Of a DNA stretch of 64,000 nt, positions 1 to 64,000 are shown piece after piece. Numbering within the stretch: position 1 is the stretch's first letter; the number at the start of each line of letters is the position of its first letter. The stretch is from the NCBI GenBank assembly GCA_030704615.1, contig CM060734.1, positions 32,674,001 through 32,738,000 of the forward strand, read 5' to 3'. A program made the translations under genes and the position numbers. This DNA is from Takakia lepidozioides. Its lineage: Eukaryota > Plantae > Bryophyta. A model generated the notes under the pieces. It had not been told where the DNA came from. It worked only from the letters and a program-made list of their open reading frames with translations, and did not search any database.

Positions 1-860
1 CACACATTCAGCCATCTCCACATTGCCATGGATTCTGCATGCACCAAGCAAGGCCTTCCACACCACAACATCTGGATTGATTGGCATTTTATTGATCGGG
101 TCCACTGCCTCATCCAGTTGTCCCGCACGTCCAAGAAGGTCCACCATGCAGCCAAAGTGCTTTACTGTCAGATTGATACCATGATCTTCACTCAGGGAAT
201 CGAAGTAGCATCTTCCTTCATTCAGTAGGTCAGTGTGGCTGCAGGTAGAGAGAACACATATAAGCCTTGAGCACGTTGGGGAGTTGGTTGTTGTTATTGG
301 CTAGGAACCCCACTTCTTTGTGTCTCCTTGCCAAAGTGATACTGTCCGGCTTGAAGCCTTTCTTTTGCATTCCTTCAAATAGTTGCAGGACCTCCATATG
401 ACAACCATGTTGGGCATATACTGCGATCATCGCATTCCACGACACCACATTTAATTCAGCTATATTGTCAAATACTCCCTTTGCATCCTCATTGCACTCA
501 CATTTCGCATACAAGTGAACCACGGCAGTGTCCAGAATGACATTTGGTACAATTCCAGCTTTGATGATGTCACCATGAACCTCTTTGCCCTTTTCCAGGG
601 CTGCCAGGCTTGCACACGCTTTGCAAACGCACATTCTGAGCATGACAAAAGGTTATCAAATATGTTCCCGATTGAAGTGATGAACCCAAGGCGATGGGAA
701 GGCCAAAGCCATGAGATATCAGCCTCCTCTCCCGCCATGACCACGGTGTGGAGCAAGCAAGTCCTTCATAAGGTAATCTTCTCCAGCAAAATATGTTGGC
801 TAATTGGGCATGGAGAGTAAGGCATCCTTGAAGGTACCTGAGATAAGCATAGAACATCTA
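1..860 (-). pseudogene. PLS-class PPR gene fragment (frameshifted)
   Basis: ORF 230..643 has L/S/P-type PPR motifs (ACASLAALEKGKEVHG, LYAKC, VVSWNAMIAVYAQHG). Its C-terminal part resembles 31680-31900 and 36620-36880. Confidence 0.85.
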
Positions 861-2089
861 GGGCTTATGAATGCTGAAATTTTTGAGCTAGGCCTCGGTA
901 AGACAGCTTGCTGGAGTAGACGTGTACACCTAATACATGATCCGGTCAATGCACATTACTCTTGTTTGCCGGTCCCCTGTAGCCGATGCCTTATGTCAGA
1001 TTTAGATACCTTACGATAAGAATGAGTTCCATTTCTTTGGCTCAAATGTTTCTATGTTTCTCCTGGTTATGGCTTTGCTCTTTATAGCACCATAAAAAAA
1101 TACCCAATTATGATATGCTGCTGGTAGATGTTTTTGTCTGAATATAACCAGGTGGTAAACCCCTGCCAGACTTCATTACCTAAGTCCCAATACCTGCCCC
1201 CTTGGGTTTTGTACACATGTTTTACCCAAAACAAGGGGTGGGTAAACACTAAAAGTTTGATATAAGATTTCCCGATTGTTACTTTATGACAATCATTAGG
1301 GGCGACTATCTCTTGTTCCCTATGGCATACTGATGTGACAATGGAGCAATGATATGACAAGCTGATGGCTTTAAAGAATTTATCTGGTAACATGCTACAA
1401 TGTAGGGCAGACCTGTTTTCATGACCAGACAGTGTTCTTGAATGTACAAGCATTGGAAACTTAGCCTCTTTTAGAAGCCGGTTACTCTAGGACACTTGAT
1501 ACCGTGCCAAACTGATATGGATGGATCTTTTGTGGCCAAATCTGGTCCTTGGTTATATGCCCTTGAATGTTTACCTATTTTCCAAAACGGTAAGACATTG
1601 GTAGATGCGAAGAGAATGATTCAGGCATTGTATTCAAGTCGCTTTAGGATAAATATACCAAAGTAACCTGCAGGCCTGATGGGATGAGCAATACAGATTC
1701 TTTGTGTTTCCTATGGATGATTGCATGGCATGTAAATCTGATTACAGCCTGTTATGGTAATGATTTCCCTACCCCAGACATAGAACTTGGTCTTGGGGCA
1801 TGGAATAAGAGGTGGGAATATTACTCTACCCTGTCATTGAAATTACACACCAGCCCCAGATCTAAAACAGATCAGGGGGCAAAAAACATGGTGTCAATAA
1901 GTGACTTGATGTGCAAAATAGGGCAGCTGATTACCCCTTGTTGTATAAGCTGCCAAATATCAGTCCGTAACCCTGCTTCGGTGATGTTCTTTATGTAAAG
2001 AAATGCTCTTATTTTGTTCTTAAGCCTTCTATGATCATAAATGGCTTCTTTAAGACAAACAGACATTTCCAGCCATGAACAGTGATCAA

Positions 2090-3123
2090 TGGATCCTTAT
2101 TTGGACATGGATACTTACTGCTCAGTCACTTGGCACCAACATTGAGAACACAAATGAATGTGGCTTGCACACGCATTACAAATGCACACAAACGTTATGT
2201 GGTCGGGCTTCCCCCCTTCCCCCATCATGGACCTCTTTGCCCTTTTCCAGGGCTGCCAGGCCTGCACAAGCATTGCAAACGCTCACAAACGTGATGTGGT
2301 TGCATTTCACCCCTTCCCCCATCATTTGCTCATAGGTATGATCCAAGGCCCTGCTGTGCATACCCTGCAAGCATGGTGTTCTATGACACCAAATCTCGTT
2401 CAGCCATATTGTTGAACACTCCCTCCACATCCTCAATGCTCCCACATTGGCATACATGTCCACGAGGGTATTGTTCAGAATCACATCTGTACAATTCCAA
2501 CTTTGGCGATGCAACCATGCACCTCTTTGTCCTTTTCCAGGGCTGCCAGGCTTGCACACGCACTGCAAACGCACACAAACGTGATGTGGTCGCGCTTCAA
2601 ACCCTTCCCCCATCATTTGCTCATAGGTCTCCAAGTCCTCCATCCCACGCCCTGCTGTGCATATCCTGCAAGCATCACATTCCACGACAACAAATCTCGT
2701 TCAACCATATTGTTGAACACTCCCTCTGCATCCTCAATGCTCCCACATTTGGCATACATGTCCACCAAGGCAGTGTTCAGGATCACACCTGGTACAGTTC
2801 CAGCTTTGGCAATGCAACCATGCACCTCTTTGCCCTTTTCCAGGGCTGCCAGGCTTGCACACACCCCGCAAACGCACACAAACGTGATGTGGTCGGGCTT
2901 CACCCCTTCCCCCATCATTTGCTCATAGGCCTCCAAAGCCTCCATCCCACCCCCCTGTTGTGCATACCCTACAAGCATCGCGTTCCACGACACCACATCT
3001 TGTTCAGCCATTTGAAAACTCCCTTCGCGTCCTTCATGCACCCACATTTGGCATACATGTCCACCAGGGCAGTGTTCAGGATGACATCTGGTACAAATCT
3101 AGCTTTGACGATGTCACCATGGA
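2090..3123 (-). pseudogene. PLS-class PPR tandem array fragment, interrupted by the chromovirus insertion
   Basis: ORFs 2613..3047 and 2176..2685 contain repeated VVSWNAMLxGYAQQG / PDHITFVCVC / NTALVDMYAKCG motifs. The array stops at ATGGA (3119-3123). Confidence 0.9.
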
Positions 3124-3848
3124 TGTCGCGGCCCTTTGCCTTGAGGGCAGGGGGTCGGGACACATGAGGGGCTGCCCCTGTGGTGGGGGCAGCAGCAGCG
3201 ATAGGTATAGGGGGCTGAAGCACCCTTGAGTGCCCAAGGCACTCAAGGACGCGGAGGCGCTCACTAGGTGGAGCCCCGCACACCGGGTTGCGGTGGGGGT
3301 GGCTCCACAAGGGGTGGTGGTAGCTTAGCGGGACTTAGTGGGGGTGGCATAGGACTCACCATGGGGGCGGAGACCTCGTGGTGGGAGTCGTGGGGAGTCT
3401 TGGGACTCATCACAGTCCATAGGGGCCGTGGTGAGCGGGCCAAGACTCACCGCAACTCATCACCGGGAGTCGAGGGTTTTCGTGGTGGTTCGCCATAAAA
3501 TGGCATGGCTGGTTGTGAAACCCCCGCGGACAGCTACAGAAGTATATATAGGGAGTAGTAACCCCGAGAACGGTGCAAACCCGTTGGTGACCAAAACTAG
3601 TGAGTAAGCGAGCGAGCCGGAAAGCGACCAAAGAGTGGGAGCTGTTCCGGACTGCCATCTACCAAAGGGAATTATCCTAGTCCCAAATAGGTGGAGGGTT
3701 TAGAAGGAAGCGAAGGGGACCGTTATGTCCCGGTGAGCAGCCGAAGCTCCAAGTTGGCCCGGGCGGCCAGGTTGGGAGTCAGGCGCGCGCATCAAAGCGA
3801 GTAACTATGACTTGACGGGGAGCTTACCGAAGTGAGGTGCGCGCGACA
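3124..3848 (+). repeat. 5' LTR of element A
   Basis: Starts TGTCGCG and ends CGCGACA. Near-identical reverse-complement copy at 28507-29229. TATATATA box near 3543. Confidence 0.92.
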
Positions 3849-3850
3849 CT

Positions 3851-3862
3851 TGGTATCAGAGC
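3851..3862 (+). promoter_or_regulatory. Primer-binding site, initiator tRNA-Met type
   Basis: TGGTATCAGAGC lies 2 nt after the LTR end; this is the canonical plant iMet PBS. Confidence 0.92.
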
Positions 3863-3903
3863 TTAGAGTTCAGTACACGATCGTCCTTGGGATTGGCCTC
3901 ATC

Positions 3904-5765
3904 ATGGGGTCGGGCAAGCCGAAGCGAAAGCGGAACGGCCCAAAAGATGATGATCCCGGTGAGCCCGATGGGGGCGGCGTGTCATCGAGGCGGCCGTTTG
4001 AGGAAGCGATGCATGTTTCCGAAAACGAGGCCGCCCAAGAGCGGGAGGAATCCGAGGAGTCGGAGCCCGAGGAATCCTTGAGAGCTCCGACAAACCAAGA
4101 GATGCCTCCCATGCCGGCAGCCTTTTGGGAAGGGTTGTTGGCGCAGTTTGGCGGGACGTTGAAAGACGTGTTGAAGGCGGCCAATGCCACTTCCGCTAAG
4201 GCAAAGTTTAAGGTGAAGCTAAGGAACCCGGCACCTTCAAGGGCGTCCGAAATCGGAAGGCACTCAACACCTGGCTCTTGGAGCTAGAGCAGTACTTCCG
4301 GGCGGCCAAGTTGAGTGATGAGGATCGGGTGGAAGTGGCTCCCACCTATTTGAGGGGCTATGCTCAACAATGGTGGCAGAAACGCCTTCACGACCGAGGT
4401 CCAAGCCCGGAAACCTTGAACTGGAGTGGGTTCAAGGAATTGATGAAGAGACAGTTTGTGCCTCTCAACGCGTCCTGGCTCGCCCGGGACAAGATGAGGA
4501 ATTTGAATCAAACAGATGACATTCGGGGATATGTCCAGGCTTTCAATGTGTTGTTGCTCGAAGTCGCGGACATGGCAGAACCAGAAATGGTCTTCAACTT
4601 TGTGGCGGGACTGGCCCCATGGGCCAGGCGGAAGTTGGAGGAGAAGCCACCCAAGACTTTGAACGAGGCTATTGAGAGGGCTGAATGTTTCTCAGACGTC
4701 CCTAGGGATGAGAGACAAGGCCGTACGGAGCTGAACTACAAGAAGATTCGGCGGGAAGGTGACTCCTTCCGACCGGAAAAGAAGTGGGATAGGCCACACG
4801 GCAAAAATGGCACGTGGAAATCAAAAGGAGGGCCTTCACACGTCAAGGCGGCACCCGGTGCTTCGAAAGGAAAAGCGGGTGGAGCGGCTTATGGCGGACA
4901 GAAGGCGACCTTTGATGGGTGTTTCAATTGCGGGGAGCCCGGGCACATGGCCAAGAAGTGCACGAAGCCCCGGCAATTGAACATGACTCGGGCGACCACG
5001 GAGCTGTCGGAAGATACCATCAGTCGCTTGGTGGAAGCGATGGTCGCCAGGACTTGCAAGGTAGGCAAATTTTCTTGTGAGTTGTATCAGGAAACTGGCG
5101 CCTTACGAAAAGGGAGTCAGTTATTGTTCGTGGATGGGATAATATCCGGAACTAATGTGTCGTTGTTGGTGGACACAGGAGTGTCGCACTCCTTCATGAC
5201 ACCGGCAACGGCACGAAAGCTGGGACTCCCAACAAGTGACGTGTGGGCCTCTATTGAGGTGCGTTCTGCCAAAGGAGAACCACAGTTTGGCGACAAGGTT
5301 GGCGTTTGATGTTCCTCTTCAACTGGGGAGTTGGGAGGGACGTGAGAACTTCACCATCTGCGAGATCGATGGAGTAGATCTCATTTTGGGGATGACCTTT
5401 TTGAGCAAATCCGGAGCGGTCATAGATGGCCGCAAGAGAGTAGTCACGCTGCCATGTGGGAATGGTGGCGAGGTCTTACGAGTGTCGGAAACGCCCAAAT
5501 CGTGGGAGGGCGAATAAACCTTATGTCAGCAAGGGAGTGGGCCGTGGAGGAGGCACACGAACCCCAGTTTTTGCTTTACATTACAGAAGTGAAGGGAGAA
5601 GGCGATGGGGAGCCGAGCCCAGATTGGATCAAGGGGATTTTGGAGAAATACCAGGATGTGATGCCGGAGGATTTACCAAGCGGCTTGCCACCGCGAAGAG
5701 GAGTTGACCACAAGATTGAGGTGATACCGGATCGGAACCGCCTGCCAAGGCACCCTACCGGTTGA
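3904..5765 (+). pseudogene. gag: Element A gag and aspartic protease (frameshifted)
   Basis: Retrotransposon gag core (ELEQYF...YLRGYAQQWW), CCHC knuckle CFNCGEPGHMAKKC and protease LVDTG, spread over several frames. Confidence 0.88.
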
Positions 5766-7042
5766 GCCACAGGGAGTTGGTCGAGCTGAAGACTCAGCTC
5801 AAGGATCTAATGTCAAAGGGGTACATCCGGCCGAGTAAGTTACCTTACGGAGCCCCGGTGCTATTCGCAGACAAGAAGGATGGGACGCTGCGGATGTGTG
5901 TCGATTACAGGGCTCTGAATAAGGTGACTATAAAAAACCGGTACCCTTTGCCAAGGATCGACGACCTCTTCGATCGGTTGGCAGGAGCGAAGTATTTCAG
6001 CCGGATCGACTTGCGCTCTGGCTATCATCAAATTCGGGTGGCGGAAGGAGATGAGGAGAAGACCACGTGCAGGACAAGGTATGGTTCATATGAGTTCTTG
6101 GTGATGCCTTTTGGGCTCACCAATGCACCAGCACATTTAGCACGCTGATGAACAGCCTTTTCAGGAGTGGTTGGATGACTTTGTGATCGTGTACATTGAT
6201 GATATCTTGGTGTATTCGAAAACAAAGGAGGAGCACCTGGAGCACCTCAAAAGGGTGTTCCAGAAATTACGAGAAGGGAAGCTGTATGCCAAAGCTTCAA
6301 AGTGCGAATTCGGGGTCACGAAAGTAGAGTTCTTGGGGCATGTGATTACACAGGATGGGATCGAAATGGATGACAGAAAGGTGAGGGCGATCTTGGACTG
6401 GGAGCCTCCGACTTCGGTCCTGGGAGTGCGTTCCTTCCTAGGACTCGCCTCCTATTACCGGAAGTATGTGAGAAATTTCGCCAAGATCGCGGGGCCGCTG
6501 TCGGACCTTCTGTGTAAATCTAAAGTCTGGGCATGGAACACCTTTTGTGGCCAAGCTTTTGCTGAATTGAAGCAGTGGATGGCGGAAGCTCCAGTCTTGA
6601 AAATCCCGGAGTTCGATCGTCCGTTCGAGATACATACAGATGCGTCGGACTTCGCGATTGGGGGTGTACTGATGCAAGATGGACGTCCAGTGGCTTACGA
6701 AAGTAAGAAACTGAATGAAGTGGAGCGACGGTGGCCGACGCACGAAAAAAAGATGAAGGCGGTGGTGCACTGTCTTGAGCTCTGGCGCCACTGTGTTGGT
6801 TCCAACCCAGTGAAGGTGTTCACGGACAATGTCACGGTGAAGTATTTTTCCACGCAGCCCAAGTTCCCCAAAACAACTTAGGTGGCAAGATACTTTGGCG
6901 GTGTTCGACGTGGATATCCAGTACAAACCGGGACGAGACAACGTGGTGGCCGATGCTTTAAGTAGAAAGCAGCAGCTCTTGTTGGTGTACAAGGGCGAGA
7001 CGGCGCTCCAAAGGAAGATCCGGAAGGCTTGCCGGAAGGATG
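5762..7042 (+). pseudogene. pol: Element A reverse transcriptase and RNase H (frameshifted)
   Basis: [29 protein letters not shown] and NVVADALSR motifs. Cut at 7042 by element B copy 1. Confidence 0.93.
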
Positions 7043-7562
7043 TGTCGTGCACATACATATCGCTACACAACTACATCGCTGTCCAAACCACACCACACAT
7101 ATATGCACAATAAAGTAGTCTGCACAATGATAAGAGCTTGAAAGGACATACACTCCCAACACAAAATATAAATCCATCGCTATCACTCATTTAAACTGAA
7201 GTCGAGCCAGGGGCACCCAAGCTATGGGGACTCCACCCCACAACAACCTGTATCCCTACATAAGCACACTAAACCTAAACACATGCAGGAGCTCGGTCGC
7301 GCAGGCTCAACTCGAGAGAGATGCCTGCGCGACTGCCGCTCTCGTGAAGATAAGACAGACCAGGTGTCAAACTAAACTTGACACCTGATTTAACACTTGA
7401 CCTAAATCCAAGTGTTAAATACAAATAACTAGTTTTATTCTAGCTGTTTTCACACTGTGCTTATTTAACTTGACAGCTGTCGTGCGCATACATATCGCTA
7501 CACAACTACATCGCTGTCCAAACCACACCACACATATATGCACAATAAAGTAGTCTGCACAA
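7043..7562 (-). repeat. 3' terminal B-GC-A-B repeat block of element B copy 1
   Basis: B2 at 7043-7127, A2 at 7128-7475, GC at 7476-7477 and B1 at 7478-7562. A polypurine tract (minus strand AGGGGGGCGA) is adjacent at ~7563-7573. Confidence 0.93.
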
Positions 7563-7819
7563 TCGCCCCCCTAGCTGGTGGATAGGTCCCTCTACCTCCA
7601 GATAGCTACAAGATGTAATAGCCACAGCCGTACTAAGTCCTCTATCACTGTCCCTATCGTACTCAAACTCTATAGACCAAGAGGCCGGGCAAGAGTAGCC
7701 CCATCGTTAGTCGCCGTCTTGCAATCTGTGAACTTGAGCCAGGACTTCGTGTGTTCAAGGTCTCCTAGTAGCTGGGCCTTGCGTTGCTTGTTAGCCTCCC
7801 ATGGTTGTATCCACTCCCA

Positions 7820-10800
7820 CTATCCAATGCATTGTGGACATAACCAATCCCCATCTGGAACCATCTCAAGAGGTGGAGTCAAGCACCCCATATGCCAACC
7901 TCTAGAGCATCGATCACACACCAGCATGGTGGCTGCCCCTTTAGCAGACCCACACAACATGCACCTCAAACCTGCAGATACCACTGCCAGTTTGGGTCAA
8001 TCCTGCCATCGACATTCGGAAGGTGACATGGCGCACAATTACGCACATGGTCCTTCCAAGTTATGCCATCCCGACCCTCCAAGACCAAGACGCCTGAGGG
8101 CAAGACCTCTCGAACCCTCAAAATAACACGTCCTGCAGTCACATCCAGGGTCGTAGGAGCAGTCTGCTGCAGATAGACATAGTCACCAGGGTTGAATCTC
8201 CGAACCCCAGGACGATAGCCCCCACCACGTATGGTAGCATACCTCAACGTATCACGGTGTTGTGCAATGGCAAGGTTCTCGAAAGCCATGGGCATGACTC
8301 TCTTGAACAACTCTGCACGCTGCTCACATGCACGTGCCCACACGTCCGGATCGTCAAGGTTAAGAACTGTAGCAGCTTCTCTGCGAATGGATGTAGGCAA
8401 ATCCGGCTCTCGGCAAAGAGAAGAAAGTATGGTGAGAAGGAGGCAAGTGATGCTTGCTTGCTGAACCTGTAGCCCATGGCTAACCAGGGTAACTGAAGGT
8501 CCCAATCTCCTAGGTGTCCCTTCTGCAAGCCATACTTGCGCAAACCCCTCTTTACTGTCTGAACAACTCTCTCTGCCAAGCCATCGGCTTCAGGATGATC
8601 CCGAGAAGTGGTGCGGTGGTCTATCAAGGCCTTGTCACACAAAGCCTGAAACTCCCCCAAGAACTCTCTCCCTTGGTCCGTGAGTACCTCAGCTGGAGCA
8701 CCGAATCGGCTAAGCACACAATCCAGGAATGCATACGCAGCTCCCTCACTAGCCTTATCAGGCAATGGAACCAATTCAATCCACTTGGAGAAGTGCTCCA
8801 CCATCACCAACACGTACTTGTTGTGGCGCATGGTCAGTGGCAACGGCCCTGCGAAGTCAAGACTCCACCTGTAGCCCAATCCCATGATCGGAAGAGGGTG
8901 CAATTGTGGAGTAGGGGCGTTGAATGAAGCACGCACCCTGTCACACACCATGCACCTAGCCACAAATTGTTGCACCTCTGTGTGCATACCACGCCACCAA
9001 TACTGCCCCTGCAGTAGACTATGAGTGCGTCGCACCCCAAAATGCCCCAACTCCTCATGGGCATGCCGCACTAACCGTGCCCGCTGTGTTGGGTGAGGCA
9101 CAATCCTCACTCGACCATCCTCCCACACTCGGAGCAGGTGTGTCCCCTCCCACTTGAACCTCTTGGCTCGTTGTAGGATCCGATCCCTCTCCTTGGCAGT
9201 CATAGTGGCTGCCGTGTCTCCACTGCGGAGGTAGTCCAACACAACTGAATCCTCATGTATATCTTTGGCGCCACCCTGCTCATTGCTGGCCTCAGGGTCC
9301 TCAGACACTTGATCTACAGTCATCCCTGTTGTAGGTCCAACCTGGCCTTCCGCTGCCAAGATACACAGAAATGCAGATGCATGCCATCCGGGCACCATCT
9401 CCTCGTCCGTCTCACCATGCCACCGAGCTCCAGTGTCATCCTGCTGGCTCGTGCATGGATTGCGACTCAACCCATCTGCATTTCGATTGACCAAACCCGG
9501 TCGATGCACCACCTGAAAGTCATACTCTTGAAGGATGAGTGCCCACCGTGCAAGCTTCCCCGTAAGCTTGTCTGACTCCATCAACCACTTGAGTGGTTGG
9601 TGATCCGTGACAAGGGTGAAGAGATTGCCGTATAGATAGCACCTGAAGTGTGCCACGGCCCACACTGCAGCTAAGCATTCTCCCTCATATGAGCTATACT
9701 TAGACTCTGCAGCATTGTTCGAGCGGCTAGCATAAGCCACTACGAACTCTCTTCCCTCATCATCCACCTGTGTGAGCACCGCTCCAAGCCCCAGCATGCT
9801 CCAATCTGTATGCAGCTGAAAAGGACGCCCCCTGATAGGTCGTCTCAAGATGGGCGCCGAGGTCAACCTCGCCTTGAGCTCTTGAAAAGCTTGTTCTTGC
9901 TCGGTCCACCTTGGTCAGCTTGGTTAGAGCCTTTGCAATGGCACTAAATCCCTTAACAAACCGTCTGTAATAGTTTGCTAACCCCATGAAAGCTCGAACT
10001 CGGCTCACATCCGTGGGGCGTGGAACCTGTGCAATGGACTCTACCTTAGTCTGCTGTACCCCCAATCCTCCAGGATATATCATGTGACCCAGATACTCAA
10101 TCTGGTTGTGGAAAAACTTGCACTTGCCCGGATGTAACTTCAATCCGTGCGTCCTCAAGCGCTCAAATACCCCCTGAAGGTGTCTCTCATGCTCCTCCAC
10201 CGTAGCACTAAAGATGATGATGTCATCTATGTAGCACCGAGCAAACTCCACCCCTGCTAGAATCCTGTCCATGACTCTTTGAAACTCAGCGGGAGCGTTT
10301 TTAAGCCCAAATGGTAAGAACCGCCACTGGTATAGGCAATCCTTCCCGTGCTCATTGATCCCCCAGAATGCCGTCTTTTGCTTATCCGCCTCCTTGATCG
10401 GCAACTGGTGATATCCGGATCGTAAATCCAACGTGCTAAAGACCTTGGAATGCCCAATGGCATCAAAGATCTCCTCTGGTGTTGGCATGGCATACCTATC
10501 GGACTTGGTCTGACGATTTACAGGCCGGTAATCACCGCACATACGTCTCTCCGTCCAATTGCCATAGACATCCTTCTTAGCTGGCATCACTGTGGCTGAA
10601 GCATACTCTCCACCAGAGAGCTCCACCAAACCTGCCTCCCAGAGATCTTGAGTCCTCATCTGAATCAAAGACCTCTCCATGTCACTGTATCTATAGGGTC
10701 TCCGAAAGATTGGCGTGTCAGTGGCCAACTCAATACGGATCTCTTGACCCTTCAGTGCTCCCAAGTCCTTCAAACTGAAGGCAAAGCAATTCCTGTAAGC

Positions 10801-10932
10801 CCTCAGGAACCGCCGTATACGTCGTCTCTCTCCTCCGGTGACAATGGGTCCAATGTCAGGCTCCCAATTGTCCTCCGTAACTGCAACCTTAAGTCCAGTG
10901 GGCTTAGAGGTAGAGGACGCGTCCCGTGGTTG
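7820..10932 (-). pseudogene. pol: Element B copy 1 RT-RNase H-integrase-PHD (small indels)
   Basis: ORFs 9760..10773, 8244..9866 and 7966..8505 match the intact 991-aa ORF at 50302..53277 almost residue for residue. Confidence 0.93.
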
Positions 10933-11249
10933 CTATGCTGCAACTCTTGAGCAGTACCCCTTCCTGCTCAGTCAATGACAAGGCCTCATCCTGCCCCATC
11001 ATCTCATCATTGAGAACCTCCTCATCCCGAGAAGAATCCCAACCTCATCCATCACAGCTGCCTTCGCTGCCAACTCCCTCTGAACCTCGAGCACCTCCCA
11101 CGTGTGCCATGGATGTCTACACCTCGTGGTCCTCACCGGCTCGCCCCCACTCGCTGCCTGTACCGTCTCGGTAGGCAGAGAGACCGTCAAGGGAAGTGCA
11201 CTCCGCACTCTACGTTGCTCAGCCATAGCCAAGCTGACAATCCAGGTCA

Positions 11250-12177
11250 AGCAATTGAGATCCATTGCTTGCCCCAACACCTGACGACGTGATGCCTCAG
11301 AAAGAGAAGGCACCGCCGTGGTCCCAGTGGAAAACCCCATAGCCCGCTCTCGCTCGTCGGCATTAGGCTCCACTAACTGCTGCAACTGAGCATCCCACAG
11401 GAGGCCAGGTCCACCATCCCGAAAAGCATGGGATCCTGGGAAGCTGAGCAGTGTAGGTAATGCTGCTCGTGGTTGACCCACCTGTTGACCACTGCCAAAA
11501 GCGAACGGTCATCGTGTCTCACACGTTGAGACTGCCTTCCTGTGTCCAAAATGCCATCCACGGTGAGGTGTGCTGGCCGCTGCACCCCATCAAATGCACG
11601 CTTGAGCAGTGCGGGTGGCATCAAGTTAGTCCACCATAGTCGTGGACGATGAGCCCGTGACCCCACTGCAGCTGCATCCAGCAATACTGCTGACCCAAGC
11701 CACGACCGGACTTGATGCACACTGGCCATCACCCTGGCCCGAGAATCACCCATCAGTGGTACATTCTCCAAGATGTATGCTGGAGATACAGCTTGATGAA
11801 GCTGCAAGCAGCGCAAAATCCGCACCATCTCCCAAAACAGACCCGTCCTCGAGTCTCGCAATCCATTGCCATGCCCGGCTGATGAATGCCCTTGGCAGGG
11901 CCAACCTGCCACTATCAGATCAATGGAGCCAACCTGCTCCAAATCTTGCGCCCCCAACAAGGAAATGTCTGCTGGCAAGGCTTGTTGGTATCCACGAACT
12001 GCAGACACAGGCAACAAGTCAGGGTACTGCTGTACCAACTGAGCCACATGGCGCAGTGAGACGCGTCGTGCAGTCTCATCCCTCTCCACATACAGGTAAC
12101 GCCTTACCCGCACACCTGCCTGTAGCACAGCAGCCAATCCGGTGCTGATCCCGCCAAACAAGTCCAGAAGGCAAATG
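11250..12177 (-). pseudogene. DNMT3-like C5 cytosine methyltransferase domain of element B copy 1
   Basis: LLDLFGGISTG (motif I), IDLIVAGWPCQGHS (IV), YILENV (VI), RAHRPRLWWTNL (VIII), ERERAMGF (IX) and LGQAM (X). One frameshift near 11480. Confidence 0.9.
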
Positions 12178-12179
12178 CC

Positions 12180-15122
12180 TTCATCCGGCCGCTGCCACAC
12201 AAGAGGTGTGGTGTCCAATGGCGACAACTGAGGTGGCCCTGGTGCAATCACCGCACTCTCCTCCTCTCCTGACGGTACAAAAGCTTCTACCCAAGCTTGT
12301 TGCACCCGTCCATCAGCAGCTTGCTGCAAATCCTTGCTCGTACCCCACAACGGAGTGTGAGCAACCATGGCAGGCAACTCCGTACCATGCATGTCATCCT
12401 GCTCTGCTGGAGGTGGCACATCCTCTGCATGGGCATTGCCTTCCAGCAACTCTCCAGGCCAACTAACTGCAGCTGTGAAGGCGGCTAGTGTTGGCATCTT
12501 GCCCCGCTGGGCAGCTGCAATACCCCCAATGAATGTCACAGGGAGCTGTGCACGGCGACCATCCCCTGACTGCCATCCAGGCCTGTAGGATGCTGACTCC
12601 CTCCCAGAAATCCAGGGTGAAGCCCATGGGGTATAACACTGCCCCACCAACGAGGACATCGTAAGAGACCGCGTCTGTCACAATGGCCTTGGCTCGCATC
12701 ACTGAGCCATCTACAGGATGATCCGGCTGCAGTCTAATAGCCAACTGATGCCGTGTCATGCCGCGAGCCTGCTCTGATCCTCCCAGAGATGTCTGTATCT
12801 GGAAAGGACAAGGCTCCATATCCGCCTCCATGAGGCCCAAACCTGCAATAGCAGCTCTGCCCAACATCAGTGGCTGAGCTCCTGAGTCCAACAAGACCCG
12901 CAGTGGCCGGTACTTCTTGCCTGCCGGTCCACTCAAAGTGAAAATGCCTCCCTGGTTGTCTAACAAGACAACTCCAGGTGTCACCATGGCGCGCTCAATG
13001 GCTGGCCTAGCTGGCAGCTCCGTCAACCTGGCAGCTGCACTTGCCATGGGCAGCCGTGGCAGTCTTGACCCTCAAATCCGAGGATCCCTCTGCCACTATA
13101 CCTTCCACTAACTCCGCAGAAGATGAAGTGACCTCCCCACTCTCACAGAGTGTTGCTGCTAGTCTGAACACTGCAGCTGGTCTCACCCCCGGCGTCGCAA
13201 TCATGGTTGCCGAGAACAGTGGGGCTTGACACACAGAGGTGGCTGCCCCCAATAACACACCGGCTGCACTAGCCTTGGTAGCAGGTGTCAGTGCTGCACG
13301 TGTAGCTCTCCCCAATGGCATAGTAACCTCCGCCTCGGTAACAGTCGGGCGAGAACTAGGTGCCATGGATGGCGTTGACACTGTCTCCGCCAAGGTGAAT
13401 GACTGAGGCAGCCTCGCCTGACGGCTTGCCTCCCCACGTTGTGGATCCAACTCCACCTCTGCACCTCGTGGCTCAGGAACTCGTGCTGCTCCTCGAGTCA
13501 CGGCAGCAGACTCCACTGCTCTAGTGGTAGTGCTGCTCCGCACATGAATCCCATGCCTCCCATATCTCCTCCCTCAGGAGCAGGAGGTGGACCATCCCGC
13601 CTGGGAGCCGGTACCTGATAGCCATGCAGCGAGCCTCTGCTCTAGCTGCTGAAGCCGATTGGCCATGCCTTGTCAACACCCTGACCTCCGCGTCCTTGGC
13701 CATGTGGAGCTTGCCCTTGGCCTGCACCTCGTGCCCGACCACCTCGTCCTCTTTGGGCTGGTCCACCTCGCCCCCGGCCACCATTGTTCCTCCCTTGGAA
13801 CAGGCCTGGGCGCAACTCAGGATGCAAGTCATAACACTGGCATCCTACAATGCCATACTTGCCACAATGCCCACACTGCAACTGTGCAGGCTGTGCTTGT
13901 GCCGGCTTTCTGCCATTCTCTGGGCAAATCTCTTTTGACATGGGATCCTCCACATGTCCAACATATCACCCCCTGGTTGTTGTTGGCCTGCAAAAGATGG
14001 CCACGGCCCTCTTGCACCTGAGGTCCCTGTGTGCTCCATGAACTTGGGCTGGGCTACCTTGCCCCCCCTGACCACGCTTTGTTGGGCAGTCCCTTGTGCC
14101 TGTGGGCTGACAGCTGTGCCCCGTACAGGCATGTCCTTGCAAAATCCAATTGTAACAACTCGCTCCTCCACCATGTTGAGCTCAATCCGCTCAGCCAGCA
14201 GAAAAACATCTGCTAATTAATGTGGGGTTGGGTGCTTGTAACAAGGTTGCATCTGCACCTTCTCTTGAGCTCCTTGTCCAGAATTCCATACCAAACTGGA
14301 TTGCCTGAGCTTCAGTAACCCCTTGGGTCACACTTATCAAGCGCCTCATACGAGTGTACGCCTCTCGCAGGCTCTCACTGGTTTTGCGCTGGAAGTCTTG
14401 CAAACTTCGCAGCTTTCTTGTCCGTACACCTTGGTAGTTCCTCCGCAACTCCTGGAAGAACTCCACCACCGGGTTGAATCTAGGCACATGTGTTGTAGTC
14501 GTGGCAGGAGGAGTAGTAGCACCTTTTGAACTGGTACCACCTACAGAAGTACCAGCACTACTTGCTCCACTACTAGTGCTGGCAGTGGGAGCTATTGGTA
14601 CTGATGCAGCTACTGGTCGCGTCGTGCCTCGAGTAATGGAGACGTAGTCAGGTGACCAATACATCCTCCACTCCTCATCTCTGCTTCATGTCCTCGCCTG
14701 AACTCGTGGTAATCGTCCATAGGCGGGCCTTCCAAATGCTGGAACAGTCCCTTCCACGCCATGAATGGGGTGAATAGTTGTGGATTGCGCATCTGCTGCA
14801 AATCACACCAGCTGTCGAACTCCTGGATAAAGTCATCCAACTCGATTGTGCCCACAGCTCCAGAGTACCTACGAGGCCCCTTGGTAGCTCCATACATCTC
14901 CTCCATGTCGTCCCACAACAATGGCGGATGAAAGTGCACACCTGTTGATGAAGCCTCCGAGTCTGTGTCTGACTCTATAGTAGTTGAGGGTGGCGGTGAA
15001 GGTGGTCTGAACCGAATACCTCGTCTTGTGAACCCACTCTCACTGTTACTGCTTGTAGCCGTACTTCCCTCAAAACCCTTGGGTAACTCCGTAATGACAC
15101 TCACAATGTGCACCTCCTCCAC
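12180..15122 (-). pseudogene. gag: Element B copy 1 gag (two CCHC knuckles) and aspartic protease
   Basis: LDDFIQEFDSWC and ESLREAYTRMRRL gag-like segments, CWTCGG.HVKRDC and CGHCGKYGH knuckles, and protease LLDSGA. Several frameshifts. Confidence 0.82.
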
Positions 15123-15638
15123 GTGACACTATAAGGCTCTAGTACTAATCTAATAGTGACACGGGTGGGCACCTGTTGCAGTCTAAGGGTCATATCCCAA
15201 TGGCTCAGGGCACCTGCACCTGCATCCACCGCAAGAACTCCTATGGTTGGCTGGTCATCAACCCAGCCTCACCATAGAAGAAACACTGGTGGTCTTGCTG
15301 GTCATCACTCAGCCTCACCACCGACAGCATACTCTAGGATTGACCGGGTGATCAAATCCGGCCTATCCCTATGAAAGCAAGCGCCCACACAAAACCAACA
15401 TGGCGCACAGTCAAGCATGCAGGTGTTGGGGGGGATCCAACACAAGAAATCAAAGCATCAACACCCCCACACCAAAATCCAGCAGCAACGCTGATCCTGC
15501 AGAATATCCCAGCCCAAACCCCGGACTGACTGGCCTCCACCAAGAGAGGCTTTGGCAACTACAAGTACAAGGTAATGAAAATAGTACAGAGATGGAGGGG
15601 AAGAATAGAAGCCCGCCCAAGCAAGATCTAATCCTGAT

Positions 15639-16470
15639 CTATGCTATCAACTTCCAGACTTCTCTCAAAGTGCCTCGCTCTGCTTGATGGTAAGGTGTAG
15701 GAGGTATATCTATGTCCAGAAACCTGCCACTAACCTTGTCCCAAGCTACAGTAGCTCGCTCTAACCAACCCTCCTCCTCTTTCTGCCAGGTAGAGACAAA
15801 GCAATACTCCCCTATCTCCCGCTCACTGAACACTAAAGAAAACAAAGGTAGGGTCTGATAGTCTCTCAACTCGAAAGCTTTGAGACGGTTGCGGGTGTCC
15901 TCATTGCGAATGACTGCATCTCCTTCACGCACAACAAACATGTCATTGCTGATGAACCCCCGCTCGTGGTTCCCTGTGCAGAGCGTATCCGGCTGCAACC
16001 ATGTCTGATTGCACAAACTTGTGTAGCTCCTGCTCCTTTTGCTCCAGTACACCACGGCCTTGTCTGAACACCTTGGTCCCCGGGGCTGTCTTTGGCTGTG
16101 TTCCAAGCCTAGCTTTCACCCACTTTGGTATTTCACCTACAGCTGCAGAACTGCTGGCTCCAACAGAGTTCTGACTGTCCAAGGCGATATTGAGGCCCTC
16201 AATGCCAACTACAGCAGTCTGTTGTCTACTGCTAATGCCTGACTCCCAGTATGCAATCAACTCGTCCAACTGTTCTCCACTCAAATCAGTCTGAGTTCCT
16301 TGGGAAACATAAATCTGTCCCCTTGTGTGCACAGACTAAAGAGAAGAGACCTGCCCTTCAATTACGTCCTCATTTCCCCCAGCCATGCAAGGAGTACATC
16401 CACCAATTTGTCTTCATATAGACCAGCACAGGTTCTAGAGACAGGATTGTGGATCTTTCATGGCACACTC
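15639..16470 (-). pseudogene. Extra ORF of unknown function upstream of gag in element B
   Basis: ORFs 15943..16332 and 15639..16106 join across one frameshift. The homologous sequence lies at ~44583-45413 in copy 2. Confidence 0.55.
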
Positions 16471-16989
16471 ACACTCTAAAAATTCCATAGATTTTTAGTA
16501 GAGTCCCAAAAACACCATGTCTAGATAGTAGTAGATTTCCCCTTTCTGCAGCTATCCCTCAAAAACTGAGTCAAACGGAGCTCATTTGACAAAGATATGA
16601 CCAACCAGGCTCTTTAAACATTTAAATTAGATCAAAAGGTTTTTTTTTTTTTTTTTTTTTTTAACACCAAAACGCTTTTGCCATTACAACCTGTTCCCAG
16701 GTTATCTACGAGTTCCCGAGGTCGTTCATGTAGTTCTCACATGTTCCCTTACCAATGTCCACAGAGCTTGAGCTGCCAAAACAAAACGGGATCTTTGCAC
16801 CACGGCCAAGGAAAGGGGCCGCAGCAAGCCGCGTGCATGCCATTGCTGTCGCCATCTCTTTCCCGCTTCCTCACCTAGCCCAAGCTTGCAAACTCTGAGT
16901 GGGCTCTATTGCGAGTTTCTCCTCGCCGAGCAGATGCCAGCACAGCGACGACAGATCGAACGGACGGCCAATCTTCGAACCTAAATTCA

Positions 16990-17275
<286 letters not shown>

Positions 17276-17393
17276 TGATTTGGTGTCCGCCAGACTTATG
17301 CTTCCTGGCCCCAGCCGAATAGAGAGAACGCTGCCCCAACAATTGTAGATTCCGCTTCGCTTATTTGAAGACGATGCTTGGCAAAATCTTATC

Positions 17394-17910
17394 TCAGTAA
17401 GTGATATTAAGAAACTTGGCCATGGCTTCCACGGCACCTGGTGGCCACCAGCTCTACACCAATCCACCTGATATTGCTGTACTGCGGTTCCCGAGCAGTG
17501 GTCTCAGAGAACCGTTCCTCTGCCCGGCTGCGGTCACCTTCTCTCCACAGCACTGCCGCTAGAGCTGCATGAGCCTCAGTGTAATTTGGATACTTCCGGA
17601 CAAGGCCTTGTATCAGTTTCTTGGCCTCCCCCAATCTGTCGAGCTGAAAGAGAACCAGAGCTTACTTGAGTCGGTATCTGAAATCCTGGGCCGCCTCCTC
17701 AAACTTCAGAAGGGAGACCCTCACACTCCCCCGGTTGGACCAGACACTGGCATTTGCGGAATCCTCATCTATCAAAGCTGAAAACAATTCTTCAGCAGTT
17801 TCCAGGTTTCCAGCAACCGCCGCCCTGAGAGCATCCTGCAGCTTGGGATTTTCAACGTCTTTGAGCTTTACTCTCGTTGAAACTGCTGCTTTTGCAGGAA
17901 GGATCAACAT
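17394..17910 (-). pseudogene. Captured TPR-protein gene fragment with C-terminus and stop (no intron visible, internally deleted)
   Basis: ASVWSNRGSVRVSLLKFEEAAQDF and LVRKYPNYTEAHAALAAVLWREG...AMAKFLNITY* are TPR helices. Confidence 0.72.
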
Positions 17911-18541
17911 TGCCCAACCTTAGTGCTCCAAGTGCCACAGAAAGGCTGAAAACAGCTGGCGTCAGGCAGTTACTGACGAGTGCCCTGCGATACCGGCATT
18001 ACCATCTTCCTTTCGTTGTAGTCGTCTCTCTGCCTAGCCGCTCCTCAGCTACAGACCGCAGGCTTCGTTGAAACTTGAGCTGGGTAATACCCTGATTTCT
18101 TGGGCTCTCCATAAGCGGTACCCTTGCTCACAGGCCCTTCAATCCAAAAACGGGCTGGCTTGGAGTCACCCACGGCAAGCCCTTCATTTCCACTCCACAC
18201 GGCAGCCCTGAGACGATGACAGGATCGCTGCAGAAAATCTAGGCACGAAAAAGAGCTAACCTCTAACCCGTCGTTACTTGATGAATCAATCAGGCAGCAT
18301 TCATCTCCAGTAGCCTGAGCAAGATCTCTCTACTAAACGCGTGACTCCAGCAAGATCCGCTAGCAGTAACTGCAAGAAGTATCCACCGCAAGCTTAATAG
18401 CTTTCTGCCGCTCCGGAATGGTTAAACACTCAGTTGAATCATTCACAGACCTGTGTCACACCAAGGTATATTATAATAGTGCTAAAACAAACATTATATC
18501 TAGCTTAGCACTAGAAAACTAGATGGCTGATCTCTCTCGAG

Positions 18542-18897
18542 TGATAAAGACGCTTGAAAGGACATACACACCCAACACAAGAAATATAAAATCCATCGCT
18601 ATCACTCATTGAAACTGAAGTCGAGCCAGGGGCACCCCAAGCTATGGGGACTCCACCCCACAACAACCTGTATCCCTACATAAGCACACTAAAACCTAAA
18701 CACATGCAGGAGCTCGGTCGCGCAGGCTCAACTCGAGAGAGATGAGCTGCGCGACTGCCGCTCTCGTGAAGATAAGACAGACCAGGTGTCAAACTAAACT
18801 TGACACCTGATTTAACACTTGACCTAAATCCAAGTGTTAAATACAAATAACTAGTTTTATTCTAGCTGTTTTCACACTGTGCTTATTTAACTTGACA
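18542..18897 (-). repeat. 5' terminal A repeat of element B copy 1
   Basis: Direct repeat of 7128-7475. On the minus strand it reads TGTCAAG...TATCA and is followed by CTCGAGAGAGATCA. Confidence 0.93.
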
Positions 18898-19825
18898 GAT
18901 GAGCTGACAAAGTCCGTGATGCAGGACTTGAGAATGGGGGTTAAATCGCAGTTCCACTTGCAAAATGGGTTGCTCCGGTATAAGCAAAAGCGTCTCTACG
19001 TGCCGAAGGGAGGGATCAGAGATAGCCTCTTGAGAGAATGCCATGATAGCCCGCTTGCGGGCCACGGCGGAGCCAAGCGCACTGCGGCACTCTTGAAGAA
19101 AGAGTATTTCTGGCCCAAAACTGAGGGAGGAGGCAGCAGAGGAGTATGTCAAGACATGCACCATATGCCAACAACCGGAGCGAGTACAAAAAGCAAGCGG
19201 GGGGCTGTTACAACCCTTGCCGATTCCAGAGGGGACTTGGGAAAGCGTCTCGATGGATTTCATGACTGCTATGCCGCTGTCAAAAGGATTCGATGCAATC
19301 ATGGTGGTAGATAGATCAGTAAAATGGGCCATTTCATCCCCACCAAGGAGACGCAACGGCGCAGGAGACAGGGCGACTTTACTTCGCCCACGTCTTAAAG
19401 CATCATGGAGTCCCGAAGGATATTGTCTCGGACCGCGATCCAAAGTTTACAAGTAAATTCTGGAGAGCACTTTGGAAGAAGATGGGGACGAGATTGAAGA
19501 TGAGCACCGCCTTCCGACCTACGACCGACGGCCAAACAGAAAGGGTGAATTCCGTAGTGAACGAGATCTTGCGGAATTACGTGTCGGCAGACCAAACAGA
19601 CTGGGTGGAACACTTAGACGCGGCAGAGTTCTGTTATAATAACACAGAACACTCCGCAACGGGAGTTTCCCCTTTTGTATTGGTCTATGGAAAAGCACCT
19701 CTGGTGCCGACAAGTTGGGCCGCCCAGGACGTTGAGGAACCGGCAGTGGCAGCAGTATTGGAAGAACGCGAGCGTTTGTTGAAGCTCGCAAAGTACAACA
19801 TTGCCAAAGCTAGGAAACGGTATGA
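18898..19825 (+). pseudogene. Element A integrase (HHCC and DDE core)
   Basis: ECHDSPLAGHGG, WESVSMDF, IVSDRD and TDGQTERVN motifs. Broken at 19825. Confidence 0.92.
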
Positions 19826-20305
19826 TTGTACCAAGTGTCATTCTGAAGAGTACCCTCGTAGACATGTATAAAGGGAGTGTTTGACAGTATGGCTGAATGA
19901 GATGTGGTGTCGTGGAGTGCGATGATTGCAGGATATGCACATCAAGGGCTCGGGATGGAGGCTTTGGAGACCTCTGAGCAAATGATGTGCGAAGGGGTGA
20001 TGCCAACCGCATAACGTTTGTTTGCATTGGCAATGCGTGTGCAAGCCTGGCAGCCCTGGAAAGGTGCAAAGAGGTCCATGGTGACATCGTCAAATCTGGA
20101 ATTGTACCCGATGTCATTCTGAACACTGCCCTGCTGGACATGTATGTCAAATGTGAGTGCATCGAGGATGCAAAGGGAGTGTTCGACAGTATGGCTGAAT
20201 GAGATGTGTGTCGTGGTGTGGAGTGATGATGATTGCAGGATATGCACAGCAAGGATGCGGGATGGAGGCTTTGGAGACCTATGAGCAATTGATGTGCAAA
20301 GGGGT
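19826..20305 (+). pseudogene. PLS PPR fragment in the inverted block, continuing at 28422-28506 after the CACTA insertion
   Basis: ORF 19987..20202 has PPR motifs. The frame MCKG-VQPNRNTFV is restored across the CACTA element. Confidence 0.85.
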
Positions 20306-21189
20306 CACTAGAAGCATTCGTGTCATTTACTACTGGGGTAACAACTCATTTTGAGTCGTAAAAGTCAAAAAACTGGGATCGACTAGAAGTTACAAACGAC
20401 TAGTTACAACAGACGTGGAAGTTGGGTCGGACATCCAATGATTGGAGTGGTAAAGGACGCAGACATGCGAACAATTGCTCAGCGATTATTGCGATTATTG
20501 CTGAAGAACCACGTGGCGTAACCAGGCGGGCCGCCCGTGTGTCTGACCTTTTGGGCTGACTTTGACTTTTCCCTCCGGATGAGTGGACTGACTCACCGGA
20601 GCACGGTGACACATAGACGCGGGTGTGGACGACGATGTGGACGCCGACGTGGCGGCGCCACGGCGAGCAGCACTGCTGCCACGTGGCCACGGGCCTGGGA
20701 CGCCACGTGGTAGTTGATCATATAACTTGCAGTGCTACATGCCCAGTGACAACTGTGACTGCAGAAGTCGGCGCAACCACTACTTTACTACTCTAAATGA
20801 AGTGCTCAAAATTACTTGAACAATCACTCATAGTGGTTCATGCTTTGAAGTTTTGGTGTTTGTAATGAGCCGACTAGTACATACGCATGTAATGCCATAC
20901 ATGAGAACTAATCATGTCATTACAAATGCGAAAACAATGAAAGACATGCCATGAAACAAAACAAAATGAAAATGAAATGAAATGAAATGAAACAAATGGT
21001 ACTTTCTTATATCTGCGGAAAGCTCAAGAGCTTATGATACAAAATGAAAAAACCAAAGTAAAAAAGTAGCCCAAAGCTACTACTGCTCTGGGAATTGCCT
21101 AAGGGTCAAGGCCTCATGCAGGTAAGCTGCCAAGCAATTGTGATCCTCGTAATGCAAGGCTCAGTGACAGATTGAGTCCCACGGTACCA

Positions 21190-24100
21190 TCTACCCATGC
21201 AGGTTTCTTGTAGCTATTGATCCACAAGGAATCATAGGTAATCTTGTGCTTGAAATCTGGCCCTCTTGGATGAATTTGGACCCACACTCTCTTTGCTCCT
21301 TCAGCTACACATGCCTCTGCACAAATCATGCATTCATCCTTGCCTCGCTGCTAGTAGCTGACAATGACAGCCTCGATTTATTCTAGGAAACATCCAACTC
21401 ATCTTCTCACACTAGTTCCTATGCTGAATGCGTCTGCTAGTCTACGAAATGTAACATGCATTCACATTTTTGCCTTGGTTGTCCCATCATTGATTGGGGC
21501 AGAATAGTATTCATTCCACAACTTCTCCTCATCTTTGTTACTTGTTTTTTGATACTTTACTGTTGTTACATTGGTAGTATCATGTCAAAGTCACTCCAAA
21601 CTAGATTCACTCAACCAGCTAACTTGCAGAATTCAACATGGAAATTTAGGGCCGATTCTGATTAGAGGGAAAACAAGGTGAAATGTGTTGAATAAGATGC
21701 CTTCATTAGCATTGTCTGATTTTATAAATTGTGCCGCTGCTGCCAGTTGACCATCTGCAGGTTTGTTGTAGCTATAGAGTCAATCTGGAGCTTGAAGCCC
21801 GGCCCTCTTGGGTGAATCTGCACCCACACTCTATCCCTGCTCCTTCAACTATCTATGCCTCAACACAAATCATGCATATATCATTGTCTTGCTGCTAGCA
21901 GCTGATGATGACAGCCTAGATTTGTTCTTACACCCCAACCCTATTTGGAAAAACAGGCTGAAATGTGTTGAGGAAGGTGCCTTTCATTAGCAGCACCTCA
22001 TTCTATCAATTGTGCTGCCGCTATTGTTTCCACTTGCAACAATTGACCATCTACTCCAGCTGATTTCTTTTAGCTATTGATCCCTCAGCCTGAACCTGAA
22101 CATGAATATGGACCTCTATCCCTGGTCCCTCAGCTATCCCTGCCCGTGTACAGATCATGAATACATCCCTCAGCCTTGCTGCTAGCAGCTGACAGTGACG
22201 GCGTGAAGTTCTTCCAGAAAAATACCCCAACCTAGGACAGTAGTTCCAATTCTGAATTGCAACTGCTTCTCTCTGTAGTCGAACAAGCACTCACCTTTTG
22301 TCTCCATGTCCCCCCACTGACTGGGTCGGAAAGTGTTCATCCCAAAGCTTCTCTTCATCTTGTTGTCTATTTTTGGGTACTTTCCTGCTGCCACATCAGC
22401 GGTAACTTGTCAAAGTCACTCCAAACCACCCCACATCCACCCAACGAGCTAACTTACAACATTCAATATGCAAATTCAGGGCTGGGTCTGATGAGAGGGA
22501 AAAATAGGCTGAAATAGGTCGAAGAAGAAGGTGCCCTCACCACATTGTCCTCGACCTTGTGTCATGACCCATGGAGGATTTGACTGACCATGCACCCAAG
22601 AGGACCTCTAGTGTGTGCGAGGTGTGTGTTGCTTCCACAGGGAATTGTAGGCGATCTGGAGCTTGAAATCCGGCCCTCTTGGATGAATCTGGACCCACGC
22701 TGCTCCCTGCTCCGTCAGCTATCCATGCCTCTGAACAAATCATGCATACATCCTTGCCTTGATGCTAGCCGCTGACAATAACACTCTAGAATTGTTCCAG
22801 CAAACACCCCAACCCTACTTATCACACTAATTCCTATGCTGACTTGCGTCTGCTTCCAACAGGCATTCACCTTTTTGCCTGGATTGTTCCACCATTGACT
22901 GGGGTCGGAACCGTATTCATTCCAGAGCTTCTCCACATCTCTATTATCTGTTTTTTGATACTTTCCTGTCGACCACATTGGCAGTAACATGTCAAAATCA
23001 CTCCAACACCACAATAGATCCACCAACGAGCTAACTTGTAGAATTCAACATGAAAATTTAGGGATGACTCTTATAGCAGGCAGGGGTGAAATATGTTGAA
23101 GAAGGTACCTTCATTAGCAGTGGGCCTTGTTCTATCAATTGTGCTGCTGCCATTGCTGCTGTTTCCAGTTGACCATCTACCCACTCGTAGCCGTTGTGCT
23201 ATTGAAGAAGGTGCCCCCCCTTCCCCCATCATTTGATCAGGTCTCCAAAGCCTGCATACCATGTCCCTGCTGTGCATACCCTGCAAGCATCGCATTCCAT
23301 GACACCACATTTGGTTCAGCCATAGTGTTGAAAACTCCCTTCGCATGCACCCACATTTGGCATAGACGTCGACCAGGGGAGTGTTCAGGATGACATCTGG
23401 TACAATTCTAGCTTTGATGATGTCACCATGGACCTCTTTCCCTTTTTCTAGAGGTCCCAGGCTTGCACACGCATTGCAAACATGCGGAAGCGTGATGTGG
23501 TTGGGCTTCACCCCTTTGCGCAACATTTGCTCATAGGTCGCCAAAGCATTCCTACCACACCCATGTTTGGTAAATCCTGCCAACATTATATTCCACATGA
23601 TCAAAGATCGCTGAGGCATTCTATAGAAATCTTGGCAAGCATCCATGATGCTCCCGCACTTAACATACATGTTGACAAGGGTGTTGAGTAGAAAAAACAT
23701 TTGGCATGAATCCACTTTGGATAATGTGAGTGTGCACCCGATTCCAGCTTCCAGACCTAGAGCCTTTGTCAGTCTGCCTGCCTCACAAAGCATCTTCACA
23801 TGCCCCGCAGAAAAGGCATTGTGCCCTCTCTTGATCCTCTTTCAGAAGTTGCGGTCATGGTTAAGGACGTGCCTGATTTATCAACTGTGCCGCTGCAGCT
23901 ATTGCCTTTAGTTGACCATGTACCCATTTAGGTTTCTTGTAGCTATTGATCCACATGGAATCACAGGTAATCTAGAGCTTGAAGTCCGGCCCTCTTGGAT
24001 GAATCTGGACCCACACTCTATCCCTTCTCCTTCAGCTATCCATGCCTCTACACAAATCATGCATTCATCTTTGCCCTTGCTGCTAGCAACTGACAATGAC

Positions 24101-24330
24101 AACCTAGGAAACACCCAATCACACTAGTTCCTATGCTGAATTACGTCTGCTACTCTCTGTCATCTAATAGGCATTCAACTTTTTGCCTCGGTTGTTCCAC
24201 CATTCATTGGGGTCAACAAAGTATTCATTCCACACCCTTCTCCTCATCTCTGTTATCTGTTTTGGATACTTTCCTGCTGCCACATCGGCAGTTACTTGTC
24301 ATAGTCATTCCAAACCACCACAGATCCACC
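21190..24330 (-). pseudogene. Repeated N-terminal modules with an OSB-type PDF motif split by an intron, plus PPR starts
   Basis: KLWNEY.SDPSQWW.N.GKK | IHPRGPDFKHKITYDSLWINSYKKPAWV. A GT..AG intron of 182 bp lies at 22689-22870. Similar modules occur near 27600, 31930, 33430 and 38630. Confidence 0.7.
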
Positions 24331-27300
24331 CAAAACTTACAGAATTCAATATACATCTCAGGGCCGAGTCTGATGAGAGGGAAAAGCAGGCTGAAATAGG
24401 TCGAAGAAGAAGGTGCCCTCACCACATTGTCCTTGACGATTCAATATGTAATTCAGGGCCGAGTCTGATGAGAGGGAAAAACAGGCTGAAATAGGTCGAA
24501 GAAGAAGGTGCCCTCACCACATTCTCCAAGGCCTCCATACCACGCCCCTGTTGTGCACACCCTGCAAGCATCGTGTTCCACATGATGAAATATCGTTGAG
24601 GCATTCTGTTGAACACTTGGTGAGCATCCATGATGCTCCCGCACATAACATATATGTTGACAAGGGTGTTGAGTAGAAAAATATTTGGCGTGCACTTTGG
24701 ATAATGTGAGTGTGCACCTGCTTTCTAGCTTAACTAGGCCTTTCATCTTGATGCACTTATGCAAGAGACAAACATACGTATCTAATCTCTGCACTATGCA
24801 AAGACAACATACTATCTAAATCTGCTGAAATGCCTCCTTGTTTTAAAGTCAGTAAGGCTCTTTCAGTCTACCTGCCAAGCATCTTCACATGCCTAAGTGC
24901 CAGAAAGGCATTGTGACTCCCTCTCTTGATCCTCTTCAGAAGTTGGTCATGGTTGAGGGGCCTGACTTTATCAACTGTGCCGCTGCAGCTACTGCCTTTG
25001 GCGATGCAACCATGCACCTCTTTGCATCTGGTAATCTGACAGGCATTCACCTTGGTACAATTCCAGCTCTGAAGATGTCCATGTGGACCTCTTTCCCCTT
25101 TTCCAAAGCTGCCAGGGCAGTGTTCAGATTGACATTTGGTACAATTCCAGTTTTGATGATATCCCCATGCACCTCTTTGCCCTTCTCCAAGTCGGCTGCT
25201 AGGCTTGCACAAGCATTGCAAATGCACACAAACATGATGTGCTTCCATTGCTCATAGGTCTCCAAAGCCTCCATTCCACATCCCTGCTGTGCATACCCTG
25301 CAAGCACATCATATCGCACTCCATGACACCACATGTCGTTCAGCCATAGTGTCGAACACTCCCTTTGAATCCTAGATGCACCCACATTTTGCAAACATGT
25401 TCACCAGGGTATTGTTCAGAATGTCATCTGTTACAATTCCAGCTCTGAAGATGTCGCCATGCACATTTTTCCCCATTTCCAAAGCTGCAAGGGCAGTGTT
25501 CGATTGACATTTGGCACAATTCCAGCTTTGATGATATCCTCATGCATCTCTTGCCTTTCCAGGGCTGCCAGGCTTGCACGCACATTGCAAATGCACATCT
25601 CGTTCAGCCATAGTGTCGAACACTCCCTTTGCATCCTAGATGCACCCACATTTTGCAGACATGTTCACCAGGGTTTTGTTCAGAATGACATCTGGTACAA
25701 TTCCAACTCTGAAGATGTCACCATGGACCTCTTTCCCCTTTTCCAAAACTGCCAGGGCAGTGTTTAGATTGACATTTGGCACAATTCCATATCCCCATGC
25801 ACCTCTTGCCCTTCTCCAGGCCGGCTGCCAGGCTTGCACAAGCATTGCAAATGCACACAAACATGATGTGTTTCCCCCATCATTTGCTCAAAGCTCTCCA
25901 AAGCCTCCATCCCATGTCCTGCCGTGCATACCCTGCAAGCATCGCACTCCACGACACCACATCTCGTTCAGCCATAGTGTCGAACACTCCCTTTGCATCC
26001 TAGATGCACCCACATTTTGCAAACATGTTCACCAGGGTATTGTTCAGAATGACATCTGGTACAATTCCAGCTTTGAAGATGTCGCCATGGACCTCTTTCC
26101 CCTTTTCCAAAGCTGCTAGGGCAGTGTTCAAATTGACATTTGGCACAATTCCAGCTTTGATGATATCCCCATGCTCCTCTTGCCCTTCTCCAGGGCTGCC
26201 AGGCTTGCACAAGCAGTGCAAAATGCACACAAACATGATGTGTTTCTCCCATCCTTTGCTCATAGGTCTCCAAAACCTCCATCCCACGTCCCTGCCATGC
26301 ATACCTTGCAAGCATCGCACTCCACGACACCACATCTCGTTCAGCCATAGTGTCAAACACTCCCTTTGCATCCTAGATCCTAGATCCCTTTGCACCCACA
26401 TTTTGCAAACATGTCCACCAGGGTATGGTTCAGAATGACATTTGGTACAATTTCAGCTCTGAAGATGTCGCCATGGACCTCTTTCCCCTTTTCCAGAGCT
26501 GCCAGGGCAGTGTTCATAATGACATTTGGTACAATTCCAGCTTTGATGATACCCCATGCACCTCTTTGCCCTCGTCCAGGCGCTCGATGCACCACATTTC
26601 GCATACATGTCCACAGGGTATGGTTCAGACTGACATTTGGTACAATTCCAGCTCTGAAAGTGTCGCCATGGACCTCTTTCCCCTTTTCCAGAGCTGCCAG
26701 GGCAGTGTTCAAAATGACATTTGGTACAATTCCAGCTTTGATGATAACCCCATGCACCTCTTTACCCTTGTCCAGGGCTGCCAGGCTTGCACAAACATTG
26801 CAAATGCACACAAAGTGGCCGGGCTTCACCCCCTCCCCCATCATTGGATCATAGGTCTCCAAAGCCTCCATCCCACGTCCCTGTTGTGCATACCCTGCAA
26901 GCATCGCACTCCACAACACCACATCTCGTTCAGCCATAGTGTCGAAAAGTCCCTTTGCATCCTCCAATGCATCCACATTTGGCATACATGTCCAGGTCAG
27001 GGCAGTGTTCAGAATGACATCCGGTGCAATTCCAGCTTTGACCGATGTCACCATGGACCTCGTTCCCTTCCCAGGCTTGCACACGCATTTCAAACACATA
27101 CAAACGCGATGTGGTTGGGCTCACCCCTTCGCGCATCATTTGCTCACAGGTCTCCAAAGCATTCGTACCACGCCCATGCTTGGTAATCCTGCCAACATTA
27201 TTTCCACGTGATCAAGATCGTTGAGGCATTCTGTGTTGAACACTTGGTGATCATCCATGATGCTCCCCTTAACATACATGTAGACAAGGTTGTTGAGTAG

Positions 27301-27950
27301 AAAAACGCTCGGCGTGAATCCACTTTGGACAATGTGAATATGCACCTGCTTTCCAACTTCTAGGCTTTTCATCTTGATGCACTTATGCAAGAGACACACA
27401 TACGTATCTACATCTGCTGAAATGCCTCTTTGGTTTAAAGTTGTAGAGCCTCTTTCAGTCTGCCTGCCTCATAAAGCATCTTCATCACATGCCCATAAGT
27501 GCCAGAAGAGGCATTGTGGACTCCCTCGCTTGATCCTCTTCCAGAAGTTGTGGTCATGGTTGAGGTGCCTGATTTTATCAACTGTGCCGCTACAGCTGCC
27601 GCTTCCAGCTAACCATCTACCCCTGGAGGTTTCTTGTAGCTATCCTTCACAGGGATCCATAGGTAATCTGGAGCTTGAAATCCGACCCTCTTGGATGAAT
27701 ATGGACCCACACTCTATCCTGCTCCTTCAGCTATCACTGCCTCTGCCTCTGCACATCATGCATACATCCTTGCCTTGCTGCCAATGCGATCATCGCACTC
27801 CACGACACCACATCTCGTTGAGCCACAATCGAACACTACCTTCGCATCTTCAATGCGACCGCATTTGGCATACATGTCCACTAGGGCGTTTCAGAACGAC
27901 AAACCCTACAATTCCAGCTTTCACGATGTCACCATGGACCTTCCATGTCA
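23200..27950 (-). pseudogene. Degenerate PLS PPR arrays inside the CACTA element
   Basis: Many frameshifted ORFs with ALEKGKEVHGDIIKAGIVPNV/LNT repeats, including runs of tandem half-motifs at 25050-26760. Confidence 0.88.
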
Positions 27951-28506
27951 CTTCCAGGTGGAGGTAGTACATATTAAAATATCTATTCCCCAAGGCCACA
28001 TTTTCTTTACCTGTTTTTGTGAAACACGCGTCAGCAAATGTGGCCCCGAATCATGGGTGCAATCAATGCGCAGTGGTTCATGGAGTCGTTGAGTCGACTA
28101 CATATTCACTTTAATGAATAAATATCTTTATTCCATTAATCAAATTATGAATGAAAAATTTCTAGTCGCATGTGCAGTAATTAGAACCACATGTAATTTC
28201 TGCTTTTTCAAATTTTATGTATTTACGCAATTAATTAAATAGCCCGGATTTTTGCTACGACTCCAGAGTCGTTAACCCCACTTCTGCCTGCCGTCTGAAA
28301 TGCCCCCGTGGGCCCACATTGTCCGTTTCTACTCTCCAGTAGTCTCGTTTACTGCCAAGTGGTTCTCGGAGTGGTTGGCGGACATCCAGTCGATTCGCAA
28401 AAGACACGAATGCTTCTAGTGGGTGCAGCCCAACCGCAACACATTTGTTTGTGTTTGCAATGCGTGTGCAAGCCTAGGAGCTCTGGAAAAGGGCAAAGAG
28501 GTCCAT

Positions 28507-29229
28507 TGTCGCGCACCTCACTTCGGTAAGCTCCCCGTCAAGTCATAGTTACTCGCTTTGATGCGCGCGCCTGACTCCCAACCTGGCCGCCCGGGCCAAC
28601 TTGGAGCTTCGGCTGCTCATCGGGACATAACGGTCCCCCTTTGCTTCCCTCTAAACCCTCCACCTATTTGGGACTAGGAGAATTCCTTTTGGTAGATGGC
28701 AGTCCGGAACAGCTCCCCACTCTTTGGTCGCTTTCCGGCTCGCTCGCTTACTCACTAGTTTTTGGTCACCAACGGGTTTGCACCGTTCTCGGGGTTACTA
28801 CTCCCTATATATACTTCTGTAGCTGTCCGCGGGGGTTTCACAACCAGCCATGCCATTTTATGGCGAACCACCACGAAAACCCTCGACTCCCGGTGATGAG
28901 TTGCGGTGAGTCTTGGCCCGCTCACCACGGCCCCTATGGACCGTGATGAGTCCCAAGATCCCCACGACTCCCACCACGAGGTCTCTCCGCCCCCATGGTG
29001 AGTCCTATGCCACCCCCACTAAGTCCCCGCTAAGCTACCACCACCCCTTGTGGAGCCACCCCACCGCAACCCGGTGTGCGGGGCTCCACCTAGTGAGCGC
29101 CTCCGCGTCCTTGAGTGCCTTGGGCACTCAAGGGTGCTTCAGCCCCCTATACCTATCGCTACGCTGCCCCCACCCCATAGGGGGGCAGCCCCTCATTGTC
29201 CCGACCCCCTGCCTCAAGGGGCCGCGACA
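28507..29229 (-). repeat. 3' LTR of element A (inverted)
   Basis: Reverse complement of 3124-3848. On the minus strand it is preceded by a G-rich tract and followed by TSD ATGGA and the PPR continuation CCTCTTTGCCC. Confidence 0.92.
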
Positions 29230-30057
29230 CACACCCCACCAACAGGGAGTCGATGTCCTCATCGACTTGTCCATTTTGTAGAAACGAACATCCAAGTTGT
29301 GGCGTCCCACATCAAGGAGTTTGTTTCCATACCATGGCGTCCCATGGCAAAGAACCAAACCCCACACTTGACTCTATTCTCCACTAGCTAGTTCGGCCGA
29401 CTTCCTCCAAGTCCCGGCCAAGGGTGGAGCCTCTCAAGCTCCTCCCAGCACTCTTCTTGGCCTACTTCAAGGCCAAGGAACGATCCTCCCCGAGGATCGA
29501 ATCGCTTTACTGCAACAACATTGCTTGCGACCGCTCATGATGCCGCTTTTTGGCATCACCTTGAGCAAGGGTTCACCTGGAACCCTCTTTGACTAGGAAG
29601 ATAACTTTGAACCAACCGTGCGCCCCAATCACTACAATTGGGTCCGCCTTGGAAGGCTGGCCTGAGGTGCGGGAACACGCCGAAGTCACACTACGACTTT
29701 GTCCCGAGGCTACACGATTATAGTACGTGAACGGAAGCACGTGGCTTCCGCGTTAGCCCGCACTACAAGGCAACCCCCTCGGTAGCGCAGTTATAGTACG
29801 CGCACGCGTCAGGTGCGCACTAGCACATGAACTCCCAAAGAAGGCGCAAGTTTCCTTGCCCCTCAGATGGGGGTCACCCGATTTCGGCACTACACAAACA
29901 CACGATTAACCCAATTTACCTCTTCCACTTTTATAAGCTAGCATGCATTCTACACACTAGCCAACCATACCATGCATCACCATTCCAAACAAAATAGGAC
30001 GCACAACATTTGGAATCCGTTTCATTTATATCACGTTTTGTACAATACAAGTTTTGA

Positions 30058-30547
30058 AAGGCAGGCGAATCGAAAGCGGAGGGAAGTGAAGTTTGAGGCA
30101 GGCACGGAGGTCTGGTTGAACATCAAGAATTTCCGACTACCTCCGGAAGTGAGTCCGAAGTTCGTACCTCCGTATGCGGGACCCTTTCGCATTCGGAAGG
30201 TTATGAATGAGGATGTGTATGAATTGGAGCTGTCGGCAAACAGCAAGGTGCACCCAGTATTCCATGTCTCCATTTTGAAGCCTTACTTCAAAGATGAAGC
30301 GCGTCCGAATCGGCATCAAGTGTTGCGCCCGCCACCTATGCTGTTGGATCATGAAAATGAACCCGAGTACGAGGTGGAGGCAATACTTAAGTCAATGAGG
30401 TTCAAGAACCGAGAAACGGAGTATCTCGTCAAATGGAAGGGCTATCATCATGTGGAGGCATCTTGGGTGCGTGCCTCAGAAATGGGAAACGCATCCGAGG
30501 CGGTCGCAGCTTTCGAAGGGCGACCTCAAAAGCGGAAGAAGCGTTGA
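30058..30547 (+). pseudogene. Element A integrase C-terminus (GPY/F) and chromodomain
   Basis: YAGPFRI, HPVFHVSILKPY and YEVEAIL...EYLVKWKGY...SW motifs. Joins 19825 in frame (KRY-ERQANRKR). Confidence 0.9.
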
Positions 30548-30620
30548 TGGGGACATCAACCTTGGAGCGTGGGGGAGGAAATGCATGCTTAGCCCGGCTT
30601 AGCTAGCTTAGGAATCCGAG

Positions 30621-33600
30621 TGCAGCTCTGACAATGTCGCCATGGACCTCTTTCGCCCTTTTCCGGAGCTGCTAGGCTTGCACACGCATCGCAAATGCAC
30701 TCAAATGTGATGTGGTTGGGCTTCACCCCTTCCCCATCATTTGATTATAGGTCTCCAAAGCCTTCATACCACGTCTTTGTTGTGCATACCCTGCAAGCAT
30801 CGTCTTCCATGACACCACATCTCGTTCAGCCATAGTGTTGAAAACTCCCTTCGCATCCTTAATGCACCCACATTTGGCATATATGTCCACCAGGGCAGTG
30901 TTCAGAATGACATCTGGTACAATTCCAGCTTTGACGATGTCACCATGGACCTCTTTCCCCTTTTCTAGAGCTCCCAGGTTTGACATGTTGAGGAGAAAAA
31001 CACTTGGCGTGAATCCACTTTGGATAATGTGAGTGTGCACCTGCTTTCCAGCTTCCAGACCTTTCATCTTGATGCACTTAAGCAAGAGACAGACAAACGT
31101 ATCTGAATCTACTGAAATGCCTCCTACGTTTGGCATACATGTCCACGAGGGTATTGTTCAGAATCACATCTGGTACAATTCATGCTTTCGCGATGCAACC
31201 ATGCACCTCTTTGCCCTTTTCCAGGGCTGCCAGACTTGCAAATGCATAGACGTGATGTGGTCGGGCTTCACCCCTTCCACCATCATTTACTCATAGGTCT
31301 CCAAAGCCTCCATCCCACGCCCCTGTTGTGCATAAGCATGGCGTTCCGCGGCACCACATTTCATTCAGCCACATTGTTGAACACTGTTATCTGTTTTTGG
31401 ATATTTTCTTGCTGCCACATTGGTAGTTACTTGTCAAAGTCATTCCACCCAGACAATCTTCTCAGCTCAGCATGGATTTCCTTAATTTTGGGATGCAACT
31501 TGTCATCTACAACGAAGGTGTGCACCCTGTTGCCAACCTCAATGTAGCAGCGACTTGGCTCCTGGCTCCTTTCTACCCCCTCTGACCGTGATCATTCTTC
31601 TCACCTTTGCAGTATCATCCCACCTACCAGCTGCGGCATAGATGTTTGATAGCAACACATAAGTCACGCCATCTCCACATTGTCATGGATTCTGCAGGCA
31701 CCAAGCAAGGCCTTCCACACCACAACATCTGGATTTCAGTAGGCCAGTGTGGCTGCATGCAGAGAAAATACATATAAAGGTGATATTGTCCGGCTTCAAG
31801 CCGTTCTTTCGTATTCCTTCAAATAGTTGCAGGACCTTGACAACCATGCTGGGCATATCGTGCGATCATCGCATTCCACGACACCACATTTCATTCAGCC
31901 ACATTGTCAAAGACTCCCTTTGCTCGACCACTCATGCATACATCCTTGCTTTGTTGCTAGCAGCCGACAATGACAACCTAGATTTGTTCTAGGAAACACC
32001 CAACTCAACTTATCATACTAGTTCCTATGCTCAATTGCATCTGCTACTCTCTGTTATCCAACAGGCATTTACCTTTTTGCCTCGATTGTCCCACCATTAA
32101 CAAGGGTCAGATAAGTATTCATTCCACAGCTTCTCCTCGCCTGAGTAAAAATTGGCGATCCAAAAGCCTTGTCTTCAGGCTGCAACCTGCATAGGCCTTG
32201 TATTCTTTTTTACCATCACAGACAAGGTCCATGCGAGGACTCCACATATGCAGACTACCATTTTCTGCACCTGATCCAGAGTACGCAACACAAAATGTGT
32301 CAGAAGCATATCCTCTCTTTCATCCCCTTCCGCAATGTTTCAAGATTGGAAAGATCTCCTCTGTTTGTGGTGTGATCTATATCCAGCTTCGCCCTGCCAC
32401 CTTTTTCAGACTTCTATCCTCCATCAATTTTCTGGTCTTTTCTAGATTGTCCACATCTGAGTTGCAGCATAGATATTTGACAGCAACATATACACTGAGG
32501 GGAGGCGAGAGTGGTTGAGCCACCATCTTTCAAGAAATAACCCCAACTACAAGGGAGAAGCAGTAGAAGCATCAACATGCGTCCTAGGATGCATTCAACT
32601 AGCTCCTGTTGCTGTAATTATGGAAGCATCAAACACTCTCCGCGCATCCACCACGCTTCCACACCTGGCATACATGTTGACAAAGGCATTCCCTAAACAG
32701 ACAATTGCCTCAACTCCACCTTCTGTGATGTGGGCATGTACACGCCTGTCCTGTTCCGGTGTTGCTGGCCGGTGCAGGCATTGAGGATGGTAACAAATGT
32801 GAGCTTGTCAGGCTTCATACCTACTCGTTGCATTTGCCAGAAGAGTTCAAATGCCTCTTCACTGCACCCTTGCTGAATGTATCCTGCAATCATTGCATTC
32901 CATGAAACCACATCTTGTTCAGGCATCTCGGCATGCATCCACCAGACTCCCACACTTGACATACATGCTGAGAAGGGTGTTTCCCACACGGACATCTGAC
33001 TCAAAGCCAGCTTCAATGATATGGGCATGGACCATCACGCCTTCTAGTTGCATTTGCCAAAAGAGCTGAAATGCATCTTCCATGAGCATTCCATGAAATC
33101 ACATCTCGCCTAGACATTTTCAAACATCTTTCGCGCATCCACCAAACTCCCACACTTGGCATACATATGGACAAGGCTAGTTCCTACATAAACATCTGAT
33201 TCAAATCCAGCTCTGACAATGTGGGCATGAAGCCCTTGCCCTGCCTAGAGCTGCTGGGCTGACACACCTTTTGAGGATGCAAATGAGAGTGACCTTGTCG
33301 GACTCTACACCTTCTTGTGGCATTTGCCCAAAGAGTTCAAATGCCTCTTCACCATGCCCTTGCTCAGTACATCCTGCAATTATTGCAGTCCAAGAGACCA
33401 TGTCTCATTTCGGCATTTTGGCATCAAATGCCAAAATCCATGCCTTTGCGCAAATCATGCATTCATCTTTTCCCTTGCTGCTAGCAGCTGACAATGACAA
33501 CCTAGGAAACACCCAATCACACTAGTTCCTATGCTGAATTGCGTATGTTACTCTCTGTCATCTAACAAGGATTCAATTTTTTGCCTCGGTTGTCCCACCA

Positions 33601-34865
33601 TTGACTAGTGTCAACAAAGTATTCATTCCACACCTTCTCTCTGTTACCTGTTTTCGGATACTTTCATGTTATCACATTGGCAGTATCATGTTAAAGTCAC
33701 TCCAAACCAGATTCACTCAACTAGCTAACTTGCAGAATTCAACATGGAAATTTAGGGCCGACTCTGACAAGAGGGAAAAACAGGGTGAAATGTGTTGAAG
33801 AAGGTGCCTGAACATTAGCGGTGCCTTGTTCTATCATTTGTGCCGCTGCCGTTGCTGTTTCTAGTTGACCATCTACCCAACGACCTAACATGCAGAATTC
33901 AATATGCATCTCAGGGCCGAGTCTGATGAGAGGGCAAAACAGGCTGAAATAGGTCGAAGAAGGCGCCCTCACCACATTGAGTCCTTGAAAATTCAATATG
34001 CATCTCAGGTCCGAGTCTGATGAGAGGGAAAAATAGGCTGAAATAGGTCGAAGAAGAAGGTGCCCTCACCACATTGTCCTTGACCTTGTGGCATGATCCA
34101 TGGAGGATCAACACGGTGCAGCTGAGCAGGCATATATTGAAACACAACCTGCTAAGACCGAGCTGACTCTCCCAAGAACCTTGTAAACATAATCAGGAAG
34201 AATATCAAATCATGGTACTTACAGGAGCCAAGAGCCCACATGTGCAGGATGGACAAACTTCTTCACATCGTACATTAAGAAAAAGCCACACCTTGCGATT
34301 GAGGTTGTCCCACCATCGTGAGTGACATATGAATGACATATGGTACAATTCCAGCTTTGACGTTGTCACCATGGACCTCTTTCCCCTTTTCCAGAGCTCC
34401 CAGGCTTGCACACGCATTGCAAACACAAACAAATCTGATGTGGTTGGGCTTCACCCCTTTGCGCAGAATCTGCTCATAGGTCTCAAAAGCATTCCTACCA
34501 CACCCATGCTTGGTAAATCCTGCCAACATTATATTCCACGTGATCAAGGTCGTTGAGGCATTCTGTTGAATGCTTGGTGAGCATCCATGATGCTCCCGCC
34601 CTTAACGTACATGTGACAAGGATGTTGAATAGAAAACCATTTGGCGTGAATCCACTTTGGATAATGTGCGTGTGCACCTGCTTTCCGACTTCCAGACCTT
34701 TCATCTTGATGCACTTAAGCAAGAGACAGACATAGGTATCTGAATGCCTCCTTGGTTTAAAGTCCGTAGAGCCTCTGTCAGTTTGTTTGCCTCACAAAGC
34801 ATCTTCACATGCACAGAAGTACTAAAAGAGGCATTGTGGACTCCCTCTCTCAATCCTCTTCAGAA
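30621..34865 (-). pseudogene. Mosaic of PLS PPR fragments from at least two subfamilies, with E-region remnants and PDF-motif modules
   Basis: ORFs 30723..31136, 32693..33028, 33201..33401 and 34275..34722. KKVAGRSWI (PG-box-like) near 32390. Confidence 0.8.
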
Positions 34866-35825
34866 GCTCGAGCACGCGGGGGCATCCCTTCCCCGCACTG
34901 CTTTTCGGGCATTTCGGGCAGGTTCCAAAGAAATTGACGACGACGATGACGTGTCTACGATGACCTGGCTACGATGACATGTCTACGATGATGTGGCGAC
35001 AAAACGTGGCAACGATGACGTGGCACTATGGCACCCTATTCATGCTCTACGCTAAACTAGCTTCCGACCCTCAATCGTCGCTAGAACTAGGGCTTCGCGT
35101 TGCTCCGCACTACTAGCGACGAATTCTGAGAACTACGTTCAATTTTTCACAAAAAATGGGTGAGTCATCCCCACGGTGTTACATGCAGAGATCATGTTTT
35201 TTGTTTTTTTCTGGAAGATTTCTGGAAGAAAAATGGTGGATCTGCATTTCAATGTTCAATTTTCACAAGCCGCATACCCAAATACCCTTACATTCACTAT
35301 ATGAACTTTCAAGCATCCACCATGGGATTGGATCTTGGTGGGTTAACGCTAGCTTTTGACAATATTCATGCAAGTTCGTCAAGGGCTCCATCCAAATCCA
35401 CACCACGAGAAACAAACAAATATGTCCAAATTTAAGATGCTGAACAAACTTGTGCACAGGGCTGCCCCTCTCATCAAGCTCATTAAAATTCGTATTCACT
35501 TCCATCTTCAAGCTTTGGACAAGCTCCACCACCCAAACCCAGAGTTAGGATAGTACTTTGATTTCCATCCACTGTCACCAGAATCAGTCAAAAATCACGT
35601 GCACTTGTGGGCGGGTTTCCCACCTATGCCGGGTAGACCCCACTATCAGGAAATGGTGGATGGTCTGAGTAGCTACACAGATCAATGAATGAAGCAAGAC
35701 ACTTGCATCTTGCACACTCAACAGTACATGATGGTCAGTACTCTCAGGAAATGGTGGATGATCTGAGTAGCTTCACAGATCAATAAATGAAGCAAGACAC
35801 TAGCATCTTTCCAAGAAAAATCCTT

Positions 35826-38215
35826 TCACCAGTAATCACCACAAGAACAAATCCCATCTTCAAAGTGGTGGAAAGTAGTTAGCGTCCCATACAACAATTG
35901 CTCGGCCAACAATCTTTGAGATGAATTTGGTGGAGGTGTGGCACTCTCCACACACTCGAAGATTCTGGATGAGTCGTGCTGATCAGCCCAAAACCAATGG
36001 CCAGCTTCTCACGATGGTGGCAAAGAGAAAATTCCTTTCCTCCATATCATGCAATAAAGAGCGTGTGTCAGGCACATACCCCGCCTCCTTCATCTGTTAT
36101 GAGACCCTCTGGTACAAGTGGGTCAGGGTAACAAGAGCAAGACTAACACTGGTAATAGGTATGAAGCTGCGTAACATCTTCAAAGTGGTGGAAAGTAGTT
36201 AGCGTCCCATACAACAATTGCTCGGCCAACAATCTTTGAGATGAATTTGGTGGAGGTGTGGCAGTCTCTACACCCTCGAAGATTCTTGATGAGTCGTGCT
36301 GATCAGCCCAAAACCAATGGCCAGCTTCTCACTGTGGTGGCAAAGTGAAAATTCCTTTCCTCTATATCATGCAATAAAGAGCGTGTGTCAGGCACATACC
36401 CCGCCTCCTTCATGTGCCCATACAATCTTCTCAGCTCAGCATGGATTTCCTTGATTCTGGGATGCAACTTGACATCTGGCTCCTTTCTAACCCCTGACCT
36501 TCATCATTCTTCTCACCTTTGCAGTATCATCCCACCTGCCAGCTGCAGCATAGATGTTTGATATAGCAACACATAAGTCGCGACATCCTGCTCATCCCAC
36601 TTGAAGATAGATGTTGCCACAACCATCTCCACATTGTCGGCATGCCATGGATTCCGCAGGCACCAAGCAAGGCCTTCCAGACCACAACATATTGGATTGA
36701 TTGGCATTTTATTAATCAGGTCCACTGCCTCATGTAGTTGGCCCGCGCGTCCAGAAGGTCCACCATGAAGCCAAAGTGCTTTATTGGCGGGGCACTGACA
36801 CCATGATCTTGACTCAGGAAATCGAAGTAGCGTCTTCCTTCATTGAGTAGGTCAGTGTGGCTGCATGCAAAGAGAACACATATAAAGGTGATACTGATGT
36901 GGTTCCACGTCACCCCTTCCCCCATCATATGCTCATAGGTCTCCAAGGCCTCCATCCTACGCCCCTGTTGTGCATATCCTGCAAGCATGGCGTTCCATGA
37001 CACCAAATCTCGTTCAGCCATACTGTTGAACACTCCTTCCGCATCCTCAATGCTCCCACATTTGGCATACATGTCCACGAGTGTATTTTTTAGAATCACA
37101 TCTGGTACAATTCCAGCTTTGGCGACGCAACCATGCACCTCTTTGCCCTTTTCCAGGGCTGCCAGGCTTGTACACGCCTTGCAAACGCACACAAACGTGA
37201 TGTGGTTGGGCCTCACCCCTTCCCCCATCATTTGCTCATAGGTCTCCAAAGCCTCCATCCCACGCCCCTGCTATGCATACCCCTACAAGCATTGCGTTCC
37301 ACGACACCACATCTCGTTCAGCCATAGTGTTGAAATTAACTCCCTTTGCATCCTTAATGCACCCACATTTGGCATACATGTCCACCAGGGCCGTGTTCAG
37401 GATGACATCTGGTACAATTGCAGCTTTGACGATGTCACCATGGACCTCTTTCCCTTTTTCCAGAGCTCCCAGGCTTGCACACGCATTGCAAACACAAACA
37501 AATGTGATGTGGTTGGTTTTCCCCCCTTCGCACATCATTTGCTCATAGGTCTCCAAAGCCTCCATCCCGCACCCTTGCTGTGCATATCTTGCAATCATCA
37601 CACTCCACGACACCACATCACGTTCAGCCATATTGTCCAATACTCCATTTGCATCCTCGATGCACCTACATTTGACATACATGTCCACTAGGGCAATGTT
37701 CATAATGACATCGGGTACAATTCCAGATTTGAGAATGTCACCATGGACCTCTTTGCACTTTTCCAGGGCTGTCAGGCTTGCACACACATTGCAAATGCAA
37801 ACAAACGTCATGTGGTTGGGCTTCACCCCCTTCGCACATCATTTGCTCATAGGTCTCCAAAGCCTCCATCCCGCGCCCTTGCTATGCATATCCTGCAATC
37901 ATCGCACTCCACGACACCACATCTCGTCCAGCCATACTGTCAAACACTCCCTTCATATATGTCCACGAGGGACATTTGGAACAACTGCAGCTCTGACCAT
38001 GTCGCCATGGACGTCTTTGCCCTTTTCCAGAGCTGCCAGGCTTGCACACGCATTGCAAATGCACAGAAACGCGATGTGGTCGGGCTTCACCCCTTCCCTC
38101 ATCATTTGATCATAGGTCTCCAAAGCCTCCATACCACGTCCCTACTGTGGATACCCTGCAAGCATCGTGTTCCATGACACCACATCTCGTTCAGCCATAG
38201 TGTTGAAAACTCCCT
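35826..38215 (-). pseudogene. PLS-E-DYW RNA-editing factor pseudogene with a tandemly duplicated DYW domain
   Basis: PPR array at 36716-38215. MKEAGYVPDT...H(S/R)EKLA...NLRVC..CH...FHHFEDG is present twice (~36177-36412 and ~35857-36092). The final copy ends CSCGDYW* at 35826. Confidence 0.9.
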
Positions 38216-40364
38216 TCGCAATTTTGGTATCCAGGTAGAAAACTCGCCCTTGAGACTAGCACAATTGAAATTCATTGAGACCAAAAAGGTGAAGAATCTC
38301 ACTCTATCACGCCCTAGTGCTCCATAGTGTTGCAATCCATTGCAGGAACCATCCTGCAGAATCAAGAAAGCCTTGACAATGAGCTATCTTTATTCCCTCC
38401 CAGAATAGTCTGGCTTAGGATGAGGATATCGTCGATACAACCCCTATTTCTCTGGAAGCCTGCCTGACCTTCACTGACTGTGAGAGAATGTACTCATAAG
38501 ACGTTGTTTGTCGTAGCCTTGTGGCCATTGACCCCGAGCCCAGTTTGAGCAGAAACCAAAGGGACAGAATCTACCTCTGTCAGGGGCTGACATTGGTAGT
38601 AAGACTTACCTTTATACATAGAATAGCCCAAATTTGTTCTAGCAAACACCCCAACCCTACTCATCACACACTAGTTCCGCTGCTGAATTGCTCCCAAGAC
38701 ATAATGTGCTGAAGAGAGAGAGGATGACAATTTCCAGCAAAGATTTGCAGTGCATCTTGTTGTCTGCTTCTCTCTGTAAGCTAACAGGCACTCACCCTTT
38801 TGCCTCAATTGTCCCACCATTGCCCATAGTACATTCGTTTCTGCTGAATTGCGCAACACAATTCCGAGCCTGGATCCGACGGCGCATTCATTCAATACAG
38901 CAAATGTACAACCTGGGAAATTCCATGGAACTCCTGGAGCTTATGAAGACACAATTCCGACCCCCATTTAATCCATGAAACACCGCACTTGAGCTTGAGC
39001 TCAAGAAGTCATTTTTGGTTTTTTCGGGCATTCCGGACAGATTCCAAAAAAATTGACGACGACGATGACGTATCTACGAAACGTGGCGACGATGACGTGG
39101 CACTATGGCACCCTATTTCTGCTCTACACTAAACTAGCTTCCGACCTTCAGTCGTCGTTAGAATTTATCCTAACATACAGGTTCGCAAGTGAGAGGGGAG
39201 CAGCGGGAGGTGGGGATTTGACAGCGCGCCTTGCCGGAACGTCACCGGTATGGCCATCCCCGGCGACCGTACTGGCAAGGCTCCCACGTGTGCATTCAAC
39301 TCGTCAGGTAAGCGTAGTCTTCTCCAATAACTTGTAAGGGCTTTTTGCCCCCCAAAAATATTTCATAATAAAATTAATCCGGGCTACAATCCCCCCGTCA
39401 TAATAATAAAACCAAATGAAAAATAAATCATATGATACTAATGTCCGATCCATCGGAAAACAAATATGAAACCATGACATTAAATGAAAATCCAAACAAT
39501 CTGAAATCCAAACCAATTGAAAATAAAAAAGATATCATAGAAACAACATTCATAATCCAAATCTGCTTGCCATCGTGTGAAAATGAGCCCCACAGTCATT
39601 ACACCGATCAAATGAATATGGAATAAAATCAATGTTTGTCTTTTCATAAAACTTGAATATACCAGTGTTGTACTGGTATCAGGTTTAGGACATACCAGTT
39701 GGGTATCTATAATGGTGGAAATGTTTTTCTTATATATATATATATATATATATTATATATTCAGAGAAAGGGGAACAGGGCCCTTTTAATCAAATTAAAA
39801 TAAAAAGTGTCAAAACAAGTAAACTAACCACCCCATCTAACCGTTATGAATATCTGCGGAAATCATTAGTTCCTCTTCCATCCAAAATTCGTTCGGGTAT
39901 AGACTCCTCTCATCCGAAAAAGTTCATTATTGGGTAATATCTTTTGGGATGTTTCAGAGGAATGTCAAGTATGTACAGTTGTACAACGGTGCAGGTGCCG
40001 TTAAATTTGAATGGAAATGGGCATCTCTTCTGGACTCTTTGACATGACAGCCAAATGGCGGCTCTGTCAGTCAACCTCTCAACCAATGCACTGTTGGGGC
40101 ACCTGTGAAATAACAATTGGATTCTTTCATTAGGGTTGACATTATGCACTCCGCAGTTGGGCACTCTGTCACCATCCGCTTGGTTCGCACAGGGACACAT
40201 TTCTTTGATGTGCCAACCCGCGTTAGGAGATCTGCAAGTAGGACCGATACCTGCAATTGTGTGTAAGGACGTCTTCTATGCAGCCAAAAACTTCGCTCTA
40301 ATACACTCTGCATTCAGAAGCACCATCGGACGGTGAACTCTGCGTTCAGAAGCAACATTGGCAG

Positions 40365-42304
40365 ATGGCCTCCCAGGCCATGGGCTCCCTTGACGCGGAC
40401 TTCTTCAGTGAGGATTACCCTGTGCCATTTTCTTACGAGGCTGGTTTTGTGGTGGTGCATGAACTCGTCCTCGCAACGCAGTTTCGGTTGGAAAATGGAA
40501 CTCTATTCCTTCAGAGGGAAGTGTACGATGCCAATGGAAAACTGCTCAAGTATGCGTTCCAGAAACCTTCGCATACTGCACCAACCACACAATGGAGAGT
40601 GTCTCCAGGCAGATACAGGGTGCTTAGTGCTCCTCTGAGACAGTCTGCAGGATCGTTCGTAACTCCTAGCACGGCAGCATCAGTGGCCCAGGAGAAAACA
40701 CCCGTGGTTGTCAAAAAGGAGACGAGTACCGTTAACACTGTAGTTGAGCTTTTCGACTCATCCTCCGATGACGCATGTGCACTACCGCCCGTGGATCAGC
40801 CATGTCCACATGAAGAAGCAGATGTGGAGGAGATCACTAGTGTCATTCCTAAACTGAAAGCCATGGGTGGGATGGCAGGATTCAAGAGTGAGTTGAGGGG
40901 ATAGACTGGAGCACTTTCAATATTCAGAGGGTGGCATTCTTGCCGGAATCTTTTGATGGTAATACTATTTTCGAGCTGCCTCCTCCTGGTCGCGTGGGGG
41001 GAATTTCCAGTCTCTTGGAAGGAATGGACAAAAAGCACGATGGGCACCCTTGGTGCCGCACAAAAACCTCCAATATTCACAACAACGACAACCTCATATT
41101 TAGGCGAACAGTCTGTAATGGGCACCTGAAATGCGAGAACATGAAATGCAGACACTTCGCATTGTCAGGTGTGCAAAACCAAAGCGAATGGGATGGTGTC
41201 AGTGAGAATCCATTCAAGCCTGGGGTGACACCACCATACAGTAACACTTTTGTGTGCAAGTTCTGTAGGGTACCACCTTGCTGCCTTGCTTTGTGTGGCG
41301 CCAAAATGTATTATGTGGTGCATCGATTCAAAACCCTGACTAGAGCCTGTGTCCATTTCGGTTTTCACAACCACCCTGTGTCCAAGGGGGATTATAGGGA
41401 GAGCGTTGACACAGTCTCGCGTCTGATAAGGCAAGAGTTGGATACCAATCCAACTGGAACCACATCTGCAATTGCCATGGGGGCGAGCAAGTACTTTCTG
41501 GAAAGCCGTATTCTGTGTGCATCAAATTCGGTTGGAGGAATACTGGAGGGACCAGCTTTGGACATTGTTATGGACCATTTCTCCACTTTGACTTCTCCAA
41601 ACATTAGGAATCAGGTGAACGCTTTAAGAATGGGCTCTGGGAGCCGAGGTTATATGGACAATATTATGGATTTGAAGAAAAGGAGCATGTACGACTACAT
41701 CCAAGATAGCGTTTTCCCGGGACAAGGAGCCAGGAAAGTGTTCTTGTTCAAAATGTCCACAAAAGGTGAGGGCAGCGGGGTCAGCTTGGTTAAACGTATG
41801 CAGAAGGGTGGCGATCTTGGCAGCTGCTTCCTTATGTTCGATCACGTCAAGAGGGTTAAAGACTGGACCACAATGGCATGTCATGTTTACGACCCTGTGT
41901 ATCAGCGGGTCATGACAATTGCAGTGTGGGACATGCAGTCAGAGGACACAGATTCACAGCAGCTCATGTGGGAAGCTCTCATTCGTGTTATGGCCTCCAA
42001 TGGTCTCCCATCTCCTAATTTTGTTGGTTTTATGGCCGATAGTGCTCAAGCTAACTTCAACGCTATCCGCATTGTGTTCGGGACAGGAGATCCAAAAGTG
42101 CCAATGCCATTGGACACAATCCCTGGACAAACACACAAAGACATACATCAAGCCAGATATGCAGAGTATGCATCGTCAACTGTGCAAACAGTACAAAGAC
42201 GCCAAAACTATGGGGGAAGCGAATACATTGTTCCAGACAATTCGTGCCTGGTGGTACTCATCTGGAGCGGCATCAAAGGACAGCATGAGGGCACTGGAAG
42301 ACTG
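40365..42304 (+). pseudogene. MULE-like DDE transposase, N-terminal part with a GCM-like zinc domain
   Basis: W...CNGHLKCENMKC, candidate catalytic Asp in LMFDHV and GFMADSA, and a CxHW remnant. Interrupted at ALED|WFAFW by element B copy 2. Confidence 0.72.
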
Positions 42305-42656
42305 TGTCAAGTTAAATAAGCACAGTGTGAAAACAGCTAGAATAAAACTAGTTATTTGTATTTAACACTTGGATTTAGGTCAAGTGTTAAATCAGGTGTC
42401 AAGTTTAGTTTGACACCTGGTCTGTCTTATCTTCACGAGAGCGGCAGTCGCGCGGCTCATCTCTCTCGAGTTGAGCCTGCGCGACCGAGCTCCTTCCTGC
42501 GTTTAGAAGCTGTGTGTGTTTATGATGGGAGTGTAGGTTGTTGTGGGGTGGAGTCCCCATAGCTTGGGGTGCCCCTGGCTCGACTTCTATTTCAAAGAGT
42601 GATGATTTTGGTTTCCATGTTTTGTGTCAACAGTGTGTTAAAGAGTCTTTCTATCA
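42305..42656 (+). repeat. 5' terminal A repeat (352 bp) of element B copy 2
   Basis: Appears identical by eye to 53623-53974; the ORF track gives identical 68-aa translations at 42356 and 53674. Confidence 0.95.
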
Positions 42657-42668
42657 CTCGAGAGAGAT
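42656..42668 (+). promoter_or_regulatory. Candidate self-priming primer-binding site
   Basis: ACTCGAGAGAGAT is the exact reverse complement of 42459-42471 inside A. It is conserved in copy 1, and there is no TGG-type tRNA PBS. Confidence 0.7.
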
Positions 42669-43549
42669 CACCTCTTACCTGTGAGTGCAAGGTAGGAGTT
42701 GAGGGTTAGCACTTGTATGATTACCTGTGTGAGAGTAGTGCTTAGTTTAAGAAGCTTTAAAATATATATATATATATATATATGCAGGTTTCGATCAGCG
42801 TTGGTTCTGGCATAAGGCCGCCGGGCAGGACGGAGCTACACTGCATGGAAGCAGCCTTCGTTTTGGTCAGTGAGGAGATATCATGGTGGAGCAGCAGGAT
42901 GATGCGCAAATGTAAGGAAAACTGTGTCTGTTGGTAGCTACTGACAACCGCAACTCTGTCCCTGGACTTCTTCTCCGGAGGTGGAAGCCTGTGTGCAGCG
43001 TGCATGCAAGAGTGTGGTTGTGACAGGGGAACAAGCGCTTGCGGTTGCATTACTACTGCAAGTTGGGCACTCGGTGCGTCGCTATAACTGCAATTGTACA
43101 GGAGCACTGTGAGAGGCAGATTGTTCTGCAGCCTTGCTATACCTGGTCAGTCCAATGGTGACACATCCATACCTTGTTAAAGCAATATGGACAGTTGTCG
43201 ATGAGGACGGCTCTATGAAGGACACTGCGAGCTAAGAAGGGCTCGGGTACAAAAGCACACACTGGAGCGTTTAAGCAAGTTAGGGCGGGAAAAAGAAAAA
43301 CAGGCCCAAATAGCCAAGCACATGAAGTAGTGAATGTTGATGGAAGAAACCTGTGACACTCCCATTTTGCTGGAGGAGATCGTTGATTAATTGATGTCCC
43401 CGGAGCTTCAGGACAGGCCCTACAATCGCTGGCTAACAAGACTGATTTACAAGCAAAACCTGCAGGGCAATCTGCCGAGAGCCTCATCTGCTTCTCGGAG
43501 GGGTTTCCGTAAGTTCCTTCTTTCCCAGGCCCTTGTGTCGACCTTCTCC

Positions 43550-43935
43550 ATGTTCCTTTGTCTCTCTCACCATCCTGCTGCCTCGGCAAGCTCGCAGTGG
43601 AGACCTGCTTGCGGGCTGTTTTCTGGATTTAGAGTGGGTTTGAAGTATAGAAAAGAACTTGGAGATTACAGTGGGCAGGTCGCAGCCGGTGCGTCCTTGA
43701 CGTGGAAGGCCACAACGGAGAGGAATGTGGTAGCCAGGGCTGCTGGAGATGCCCCAGAGTCAGAGGTCGAGATTGTTCCTGAGGTCACCATCCCAGCCAT
43801 AGTTTCCCCTCAAGTCAAAAAGCATAATTGTTAAAGAAGAAGGCTAAACGATTGGAGCTTCGAAGGAAGAGGCTGGTGCGCAAGCGCAAGTTAAGGAAGA
43901 AAGGCCAATGGCCTCCTTCCAAAATGGCCAAATCA
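43550..43935 (+). pseudogene. PSRP5: Captured plastid-specific ribosomal protein PSRP5 (cL37) coding sequence
   Basis: Transit-peptide-like N-terminus (..VVARAAG), then LKKKAKRLELRRKRLVRKRKLRKKGQWPPSKMAK. One frameshift; no intron visible. Confidence 0.82.
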
Positions 43936-44582
43936 AGAATGTATAGGGCCCAGGAGGGTTCAAGGATAAGAAGAAAAGAAAGTATCACGTCTGCGGGAGG
44001 TCCAACAGGTCCAAGGAGCACACGTACAACACCACAGTAGAACCACAGACATCAAAAAAAAAAAGGGCAGCTCAATTCTCAAACTTCACACACAACAGGT
44101 GTCGCAATCAACGGCCAAGCTCTTGTATGCTCTGCTGCTCTGCTCCTGTTGTGCTGAATGTTGGTGAAGTGAAGCTGTGGTTTCGATGTGGCAGATGTGT
44201 TGTGCAAGTTCCAGCAACCATCCACGAATCGTTCGATTGCAGGCCGCCTGTCCATAAGCCATGAGGGTGTTGCGCAGTGCATCTCTTGATCTGCTCTTGA
44301 AATCGCCCCTACCTGGACGAACTACCTGGATGTGTTGGGAACTCGTAGGTGACTTGGGAGCAGTTATAATGACAAAAGCGTTTTGGTGTTAAAAAAAAAA
44401 AAAAAAGCCTTTTTGATCTAATTTAAATGTTTAAAGAGCCTGGTTGGTCATATCTTTGTCAAATGGACTCCGTTTGACTCAGTTTTTGGGGGAATAGCTG
44501 CAGAAAGGGGAAATCTACCTATCTAGACCTGGTTTCTGTTTTTGGGACTCTGCTAAAAATCTATGGAATTTTTAGAGTGTGA

Positions 44583-45413
44583 GTGTGCCATGAAAGATCC
44601 ACAATCTTGTTTCTAGAACCTGTGCTGGTCTATATGAGAGACAAATCTGTGGATGTACTCCTTGTAGGCTGGGGGAAGGAGGACGAATTGAAGGGCAGGT
44701 CTCTTCTCTTAGCCTGTGCACCAAGGGGACAGGATCTATGTTTCCCCCAAGGCACTCAGACTGATTTGAGTGGAGAACAGTTGTGACGGTGTGATTGCAT
44801 ACTGGGAGTCAGGCCTTATCAGTAGACAACAGACTGCTTCAGTTGGCATTGAGGGCCTCATATCGCCTTGGGCCGTCAGAACTCTGTTGGAGCCAGCAGT
44901 TCTGCAGCTGTAGGTGAAATACCAAAGTGGGTGGAAGCAGGTATGGAACACAGCCCAAGACAGCCCCGGGGACCAAGGTGTTCAGCCACAAGGCCGTGGT
45001 GTACTGGAGCAGAGGAGCAGGATTCGACACAAGTTTTCTGCAATCAGACAGGTTTGCAACCGGATACGCCTGCACCAGGGCAACCACGATCTGGGGTTCA
45101 TCAGCAAACATGTTTGTTGTGCGTGAAGGGAGGCAGTCATTCGCAATGATGACCCCGCAACCGTCTCAAAGCTTTCGAGTTGAAGACTATCAGACCCTAC
45201 CCTTTGTTTTCTTTAGTGTTCAGTGAGCGGGAATAGCAGATGTTGCATTTGTCTCTACCTGGCAGAAAGAGGAGGAGGGTTGGTTAGAGCGAGCTACTGT
45301 AGCTTGGGACAAGGTTAGTGGCAGGTTTCTGGACATAGATATACCTCCTACCCCTTATACCATCATGCAGAGCGAGGCACTATTGAGAGAAGTCTGGCAG
45401 TTGAATAGCATAG
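44583..45413 (+). pseudogene. Extra unknown ORF of element B copy 2 (many indels)
   Basis: Homologous to 15639-16470 minus (QGTQTDLSGEQL, SSSAAVGEIPKWV, DYQTLP). Confidence 0.5.
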
Positions 45414-45938
45414 ATCAGGATTAGATCTTGCTTGGTCGGGCTTTCTATTCTTCCCTCCATCTCTTACTATTTTCATACCTTATACTTGTAGTTGCCAAAG
45501 CCTCTTGGTGGAGGCCAGTCAGTCCGGGGTTTGGGCTGGGATATTCTGCAGGATCACAAGCGTTGCTGCTGGATTTTGGGTGTGGGTGTGTTGATGTTTT
45601 GATTTTCTTGTGTGTTGGATCCCCCCCAACACCTGCATGCTTGACTGTGCGCCATGTTGGTTTTTGTGTGGGCGCTTGTGCTTTCATAGGGATTAGGCCG
45701 GATTTGATCACCGGTCAATCCTAGAGTATGCTGTCGGTGGTGAGGCTGGATGATGACCAGCAAGACCACCAGTGGTTTCTTCTATGGTGAGGCTGGTTTG
45801 ATGACCAGCCAACCATAGGAGTTCTTGCGGTGGATGCAGGTGCAGGTGCCCTGAGCCATTGGGATATGAACCCTTAGACTGCAACAGGTGCCCACCCGTG
45901 TCACTATTAGATTAGGTACTAGAGCCTTATAGTGTCAC

Positions 45939-48895
45939 GTGGAGGAGTGCACATTGTGAGTGTCATTACGGAGTTACCCAAGGGGTTTGGAGGGGAGTAC
46001 GGCCTACAGGCAGTAACAGTGAGAGTGGGTTCACAAGACGAGGTATTCGTTTCAGACCACCTTCACCGCCACCCTCAATTACTGTAGAGTCAGACACAGA
46101 CTCGGAGGCTTCACAACAGGTGTGGCAATTTCCATTCGCCCATTGTGTTGTGGGAAACATGGAGGAGATGTATGGAGCTACCAAGGGCCTCGTAGTACTC
46201 TGGAGCTGTGGGCACAATCGAGTTGGATGACTTTATCCAGGAGATTCGACACTGGTGTGATTTGCAGCAGGATGCCAATCCACATCTATTCACCCATTCA
46301 CCCCATTCATGGCGTGGAACGGGACTGTTCCAGCATTTGGAAGGCCGCCTATGGACGATTACCACGAGTTCAGGCGAGGACATGAAGCAGAGATTGAGGA
46401 GTGGAGTATGTATTGGTCACCTGACTACATCTCCATTACTCGAGGCACGACGCGACCAGTAGCTTGCCTCAGTACCAATAGCTCCCACTGCCAGCACTAG
46501 TAGTGGAGCAAGTAGTGCGTGGTACTTCTGCAGGTGTACCAGTTCAGAAGTGCTACTACTCTCCTCCCTGCCACAGACTACAACACATGTGCCTAGATTC
46601 AACCCGGTGGTGGAGTTCTTCCAGGAGTTGCGGAGAACTACCAAGGTGTACGGACAGAGAAGCTGCGAAGTTTGCAAGACTTCCAGCGCAAACCCAGTGA
46701 GAGCCTGCGAGAGGCGTACACTCGTATGAGGCGCTTGATAAGTGTGACCCAAGTTTACTGAAGCTCAGGCAATCCAGTTTTGGTATGGAATTCTGGACAA
46801 GGAGCTCAAGAGAAGGGTGCGAGATGCAACCCTGTTACAAGCAGCCCAACCCACATTTAGCAGATGTGTTTCTGCTGGCTGAGCGATTGAGCTCAACATG
46901 GTGGAGGAGCGAGTTGTTACAATTGGATTGGTAGGACATGCCTGTACTACGGTGCACAGTTGTCAGCCCACAAGCACAAGGACTGCCCAACAGCGTGGTC
47001 AGGGGGCAAGGTTGCCCAGCCCATGGAGCTTACACAGGGGACCTCAGGTGCAGAGGCCCGTGGCAATCTTTGCATGCCAACAGCAACCAGGGGGTGATTG
47101 TTGGACATGGCGGAGGACCCCATGTCAAGAGAGATTGCCCAGAGAGTGGCAGAAGGCCGGCACAAGCACAGCCTGCACAGTTGCAGTGTGGGCATTGTGG
47201 CAAGTATGGGCATGGAGATGCCCAGTGTTATGACTTGCATCCTGAGTTGCGCCCAGGCCAGTTTCCAAGGGAACAATGGTGGCCGGGGGCGAGGTGGACC
47301 AGCCCAAAGAGGACGAGGTGGTCGGGCACGAGGTGCAGGCCAAGGCAACCTCCACATGGCCAAGGACGCGGAGGTCAGGGTGTTGACCAAGGCATGGCCA
47401 ATCGGCTTCAGCAGCTAGAGCAGAGGCTCGCTGCCATGGCTATAGCTCAGGCGGTACCGGCTCCCAGGCGGGATGGCCCACCTCCTGCTCTGAGGGAGGA
47501 GATATGGGCGGAATGGGATTCATGTGCGGAGCAGCACTACCATTAGAGCAGGTGGAGTCTGCTGCAGCCGTGACTCGAGGAGCAACACGAGTTCCTGAGC
47601 CACGAGGTGCAGAGGTGGAGTTGGATCCACAACGTGGGAGGCAAGCCGTCAGGCAAGGCTGCCTCAGTCATTCACCTTGGCGGAGACAGTGTCAACGCCA
47701 TCCATGGCACCTAGTTCTCGCCCGACTGTTACCGAGGCGGAGGTTACTATGCCATTGGGGAGAGCTACCCGTGCAGCACTGACACCTACTACCAGGCTAG
47801 TGCAGCCGGTGTGTTATTGGGAGCAGCCACCTCTGTGTGTCAAGCCCCACTGTTCTCGGCAACCATGATTGCGACGCCGGGAGTGAGACCAGCTGCAGTG
47901 TTCAGACTAGCAGCAACACTCTGCGAGAGTGGAGAGGTCACTTCATCTTCTGCGGAGTTAGTAAAAGGTGTAGTGGCAGAGGGATCCTCGGATTTGAGGG
48001 TCAAGACTGCCACGGCAGCGCCCTGGCAAGCTGCAGCTGCCAGATTGACGGAGCTGCCAGCTAGGCCAGCCTTTGAGCGCGCCATGGTGACACCTGGAGT
48101 TGTCTTGTTAGACAACCAGGGAGGCATTTTCACTTTGAGTGGACCGGCAGGCAAGAAGTACCGGCCACTGCGGGTCTTGTTGGACTCAGGAGCTCAGCCA
48201 CTGATGTTGGGCAGAGCTGCTATTGCAGGTTTGGGCCTCATGGAGGCGGATATGGAGCCTTGTCCTTTCCAGATACAGACATCTCTGGGAGGATCAGAGC
48301 AGGCTCGCGGCATGACACGGCATCAGTTGGCTATTAGACTGCAGCCGGATCATCCTGTAGATGGCTCAGTGATGCGAGCCAAGGCCATTGTGACAGACGC
48401 GGTCTCTTACGATGTCCTCGTTGGTGGGGCAGTGTTATACCCCATGGGCTTCACCCTGGATTTCTGGGAGGAGTCAGCATCCTACAGGCCTGGATGGCAG
48501 TCAGGGGATGGTCGCCGTGCACAGCTCCCTGTGACATTCATTGGGGGTATTGCAGCTGCTCAGCGGGGCAAGATGCCAACACTAGCCGCCTTCACAGCTG
48601 CAGTCAGCTGGCCTGGAGAGTTGCTGGAAGGCAATGCCCATGCAGAGGATGTGCCACCTCCAGCAGAGCAGGATGACATGCATGGTACGGCGGAGTTGCC
48701 TGCCATGGTTGCTCACACTCCGTTGTGGGTACGAGCAAGGATTTGCAGCACGCTGCTGATGGACGGGTGCAACAAGCTTGGTTAGAAGCTTTTGTACCGT
48801 CAGGAGAGGAGGAGAGTGCGGTGATTGTACCAGGGCCACCTCAGTTGTCGCCATTGGACACCACACCTCTTGTGTGGCAGCGACCGGATGAAGGC
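45939..48895 (+). pseudogene. gag: Element B copy 2 gag and protease
   Basis: GTIELDDFIQE, HVKRDC and CGHCGKYGHGDAQC knuckles, and LLDSGA in ORF 47811..48785. Dense indels before 47800. Confidence 0.82.
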
Positions 48896-50142
48896 ATATG
48901 CCTTCTGGACTTATTTGGCGGGATCAGCACTGGATTGGCTGCAGTGCTGCAGGCAGGTGTACGAGTTCGACGTTACCTGTATGTGGAGAGGGATGAGACT
49001 GCACGACGCGTCTCACTGCGCCATGTTGCTCAGATGGTGCAGCAGCATCCTGAGTTGTTGCCGGTGTCTGCAGTTCGTGGATATCAGCAGCCTTGCCAGC
49101 AGACATTGCGTTGCTGGGGGCGCAGGATTTGGAGCGGGTTGGCTCCATTGATCTGGTAGTGGCAGGTTGGCCCTGCCAAGGGCATTCATCAGCCGGGCAT
49201 GGCAATGGATTGCGAGACTCGAGGACGGGTCTGTTTTGGGAGATGGTGCGGATTTTGCGCCACTTGCAGCTTCATCAGGCTGTATCTCCGGCATACATCT
49301 TGGAGAATGTGCCACTGATGGGTGATTCTCGGGCCAGGGTGATGGCCAGTGTGCATCAAGTCCGGTCGTGGCTTGGGTCAGCAGTATTGCTGGATGCAGC
49401 TGCAGTGGGGTCACGGGCTCATCGTCCACGACTATGGTGGACTAACTTGATGCCACCCGCACTGCTCAAGCGTGCATTTGATGGGGTGCAGCGGCCAGCA
49501 CACCTCACCGTGGATGGCATTTTGGACACAGGAAGGCAGTCTCAACGTGTGAGACACGATGACCGTTCGCCTTTGGCAGTGGTCAACAGAGTGGGTCAAC
49601 CACGAGCAGCATTACCTACACTGCTCAGCTTCCCAGGATCCCATGCTTTTCGGGATGGTGGACCTGGCCTCCTGTGGGATGCTCAGTTGCAGCAGTTAGT
49701 GGAGCCTAATGCCGACGAGCGAGAGCGGGCTATGGGGTTTTCCACTGGGACCACGGCGGTGCCTTCTCTTTCTGAGGCATCACGTCGTCAGGTGTTGGGG
49801 CAAGCAATGGATCTCAATTGCTTGACCTGGATTGTCAGCTTGGCTATGGCTGAGCAACGTAGAGTGCGGAGTGCACTTCCCTTGATGGTCTCTCTGCCTA
49901 CCGAGACGGTACAGGCAGCGAGTGGGGGCGAGCCGGTGAGGACCACGAGGTGTAGACATCCATGGCACATGTGGGAGGTGCTCGAGGTTCAGAGGGAGTT
50001 GGCAGCGAAGGCAGCTGTGATGGATGAGGTTGGGGATTCTTCTCGGGATGAGGAGGTTCTCAATGATGAGATGATGGGGCAGGATGAGGCCTTGTCATTG
50101 ACTGAGCAGGAAGGGGGTACTGCTCAAGAGGTTGCAGCATAG
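48896..50142 (+). CDS. DNMT3-like C5 cytosine methyltransferase domain (one apparent frameshift near 49090), ending at a UAG
   Basis: Motifs I (LFGGISTG), II (YVERD), IV (GWPCQG), VI (ENV), VIII (HRPR), IX and X (LGQAM) occur in canonical order in ORFs 48725..49159 and 49093..50142. Confidence 0.92.
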
Positions 50143-53100
50143 CAACCACGGGACGCGTCCTCTACCTCTAAGCCCACTGGACTTAAGGTTGCAGTTACGG
50201 AGGACAATTGGGAGCCTGATATTGGACCCATTGTCACCGGAGGAGAGAGACGACGTATACGGCGGTTCCTGAGGGCTTACAGGAATTGCTTTGCCTTCAG
50301 TTTGAAGGACTTGGGAGCACTGAAGGGTCAAGAGATCCGTATTGAGTTGGCCACTGACACGCCAATCTTTCGGAGACCCTATAGATACAGTGACATGGAG
50401 AGGTCTTTGATTCAGATGAGGACTCAAGATCTCTGGGAGGCAGGTTTGGTGGAGCTCTCTGGTGGAGAGTATGCTTCAGCCACAGTGATGCCAGCTAAGA
50501 AGGATGTCTATGGCAATTGGACGGAGAGACGTATGTGCGGTGATTACCGGCCTGTAAATCGTCAGACCAAGTCCGATAGGTATGCCATGCCAACACCAGA
50601 GGAGATCTTTGATGCCATTGGGCATTCCAAGGTCTTTAGCACGTTGGATTTACGATCCGGATATCACCAGTTGCCGATCAAGGAGGCGGATAAGCAAAAG
50701 ACGGCATTCTGGGGGATCAATGAGCACGGGAAGGATTGCCTATACCAGTGGCGGTTCTTACCATTTGGGCTTAAAAACGCTCCCGCTGAGTTTCAAAGAG
50801 TCATGGACAGGATTCTAGCAGGGGTGGAGTTTGCTCGGTGCTACATAGATGACATCATCATCTTTAGTGCTACGGTGGAGGAGCATGAGAGACACCTTCA
50901 GGGGGTATTTGAGCGCTTGAGGACGCACGGATTGAAGTTACATCCGGGCAAGTGCAAGTTTTTCCACAACCAGATTGAGTATCTGGGTCACATGATATAT
51001 CCTGGAGGATTGGGGGTACAACAGACTAAGGTAGAGTCCATTGCACAGGTTCCACGCCCCACGGATGTGAGCCGAGTTCGAGCTTTCATGGGGTTAGCAA
51101 ACTATTACAGACGGTTTGTTAAGGGATTTAGTGCCATTGCAAAGGCTCTAACCAAGCTGACCAAGGTGGACCAGGAGTGGCAGTGGGAAGATGAGCAAGA
51201 ACAAGCTTTTCAAGAGCTCAAGGCGAGGTTGACCTCGGCGCCCATCTTGAGACGACCTATCAGGGGGCGTCCTTTTCAGCTGCATACAGATTGGAGCATG
51301 CTGGGGCTTGGAGCGGTGCTCACACAGGTGGATGATGAGGGAAGAGAGTTCGTAGTGGCTTATGCTAGCCGCTCGAACAATGCTGCAGAGTCTAAGTATA
51401 GCTCATATGAGGGAGAATGCTTAGCTGCAGTGTGGGCCGTGGCACACTTCAGGTGCTATCTATACGGCAATCTCTTCACCCTTGTCACGGATCACCAACC
51501 ACTCAAGTGGTTGATGGAGTCAGACAAGCTTACGGGGAAGCTTGCACGGTGGGCACTCATCCTTCAAGAGTATGACTTTCAGGTGGTGCATCGACCGGGT
51601 TTGGTCAATCGAAATGCAGATGGGTTGAGTCGCAATCCATGCACGAGCCAGCAGGATGACACTGGAGCTCGGTGGCATGGTGAGACGGACGAGGAGATGG
51701 TGCCCGGATGGCATGCATCTGCATTTCTGTGTATCTTGGCAGCGGAAGGCCAGGTTGGACCTACAACAGGGATGACTGTAGATCAAGTGTCTGAGGACCC
51801 TGAGGCCAGCAATGAGCAGGGTGGCGCCAAAGATATACATGAGGATTCAGTTGTGTTGGACTACCTCCGCAGTGGAGACACGGCAGCCACTATGACTGCC
51901 AAGGAGAGGGATCGGATCCTACAACGAGCCAAGAGGTTCAGGTGGGAGGGGACACACCTGCTCCGAGTGTGGGAGGATGGTCGAGTGAGGATTGTGCCTC
52001 ACCCAACACAGCGGGCACGGTTAGTGCGGCATGCCCATGAGGAGTTGGGGCATTTTGGGGTGCGACGCACTCATAGTCTACTGCAGGGGCAGTATTGGTG
52101 GCGTGGTATGCACACAGAGGTGCAACAATTTGTGGCTAGGTGCATGGTGTGTGACAGGGTGCGTGCTTCATTCAACGCCCCTACTCCACAATTGCACCCT
52201 CTTCCGATCATGGGATTGGGCTACAGGTGGAGTCTTGACTTCGCAGGGCCGTTGCCACTGACCATGCGCCACAACAAGTACGTGTTGGTGATGGTGGAGC
52301 ACTTCTCCAAGTGGATTGAATTGGTTCCATTGCCTGATAAGGCTAGTGAGGGAGCTGCGTATGCATTCCTGGATTGTGTGCTTAGCCGATTCGGTGCTCC
52401 AGCTGAGGTACTCACGGACCAAGGGAGAGAGTTCTTGGGGGAGTTTCAGGCTTTGTGTGACAAGGCCTTGATAGACCACCGCACCACTTCTCGGGATCAT
52501 CCTGAAGCCGATGGCTTGGCAGAGAGAGTTGTTCAGACAGTAAAGAGGGGTTTGCGCAAGTATGGCTTGCAGAAGGGACACCTAGGAGATTGGGACCTTC
52601 AGTTACCCTGGTTAGCCATGGGCTACAGGTTCAGCAAGCAAGCATCACTTGCCTCCTCCTCACCATACTTTCTTCTCTTTGGCCGAGAGCCGGATTTGCC
52701 TACATCCATTCGCAGAGAAGCTGCTACAGTTCTTAACCTTGACGATCCGGACGTGTGGGCACGTGCATGTGAGCAGCGTGCAGAGTTGTTCAAGAGAGTC
52801 ATGCCTATGGCTTTCGAGAACCTTGCCATTGCACAACACCGTGATACGTTGAGGTATGCTACCATACGTGGTGGGGGCTATCGTCCTGGGGTTCGGAGAT
52901 TCAACCCTGGTGACTATGTCTATCTGCAGCAGACTGCTCCTACGACCCTGGATGTGACTGCAGGACGTGTTATTTTGAGGGTTCGAGAGGTCTTGCCCTC
53001 AGGCGTCTTGGTCTTGGAGGGTCGGGATGGCATCACTTGGAAGGACCATGTGCGTAATTGTGCGCCATGTCACCTTCCGAATGTCGATGGCAGGATTGAC

Positions 53101-53277
53101 CCAAACCTGGCAGTGGTATCTGCAGGTTTGAGGTGCATGTTGTGTGGGTCTGCTAAAGGGGCAGCCACCATGCTGGTATGTGATCGGTGCTCTAGAGGTT
53201 GGCATATGGGATGCTTGACTCCACCTCTTGAGATGGTTCCGGATGGGGATTGGTTATGTCCACATTGCATTGGATAG
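50143..53277 (+). CDS. pol: Open RT-RNase H-integrase-PHD polyprotein frame
   Basis: Open from the UAG to 53277. Motifs: RRMCGDYR, LPFGLKNAP, YIDD, HTDWS, HHCC (HEELGH..CMVC), D-D-E (SLDFAG, TDQGREF, GLAERV) and a C-terminal C4HC3 PHD at 53134-53268. Confidence 0.96.
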   Translation, partial: QPRDASSTSKPTGLKVAVTEDNWEPDIGPIVTGGERRRIRRFLRAYRNCFAFSLKDLGALKGQEIRIELATDTPIFRRPYRYSDMERSLIQMRTQDLWEAGLVELSGGEYASATVMPAKKDVYGNWTERRMCGDYRPVNRQTKSDRYAMPTPEEIFDAIGHSKVFSTLDLRSGYHQLPIKEADKQKTAFWGINEHGKDCLYQWRFLPFGLKNAPAEFQRVMDRILAGVEFARCYIDDIIIFSATVEEHERHLQGVFERLRTHGLKLHPGKCKFFHNQIEYLGHMIYPGGLGVQQTKVESIAQVPRPTDVSRVRAFMGLANYYRRFVKGFSAIAKALTKLTKVDQEWQWEDEQEQAFQELKARLTSAPILRRPIRGRPFQLHTDWSMLGLGAVLTQVDDEGREFVVAYASRSNNAAESKYSSYEGECLAAVWAVAHFRCYLYGNLFTLVTDHQPLKWLMESDKLTGKLARWALILQEYDFQVVHRPGLVNRNADGLSRNPCTSQQDDTGARWHGETDEEMVPGWHASAFLCILAAEGQVGPTTGMTVDQVSEDPEASNEQGGAKDIHEDSVVLDYLRSGDTAATMTAKERDRILQRAKRFRWEGTHLLRVWEDGRVRIVPHPTQRARLVRHAHEELGHFGVRRTHSLLQGQYWWRGMHTEVQQFVARCMVCDRVRASFNAPTPQLHPLPIMGLGYRWSLDFAGPLPLTMRHNKYVLVMVEHFSKWIELVPLPDKASEGAAYAFLDCVLSRFGAPAEVLTDQGREFLGEFQALCDKALIDHRTTSRDHPEADGLAERVVQTVKRGLRKYGLQKGHLGDWDLQLPWLAMGYRFSKQASLASSSPYFLLFGREPDLPTSIRREAATVLNLDDPDVWARACEQRAELFKRVMPMAFENLAIAQHRDTLRYATIRGGGYRPGVRRFNPGDYVYLQQTAPTTLDVTAGRVILRVREVLPSGVLVLEGRDGITWKDHVRNCAPCHLPNVDGRIDPNLAVVSAGLRCMLCGSAKGAATMLVCDRCSRGWHMGCLTPPLEMVPDGDWLCPHCIG

Positions 53278-53524
53278 TGGGAGTGGATACAACCATGGGA
53301 GGCTAACAAGAAATGCAAGGCCCAGCTACTAGGAGACCTTGAACACACGAGATCTTGGCTCAAGTTCATAGATTGCAAGACGGCGACTAACGATGGGGCT
53401 ACTCTTGTACCCGGCCTCTTGGTTGATAGAGTTTGAGCTCGATAAAACAGTGATAGAGGACTTAGTACGGCTGTGGCTATTACATCTTGTAGCTATCTGG
53501 AGGTAGGGGACCTATCCACCAGCT

Positions 53525-54060
53525 AGGGGGGCGATTGTGCTAGACTACTTTATTGTGCATATATGTGTGGTGTGGTTTGGACAGCGATGTAGTTGTGTAG
53601 CGATATGTATGCGCACGACAGCTGTCAAGTTAAATAAGCACAGTGTGAAAACAGCTAGAATAAAACTAGTTATTTGTATTTAACACTTGGATTTAGGTCA
53701 AGTGTTAAATCAGGTGTCAAGTTTAGTTTGACACCTGGTCTGTCTTATCTTCACGAGAGCGGCAGTCGCGCGGCTCATCTCTCTCGAGTTGAGCCTGCGC
53801 GACCGAGCTCCTTCCTGCGTTTAGAAGCTGTGTGTGTTTATGATGGGAGTGTAGGTTGTTGTGGGGTGGAGTCCCCATAGCTTGGGGTGCCCCTGGCTCG
53901 ACTTCTATTTCAAAGAGTGATGATTTTGGTTTCCATGTTTTGTGTCAACAGTGTGTTAAAGAGTCTTTCTATCATTGTGCTAGACTACTTTATTGTGCAT
54001 ATATGTGTGGTGTGGTTTGGACAGCGATGTAGTTGTGTAGCGATATGTATGCGCACGACA
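53525..54060 (+). repeat. PPT followed by the B1-GC-A2-T-B2 terminal block of element B copy 2
   Basis: AGGGGGGCGA at 53525-53534, B1 at 53536-53620, GC at 53621-53622, A2 at 53623-53974 and B2 at 53976-54060 (85 bp, matching B1). Confidence 0.95.
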
Positions 54061-55273
54061 ACTGGTTCGCATTTTGGCACTTCCGTTACCGACAGCGGGG
54101 AGCGGCCATGACAACGGTGAGTGGTTTGCATTCACCTTCGTTTGGGTGCTTCGGATATATCTTTCAGGGTCCAATCCTAATATCGGCTTTGTGTTTTTTG
54201 CCTTGCAGCATATGTCCATTGAGGAGATGTCGGACATGCCTTCCTGCAATCTAGCGGAGACAGTGCACAATGCGTGGTTGCAGCAATCCCACTTCTCGAC
54301 ACCACGTGTTCCCCTGGATCAGAGATGGAATTGCGGAACATCCACAGGTGAGGGCTATTCTGCCCCAGACCGGACCCCTGCATCAAACACTGTCACTGCA
54401 ATGGTTGAAGACCAAAACGTGGTGCCGCATATAATCGAGTCCATGGGCTTGGACGAGGTTTGGCATATAGAACGCACAAGTGCTGGATCGCGTGTGAAAT
54501 GCACGGCGATCAGGGCCAGCAATCATGAAAAATGTACATCATTAATATCCAGAGGGAAAGAACGCACTGCAGCTCCTATATTCACGGGTTTGTTTCTCCC
54601 TTACGGACAATGCGAGGCAAAGAACCACAAGTTTTGGTTTTGCGCTGACGATTGTGGGAGATGTGTGCATGGGACAGGGAGGCCTTCCGTGGTGAGGAAG
54701 CCTATTCCACCAACCGTGTGGCCTGTGAAGATGGGCACAGGTTTCACTCACCGAGAGATCGCAATGCTGGAAGAGGCGGGTTTCTCCCTAGCCAGATATT
54801 CCATTGCACGTGAAGGTGCTTCAAGTACAAGCGGTTCACGGGTACCTCCGCCTGACGCTCACTTGTGGCCAACCAGACGGAATGGGAAGCTGGTTCGACG
54901 ATTCCCTCCAACCGCAGAACACTACGACAAAATTGAGTCCGCCAGAATGCTTGACGCTCGTGTTGCGGGTACAATGGAAGTGCCTGATCCAGGGTATGGT
55001 CGGGTGTTCACCATGATCTCATCCGCATCTACGCTGCAGGACAGGACGTACGACATCACTGTTTCCAATTTTCCCAATTGTACATGTCCTGATTTTGTTG
55101 GTATGCTTTCAAGTAGTTTGGGAAAGAGAGGGAAGTTCATACCGTGCAAACACCTTTACTTCGTCTTCTTGAGAAGGATGGTTTGTGATCCAAAGCACGA
55201 CTTCTTCATTCACCAAGCCACTATGAGTTTCAACGAAGTCAACACACTTCTACAGCGGGATACAAGCCCATAA
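54061..55273 (+). pseudogene. MULE-like transposase C-terminal part with SWIM zinc finger
   Basis: WFAFWHFRY, CNLAETVHNAW (candidate catalytic Glu) and SWIM CTCPDF...PCKH. Confidence 0.75.
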
Positions 55274-55455
55274 AAATCTGAGTTTTCCTTGACCTAAACT
55301 TGTAATGGAATGACTGTTCAAGTCCAGTGTCTCTCAATGTATGTCGTCTAACATCTTGGCTATGCGTGGGTGAATGCATTTGTCGCATTGGTTTGTCATT
55401 CTTTTTTCATTAGCAAACACAAGAAACTACCTTCAGTTAGACAGAGTATCAAATC

Positions 55456-55770
55456 AACCTCGTGTCAACACGAGGTTTACTTGAAGTTCTCCAAATCCCC
55501 CTTGTGATGACACAAGGTTGATTTTAGTTCTAAGAAAACAACATCGTGTCAACACGAAGCTCATTTTTGTTGCAAGAAGTAAACCTCGTGTTAACACGAG
55601 GTTTACTTGAAGTTCTCCAAATCCCCCTTGTGTCGACACAAGGTTCATTTTATTTCTAAGAAAACAACATCGTGTCAACACGAAGTTCATTTTTGTTCCA
55701 GGAATATAACCTCGTGTTAACACAACGTTCATTTCAGTTCTACGAAATGAAGCTCCTGTTAACAGAAGAT
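55456..55770. repeat. Array of palindromes (YGTGTYRACACR) with an exact 42-bp period and a 126-bp higher-order unit
   Basis: Cores start at 55461, 55503, 55545, 55587, 55629, 55671 and 55713, with a degenerate one at 55755. Confidence 0.9.
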
Positions 55771-55982
55771 TGAACTCCAGGAAAGCCCGAAACCCTTCAT
55801 CCGTTTCACCTTCATGTGGTGAAATCAGCAGTTGGGGGCTCCACGGTTATAGGCCCACCTTCTTTGTGGTGACGTGGCATGACCTGGACCAGGCTCACGC
55901 CACGTCAGCAGCGTGAGCGTAGGCTCACGCCACATCATCGCTGTGTGAGCGTACGCTCACGCGCTCACGCGGTAGCGTCGTT

Positions 55983-57760
55983 GTTTCGGAATGCTGTACT
56001 AAGGCCATTCCAGGTTAGGAAATGATTGTCAAGGAATCTTGCATACCATTCACTTGCTTTCTTGATAAGTGAACAAGGAAACAGTCTCATCTTGGCATCA
56101 TCGCCATCCTCATTGTTCACAATACACATGTGCTCAAATTGGCTAATGTGTACATCAGGATCCCCTTTCCCTGCATATATTGGAAAATGTGGTCTTGCCC
56201 TTGTTGGGGGTACCGCCATCTATGGCCCTACACCCTGCCCACTGACAGGTGCTGGTCCTCTTGTTGGTGCTGGTCCTTGAGGACCTGTTGTTGTAGTGGT
56301 GGATCTTCTACCAGGTGCTGGCCCCTGAGCACTCCCTGCTACTGGCCCTTCTATACTCATAGTATTCCCAGCTCCAGTTGCACTACTTCCCACACTCCCT
56401 GTCCCCCCAGAGCCAGATCCAAGCTTCTTGCCTGATCCCCCTGAGCCGACACCTTTGTTGGCCTGTGATTCAAGTGCTCCACTTGATCCAGGTCCAACAG
56501 GTTGGGATGTCCTGGTTGTAGTCTCAACCTCAACTGTTGGGTCTACTTCTTCATACCCCTCATCTTCCAAATTCTCTGTTTTCATCTTCCAAGTTCTTCT
56601 CTTGGATTTCTTCTTCTTCACTCATGTAACTCAATTGCAATGGTGTTGGAGAGTCCGAACTCTCCGTTGGCTCTGCCACATCTTCCTCTCCCTCTTTATC
56701 TTGTAATTCAGAAACTGGAGTTCCTGCCTTTGGTGTCCCATGCCAACATCAAAGATTTCTGTCAAATCTTTTATCTAGGGATGTACCTCAGATCTCTCCC
56801 CTTGTGGCTGATCTTCTTCCTGTACCAAATCCCTTAATTTTTCTTGTAAAGAATAAGAAGGAGTGGCATCCAACTCTGGTTCCTCCGGTATGGGTGATGT
56901 ACTCTTCGATCTTAATGATGTGAGAGGTCCAGATGATTCTCCTATGTCTATTCCCCTCTCCCAAAGATATGGATAATTAGCTTTCAAATAACTTTCTTTT
57001 TTTGCTGAATATCTGTGAAGTCTAGCTTCTCTTTCATCACTCATGTCTCATGTCTTTCATATCTTCAATGAGGCAATAACCAAAACTCTCTTCTGTAGTA
57101 TCTCTCGTATATGCTTGGGTTTCTTTCAAGCTTCAATGTACCCTTGGCTATACTAGAAGTCTCTGTTACCATAAAACCATATGGCAAGCACGTCTGAAAA
57201 GCTGTTCTTGGTGTCAGTTTGATCCACATGATATCCTTAGGAATCCAATTCTTTACCAGTACCAACTCTTCATGCATATGAGTGTAAACATTCACTTTCC
57301 GTTCCTCCCAGCCTTCAAACTCCACTCGTTTAATGGATAACAACGCTATCACATAAACCAGCATTGGCAACCAACTTGCTCTCCCTCTACAGGCCACTTG
57401 ATAAATCTTTATCATTCTTTTCTCCAAACCCCACTCAGGATCTGCATCATGTACTCTCTTAAGAATGTTTTCTTTGCAACCGTCTGGCAATTCCAAAAAT
57501 CTCTGAAAGAATTGCTTGGACAACCTTTCTTTCTCAGTTCCACAGGGAATTTGATTAACATCAAATTCCTTAATTCTCCAACCACCATGATCCCACCAGA
57601 TACCTATCACATCTGGTTGTTCTTGACCCAGTTCCCCAGTATGGTTGCCAGATTTTGAGCGGCTTTTACCCACCCATCCCTTCGCTATCCGAGGTGGAAA
57701 CTCCAAGATAGAAGAGTTGGATATCTCTAAACACTCAGCCCACTCAGAACAATCAGTCAT
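55983..57760 (-). pseudogene. Fragment of another LTR retrotransposon gag plus upstream unassigned ORFs
   Basis: FPIYAGKGDPDVHISQFE...KMRLFPCSLIKKASEWY...WNGLSTAF is a retrotransposon gag signature. A probable continuation EFWMEEE lies at ~39890-39850. ORFs 56220-57760 are unidentified. Confidence 0.65.
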
Positions 57761-58299
57761 GACCTACAGCTAGTGAATCATGGTTGTGCTTCATGTTTGT
57801 ATTTCTTCTTGCCTTCATGTTAACAAATTACCTTACTGTGTTTTCTGAAGCATCAAATTGCTTCAGTATCTATCAGGTTCCATTCACTCATTCATTCATT
57901 CCACAGCTTTACTCAAGTCTCTCTACGTAGTGTGATTGTATCGAATAAGTAACAGATTAAGATTTATTAGGTATCAGACCAAAGCCATGGTGTCTCTAAT
58001 CTGCTCTACAGTATTACTACAGCTTTGCATGTAACGAGCATCTACTGATCATCTCTCCTCCTTCACCGTGCTCTCCATCCTTGCTCTCGTTCATGCTCTC
58101 CGCCTGATCTCCTCCCGCGATCGACCAATAAGTGTTCCCTGTGAAATGTCCCCTATGATGCGTGCTCTGCCTATTTTATATACAAGCTGTTCTAACCGCC
58201 TAACTAACTAATTGTCACCTAAGAAATAAACACATTCCCTCTGCAGATGTCGTTCCCACACAGTCGTTCTCTGCCAATGATAACCGTTCCCTATGTATG

Positions 58300-58520
58300 C
58301 TGTGACGGGCTGTGACTGTGCCGAGCTGTGACTAGCTGTGTCATGCTGTGTCTGGCTGTGCGAAGCTGTGTCGAGCTGTGATAGACTGTGACTAACTGTG
58401 ATAGGCTGTGATTGACTGTGACAGACTGTGTAAAGCTGTGTCAGGCTGTGTAAGGTTGAATATGGCTGTGATAGACTATGATAGGTTGTGTAAGACTGTG
58501 ACTGAGTGTGTAAGCCTGTC
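58300..58520. repeat. 10-bp-period minisatellite CTGTG-N5
   Basis: About 20 units with a constant CTGTG and a variable pentamer. Confidence 0.85.
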
Positions 58521-59823
58521 TACCACCCCTAAAGCCTGTGCCTGTCACCCCCAAGGCCTCTGTTGGTCTAAGTCTACCATCCGTAAGTCTGCACAAAAAT
58601 TAAGGGTACCCCATAGAACCCATAAAAGTGTCTAAGTCCCAGACAGCCCTCTAACAGTCACACCCAGCTTATAGAAAGGTGTAACGGGCAATCATAGCGA
58701 AGAACGTATGGAGCAGCCTGTATCCTGCAGAAATGAGATGTATGAAGAAACACTCATTCAATAAGTGACAGTCTTCCTTCGATCGAGAGCTGCAAGCCAA
58801 ACAAGGATTGAAAGCAGACAAGCCTTTTTTGGGAGGGGTAAAAGCATGTCATGAAAGAAGGGGAGGGGAAAGGATCACTCCCCTGCGATAATTAGCCGCC
58901 ATAGATGGAGCCGCCCAAATGCTTCGGGAGTAACACTGCCTGCGTTGTGTTCATGAACGCAACAGACTTTCGTTCTACATTATGGGCATATTGCCAACCT
59001 AAGCTGGAGGAGTGCAAATGAGCTTAATATCGCTCGCTAAACAGTCAGGGGATGGCTGTTTCTGTCGGGGGAGAATTTGCTCTTAATGTGATCGCGGGGA
59101 ATCGTGCCACCAGCTAGGGAAAGAGAAAGAAACGAGAAAGGGAGTTCGTGGATGATAGAGGGAAGGCAGTGTGCCTGAGGGAAAGAGAAGAGGGAAGAGA
59201 AGAAGAAAAGGGGGGTGACGAGGAAGAGTTTTGTTAGTTCAACAGAGAATTGAAGGATTAGGGCAAAGCCATAGCGCCGACTTCACAGACTGCATGAGTT
59301 ACTGAATACTGAGCTTAGTTTCAGTACATTGTCGAGCTATTGATGGGACTTGTGCTGGATGCGCTGAGGAGAGCTTGAAAAAAAACTAAGTCCTCAAGCT
59401 CTCTCATCGCAAACTGCGAAGCCCCTTTACATCGCGCCTATATACTGGTATGAATATGAGTATCATGACCACAAATACCATGTGGTATATAGTATCAATT
59501 GGGTATCATTCCAAGTAAATAAACAATAATATATATATATATATATAATCTATTAACTAAATATAAATACGTATAAATACATAGCATATATATAATAATT
59601 TAATATAGTATTGATACCAATATAAATGAGGAAGATGGCTGGGTAGTACTGGTATTGAAATCAATAACAGTCGGGTAGGTTCTGCAATACCAGATTTATA
59701 CCCAGTATTGATACCCAGGTGAAACCCTCTATACCAGTACAACACTGGAATATACCCATCGATCTCGACATTGTTCTCATAAAGACGCTAGTAGTGCGGA
59801 GCAACGCGAGTGGGTTTCATGTT

Positions 59824-59890
59824 GTGGTGGTAGCATGATGGTAAGGTAATAATATTGCAAGCGGCGAGGTTTCGGGTTCGATTCTTGATG
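59824..59890 (+). other. tRNA-like box A / box B sequence (possible SINE head or tRNA relic)
   Basis: TAGCATGATGG and GGTTCGATTC at tRNA-like spacing, but no convincing cloverleaf. Confidence 0.35.
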
Positions 59891-60869
59891 GAAGGCTCTT
59901 GTAGTGTGACCTGGGTATATATATATATATGACGCCAACCGAAGCTAGCATAAATAAGAGCCTCTTCCCCTTGCGGGTACTACCCCCTTTCAGGGATGGG
60001 CTCTATCCGTACCGTAACCTGTCACAGAGTGGCTAGCTGGCCAATCTTACATTTACTGAGGATTAGGGATGTGAGTGATGAAATAGCCGTGAAATGCAAG
60101 GCTCGTAGTAGAGGTGTAGTGTATTTTGGTGGTAGGTTGAGATTATCTTTCAAACCTTGGGTATGAGCACCGCACCCCCGACACCCGCGGTGATGACGGT
60201 CAGAGGTGCCATGTTCCAGCCTCGCTACGGAGGGCATGTATGATTGGGTCATATTTTTCGTAATTGAACCCGGATATTAGTATTCCGTTCCGATTGGTGT
60301 AACCCTCTGTGGTCTCTCATGTAACACTGGTTAGTCCATTTTATACTTAGCCAAATATGGACTTAGTCAAATTTCGAGACCAAGTGTGAGTTACCAATCC
60401 ATTTTGTGTAACCCCTAGTGGAGTTACACATCTCGTCGTGTAACCCCCACTAGAGTTTACACGTTTACACTCCTTCAGTTCCATGTCACTCTCAAGAGAG
60501 GGTGGGGAAGATTTGACATGCCAAAAACCGGCGTACCATCTTGAGCGTGTGCATTAAGTTTACATTATTTCTATTATCTTCCGAATACAATGTTATATAA
60601 TCCGGATATTAGTTCTCATCCAAATCTCATTTTTTGGATGAACAGCATCGAACGAAGCACATTCAGCCGAGGTCAGCGCTTGCCGTACCAAAGACAGGTG
60701 GGGTCCCCGGACGAGAAAACATGTATTGATTCTTGGGTCATCTCGCACATCGCATGAAGAATCTTCTAGTCTGGATCCCTCGCTGTCACATTCCTTGAGC
60801 TTGGAAAATCTATTCATGGTCTCCGATACATTGTGTACAGAGAGGCATGACTTTTGTATATATGTGCAG

Positions 60870-63200
60870 AGAAGAGGGGGAGATGGTGATGGAATGTTGT
60901 TGTGTATCTGAGCATACCCAAGTGTAGAAAGAAGATGTAAGCCGAAGTAGTGTGAGTCCAATTTGGAAGATCGCTTCCACATCCACAAGATTATGGTCGG
61001 AAGGATCGCAGGGGCATGAGAAGATCCTTGTAAGAGCTGACCTGGGTCTTTGGAATTCATACTAGAAACAGATGTTCTGAGCTGGGCGATTTCTTCACTA
61101 AGAAAGTTGTCTCAAACAAAACAATCTCCAACAAAAATTGAAGAATATTTGAACCAACCTCCAAAAGAGATGTCAATCCAACTCAATGCTTCACAAATGG
61201 ATGTTGCCAAGATGCCAAGCCTGCCCAGTTTCTATATGTCCTGGGAATGATGAATTGAAGAGATTTCTGGCACAATTGGCTCAGCTAGTCAAAGGATAAT
61301 CAGAGGGGCTTCTTGGCTTTTTTGGGAGGTCCGTCGTAAACATTCTTGAGTAGGGAGCGTATTGAGACTGGTTTGCGGTTGACCGTCTGCACATAGAATG
61401 ACGTTGACAAGTGCCCACAAGTTTTGTAGACACACCAATCAAGCATCAACGTAACAAGATGGTGAGCATTATCGGTAGGCTGAGAAAGAAGAGAAACTTT
61501 GTAACGTCCACAGAATGTACTCATAAAATGTTGTTTGCCATAGCCATAACGTCCACGCTGAGAGAGAGAGAGAATGTACTCATGAGACGTCGTTGTTTCA
61601 CGTCTTGCGGCCATAGACCCAGCGCCCAGTTTGGGCAGAAGAGAGAGGGGGGGAGGGAGAGAGAGGGAGAGAGACACAGAGAGTTGCAGGTCGCTTACTG
61701 TTTTAATTTCTACATGTGAGACATATCCATATTATCATTCATCGAGAAACCAGAAGATGATAGTACAGAGCATAAATATACAAAGCACACATGGAGCAGA
61801 CACAGGGCCTTAGAGAAAAGACCAACCAGCAATGCGTTATATCCAGATTTTATCCTTTCACTCATAGTGAGTCCATCCAAGTAGTTGCTCAGTGCAGTCT
61901 GCAACTGAAAGTTCTCGTCACCCCGCTTGTTTCTCTCCAGTTCTATCGCCATCTTGTCCAGCATTACCTGCCCCATCCCGGTATACTTCTTTGGAGAGTC
62001 AACCAACTTCACCAATTTATTTTGTACAAGTTTTCAGTAACATAGGAGGCCATCGGTGTAAGGTGGGTTCCTCACTGCTAGAATTCATCTAGTGGCCTTC
62101 ATTGCTTGCATTGGATAAACTGCATGACTAGTTGTAACTTGAAAATGATGTTCATGTAAGATCATGAAAATACAGCAGCATAAATCAGATCAATCCGTGT
62201 TTGCTCAGTTATGCTGTTTCTGTCGTATAGTGTTTGTTGGTGTAGGCTTTCATCTGTCTGAAACTCTTCACATACTTTTCTCTCAGAGGTTTGTGAGACA
62301 ATACATTGGATACAACAGATTCTGACCTTGTTGTAGCGTCTATAAAATTTGGCGAGATAGTCTAGTTCCTCTACTTCAACACCAGCATCATCCACAGCAT
62401 GCGATGACCACCAAAATTTGGATCCTTGAGGGGAGACGGGCTCTGTTGGAAGCTGGCTTGTGATGGGAAGTTCCACATCTATGATGCTCCGTTCCCTTGC
62501 CCTGGGAACCACCCTGTTGAGCTCCACTGTAGGCACGACAGCAACTGCCTTACACGCTGCAGAGTTAAGATCCACAGTTACAGAAAGTGCGTTAATGTTG
62601 GCAGAGAGTGGATCCTTGCAAGGCACTACTGCATGCAGTTCATAAACTTCAGATCTGAGATGAAATCTGAAAAGAGAAGGACAAAGTCGAGTCATCTGGT
62701 GTGTGAGAGCCAAAAGCTCTGACAAAGATCAAAGCTTGATGTGAGAATTGAGTACGTTAAAATACAGGACCTTACAGCTGTCATCTGCAGCCATCTCTTC
62801 GTCAAGCCTAGCGCCTGGCAGTGTGGGGATGGAGGAGACGTACAATGGATCAAAGGGAAAGATTTTCTCGTGCTCTGTTTCCAGCTGTGACATCACTCCA
62901 GGCCATGATTTAGCATGCCCAGCATGTAAGTGTCACATAATTCTGCAAATGATTTGGACATTCAACCCTTGTTATTTGTGTTTCCAGGATGAGTAAAAAC
63001 ACTTTTCCAGTCTCACACCAGCCCTGACACCATACGATTCCTGGATTAGGCTCAAATCCTACCCTGCAGTTGAATGCTGCTAGCTTGAGCAGGCGCTTAG
63101 CCAAACTGAGTTTTGTCTGCAGATCCTTGCTGACCTCCCCTACATCATTAGAAATTTTCTGCCAAACAAAAGCACACAGATAGAAAAACTTCATTCATCT
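60870..63200 (-). other. Probable multi-exon coding remnants of an unidentified gene
   Basis: Protein-like ORFs 62910..63194, 62162..62725, 61710..62015 and 60593..61060 are separated by T-rich, intron-like stretches. No family recognised. Confidence 0.35.
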
Positions 63201-63721
63201 GGGATCACGAGTGAATCTGTGTGTTAGCTTGGTTTGCCTCACGGTTGTGAAAGAAGGATAAAATGTGCTCCCTTCTCCATCTTTTGGAAACTACAAACAT
63301 GGTCTCCTTGACAAGCTCTCCACTCCTAAAGTAAGCAAGCAAGAAAGGAACCTTGTAACAGCCATGGGAAGCTCAAATAGATTATTGCATGATAACAGAT
63401 AAAACAACAGAGAAAAGTGGGTCAGCCACCACAACCATAAAACTACAAAGATACAGGGACTCAGCACAGAGGGAGAGAGAATATATTCATAAGACGTTTG
63501 CTGTAGCCTTGAGAAAGTACTCATAAGACGTTGTTTGCCATAGCCTTGTGGCCATTGACCCCGCGCCCAGTTTACGCGGAACACCATGGGATGGAACCTA
63601 CCTTTGTCAGGGGCTGACGCCGGTAGTAAGACTTACCTTGGAATACACAATTGATCCGGGTTTTCCAGATATCCTCTAGAAATCCCTTTACACAAGCATC
63701 AACCTGCTGTGTGTGGTTTGC

Positions 63722-64000
63722 CTAATAACTAGGCCCCAAAAGGGCCTGGGCTTTTGGCTCAGCCTCGAGACTTTCAAAGTTGTTAAACAGAGGTACAGGC
63801 ACACAATGAATCAGGAAATGAATATTGTCTTCAGGTTGCCCACACAGCGGGCAATTGCACTCTCCCTTTCCTCTCTGCTTCTGTTTGCTGTTCAAAGGTA
63901 GGCTTCCTGCCCTGAGTTTAAATTTCAGTCTATTGGGTAGACCCTTGAAGTCATCCATGATGTCCTCCCCCATGTCACAGACTGGAAACAAATTCAGGGA
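63722..64000 (-). mobile_element. Non-LTR (LINE) ORF2 C-terminal fragment
   Basis: KLRAGSLPLN...CPLCGQPEDNIHFLIHC matches the C-terminal CCHC motif of LINE ORF2. Confidence 0.6.

Follow-up and report, generated by a model that had tools for sequence, protein, structure and literature searches.

The window, a 64-kb stretch of DNA from the land plant Takakia lepidozioides, holds two insertions of one kind of Gypsy element, copy 1 and copy 2. In both, the terminal repeats are split into two blocks, A and B, arranged A-internal-B-A-B. The features that define this layout are as follows.

7043-18897, minus strand: copy 1, laid out as copy 2, with target duplication CATC, primer at 18731-18743, primer binding site (PBS) at 18530-18542, and broken frames
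42301-42304, plus strand: left 4-bp target duplication ACTG (right copy at 54061-54064)
42305-54060, plus strand: copy 2, a Gypsy element reading A1-PBS-internal-PPT-B1-GC-A2-B2, with ends TGTC...GACA (from self-BLAST, junction read-out and the empty-site joint)
42305-42655, plus strand: repeat A1 (promoter part, then R-U5 equivalent), with 0 mismatches to A2
53525-53533, plus strand: polypurine tract (PPT), in front of B1
53534-53620, plus strand: repeat B1
53617-53626, plus strand: palindrome GACA-GC-TGTC at the B1/A2 border, its two halves being both element ends
53623-53973, plus strand: repeat A2, with the duplicate primer (53777-53789) inside a complete hairpin (53765-53803)
53974-54060, plus strand: repeat B2

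Copy 2 is young, since A1 equals A2 and B1 equals B2 without differences. Its empty site, the joint from 42300 to 54061, was seen in all four read runs examined, which come from at most three samples; one of these runs possibly stems from the source sample, and the flank possibly exists in several copies. An assembly artefact as the cause of the split repeats was ruled out by the two insertions in the window, six further complete layouts from other samples, the end duplications, and the empty site in reads. Between copy 1 and copy 2 the left half of the A repeat is 99% identical and the right half 75%, and the leaders (16720-18529 and 42669-44340, respectively) are unrelated over about 1.7 kb. 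The 200 nt behind the PBS align at 56%, and the internal alignment returns about 1.7 kb further on. We read the copies as a recombinant pair of subfamilies whose breakpoint directly follows the PBS. Neither copy has uninterrupted frames. The coding content is best seen in copy 2.

47715-48785, plus strand: open reading frame (ORF) with a weak aspartyl protease match (Pfam E 0.015, below cut-off)
49054-50142, plus strand: C5 cytosine methyltransferase ORF, DNMT3-like (Pfam PF00145, E 3.6e-13), with a stop before the Pol frame in copy 2
50143-53277, plus strand: Pol, with reverse transcriptase (RT), RNase H, zinc finger, DDE integrase and a C-terminal PHD finger

The best solved relatives of the methyltransferase ORF are DNMT3A/B, and in relatives such as P0015 the methyltransferase and Pol form a single ORF. 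The integrase is of the rve type, with the D, D and E motifs present, and no tyrosine recombinase or phage-integrase domain was found in the ORFs scanned. Pol gave no Chromo or SH3_Tf2-1 match and has the PHD finger in that place, whereas the ORF of the neighbouring element has both domains. Close Pol relatives occur in liverworts, Klebsormidium, Closterium and Tetraselmis, the closest named ones being liverwort proteins (77-79%); none were found among viral contigs. A tree of RT-RNase H sequences (42 rows, none dropped, midpoint root, without a Tf1 or Tcn1 row) places the element in a clade of 30 rows (100/100), from which the six plant chromovirus-type rows are separate. A search aimed at Tcn1/Tf1 sequences returned only close relatives of the TGG-type chromovirus.

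Copy 1 sits inside that neighbouring chromovirus-type Gypsy element (3124-7042 and 18898 to about 19850, TGG-type PBS at 3851), and a related inverted piece at 28510-30547 carries SH3 and chromo domains. Copy 2 interrupts a long frame (40302-42304 and 54061-55273) whose downstream part encodes a SWIM finger and which may belong to a Mutator-like transposase. Positions 1-3100 and 19900-38200 hold a dense PPR-repeat gene cluster in which many frames are broken. Together with the liverwort proteins as nearest named Pol relatives, this cluster indicates a non-seed land plant. Tandem arrays lie at 55451-55786 (42-nt units, containing an inverted repeat) and at 58306-58525 (10-nt units).

Complementarity between the A repeat and the site behind it

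Two short stretches of copy 2 are central to the way in which the element may prime its reverse transcription.

42459-42471, plus strand: putative self-primer (ATCTCTCTCGAGT), the first 13 nt of the predicted RNA, proposed from its complement to the PBS, covariation, pairing prediction and TATA-like spacing
42656-42668, plus strand: PBS, the complement of 42459-42471, without TGG

The two stretches are exact reverse complements over 13 nt, and no extension is possible on either side. Copy 1 has the identical 13-nt pair on the minus strand, at the positions listed above. No TGG stands right behind the A repeat; the first lies 145 nt away in copy 2 and 78 nt away in copy 1. The earlier note had reported the complement, the missing TGG of a tRNA binding site, and the retention of both parts in copy 1 with unrelated sequence downstream, and each observation was borne out. 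The neighbouring chromodomain Gypsy element, with its TGG-type site at 3851, shows that tRNA-type sites are recognisable in this window. The PBS start was placed at 42656 because the A2/B2 joint, described below, ends at the base before the PBS; the A at that position is better taken to open the PBS than to close A1.

A complement of this length is rare by chance. On the plus strand of the window, a 13-mer is matched by its complement within the 352 nt before it at 10 of 63,635 positions; two of these are the element copies, and a single unrelated inverted repeat near 55.6 kb accounts for the other eight. None of 5,000 dinucleotide shuffles of A1 reached a 13-nt complement, the best being 12 nt, once.

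Related elements allow a stricter comparison. A scan of metagenome contigs yielded 80 related loci, most of them decayed copies, and 19 A copies with downstream sequence were compared. They represent five families including that of the window, numbered here 1 to 5 in the order window, L016, L056, L003 and L033; L003 and L033 read PPT-B-A-PBS and may be collapsed assemblies. The primers are ATCTCTCTCGAGT in the window, AGTTCTTTGAGT in L016, AGTTTTTCTAGA in L056, ATTCTTGTCAAGT in L003 and CTCACTCTCGGAAAGT in L033. The earlier note had suggested looking for covariation of the two 13-mers across subfamilies, and it is found: five families have five different primer/PBS pairs, each of which fits its own repeat only, with 12 of 12 Watson-Crick pairs within a family and 3 to 8 of 12 across families. 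Even the best match of a PBS anywhere in another family's repeat reaches 6 to 10 of 12. Among the 19 A copies, six are perfect over 12 to 16 nt, two have one G:T pair, six have one or two mismatches, and five have lost the primer or the PBS. Such decay is expected, since the loci are old (A1 and A2 are 86 to 92% alike). The 3 to 4 bases behind the PBS have a mean diversity of 0.62 in family 2, against a background maximum of 0.49, and lie within background in family 3; the variable bases of family 2 are a possible footprint of untemplated additions.

Judged by the covariation, by TATA-like spacing in three families and by the A2/B2 joint, the element, which lacks a tRNA binding site, very probably self-primes reverse transcription with its own RNA, the mode of priming that the earlier note had put forward.

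The putative RNA start and the hairpin across it

Three further features bear on where the primer would come from and on how it is folded.

42428-42434, plus strand: site where related families have a TATA-like box, in this copy the degenerate TATCTTC, with a presumed role
42447-42485, plus strand: inverted repeat around the primer, its 5' arm upstream of the putative start
42577-42586, plus strand: stretch conserved in both copies that pairs in the predicted fold with primer nt 10-13 and the following bases, and competes with or stacks on the primer-PBS duplex

A TATA box lies about 30 nt upstream of a transcription start. In families 2, 3 and 4 a TATA-like box stands 29 to 32 nt upstream of the first base of the primer; neither the window's family nor family 5 has a clear TATA box upstream of it. 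The complementarity ends at 12 to 16 nt, where in three families the TATA spacing sets the start. This spacing, together with an A2/B2 joint that falls at the PBS edge, suggests that transcription probably begins within a few bases of 42459, where the earlier note had placed it. Element contigs from two RNA runs (two and one, none over the primer) carry no weight on expression or start.

The earlier note had also proposed that the 13-mer lies mostly in the loop of a hairpin and is displayed there as the primer. The hairpin stem is real by prediction: 42447-42459 and 42472-42485 give a strong fold that none of 200 shuffles equalled (z -3.95; in copy 1, -3.45), and the copies, which differ in the base at the 42454-equivalent positions, both keep a 13-bp stem with one bulge. 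The loop is not open, however, as part of the 13-mer pairs inside it. Significant hairpins cross the putative start in families 1, 2, 4 and 5 (z -2.5 to -4.0), with the primer sitting in the stem in families 2, 4 and 5; family 3 has no hairpin (z +1.1 and +1.4). An RNA starting at 42459 would be without the 5' arm 42447-42458, and the hairpin therefore cannot display a working primer. The arm also abolishes the predicted pairing. When the RNA starts at the primer, predicted primer-PBS pairing is 0.64 to 0.98; with 12 to 30 extra 5' bases it collapses in four of the five families, and with 30 it is at most 0.09 in families 1, 2, 4 and 5 and above 0.9 in family 3. Loop display as the priming state was rejected on these grounds and on its unconserved geometry.

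The complete hairpin can form in A2 (53765-53803). A role in masking the second primer copy held by A2 is more likely for the hairpin than display, though at about even odds; masking would not be required in the lineage as a whole, since family 3 is without the hairpin. Read runs X1 and X5 show no variants at or above 2% in 53773-53812, a weak indication, since equally long variant-free stretches occur elsewhere in A2. In the free fold of the window's family, primer nt 1-9 alone pair with the PBS, and nt 10-13 prefer 42577-42586. The full primer-PBS duplex costs 4.5 to 5.3 kcal/mol more than the free fold because primer nt 10-13 and the following bases (nt 10-19) pair with 42577-42586. Presumably RT or Gag chaperoning would have to resolve this competing fold.

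One contig bears on the length of the priming RNA. In L020 (3361-3878) the right end of an element reads A2, PBS and an inverted copy of the upstream part of the repeat that ends in GACA, followed by flank. The inverted copy runs from the last base of the primer back to the start of the repeat, so that at least 168 nt of upstream repeat are still attached. This right end, from one contig among 80 loci, resembles a relic of cDNA synthesis that ran through a primer still carrying upstream RNA; it has the form that would result had the last base of the primer been joined to the first DNA base. L042 has 5 extra complementary bases. L020 and L042 show that priming RNAs can carry upstream sequence, contrary to a strict 5'-end primer.

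Such observations invite a different source for the primer, one nearest to the idea of loop display: the primer would come from A2 or from an RNA that begins further upstream, with the hairpin as a processing signal, and an RNA cut or ending at the last base of the primer would prime at the PBS with this 3' end. The attached upstream repeat of L020 speaks for this, as do a hairpin that spans the site in four of five families and a window family without a TATA box. However, the complementarity stops after 12 to 16 nt, at the TATA-set start in three families, the hairpin blocks the predicted pairing instead of exposing the primer, its geometry varies among families and it is missing from family 3, and L020 is a single contig among 80 loci. 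We regard a processed primer as unlikely.

A host RNA, either a half-tRNA or another small RNA, might instead prime at this site, with the self-complement a by-product or a structural stem. Half-tRNA priming has been reported for some plant Copia lineages (PMC6317226). ARAGORN found no tRNA in the 64-kb window and none in the 39 of 80 metagenome loci scanned, and an Rfam search over 42250-43000 gave two sub-threshold matches and nothing above threshold. The host-RNA reading is very improbable: there is no TGG after the repeat, and five unrelated PBS sequences match their own repeats at 12 of 12 positions, a joint change of both partners that a host primer would not bring about.

A proposed joining of ends and route from RNA to insertion

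In families 1, 2 and 3 the A2/B2 joint links the base before the PBS directly to the first base after the PPT, and contains nothing of the PBS or the PPT. This exact joint was found in 11 of 16 distinct joints, and the other five show small losses, an insertion or truncation. The exact joint is what would be expected from a linear cDNA bounded by the two primers once its ends are joined; the five imprecise joints fit end joining as well. Six families, represented by 23 rows of which some are repeated assemblies of one locus, share a B/A border of the form GACA-xx-TGTC; its spacer is GC in 12 rows and differs from GC by a transition in 10. The halves of this palindrome recur as the two ends of inserted copies. 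A 4-bp duplication is clear in 9 of 13 loci with both ends, doubtful in one, and was not found in three.

From these observations we propose the following route, in which self-priming with the first 13 bases, a hairpin that masks the 3' duplicate, and the reopening of joined ends together make up what we consider, as a whole, a probable explanation. Transcription would begin at about 42459. Nucleotides 1-13 would then pair with 42656-42668 and, presumably through the RNase H of the element, as in Tf1, be released from the rest of the RNA; the 3' end so formed would prime minus-strand DNA from base 42655. The second primer copy, in A2 of the 3' part of the RNA, would fold with upstream bases that exist only there, and for this reason could not compete for the PBS. 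Plus-strand synthesis starting behind the PPT would give a linear B-A-internal-B-A DNA. Its ends would be joined, forming the A2/B2 joint, and the integrase would open the left B/A palindrome to produce A1-internal-B1-A2-B2 with a 4-bp duplication; we lean slightly towards this last step. If the integrase follows retroviral chemistry, a staggered cut of each strand behind CA would leave two processed ends, each with a 2-nt overhang.

The mirror layout, A-B-A-internal-B, was absent: none of 16 upstream A copies in the window and the loci has a B before it. A symmetric two-repeat circle model also predicts that layout, and the 0 of 16 is left unexplained by that model. Short forms reading A-internal-B, with flank directly after B, were observed in L013 and L016, in which 4-bp duplications were confirmed, and also in L005, L007, L053, L054, L057, L059, L061 and L080. 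They may come from recombination between B1 and B2 or from integration using both palindromes.

That the complement might act in the DNA as an inverted repeat, for the pairing of ends, for recombination or for binding of the integrase, and play no role in priming, is the least credible reading of all: the element ends are unusual, resembling DIRS-order layouts, which use complementary repeats, and deletions of the primer between the hairpin arms in L009 and L042 suggest that the stem forms in DNA, but the site lies exactly at the PBS position, opposite a normal PPT, the A2/B2 joint excludes it to the base, and no alternative primer site is evident.

More broadly, we tentatively envisage, with some doubt, a Gypsy clade of the green lineage that combines self-priming independent of Tf1, a guard hairpin, and joined ends, with a DDE integrase opening the internal GACA-GC-TGTC. 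If true, a substrate of the two-repeat circle junction type would be the normal integration route and no dead end, and the linear cDNA ends would have been abandoned as attachment sites.

Relation to known self-priming and split-repeat elements

Tf1 uses its first 11 bases as primer after RNase H cleavage (PMC7175516). Tf1 priming needs a three-duplex pretzel, and the Tf1/sushi group is a chromovirus sublineage (PMC10085805 and PMC4600332). Like Tf1 and Tf2 of Schizosaccharomyces pombe and the Tf1/sushi group including Tcn1, the element has no tRNA PBS and carries a Gypsy RT, an RNase H and a DDE integrase. As in Tf1, a 5' stretch of the repeat is complementary to a site right behind the repeat (11 nt in Tf1, 12 to 16 nt here). 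Unlike the Tf1/sushi elements, which are chromoviruses with ordinary LTRs, it has a PHD finger and no chromodomain, a DNMT3-like ORF, split repeats, and a hairpin across the putative start. Its duplication is of 4 bp and not of 5 bp as in Tcn1, for which PMC6317226 gives chromodomains and 5-bp duplications in 100%. A search for a pretzel around the PBS detected none: one of 16 flanking-duplex tests, a crude test, gave p<0.05 against shuffles, and one flanking stem appeared in the constrained fold of copy 2. Membership in Tf1/sushi was rejected, given the missing chromodomain, the 4-bp duplication and the split repeats. The parallel with the Tf1 group drawn in the earlier note thus holds for how the element appears to work but not for the features that define that group. 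On present sequence comparisons, it functions like Tf1 and stands outside the sampled chromoviruses, and its self-priming likely arose independently of Tf1.

Self-priming itself is known. In the available part of the plant survey PMC6317226 it dominates only in Tcn1 and in Copia TAR, and among plant Gypsy elements Tcn1 chromoviruses alone are listed; for SM-Tcn1, the accessible text of PMC2864245 reports that no primer evidence was found. A complement of this kind also underlies the self-priming predicted for the TAR/Houba/Osr-1 Copia elements (89% of TAR; PMC6317226), and self-priming therefore arose more than once. They differ from the present element in belonging to the Copia superfamily and in having ordinary LTRs and a 5-bp duplication, as far as that text describes them. 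The non-chromoviruses Phygy and Selgy, with a tRNA-Trp or tRNA-Ala PBS and no extra domain (PMC6317226), were rejected as its group, since it has no TGG site and two extra domains.

The element, from its domains, repeats and tree position, is placed with KnitGypsy-Dnmt3 of Klebsormidium nitens, which has Gypsy domains and which a figure legend in PMC5890265 describes as having repeats arranged as in a DIRS element. The likeness extends to a Gypsy Pol with a Dnmt3-type methyltransferase, DIRS-like A-internal-B-A-B repeats, and a clade shared with K. nitens Pol proteins; the host there is K. nitens, and here it is a land plant. The K. nitens proteins in the 30-row clade are P0060 and P0086. A primer, PBS, target duplication, palindrome or integration model for KnitGypsy-Dnmt3 was not found in the available text of PMC5890265 or in three supplement files. 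No description of priming or integration in this lineage was found in the accessible portions of PMC5890265 or bioRxiv 10.64898/2026.05.21.726589, the two papers on it that a search of openly available literature returned.

The A-internal-B-A-B layout also recalls Ngaro/PAT-type elements of the DIRS order (layout from PMC5890265). Here a DDE integrase, TG...CA ends and a 4-bp duplication are found instead. Membership in DIRS was rejected, with an rve integrase present and no recombinase match; Ngaro/PAT-type elements integrate with a tyrosine recombinase.

New here are the putatively masking hairpin, the covariation over five families, and one fold-back copy. A second origin of self-priming, probably an independent one and built on another RNA architecture, would reveal what this mode of priming minimally requires, and by what means an element whose RNA, like every LTR RNA, holds a duplicate primer escapes mis-priming from it. 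The priming site pins the right cDNA end to a single base, so that the split-repeat layout, previously remarked on only in the figure legend within the accessible literature (PMC5890265), becomes a testable model of a DDE integrase acting at an internal palindrome. Software that searches for LTR elements by paired LTRs and a tRNA site probably overlooks elements of this kind or misplaces their boundaries. A distant Gypsy Pol outside the clade, P0117, combines a Dam adenine methylase with a PHD finger.

Follow-up and report, generated by a model that had tools for sequence, protein, structure and literature searches.

Two copies of a retrotransposon were characterized in the window analysed, a stretch of 64,000 nucleotides of Takakia lepidozioides (contig CM060734.1, positions 32,674,001 to 32,738,000). 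The element is a Ty3/Gypsy LTR retrotransposon of a streptophyte clade with a C-terminal PHD integrase and, usually, a C5 DNA methyltransferase. Both copies are arranged as A-internal-PPT-B-GC-A-B, PPT being the polypurine tract, with termini TGTC...GACA and a separate 4-bp target-site duplication (TSD) each. Judged from the integrated copies, the best overall explanation, and probably the right one, is that a DDE integrase inserts cDNA joined U5-to-U3 and opened at an internal palindrome, giving A-internal-B-GC-A-B. We also lean, if only slightly, towards the view that throughout the lineage, which extends from charophyte algae to liverworts, the integrase attachment sites have shifted away from the tips of the LTR and into this internal palindrome of abutted ends, so that integration from circular or end-joined permuted DNA would be obligate.

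Repeat layout, insertion sites and reverse-transcription landmarks

Copy 2 lies on the plus strand between two copies of the TSD ACTG (42301-42304 and 54061-54064). Repeat A1 (42305-42656, 352 nt) begins with TGTC, comprises the 3' part of U3 (approximately nucleotides 1-154) followed by R and U5, and is 100% identical to A2 (53623-53974, 352 nt). Repeat B1, the 5' part of U3, ends in GACA and measures 86 nt when counted from the T after the PPT (53535-53620); it is 100% identical to B2 (53975-54060), whose GACA is the 3' terminus of the element. By the count of the earlier note, B1 has 85 nt (53536-53620) and B2 spans 53976-54060. The dinucleotide GC (53621-53622) stands between B1 and A2. 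Copy 1 is on the minus strand, with A1 of 356 nt (18542-18897), the internal region (7563-18528), B1 (7562-7478, or from 7561 by the shorter count), GC (7477-7476), A2 (7475-7128) and B2 (7127-7043, or from 7126 by the shorter count). Its 5' TSD, CATC on the minus strand and GATG on the plus strand (18898-18901), matches the 3' TSD (7039-7042, CATC on the minus strand).

Two independent 4-bp TSDs are expected by chance with p ~1.5e-5, and deletion of 42305-54064 (copy 2 plus one TSD copy) restores an uninterrupted host ORF of 860 aa across the insertion site. Chance is excluded by the two TSDs and the restored ORF, together with the presence of the same architecture in unrelated genomes. The observation of the earlier note, which had described this order of parts and a TSD for each copy, is confirmed.

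The PPT of copy 2, AGGGGGGCGA (53525-53534, plus strand), adjoins B1, as does a G-run PPT in each related element looked at. The predicted PBS (42656-42668, plus strand) adjoins A1 and is of the Tf1-like self-priming type, being complementary to nucleotides 155-167 of A; this self-primer segment within A1 (42459-42471, plus strand), the inferred transcript start, is its perfect reverse complement over 13 nt. The self-primer PBS region of copy 1 (ACTCGAGAGAGAT) is located at 18529-18542 on the minus strand. A 12-mer self-primer match has a chance expectation of ~2e-5. The complementarity between PBS and A segment extends over 13 nt in the window. It is 12 nt long in Calypogeia, 19 nt in K. nitens, 12 and 14 nt in two Closterium elements and 10-16 nt in the families from metagenomes. 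Each lineage has sequences of its own and the pairing is kept, a covariation found in six lineages. Because the PBS directly follows A1 and the PPT directly precedes B1, the LTR that reverse transcriptase (RT) must build is B-GC-A. The sequence thus shows a conventional layout of reverse transcription, with B-GC-A as the RT-defined LTR, as the earlier note had read it, and BA-internal-BA as the expected cDNA.

Young copies have A1 identical to A2 and B1 identical to B2, an LTR-like homogenization, and in old copies the divergence of the A pair is similar to that of the B pair. Between copies 1 and 2, positions 1-149 of A are invariant and divergence starts at about position 150, the inferred U3/R border; the differences in A between copies are common to A1 and A2 of each copy (concerted).

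The B/A junction of copy 2 (53617-53626, strand not applicable) is a perfect 10-nt palindrome, GACAGCTGTC, in which the integrated ends are abutted with a 2-nt spacer (GACA-GC-TGTC). The core CA-GC-TG is kept in liverworts, Klebsormidium, Closterium and ENA/JGI contigs. Conservation of the integrated termini and of the GC spacer extends from Closterium to liverworts; the RT-defined LTR termini, by contrast, are variable and mostly not TG...CA (TT..TA, AT..TT, AG..TT, GT..TT). The integrase recognition ends are placed by sequence, as had been proposed, at the back-to-back halves of the palindrome inside the LTR, and not at the LTR tips.

The PPT of copy 2 reads ...GGGGGGCG(A), so B may begin with (A)TTGTG and the T at 53975 need not be the spacer between A and B that was postulated in the earlier note. 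On this alignment, the A-to-B joint is an exact abutment of U5 end and U3 start, ambiguous by 1-2 nt. Among 17 old copies the joint was exact in 13 and carried indels precisely at this position in four (+1 PPT-derived nt, ~+19, -2 at an AT microhomology and ~-6); indels were found in 0/17 at the border of PPT and B1 and in 0/17 at B1-GC-A2. The A-to-B joint looks newly made in every cycle. An aberrant A-to-B joint with an inverted copy of the leader, unpredicted by the preferred model, was observed in a distant relative (L011).

Coding content and distribution of the layout

The gene set is that of Ty3/Gypsy elements, with protease (weakly matched), C5 DNA methyltransferase, RT, RNase H, DDE integrase and PHD finger in Pfam searches of the two copies. 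In copy 2 (all plus strand), an ORF piece at 47715-48782 has a weak aspartic-protease match (gag-asp_proteas / Asp_protease_2, E ~0.02, below cutoff), and its homologue in copy 1 is likewise weakly matched. The methyltransferase ORF piece (49054-50139) matches DNA_methylase at 3.6e-13; that of copy 1 matches at 2.6e-13, and the relatives have PF00145. An in-frame TAG (50140-50142) between the methyltransferase and RT frames is common to both copies, since the stop-to-stop piece of copy 1 also begins with QPRDASS, the residues after the TAG of copy 2. The intact pol ORF of copy 2 (50143-53274, 1044 aa) encodes RT (RVT_1, 2e-32), RNase H (RT_RNaseH, 7e-36), the integrase zinc finger (Integrase_H2C2, 4e-16), the DDE core (rve, 6e-14) and a C-terminal PHD finger (PHD, 2e-10). 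YIDD, HHCC and D699/D759/E794 (D,D35E integrase) are invariant across 18 relatives. The internal region of copy 1 is broken up over several frames and contains DNMT, RT, RNase H and integrase, besides weakly matched gag and protease. Only element positions 1-366 and 2033-end align between the copies in blastn; the 5' leader of copy 2 (42669-44337, plus strand) cannot be aligned with that of copy 1, which is unrelated to it and contains TPR-like ORF pieces.

The sequence of pol domains, protease-RT-RNase H-integrase (matches to RVT_1, RT_RNaseH and rve, and a weak one for the protease), agrees with Ty3/Gypsy, as do the TG...CA termini and short TSDs, present in both copies and in at least 12 relatives. 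Identical full LTRs at both termini are absent, the full B-GC-A occurring once only, internally. Assignment to DDE-integrase Gypsy elements in the earlier note was confirmed, and the HMM search for a tyrosine recombinase that it proposed detected no Phage_integrase fold in any ORF piece of at least ~85 aa on either strand, even at E<=1 in Pfam.

The A-int-B-GC-A-B layout, previously proposed as a family property, is in fact a property of the clade, as it was found in liverworts, Klebsormidium, Closterium and ~30 metagenome loci. The 4-bp TSDs of the survey were perfect in 14 cases and had three of four matching positions in three. In K. nitens, locus L003 has A-int-B-GC-A-B with the TSD TCTT, and L009 has the same DIRS-like A-int-B-A-B layout. 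None of ~24 visible 5' ends was of the conventional BA-int-BA type, as had been predicted. The form A-B-A-int-B, which the same prediction allowed, was found in 0 of ~20 elements with both ends visible and in 0/12 young ones; all 12 elements reached via intact-ORF protein matches had B-A-B at the 3' end (binomial p ~2e-4). B was not found as an independent unit in the survey. Copies with A-int-B do exist, as anticipated, and are frequent in one metagenome host (~16 loci). They could be products of one-LTR circles, and deletion between B1 and B2 explains them equally well; deletion is favoured because they are absent from the young sample. A chromodomain chromovirus relative used as control (L092) has conventional LTRs of 1080 bp with TGT...ACA ends, a 4-bp TSD and a PPT adjoining the LTR.

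Integration route and rival explanations

In the preferred model, the U5 end of BA-int-BA cDNA would be joined to the U3 start, forming the A-to-B joint; the joined form could be a two-LTR circle, a head-to-tail or protein-bridged equivalent, or the result of an end-to-end template switch by RT. In the LTR next to the PBS, the DDE integrase would nick the palindrome behind each CA, leaving 3'-OH CA ends with 5'-GC overhangs, and insertion with a 4-bp stagger would produce A-internal-B-GC-A-B. In no other permutation would U3 (B and nucleotides 1 to ~154 of A) lie downstream of the promoter, so that this one alone would be heritable. There is good support from the integrated copies for that part of the earlier proposal which has the integrase acting on a permuted intermediate. 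The ligated two-LTR circle that it also contained is inferred only, and the one-sided opening argues against random cutting of a symmetric circle, since two identical palindromes predict A-int-BAB and A-B-A-int-B in equal numbers and the latter was never found. For the opening to be always PBS-proximal, a directional determinant beyond those of the preferred model is needed. In the retroelements studied, a two-LTR circle is a minor by-product that depends on host ligase, and this also counts against a circle. In retroviruses, the LTR-LTR junction is considered a poor substrate for integration, the linear form being the accepted precursor (PMC11054761). As a biochemical precedent for the preferred model, PFV and HIV-1 integrases cut the palindromic LTR-LTR junction to 3'-processed ends (PMC1180852, PMC1905944).

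The strict one-sidedness of the permutation would be expected if no circle existed and RT itself yielded a linear A-int-B-GC-A-B cDNA with GC at its ends, the plus strand being started non-canonically at the B/A border and B being copied after U5 in an end-to-end template switch, followed by ordinary 2-nt 3' processing. GC has the size of the normal 3'-processing dinucleotide, and the small indels between A and B, with an exact joint in most copies, fit RT template jumping as well. We consider this route unlikely, as the conserved PPT adjoins B1 instead of A2, B does not end in a purine-rich stretch, host DNA occupies the place after B2 where a minus-strand primer site would be required, and no strand-transfer scheme was found in which B disappears on the left and is gained on the right unless the U5 end is joined to the U3 start. 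More doubtful is a split-end integration, in which the left-LTR palindrome of linear BA-int-BA is cut, the B fragment and the A-int-BA body are both inserted, and host end-joining ligates the free U5 and U3 ends, so that the A-to-B joint is made after integration. The sequence outcome would be the same with no free circle required, the mostly exact and sometimes indel-bearing joint would be accounted for, and the position of the left palindrome, 86-220 bp from the DNA end, is a possible source of asymmetry. It would, however, imply a chromosome break at every insertion, the right-LTR palindrome is equally available, leaving the one-sidedness unaccounted for, and we know of no precedent.

Replication of DIRS/Ngaro type with a recombinase acting in trans and an irrelevant integrase is very improbable. 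A...B-A-B is the hallmark of PAT/Ngaro elements (PMC8557442, PMC5890265), but the present element has no recombinase domain, TG...CA termini with 4-bp TSDs in at least 14 elements contradict it, the catalytic residues of the integrase are invariant, and A1/A2 and B1/B2 are homogenized in each cycle as LTRs are. Nothing specific speaks for an artefact or secondary rearrangement (a BA-int-BA copy rearranged later, nesting of insertions, or misassembly of B-A-B), and we give it hardly any credence: TSDs lie directly at A1 and B2, excision restores the ORF, genomes assembled independently by different laboratories show the same layout, as do metagenome loci with more than one separate assembly (L025=L040=L091, L064=L065), and the survey contained no conventional copy, whereas the control element is conventional.

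If the preferred model is true, retroelement integrases can evolve so that an internal palindromic junction is the one substrate they use in nature. The element would then show at work, in nature, the circle-junction model of integration given up for retroviruses, and it would have to be asked again whether an LTR-LTR junction can ever be a productive intermediate. Tyrosine-recombinase elements could no longer be diagnosed by split direct repeats, and a mechanistic bridge would link LTR elements that have a DDE integrase with the split-repeat elements of the DIRS/Ngaro kind and the circle-junction transposons of the IS3 type. LTR-finding software expecting two full terminal LTRs would systematically miss or misclassify the clade in bryophyte and algal genomes, and dating by LTR divergence should use A1/A2 and B1/B2 instead of whole LTRs. 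In the permuted layout, promoter and U3 sequences would be separate from the 5' end of an integrated copy, and the A-to-B joint would be present at the 3' end only; speculatively, this may be a solution to the duplication of promoter and polyadenylation signals in two LTRs. Young copies occur in culturable, transformable hosts (Marchantia relatives, Klebsormidium), which makes the mechanism directly testable.

Comparison with known systems

A model in which the 2-LTR circle junction is the integrase substrate was reportedly put forward by Panganiban and Temin in 1984, and the circle-junction route was considered and then abandoned in retrovirology in the 1980s. In the copy-out-paste-in transposition of IS3/IS911, a DDE enzyme from the superfamily of retroviral integrases cuts the abutted ends of a circle, which lie a few bp apart, and so integrates it; these elements are bacterial DNA transposons without reverse transcription or LTRs, unlike the window element. 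The retroviral 2-LTR circle junction shares the CA-spacer-TG palindrome of abutted integration ends, cut behind both CAs to 3'-processed ends (PMC1180852, PMC1905944, PMC4372172), but occurs in unintegrated circles only, whereas here the uncut junction is permanent in every heritable copy and the RT-defined LTR ends, in contrast to retroviruses, are not the integrase sites.

PAT/Ngaro elements (DIRS order), some of them with a methyltransferase, have the same split direct repeats A1...B1-A2-B2. They encode a tyrosine recombinase and no DDE integrase, and their insertions typically have no TSD, whereas the window element has a DDE integrase, TG...CA ends and 4-bp TSDs; among DIRS-order features it shows the split repeats, and tyrosine recombinase and TSD-less insertion are absent. 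Tf1/Sushi and Tcn1 chromoviruses resemble it in the same order of pol domains and probably in a PBS complementary to their own transcript instead of a tRNA-type PBS, which is predicted here from 11-19 nt of perfect complementarity between the site adjoining A1 and a segment within A. Self-priming has been described for Tf1/Sushi; for Tcn1 it is a prediction (PMC6317226). They differ in their conventional LTRs and chromodomain, compared with the permuted LTR and PHD integrase tail found here.

The closest system is KnitGypsy-Dnmt3 of Klebsormidium nitens, a Gypsy LTR element with a Dnmt3-type methyltransferase in pol and a DIRS-like layout, for which the legend of Fig. 4c gives DIRS-like repeats and Gypsy domains (de Mendoza et al. 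2018, Nat Commun 9:1341, PMC5890265). The layout itself is already known and not new, and the remark in the earlier note that no description was known is only partly right. That paper does not deal with TSDs, termini, palindrome, PBS/PPT placement or integration mechanism. TSDs, palindrome, priming and mechanism for this layout were not found in the searchable literature. Both window copies present the two features of the KnitGypsy-Dnmt3-like clade, a C5 DNA methyltransferase in gag-pol and the A-int-B-A-B layout. The window pol is ~43-46% identical to K. nitens proteins and 72-78% identical to liverwort proteins, which identifies the element as a different, liverwort-like member.

Layout, boundaries and coding content of the two copies

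Two insertions of a retrotransposon with a Gypsy-type DDE integrase are present in the window, copy 1 on the reverse strand and copy 2 on the forward strand, and in both the split direct repeats A and B are arranged as A1-internal-PPT-B1-GC-A2-B2 (PPT, polypurine tract). In copy 2, the repeat finder and direct reading placed A1 at 42305-42656, the end of the G-rich PPT at 53534, B1 up to 53620, the GC spacer between B1 and A2 at 53621-53622, A2 at 53623-53974 and B2 up to the 3' terminus at 54060. The two A repeats were 100% identical, as were the two B repeats, and the insertion is therefore very recent. Its termini were TGTC and GACA, with the target-site duplication (TSD) ACTG on each flank. 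Copy 1 extended from 18897 down to 7043 on the reverse strand, with the same order of parts, termini and B/A and A/B joints and with a duplication of its own, CATC on that strand.

All coordinates proposed for the copies in the earlier note were borne out by the repeat finder and by direct reading. The T that it had placed as a spacer between A2 and B2 is not needed: the PPT reads GGGGGGCG(A), (A)T stands ahead of B1 and B2 alike, and at the A-to-B joint the end of A abuts exactly the first base after the PPT, with an ambiguity of 1-2 bases. The sequence GACAGCTGTC at the B/A border reads as a perfect palindrome, with the two integrated ends meeting tip to tip across 2 nt of spacer.

When the host flanks of copy 2 were joined in silico by removal of 42305-54064 (the element plus one copy of the TSD), positions 40931-42304 and 54065-55273 formed a single unbroken ORF of 860 aa. 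Copy 2 is thus one clean insertion in a host ORF, with exact boundaries. A SWIM zinc finger in the 3' half of this ORF suggests a MULE/FAR1-like transposase-derived gene. Just 3' of it, units of 42 nt with short inverted repeats were arrayed in tandem at 55451-55786. The equivalent ORF test for the empty site of copy 1 gave nothing convincing.

The pol frame of copy 2 was intact (1044 aa, 50143-53274) and encoded reverse transcriptase, RNase H, an integrase zinc finger, the DDE core and a C-terminal PHD finger. Upstream of it were a C5 cytosine methyltransferase frame (49054-50139) and a weak match to aspartic protease. The in-frame TAG that splits the methyltransferase from the RT-integrase frame (50140-50142) was common to both copies, and may represent programmed read-through or a frame boundary; in two ENA contigs with related elements (L008 and L010) both parts were likewise separate gene calls. 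The YIDD, HHCC and D699/D759/E794 (D,D35E) motifs were invariant in an alignment of 18 relatives. Copy 1 carried these domains too, and in addition matched gag weakly. Stop-interrupted reading frames were searched piece by piece, and the profile search for a tyrosine recombinase, a check proposed in the earlier note, gave no match even at E<=1 among all ORF pieces of copy 2 (both strands) and the forward pieces of copy 1.

The two copies were 95.5% identical over most of their length and defective at different places, and about 1.7 kb of the 5' leader was unalignable. Within the part of this leader that is absent from copy 2, ORF pieces of copy 1 at 17410-17919 (reverse strand) matched TPR_14 (2.6e-07), and may derive from a host gene, captured as a fragment, or belong to the leader of another subfamily. 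Elsewhere in the window, arrays of units of about 300 nt translating to PPR repeats, with many broken ORFs, constitute a PPR gene or pseudogene cluster at 23000-38300 (reverse strand). Pieces of other, conventional-type Gypsy elements were located at 4278-5306 and 29972-30544 (both forward); they comprise gag (with zinc knuckle) and protease, as well as a chromodomain-bearing integrase tail.

Predicted priming site, polypurine tract and repeat identity

The 13 nt starting from the last base of A1, ACTCGAGAGAGAT, were the exact reverse complement of positions 155-167 of A. Self-complements of different sequence were detected at the primer-binding site (PBS) of the Calypogeia element (12 nt), the K. 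nitens element (19 nt), two Closterium elements (12 and 14 nt) and two metagenome families (10-16 nt). For a 12-mer, the probability of matching at a given position by chance is about 2e-5, and here the match covaries between lineages. Such complementarity is, judged by sequence, the signature of Tf1-type self-priming, which is known for Tf1/Sushi and predicted for the Tcn1 chromoviruses (PMC6317226). The match predicts that the transcript starts near A155 and that U5 ends where A ends. The G-run PPT adjoins B1 in all elements examined, and with the PBS at the end of A1 the LTR defined by reverse transcription (RT-LTR) is B-GC-A.

In young copies A1 equals A2 and B1 equals B2, and in old copies the divergence of the A pair is similar to that of the B pair, which fits the regeneration of both pairs in LTR style at every cycle. 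The many differences between copy 1 and copy 2 were common to A1 and A2 within each copy and began abruptly at about A150, the probable U3/R border: positions 1-149 of A (42305-42453 in copy 2) were identical in all four A repeats, and the rest (42454-42656) was about 85% identical between copies. Together with the unrelated leader, this break suggests that subfamilies have recombined at the U3/R border, which is what an intermolecular first strand transfer would produce.

Related elements in named genomes and metagenomes

The nearest pol proteins (72-78% identity) were those of the liverworts Calypogeia fissa, Riccia sorocarpa and Marchantia, and those of K. nitens were about 43% identical. 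The split-repeat layout is a property of a whole clade. The complete A-int-B-GC-A-B order (int, internal region) was present in Calypogeia (junction GACA-GC-TGTC, TSD GTCA, RT-LTR ends TT...TA) and in K. nitens (GGCA-GC-TGCC, TCTT, AG...TT). Only the 3' end, PPT-B-GC-A-B, was recognized in the remaining loci. Riccia (RT-LTR ends AT...TT) and Marchantia had no detectable A1 from which a TSD could be read; two Closterium loci, L005 (RT-LTR ends GT...TT) and L007, were rearranged or truncated at B2, with no TSD found in the flanks; and in a second K. nitens family (L009) and the two ENA contigs the 5' end lay outside the contig. Among these, the junction was GACA-GC-TGTC in all loci except that of Marchantia, where it was decayed to GATA-GC-TGTC. 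The Tetrabaena locus was left unclassified, as runs of N fragment it.

Throughout the loci the integrated termini TG(T/C)C...G(A/G)CA and the GC spacer were kept, whereas the tips of the RT-LTR were neither conserved nor TG...CA. This difference is the strongest sequence evidence for an integrase that would recognize the halves of the internal palindrome. A chromodomain chromovirus (35% pol identity) analysed alike as a conventional control had ordinary 1080-bp LTRs at both ends, with tips TGT...ACA, a PPT adjoining the LTR and a 4-bp TSD.

A scan of metagenome contigs with an exact 28-mer of the liverwort-type B-end/palindrome gave no match. With a protein profile, 80 further loci were recovered from JGI metagenome contigs; several of these are the same locus in independent assemblies. 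The exact CAGCTG palindrome was mostly not found in these 80 loci because old copies had decayed by C>T/G>A changes, with the 2-nt spacer kept; A and B were therefore mapped with family-specific queries. In the old copies among L018-L091 the CA-GC-TG palindrome and the flanking CG/CHG sites were heavily affected by such changes, consistent with methylation-driven deamination, the elements themselves encoding a cytosine methyltransferase.

Two forms were seen in the JGI loci. The A-int-B-GC-A-B form was flanked by TSDs in L032 (AAGG), L045 (ATGT), L046 (TTTA), L052 (TGAC), L076 (CCAC) and L040 (ATTA/ACTA), and was found in many further loci in which the contig held the 3' end only. The A-int-B form, with a lone B, had been predicted in the earlier note as a possibility and was indeed found, flanked by TSDs in L015 (ATTA), L035 (CCAA), L058 (TGTT) and L070 (TATT), with 3/4 bases matching in L069 and L081. 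Lone-B loci comprised L015, L019, L028, L030, L033, L035, L039, L054-56, L058, L061/66, L069-71, L075 and L081; with TSDs, this form makes up roughly half of this metagenome host's old copies, and it recurs in independent assemblies (L054=L055=L056, L058=L063, L061=L066). These copies could be products of one-LTR circles. Deletion between B1 and B2 explains them equally well, so they were rejected as proof of one-LTR-circle integration, and such deletion is favoured by the absence of lone-B copies from the young sample.

Two further JGI contigs deserve description. In L011 (8693-15223; pol about 43% identical), a bona fide insertion with TSD ACCC, ends TGTC...GACA and palindrome GACA-GC-TGTC, B was just 38 nt long, and A2 and B2 were separated by 12 nt and by the 143 nt that follow A1 (8791-8933), repeated there in inverted orientation (15043-15185). 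No self-primer complement was found in this element, and its RNA ends could pair as a panhandle. The first 123 nt of L060 (9171 nt), with a related pol and a GTCAGCTGTC site, were the same as its last 123 nt; this circular appearance most likely reflects repeat graph collapse rather than a physical circle.

Proposed integration route and comparison with known systems

The sequences show the integrated architecture with its TSDs, the conservation of the palindrome, where PBS and PPT lie, and the homogenisation of the repeats. The earlier note had explained the layout by a ligated two-LTR circle opened at the internal B/A palindrome. In the route proposed here, reverse transcription would make BA-int-BA cDNA, whose U5 end would then be linked to the beginning of U3; the DDE integrase would nick after both CAs in the palindrome of the PBS-proximal LTR, giving CA-3'OH ends with 5'-GC overhangs, the exact form of 3'-processed retroviral DNA, and would insert these ends with a 4-bp stagger. 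The A-to-B joint appears to be formed anew in each cycle, by a joining step that is not always precise. In 13 of 17 old copies A and B abutted exactly, and each of the other four carried an indel at this very point (+1 nt, identical to the final base of the PPT; about +19; -2 at an AT microhomology; about -6); none of the 17 had indels at the PPT>B1 border or in B1-GC-A2.

A two-LTR circle contains two identical palindromes, and opening of the other one gives A-B-GC-A-int-B. This form, which the earlier note had considered possible, was absent from all of about 20 elements with both ends visible, and neither B-GC-A nor A-B-GC-A was seen at any of about 24 visible 5' ends. B-A-B was at the 3' end in 12/12 elements reached via intact-ORF protein hits, the young sample (p about 2e-4 under 1:1). 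Later deletion between the A repeats does not rescue the circle model, since it would leave lone-B 3' ends, and none of the young sample has these. There must be some directional feature. Candidates are a permuted molecule other than a symmetric closed circle, which could be an end-to-end template switch of reverse transcriptase or a replication intermediate that is double-stranded at the PBS-proximal LTR only; and integration acting on linear DNA, with the U5/U3 ends closed afterwards by host end-joining. No way was found to reach A-int-BAB by strand transfers of reverse transcriptase alone (self-priming, read-through polyadenylation in B2, PPT re-priming) that does not join the U5 end to the U3 start. 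A DIRS-like scheme, with each repeat inherited separately via RNA, was rejected, as separate inheritance would not homogenise the A and B pairs, which are homogenised.

In the retrovirus field the accepted integration precursor is the linear form (PMC11054761). On the other hand, retroviral integrases can cleave palindromic junctions in vitro, and that of foamy virus apparently does so in vivo (PMC1180852, PMC1905944, PMC4372172). The earlier note knew of no description of such an element; the layout itself had been noted once before, for KnitGypsy-Dnmt3, in the legend of Fig. 4c of de Mendoza et al. (PMC5890265), and nothing further was found on its TSDs, junction or mechanism. Searches for split repeats with integrase, Gypsy with DIRS layout, circle junctions with LTR elements and Marchantia PHD-integrases likewise gave nothing further in the full texts within reach, that is, outside subscription journals and Repbase reports, and the host taxa of this clade lie outside the coverage of a large plant LTR survey. 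TOC1 of Chlamydomonas, with its "unusual LTR arrangement", was rejected as a precedent because it is today assigned to the non-autonomous DIRS elements. As far as we can tell, what is new is the clade-wide spread of the layout, with liverworts and Zygnematophyceae included; the TG...CA ends and TSDs, showing DDE integration; the conservation of CA-GC-TG at the internal junction; the predicted self-priming PBS; the one-sided permutation; the heterogeneity of the joint; and the mechanistic reading proposed. In kind, the element is an LTR retrotransposon.

Follow-up and report, generated by a model that had tools for sequence, protein, structure and literature searches.

Retrotransposons that carry a cytosine methyltransferase have been described before. 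The closest is KnitGypsy-Dnmt3, reported from the alga Klebsormidium nitens by de Mendoza et al. in 2018, and the same paper describes SymbioDIRS-Dnmt3; in its yeast tests the K. nitens domain was inactive, human DNMT3B was inactive too, and the DIRS Dnmt3 domains methylated CG (PMC5890265). Papers from 2025 and 2026 mention 'streptophyte' DNMT3 retrotransposons, citing the 2018 work, and their trees may include bryophytes. The hosts are algae that are difficult to work with, and for that reason the purpose of a methyltransferase in a retrotransposon has been an open question from 2018 onwards. Within the literature covered (subscription journals and Repbase lie outside this scope) we found no description of such elements in land plants, of their stop codon or of their integration route.

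The window analysed here is a 64,000-nucleotide stretch of the moss Takakia lepidozioides (contig CM060734.1). It contains two copies of an 11.8-kb Ty3/Gypsy element, copy A at 42305-54060 (+) and copy B at 18897-7043 (-), which align at 95.6% over 9.7 kb (Table 1). The element has the order Gag-protease-RT-RNase H-integrase, a DDE integrase, TG...CA ends, 4-bp target-site duplications (TSDs), a primer-binding site (PBS) and a polypurine tract (PPT). The internal region is not flanked by a pair of complete, identical LTRs; both copies show instead a split layout, A-internal-B-A-B. A DIRS/Ngaro identity was rejected on the rve integrase and the 4-bp TSDs, and the scanned pieces of the 5′ ORF gave no tyrosine recombinase match. 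Phygy/Selgy were rejected by description only, the accessible text of PMC6317226 calling them short with no mention of a PHD finger or methyltransferase. We assign the element to the KnitGypsy-Dnmt3 lineage as a young Ty3/Gypsy retrotransposon, real and under selection; the reading of the window made earlier from sequence alone (the sequence-only reading) had likewise proposed a young family in a land plant.

Table 1. Features of copy A, with copy B in the last row; positions are those of the window
Feature	Position	Strand	Remarks
Left 4-bp TSD	42301-42304	+	again at 54061-54064
5′ repeat A1, 352 bp, TG...CA	42305-42656	+	same sequence as A2
A1-internal 12-nt stretch complementary to PBS	42459-42470	+	predicted RNA 5′ end and self-primer
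PBS, immediately 3′ of A1	42657-42668	+	predicted Tf1-like self-priming; covaries among related loci
5′ cargo specific to copy A	42670-44330		absent from copy B
5′ region common to both copies	44337-45420	+	broken extra ORF, no family
gag with CCHC zinc knuckle	46159-48030	+	start approximate; many single-base indels in both copies; homologous to the N-terminus of Marchantia Mp_4g09160
Aspartyl protease (LLDSGA)	48033-48500	+	weak Pfam match, E 0.011
DNMT3-like C5 cytosine methyltransferase, motifs I-X	48869-49863	+	single-base break near 49088
Stop and CAR-YYA context (TAG CAA CCA)	50140-50148	+	predicted readthrough signal; conserved
Predicted extended stem-loop 3′ of stop	50153-50255	+	weak support
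Intact 1044-aa pol ORF: RT, RNase H, integrase (H2C2, rve), C-terminal PHD finger	50143-53277	+	Pfam
PHD finger lacking aromatic-cage Trp	53134-53270	+	predicted unmethylated-H3K4 reader
PPT-like motif	53521-53534	+	precedes B1, not A2
Repeat B1, 86 bp	53535-53620	+	
Palindrome at B1/A2 joint (GACA GC TGTC)	53617-53626		predicted internal integrase site
Repeat A2	53623-53974	+	
Repeat B2, right element end (...CA)	53975-54060	+	
Copy B, full, same layout	7043-18897	-	own 4-bp TSD; DNMT ~12203-11215

The copies differ by 150 indel events, 113 of them of a single base. Indels run at about 20 per 500 bp in gag and the 5′ region (44337-48000) versus 0-3 in pol, an excess that probably reflects uneven polishing of the assembly. 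In one public run, possibly the source of the window itself, 39,846 contigs match 3.6 kb of the element, a figure that hints at a large family and is not a copy number. Both insertions lie inside other mobile elements: copy A interrupts an ORF resembling a SWIM-finger transposase (40892-42316, 54041-55270), and copy B another Gypsy element (4212-6878, 18841-19868; read by eye). The window also holds an array of broken PLS-class PPR repeats (19850-38220), whose DYW remnant (35800-36340, minus strand) agrees with the earlier description of the host as rich in PPR-DYW genes.

Each copy has a cargo of its own, 1.7-1.8 kb long, between PBS and shared 5′ region (42670-44330 in A, 16720-18528 in B). 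That of copy B holds fragments, apparently intronless, of a host TPR gene and, on the opposite strand, a kinesin motor (Pfam); the TPR fragment shows 65-78% identity to proteins of lycophytes, ferns, gymnosperms, mosses and liverworts alike. No Pfam match was obtained in 15 scanned pieces of the copy A cargo. The family seems to capture pieces of host mRNA. The extra ORF of the shared 5′ region (15642-16335 on the minus strand in copy B) matched no Pfam family, nothing in the Atlas and none of 66 related metagenome loci.

A complete C5 methyltransferase lies between protease and RT, as the sequence-only reading had claimed. In copy A (48896-49815) the motifs follow the canonical order with catalytic residues in place (I LDLFGG, II YVE, IV GWPCQ, VI ILENV, VIII AHRPR, IX ERERAMGF, X LGQAMD), as they do in copy B on the minus strand near 12190-11270, and the Pfam search that it had proposed (PF00145) matches both copies above cut-off (E 3.7e-13 and 2.1e-13). 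It had also noted that the frameshifts fall at different positions, and within the domain there is indeed one single-base break per copy, near 49088 in A and at the place matching 49589 in B. Contigs of public runs include copies free of the copy A breaks (at 48726 in four of four runs, near 49088 in three of four), which makes the breaks either specific to one copy or errors of the assembly. Intact Gag-protease-DNMT ORFs occur in Marchantia, Mp_4g09160, Mp_5g06330 and Mp_Vg00370 among them. The single continuous frame assumed earlier is borne out for protease and DNMT by these unbroken contigs and Marchantia ORFs; it does not extend to RT, which is separate, with TAG at 50140-50142 intervening. 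The sequence-only reading mentions neither a programmed stop nor the PHD finger nor the split terminal repeats.

A PDB profile search with the pieces from both copies placed DNMT3A first (E 6e-10), followed by DNMT3B, M.HhaI and DRM, and its alignment contains the three DNMT3A motif comparisons that had suggested a DNMT3 resemblance. An AlphaFold model (pLDDT 89) was made of a natural homolog, P0001, which is 72-74% identical to the window protein and stands in for it here. Its best structural matches are DNMT3B (Z 28.0, rmsd 2.6, 279 residues aligned) and DNMT3A (Z 26.6); M.MpeI (Z 24.6) and DNMT2 (Z 20-22) rank lower. Foldseek also puts DNMT3 first, and DRM is absent among the best 50 structure matches. 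A DRM identity was rejected, since the motifs are unpermuted and in canonical order, as had been stated earlier. Judged by its closest sequence and structure matches, the domain is DNMT3-like. The catalytic Cys is present in 127 of 129 full-length homologous domains, the motif VI Glu in every one of them and the second Arg of motif VIII in 128, and from its sequence the domain is probably catalytically active on DNA.

Selection was assessed by dN/dS across copies, as the sequence-only reading had suggested. The DNMTs of copies A and B differ by 22 synonymous and nine replacement changes over 329 codons (dN/dS 0.14, Fisher p 1e-7), which is purifying selection and not neutral decay between the copies. 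In a comparison of eight sequences the ratio is 0.07-0.21 between families, with dS near saturation, and 0.44-1.0 among the copies of one moss-like metagenome family, which have therefore decayed after insertion. The N-terminal half of the DNMT (48869-49320) has a dS of 0.21 between A and B, and RT-integrase (50143-53000) one of 0.003-0.006; the copies are therefore mosaic, likely through template switching between family members. Observed/expected CpG (0.43-0.66 in the element, 0.54 in the PPR remnant) is uninformative on self-methylation.

Homolog searches returned 71 and 32 matches, with identities of up to 75% for those that carry an organism name (Marchantia, Calypogeia and Sphagnum), and a cluster search 261 clusters at E up to 1e-30, 150 of them among the matches listed. 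Relatives were located in Marchantia, Calypogeia, Sphagnum and Closterium, and the DNMT has the same position in liverwort, moss and algal relatives. In one cluster (P0075) four of the 15 listed Marchantia members lie on the small V sex chromosome, going by their Mp_Vg names. Among viral contigs, 47 pattern matches included no relative of the element.

We built a DNMT tree (FastTree, midpoint root) from 102 full domains accompanied by a second domain and the two window pieces, leaving out 27 DNMT-only proteins. It splits into 30 tips with the DNMT after the protease (support 0.99) and 74 of the 104 with the DNMT between RNase H and integrase (0.97). The window copies belong to the first group together with liverworts, Closterium and the K. 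nitens protease-DNMT protein KFL_013780020, which falls in their clade with support 0.99 and which we infer to be a copy of KnitGypsy-Dnmt3. Of the phylogeny proposed earlier, with plant DNMT3, DRM and algal retroelement domains, this tree of retroelement domains supplies the grouping with the algal retroelement DNMT. The sister clade (P0096, P0099, P0123 and P0191 among others) has a C-terminal PHD finger, and a Scenedesmus sp. pol was the only named organism among eight clusters looked up. An RT tree gave the same two groups; it contains no K. nitens RT, its outgroup is two partial pieces and its base is unsupported. On these trees the DNMT domain has changed place within the polyprotein. 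Because the window copies group with the K. nitens protein, the element is most likely the land-plant branch of KnitGypsy-Dnmt3 rather than a separate capture, and the lineage most likely reaches beyond the single capture, specific to K. nitens, that was proposed at first.

The stop that separates DNMT from pol reads TAG CAA CCA in both copies; it lies 115 codons past motif X and shares the frame of pol. Across the contigs of four runs, which come from three samples, positions 50138-50149 show no variant at 1% or more, and 50136, 50137 and 50150 vary; the invariant 12-base run is weak evidence alone, since only 16 of 141 positions are variable. Further evidence comes from the 66 metagenome loci, most of which closely resemble Sphagnum-named proteins (judged by eye). 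All 43 that hold both DNMT and RT have a stop (TAG or TAA) at this point, 41 have CAAC after it, and 32 keep the frame across it. We rejected a nonsense mutation or assembly error, as the stop is conserved in copies A and B and in every one of these 43 loci. Five Marchantia ORFs (1278-1281 aa) and one from Calypogeia stop 98-100 aa past motif X; three more distant relatives have no stop, and their DNMT ORF continues into RT. UAG-CAR-YYA is the type I readthrough motif of tobamoviruses (PMC3542737), and it occurs exactly in the window copies, L007 and L041/L042. Of 39 distinct metagenome junctions two match CAR-YYA exactly, 33 read CAA CCC ATG, one base off, and 11 have TAA. A stem 3′ of the stop scores z -2.95 in the window and +0.7 to -1.7 in ten loci, with three of 25 pairs covarying. 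The sequence makes it likely that RT-RNase H-integrase-PHD is produced by readthrough of this stop. Gag-protease-DNMT would then be the major product, and DNMT would therefore far outnumber RT and integrase in particles.

The terminal repeats are unusual as well. The copy A repeats are identical (352/352 and 86/86, to which assembly collapse may have contributed), and those of copy B differ by four substitutions. Loci L021, L038 and L061 show the split layout and 4-bp duplications likewise, one with a mismatch. The 12 nt following A1 are complementary to a stretch that begins 155 nt into A. In four loci (L038, L053, L004 and L061) the sequence differs on both sides and pairing over 9-16 nt is nonetheless kept; in L049 the pairing is 7 nt, and L021 has lost the partner. 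In Tf1 and Tj1 reverse transcription is self-primed, the PBS there being able to pair with part of the 5′ repeat (PMC4600332), and by this pattern the Takakia element probably primes its own reverse transcription too. A PPT-like motif precedes B1 in both copies and eight loci, and the B1/A2 palindrome GACA-GC-TGTC is exact or near-exact in the four of four loci that reach the joint.

The HIV integrase can cleave the palindrome at a 2-LTR junction (PMC1905944). If the true LTR is B+A, ordinary reverse transcription would yield a linear cDNA B-A-internal-B-A, and joining of its ends a 2-LTR circle with an A/B joint, as at A2/B2; integrase cutting after CA on both strands of the B/A palindrome of the 5′ LTR would then give A-internal-B-A-B. 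We put integration from a circle opened in this way at somewhat short of an even chance. The model leaves unexplained that all nine distinct insertions begin with A, the A-B-A-internal-B form being found in none of them, and why the other palindrome is spared.

Taken together, these observations suggest a function. Gag-protease-DNMT would be made at capsid level and the DNMT packaged with Gag; the protease would free it, and it would methylate the element's own cDNA, either ahead of integration or as it takes place. New copies would in this way enter silent chromatin pre-marked or evade surveillance of naked DNA. The sequence-only reading had likewise named the cDNA or the insertion site as possible targets. 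From sequence, we lean slightly towards this reading as a whole, with capsid-level DNMT, pol by readthrough and methylation of the element's own cDNA; for the cDNA as target, taken by itself, the chances appear evenly balanced. Against it stand the isolated Klebsormidium domain, which gave no methylation in yeast, a result called inconclusive in PMC5890265; the DNMT-less Gypsy elements that thrive in the same window; and the dN/dS values of the moss-like family.

The PHD finger bears on the first alternative, in which the DNMT, freed by the protease or imported into the nucleus, methylates the host insertion site or competing elements instead of particle cDNA. The structures nearest to this finger are CHD4, PHF12, KDM5A/B PHD1, ATXR5 and PHF21A, whose PHD fingers read the H3 tail unmethylated at K4, and in all 44 motif-matched relatives the place of the cage Trp is taken by Gly, Ala or Pro. 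The balance of this comparison is marginally in favour of a PHD that directs integration to H3K4-unmethylated chromatin. DNMT3 itself pairs a methyltransferase with an H3-reading ADD domain, the same functional pairing as here. In the sister clade the DNMT adjoins the integrase, and both window copies inserted within transposon-like ORFs. In the window clade, however, the stop lies between DNMT and PHD, and most of the DNMT would therefore be made without a PHD; the K. nitens methylome is ordinary despite these elements (PMC5890265). We consider host-directed methylation unlikely.

Less likely still, the fold and catalytic residues might be kept for RNA methylation or binding, or for a structural or chaperone role on circular cDNA. 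Capsid-level dosage would fit a binding role, the Pro preceding the catalytic Cys (PC motif) is Glu in 59 of the 129 homologs, and the yeast result for the Klebsormidium domain points the same way (PMC5890265). But the nearest structures are DNMT3 (Z 28) rather than DNMT2 (Z 20-22), the active-site Cys, Glu and Arg are nearly invariant, and related DIRS Dnmt3 domains methylated CG in yeast (PMC5890265).

About as improbable, on an estimate that partly overlaps the other readings, is a stop that truly terminates, with pol made by re-initiation, splicing or a separate RNA and the split ends by a template switch on linear cDNA. The 33 junctions one base off the readthrough motif carry an AUG that could re-initiate, 6 nt after the stop in most metagenome loci, and stop-less fused versions exist. 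Yet this AUG is missing from the window copies and L007/L041, all with exact CAR-YYA, and the frame is kept in 32 of 43 loci. The first Met of the window pol is residue 85, within conserved RT sequence, which makes re-initiation unlikely in this family.

Finally, a passenger or artefact (a neutrally decaying host DNMT3 fragment, a nested insertion or an assembly chimera) might be suspected from the 150 indels, 113 of one base, and from the unrelated host-gene cargo, but is extremely improbable given the presence of the element in independent runs, the purifying selection on the DNMT and its shared position in liverwort, moss and algal relatives, the last two leading us to reject a nested insertion or passenger.

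The preferred reading, of a packaged DNMT that methylates the element's own cDNA, can be taken further. The element may belong to an ancient green-plant Gypsy lineage, active to this day in land plants, that expresses its DNMT3 at capsid level through readthrough and primes itself. Its substrate for integration would be a 2-LTR circle in place of linear cDNA; the DDE integrase would open this circle at an internal palindrome, the DNMT would mark the long-lived circle (perhaps choosing which palindrome is cut) and the PHD would lead it to H3K4-unmethylated chromatin. This full combination is doubtful. Marchantia polymorpha is a genetic model, and its intact Gag-protease-DNMT ORFs open activity, target and readthrough to direct tests. 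Through these elements bryophyte genomes also gain hidden DNMT3-like genes, with possible consequences for their non-CG methylation and for how many DNMTs are counted in plants. If the split ends do come from an opened 2-LTR circle, an LTR element would normally use what retroviruses mostly make as a side product, and this would explain why LTR-pair finders miss such elements.

Several features of the element have counterparts elsewhere. With Tf1, Tj1 and Tcn1 it shares a PBS complementary to a stretch of the 5′ repeat (PMC4600332), and with tobamoviruses the UAG-CAR-YYA context (PMC3542737), here placed after Gag-protease-DNMT rather than after Gag. The retroviral 2-LTR junction is likewise a palindromic CA-xx-TG joint (PMC1905944), whereas the palindrome of the window element lies inside the inferred LTR. 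The Tf1/Tj1/Tcn1 and retroviral comparators differ from it in having ordinary paired LTRs and no DNMT. Host DNMT3s (animal DNMT3A/B, moss PpDNMT3) share fold and motif order with the window domain, which is only ~20-25% identical to DNMT3A/B, lacks PWWP and ADD, and is intronless and inside a polyprotein. DRM is permuted, unlike the window domain, and DRM residues 229-347 match its N-terminal part.

Other retrotransposons also carry a C5 methyltransferase. SymbioDIRS-Dnmt3 also has split direct repeats (PMC5890265), but DIRS elements use a tyrosine recombinase in place of a DDE integrase with 4-bp TSDs. The EpiLTRs carry DNMT4-related enzymes with DAM and a chromodomain (bioRxiv 10.64898/2026.05.21.726589). 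KnitGypsy-Dnmt3 shares the Gypsy domain set, the unpermuted Dnmt3-type domain, purifying selection and, by the legend of Fig. 4c, a DIRS-like repeat layout (PMC5890265). The window element differs from it in its land-plant host, in its conserved in-frame stop between DNMT and RT where KnitGypsy-Dnmt3 is described as one ORF, and in its PHD finger, a term with no occurrence in the accessible text of PMC5890265 (its figures may show one); that text likewise does not describe a self-priming site, TSDs or palindrome. A DNMT within a Gypsy element is an idea already published, and the sequence-only reading was right that the concept is not new, the element sharing it with the algal ones and being of one lineage with that of Klebsormidium; what is added here is the land-plant range, the predicted capsid-level expression set by a conserved stop, the predicted self-priming and the circle-type ends.

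Follow-up and report, generated by a model that had tools for sequence, protein, structure and literature searches.

The closest described system is KnitGypsy-Dnmt3 of Klebsormidium nitens, which, according to the text of PMC5890265, combines the domains of a Gypsy element with a Dnmt3-like DNA methyltransferase (DNMT) domain that is not rearranged and carries repeats that are DIRS-like rather than plain LTRs. In the same text, which mentions readthrough 0 times, the function of a retrotransposon DNMT is posed as an open question. For the second subject of this work, the stop codon context UAG-CAR-YYA, passages of PMC3542737 and PMC2754532 state that it is by itself enough for readthrough in plants.

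Here we analyzed a Gypsy-type retrotransposon with a DNMT3-like domain that is present in two copies in the window, i.e. the whole stretch of 64,000 nucleotides under study. The element shares the domain set and the non-rearranged methyltransferase with KnitGypsy-Dnmt3, and its split repeats agree with the DIRS-like structure given in a figure legend of PMC5890265. In contrast to KnitGypsy-Dnmt3, in which the text places the DNMT within the Pol polyprotein ORF, the DNMT of the window element closes ORF1 before a UAG-CAR-YY(A) (PMC5890265).

Structure of the element in the window

The features of both copies are collected in Table 1. The Ty3/Gypsy domain order Gag-PR-RT-RH-IN is present, and the TG...CA ends with target duplications (ACTG and CATC) within the 4-6 bp range correspond to integrase-type insertion. 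Two full identical LTRs were not found; A...B-A-B split repeats stand in their place, an order also present in the relatives L061, L066, and L092. The element behaves like a Gypsy element, yet its ends are non-canonical.

Table 1 Coordinates of the retrotransposon features in the window.
Feature	Position	Strand	Description
Full element, copy 2	42305..54060	+	Gypsy-type retrotransposon, DNMT3-like domain, split direct repeats
Ends of copy 2	42301-42304 / 54061-54064 (target duplication)		TG...CA ends; 4-bp target duplication ACTG
5' repeat A, copy 2	42305..42656	+	352/352 identical to 53623-53974
3' split repeats, copy 2	53534..54060	+	B 53534-53624, A 53623-53974, B 53974-54060
Gag region, copy 2	46150..47700 (start approximate)	+	tblastn with Marchantia P0003; CCHC-type knuckle at ~47187
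Aspartic protease frame, copy 2	47715..48785	+	LLDSGA at 48177
DNMT3-like C5 cytosine methyltransferase, copy 2	48900..49850	+	Catalytic motifs in standard order, non-rearranged
DNMT motifs	48908; 49162; 49297; 49417; 49795		DLFGGISTG (I-like); PCQ; ENV; RxR; GQAMDL (X-like)
In-frame UAG followed by CAA CCA	50140..50148 (TAG 50140-50142)	+	Matches type I readthrough consensus CAR YYA
ORF2, copy 2	50143..53277 (1044 codons)	+	Linker, RT, RNase H, H2C2 zinc finger, integrase core, C-terminal PHD finger
Copy 1, same family	7043..18897	-	4-bp target duplication CATC; TAG CAA CCA at 10935-10927

We placed Gag by homology to Marchantia P0003 and to single-ORF relatives; the Pfam match to Retrotrans_gag in copy 1 is weak. 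The protease match to Asp_protease_2 is under the cut-off in L044 and L098 and over it in the single-ORF relative P0075. The frame 49054-50142 matches Pfam DNA_methylase (E 3.6e-13), and the top PDB matches of the L044 DNMT domain are DNMT3A/3B/3C (E 1.7e-7). We take PCQ, ENV, and RxR to be motifs IV, VI, and VIII, and DLFGGISTG and GQAMDL to be the I-like and X-like motifs. Methyltransferase activity is predicted from motif conservation together with purifying selection. ORF2 matches RVT_1, RT_RNaseH, Integrase_H2C2, rve, and PHD in Pfam, with the YIDD of the RT at 50842.

The UAG is the sole in-frame stop separating the C-terminal half of the DNMT from RT-RNaseH-integrase-PHD, the frames 49054-50142 and 50143-53277 being one frame interrupted by one stop. 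The original prediction that the same TAG CAA CCA lies in frame with the RT in both copies was confirmed in the sequence. The window has 4819 stop triplets in its six frames, and CARYYA follows 13 of them (0.27%), this site accounting for two. The two copies are just 4 substitutions apart between 49500 and 51000, and because they are near-identical there, their agreement at the stop does not amount to independent conservation.

Neither copy shows an unbroken Gag-PR-DNMT frame. Both carry many private indels, mostly of 1 nt within homopolymer runs, which leave 72 gap columns between them from 46360 to the stop and interrupt the reading of the Gag region in copy 2. A 1-nt indel at ~49088 splits the DNMT frame in copy 2 only, and three 1-nt deletions shortly upstream of the stop shift it in copy 1. 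Since short-read contigs of the window family list no indel across 49300-51300, the family frame is held by copy 2 in this interval, and the indels of copy 1 are either private to it or errors of the assembly. Runs X12 and X9 contributed no contigs. Run X2 (921 contigs) lists no difference of 1% or more at 50138-50148, a zone so short that this is weak evidence alone, and positions 50136, 50137, 50150, 50160, and 50161 vary. A contig from another organism (X11) has 15 differences in 109 nt, none listed at 50138-50148.

Conservation of the stop and its context in relatives

Stop and CARYYA context were compared across diverged family members, a check that had been proposed with the original prediction. 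In L044, an ORF1 of 1369 codons (PR, DNMT) is followed by TAG CAG TTA and an ORF2 of 1047 codons (RT-RH-IN-PHD) in a single unbroken frame. L098, an evident eukaryotic contig in a cyanobacterial bin and the one useful locus among 5 from GTDB genomes, likewise holds an ORF1 of at least 1162 codons, TAG CAA TCA, and an ORF2 of 1047 codons in an unbroken frame. The junction is the one stop among 773 six-frame stop triplets in L044 that precedes CARYYA, and one of 2 among 633 in L098. These relatives are deeply diverged: the window element and L044 share 52% amino acid identity in the DNMT and 63-77% in the Pol domains, with 51-70% of third codon positions different, and in an ungapped comparison the 30-nt flanks of the stop match at only 12/30 and 9/30 positions, with TAG CA retained. 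The complete UAG CAR YYA is found in the window, L044, L045, L071, and L098.

The junction could be measured at 28 loci of the close group. The aligned column holds a stop at 27 of them (20 TAG, 7 TAA) and TAC at the remaining one, and CAR-YY follows the column in 27/28. The decayed Sphagnum-type copies depart from the consensus in that their hexamer is CAA CCC, the sixth base being C in 24/25 and T in one; after de-duplication, CAG or CAA occupies the stop column in 0/25. Hence the claim of a conserved signal holds for the stop and CAR-YY in deeply diverged relatives, but not for the sixth base in Sphagnum-type copies, nor can the window copies be counted in its favor. Junctions were seen on DNA in only about four independent lineages, those of Marchantia, Calypogeia, and P0015-type elements being known from protein ends alone. 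In Marchantia, Calypogeia, and several other families, the protein ends 77-163 residues past DNMT motif X, compared to 114 in the window. The unbroken ORF1 of L044 and the lengths of ORF1-type proteins (1278-1281 aa in Marchantia, 1319 aa for P0276) bear out the assignment of ORF1 as Gag-PR-DNMT. In the viral contigs searched, we found only phage-type methyltransferase matches (17 loci) and none for Pol.

Changes of the hexamer among the window, L044/L045, and L071/L098 are confined to the R/Y-degenerate positions, with P, L, or S as the second encoded residue. This pattern points to a constraint at the nucleotide level, although the changes are transitions, a class that is favoured anyway, which counts against such a reading.

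Origin of the stop

More distant relatives, mostly of algal type, are single-ORF elements with the DNMT in one ORF with the RT. In the stop-free family, CAG-to-TAG decay hot spots peak at 10/20 copies and the sense codon persists beside them; the column with 10/20 stops was considered as a second recoding site and rejected as a CAG decay hot spot inside the DNMT.

In the DNMT tree, the frame of 19 rows ends after the DNMT, as verified on DNA for 6 of them; these rows group in one clade (SH-aLRT 89, not starred), which contains 0/27 other rows. The fully fused P0287 (2811 aa) falls among stop-bearing lineages in the RT/Pol trees, and its DNMT lies outside the stop-bearing clade; a single clade of split elements was not rejected in the RT/Pol trees (p-AU 0.39). 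Because the distant relatives are single-ORF, the stop was likely gained once from a single-ORF ancestor. A stop gain from a single-ORF ancestor has likewise been proposed for fission-yeast elements in passages of PMC2194720, bioRxiv 2022.12.06.519325, and PMC2754532.

Probable readthrough and alternative explanations

We consider it probable, in line with the original prediction, that the UAG is a tobamovirus-type (type I) readthrough site. The conserved in-frame UAG would end the Gag-protease-DNMT3-like frame, and the CAR-YY(A) behind it likely lets a minority of ribosomes continue into RT-RNaseH-integrase-PHD, with Gag-PR-DNMT as the putative major and the full polyprotein as the minor product. 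The UAG would be decoded by a near-cognate tRNA; for the TMV context in planta, a passage of PMC2754532 describes the insertion of tyrosine. Efficiency may be roughly 5-30%, as for viral type I contexts, and the element's own protease would release the RT. The downstream frame is in phase, under selection, and without its own start, except that Sphagnum-type copies have an ATG at +3 and L045 has one at +5. Purifying selection acts on both sides of the stop, including RT residues 22-85, which precede the first in-frame ATG. No shared 3' fold of type II/III was seen by eye ~8 nt past the stop in pseudoknot-free folding models; the 3' folding z-scores were -0.4 to -2.4 for the window, about -3 to -4.7 for L071/L098, and +1.2 to -2.9 for Sphagnum-type copies.

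A spliced transcript could remove the stop, either through an intron before the RT frame or with the TAG itself as 3' splice acceptor. There is precedent in Ogre, whose spliced intron has GAG-PROT on one side and RT-RH-INT on the other according to passages of PMC6317226, and TAG|C is formally a YAG acceptor, preceded in Sphagnum-type copies by a T-rich run (14/22 pyrimidines). Nevertheless, both frames abut in phase without a spacer in every intact lineage, and no conserved donor-like site lies within 450 nt upstream, single hits occurring in 2/5 sequences at differing places. The pyrimidine content before the TAG is 10-14 of 22, compared to a background median of 10-11, and other AGs lie nearer upstream. 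Splicing also leaves the exon-side conservation of CAR-YY unexplained, and we regard it as very unlikely. An unspliced contig from run X5, which may be RNA, was left out of account. The TAA-bearing copies (7/25 of Sphagnum type) are scattered on the tree, where a mobile TAA subfamily would have excluded a TAG splice acceptor, and their rate falls within the range of background C-to-T changes at CTA (mean 15%; between 0 and 9 of 25 at a given site).

Alternatively, Pol might be translated separately, by re-initiation past the stop or from a transcript that starts downstream, at a nearby AUG/GUG. Besides the ATG codons mentioned above, there is a GTG at +5 in L044, L071, and L098, and GTG also serves as start in the JGI gene calls of cluster members, while the transcript-derived Pol P0098 of Coleochaete was called as a complete ORF of 1083 aa. 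These starts leave some room for re-initiation in the Sphagnum-type, L045, and L044/L071/L098 lineages. The window family, however, lacks ATG, GTG, and CTG near the stop and has its first in-frame ATG at codon 85, that of L044 and L098 lies at codon 117 inside the conserved RT, and the register differs among families. Free Pol would be without the Gag fusion needed for packaging, and the conservation of CAR-YY would again be left unexplained, which makes a separate start very unlikely in our view. Finally, the TAG could be an inherited nonsense mutation or mark a hot spot of deamination, the copies being dead or non-autonomous, given that CAG-to-TAG and TGG-to-TAG changes are many in these families and the window copies are broken elsewhere too. 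This notion is already largely refuted and highly improbable: L044 and L098 are otherwise unbroken with this stop alone, the stop is common to lineages with third positions near saturation, and the purifying selection on Pol argues against dead copies. Moreover, the A repeats of copy 2 are identical and a 4-bp target duplication flanks it, so the family transposed recently while carrying the stop.

Implications of the stop position

Type I readthrough as the preferred reading bears on the dosage of the methyltransferase. It had been suggested that the stop lifts the DNMT to the level of Gag, which our comparison does not support, as single-ORF relatives would already give DNMT 1:1 with Gag. 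Because this ratio would have existed in the single-ORF ancestors, the stop, presumably gained once, would lower RT/IN rather than raise DNMT, throttling the former while PR and DNMT remain at Gag level. The packaging of the DNMT into particles, put forward with the original prediction, is hypothetical. As a tentative and rather doubtful extension, an ancient bryophyte lineage of split-repeat Gypsy-DNMT3 elements might have independently adopted the tobamovirus signal and placed it after the DNMT out of a need for DNMT in large excess over RT/integrase. Particles with hundreds of DNMT3 could then pre-methylate cDNA, or free DNMT could rewrite host chromatin, with the PHD-tipped integrase scarce.

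The position of the recoding site provides a handle on DNMT function, since an altered stop or context would shift the DNMT:RT ratio with both enzymes untouched. In Marchantia, many ORF1 genes of this kind are annotated as hypothetical proteins, which makes the tentative extension testable in a model plant. Gene models bridge the stop or cut it with false introns, so that the elements are wrongly listed as hypothetical genes of the host (e.g. P0006, P0010, P0012). The family likely belongs to mosses and liverworts, and the range of Gypsy elements with a DNMT3 thereby widens from one alga to both groups, including the model Marchantia. The reading also predicts that cellular genomes of non-seed plants naturally use a TMV-type readthrough signal; according to a 2009 statement in PMC2754532, only viral cases had been verified in plants by then.

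Each ingredient, a DNMT3-carrying Gypsy element and a readthrough stop, is known, and the combination was not found in print. In the literature searched, with thin coverage of subscription journals, there was no report of readthrough in a DNMT-carrying retrotransposon or of a bryophyte Gypsy-DNMT3, and Gypsy-DNMT3 was named only in PMC5890265 and bioRxiv 2026.05.21.726589. A text search of three supplements of PMC5890265 gave no hits; the layout of the ORFs or members from bryophytes might appear in its Fig. 4c and Suppl. Fig. 13 or in Repbase entries. Passages of PMC12344493, PMC10952607, PMC2533021, and PMC9033089 contain nothing on the DNMT/RT junction.

Comparison with known systems

Soybean SIRE1 and rice RIRE2 have a CARYYA-like stop context. 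Klebsormidium proteins fall inside the same wider RT clade as the window element, in which the DNMT is not within a Pol ORF with the RT, an arrangement found in its distant relatives only. While the host of KnitGypsy-Dnmt3 is an alga, the nearest named hosts of the window element are liverworts and Sphagnum. The type I signal of tobamovirus, benyvirus, and pomovirus has a consensus identical to that in the window, L044/L045, and L071/L098, works without a 3' structure, and, as in the window element, has the polymerase domain on the readthrough side (passages of PMC3542737 and PMC2754532). Unlike the viral signals, the putative signal of these elements lies in a retrotransposon and reads CAA CCC in one lineage.

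A recoding site after the protease plus an accessory enzyme had been called atypical for Gypsy elements. This applies only in part: passages of PMC6317226 describe Ogre and other plant Gypsy elements with a GAG-PROT first ORF that is split after the protease and before the RT, as in the window, whereas the unusual part is that the readthrough context follows an accessory enzyme. In Ogre an intron of about 274 bp separates the two parts (PMC6317226); the window element has no such non-coding PR/RT intron with splice sites and no spacer, but one stop, with the DNMT on ORF1. Retroelements with in-frame stops include MuLV, Candida Tca2, Tj1/Tosmo/Tcry of fission yeast, SIRE1 (pol-env), and RIRE2 as a candidate, according to passages of PMC2194720, bioRxiv 2022.12.06.519325, and PMC2754532. 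In these elements the stop separates Gag from PR (or Pol from Env), in contrast to that of the window element, which lies after PR and the methyltransferase and directly before the RT. Common to all of them and the window element is that one stop would set how much structural product is made relative to enzymatic product.

Stop codon and frames in the two element copies

The 9-mer TAG CAA CCA was found in both copies of the Gypsy-type retrotransposon, as originally noted, with RT in frame downstream: past the stop at 50140, the same frame stays open for 1044 codons and covers RT, RNase H, integrase and a PHD finger. The copies show only 4 substitutions over 49500-51000, and the identical 9-mer in copy 1, offered as a sign of conservation, does not serve as one. 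Upstream of the stop, moreover, each copy is disrupted by indels of its own, most of them 1 nt long and located in homopolymer runs. Given this near-identity and these indels, the window alone does not show that the stop is independently conserved or that Gag-PR-DNMT forms an unbroken frame. Short-read contigs of the window family list no indel over 49300-51300. In run X2, a short-read set matching the same family, no variant of at least 1% occurs at 50138-50148 amid variable neighbouring positions, which is weak evidence when taken alone.

Features of the two element copies in the window
Feature	Position	Strand	Remark
Copy 2, full element	42305-54060	+	TG...CA ends, 4-bp target duplication
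Copy 1, full element	18897-7043	-	own, different 4-bp target duplication
TAG CAA CCA, copy 2	50140-50148	+	window sequence
TAG CAA CCA, copy 1	10935-10927	-	window sequence
Frame with C-terminal part of C5 methyltransferase, ending at stop	49054-50142	+	

The element ends are split direct repeats with the layout A...B-A-B, which also occurs in related loci; the A copies are identical. Behind repeat A, about 1.7 kb (~42660-44337 versus ~18600-16717 in copy 1) cannot be aligned between the copies, which are otherwise 95.6% identical; a variable 5' leader and recombination are candidate readings. The catalytic motifs of the methyltransferase occur in standard order. Judged by the top solved-structure matches of the domain in the related locus L044 (DNMT3A/B/C), the enzyme is DNMT3-like. 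Among named proteins, the closest to the element belong to two liverworts, Calypogeia and Marchantia, and to Sphagnum, which makes a bryophyte the likely host.

Long plus-strand frames at 40892-42319 and 54041-55273 flank copy 2, and a SWIM zinc finger (Pfam E 9e-5) lies in the latter. The two look like halves of one transposase gene split by the insertion, for which we infer the label MULE-like. Adjoining the copy 1 end is a separate ordinary Gypsy element (4212-6881, plus strand; Ty3 capsid, CCHC, protease, RT, RNase H), into which copy 1 may have inserted. Arrays of ~300-nt repeats, 75-89% alike, lie at 400-3100, 19870-20300 and 23200-38200.

Conservation of the stop and its context

Among the best 80 of 290 loci from a metagenome scan, the DNMT-RT junction was measurable in 61 (28 close group, 33 distant). 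The conservation looked for in diverged relatives was confirmed on DNA: within these best 80, a stop occupies the aligned column in 27 of 28 close-group loci (20 TAG, 7 TAA; the other has TAC). CAR-YY follows directly in 27 of 28, and the full CARYYA is found in three (L044, L045, L071). The predicted hexamer thus held for its first five bases, but not for base 6 in the 25 Sphagnum-type loci (C in 24, T in 1). L044 is unbroken, with 1369 codons including PR and DNMT, TAG CAG TTA, and 1047 codons of RT-RH-IN-PHD. L098, the one useful locus of five in a separate scan, has at least 1162 codons, TAG CAA TCA and again 1047 codons. This unbroken plant-type retrotransposon (contig CADCWO010000201.1) lies inside a cyanobacterial genome bin, probably as contamination, and its Pol stands in UniRef under that bacterium.

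Window and L044 share 52% identity in DNMT and 63-77% in the Pol domains, third positions being 51-70% different. The 30-nt flanks of the stop match at only 12/30 and 9/30 positions without gaps; nonetheless, TAG CA is kept, although the residues encoded right after the stop differ (QP, QL, QS). The distance from methyltransferase motif X to the stop ranges from 99 to 130 codons across lineages. At 1278-1281 aa, the predicted Marchantia proteins end shortly past DNMT, as do those of several unnamed families and, at 1319 aa, of a Calypogeia-like one; all of these are known from protein ends alone. The UAG-CAR-YY site is real and conserved, and probably a recoding signal.

A dead mutation would explain the stop without any function, which we consider extremely improbable. 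In 25 Sphagnum-type copies (29 minus 4 near-duplicates), the stop column reads TAG in 17, TAA in 7 and TAC in 1, and CAG or CAA in none; the TAA variants are consistent with ordinary deamination. Decay hot spots in the distant family (20 loci aligned) affect at most 10 of 20 copies, the others retaining the sense codon, and a mutation hot spot at the stop was therefore ruled out. C-to-T decay in the Sphagnum-type loci L018-L054 amounts to ~16-24% at CG and CWG, 14-15% at CTA/CTC and 2-3% at CCH and CAC/CAT, possibly a trace of host non-CG methylation preference.

Origin of the stop

The distant family has a single open frame from Gag through RT. Its DNMT-RT linker is stop-free in 13 of 20 same-frame loci, with scattered stops in the other 7. 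DNMT is fused to RT in 9 of 36 long-polyprotein matches, all with 43-49% RT identity. A DNMT tree was built from 46 rows that had been labelled in advance; in it, all 19 rows with a frame ending after DNMT fall into a single clade (SH-aLRT 89) containing none of the other 27. In the RT and Pol trees, the fused 2811-aa element P0287/P0110 falls among lineages that carry the stop, at forks that are weak or open, and a constraint keeping split elements as one clade was not rejected (p-AU 0.39). The simplest reading is that the stop was gained once, in a lineage descended from a single-ORF ancestor, and that one branch may have lost it or exchanged domains.

A second, single-ORF Gypsy-DNMT family (L055-L097, e.g. 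L061 3423-12738) has the same split repeats and shares metagenome samples with the stop-bearing Sphagnum-type family. In a related clade (P0038-P0057, P0146, P0148, P0153, P0165), the same DNMT lies between RNase H and integrase, not before RT. By this comparison of domain orders, the DNMT domain has moved within the polyprotein across clades.

Decoding of the stop and product ratio

UAG-CAR-YYA is a type I readthrough signal that needs no RNA structure and works in plant cells with insertion of tyrosine (PMC3542737, PMC2754532). No shared structure 3' of the stop was seen in predicted folds of the window, L071/L098 and the Sphagnum-type copies. From sequence, RT-RH-IN-PHD is likely expressed by such readthrough: some ribosomes would pass UAG-CAR-YY(A), while the remainder would end after DNMT. 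Removal of the stop by splicing has a precedent in Ogre elements (PMC6317226) but is improbable here, because no spacer separates the frames and no conserved donor or acceptor signal surrounds the stop. Separate initiation of Pol, or re-initiation after the stop, could use the ATG at +3 in Sphagnum-type copies or at +5 in L045, where its sister lineages have GTG. However, the first in-frame ATG is codon 85 in the window and 117 in L044 and L098, behind RT residues under purifying selection, which makes this route quite improbable.

If readthrough holds, DNMT would indeed be on the abundant Gag side, as originally proposed. Its abundance, though, would not be new, since single-ORF relatives would already give DNMT 1:1 with Gag; the innovation would thus be a lowered output of RT-RH-IN-PHD, with PR and DNMT remaining at Gag level. 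The site may have been selected to keep DNMT abundant or may have arisen in the longest free linker.

Comparison with known systems

Searches of the text of largely open-access papers revealed no published account of bryophyte members of this Gypsy-DNMT3 clade, nor of a retrotransposon with readthrough downstream of its DNMT. In-frame stops are described for MuLV, Tca2, SIRE1 and fission-yeast Tj1/Tosmo (PMC2194720, bioRxiv 2022.12.06.519325, PMC2754532), rice RIRE2 is a cited readthrough candidate (PMC2754532), and Gag-PR first ORFs are reported from plants (PMC6317226). In its published description, KnitGypsy-Dnmt3 of Klebsormidium combines Gypsy domains with DIRS-like repeats and has the DNMT inside the Pol ORF (PMC5890265). 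Going by that description, the window element resembles it in its Gypsy domains, DNMT3-like domain and non-plain repeats, but carries a stop between DNMT and RT. The ingredients (Gypsy-DNMT3, in-frame stops and Gag-PR first ORFs) are thus known separately, and a probable readthrough signal after a retrotransposon DNMT may be new.
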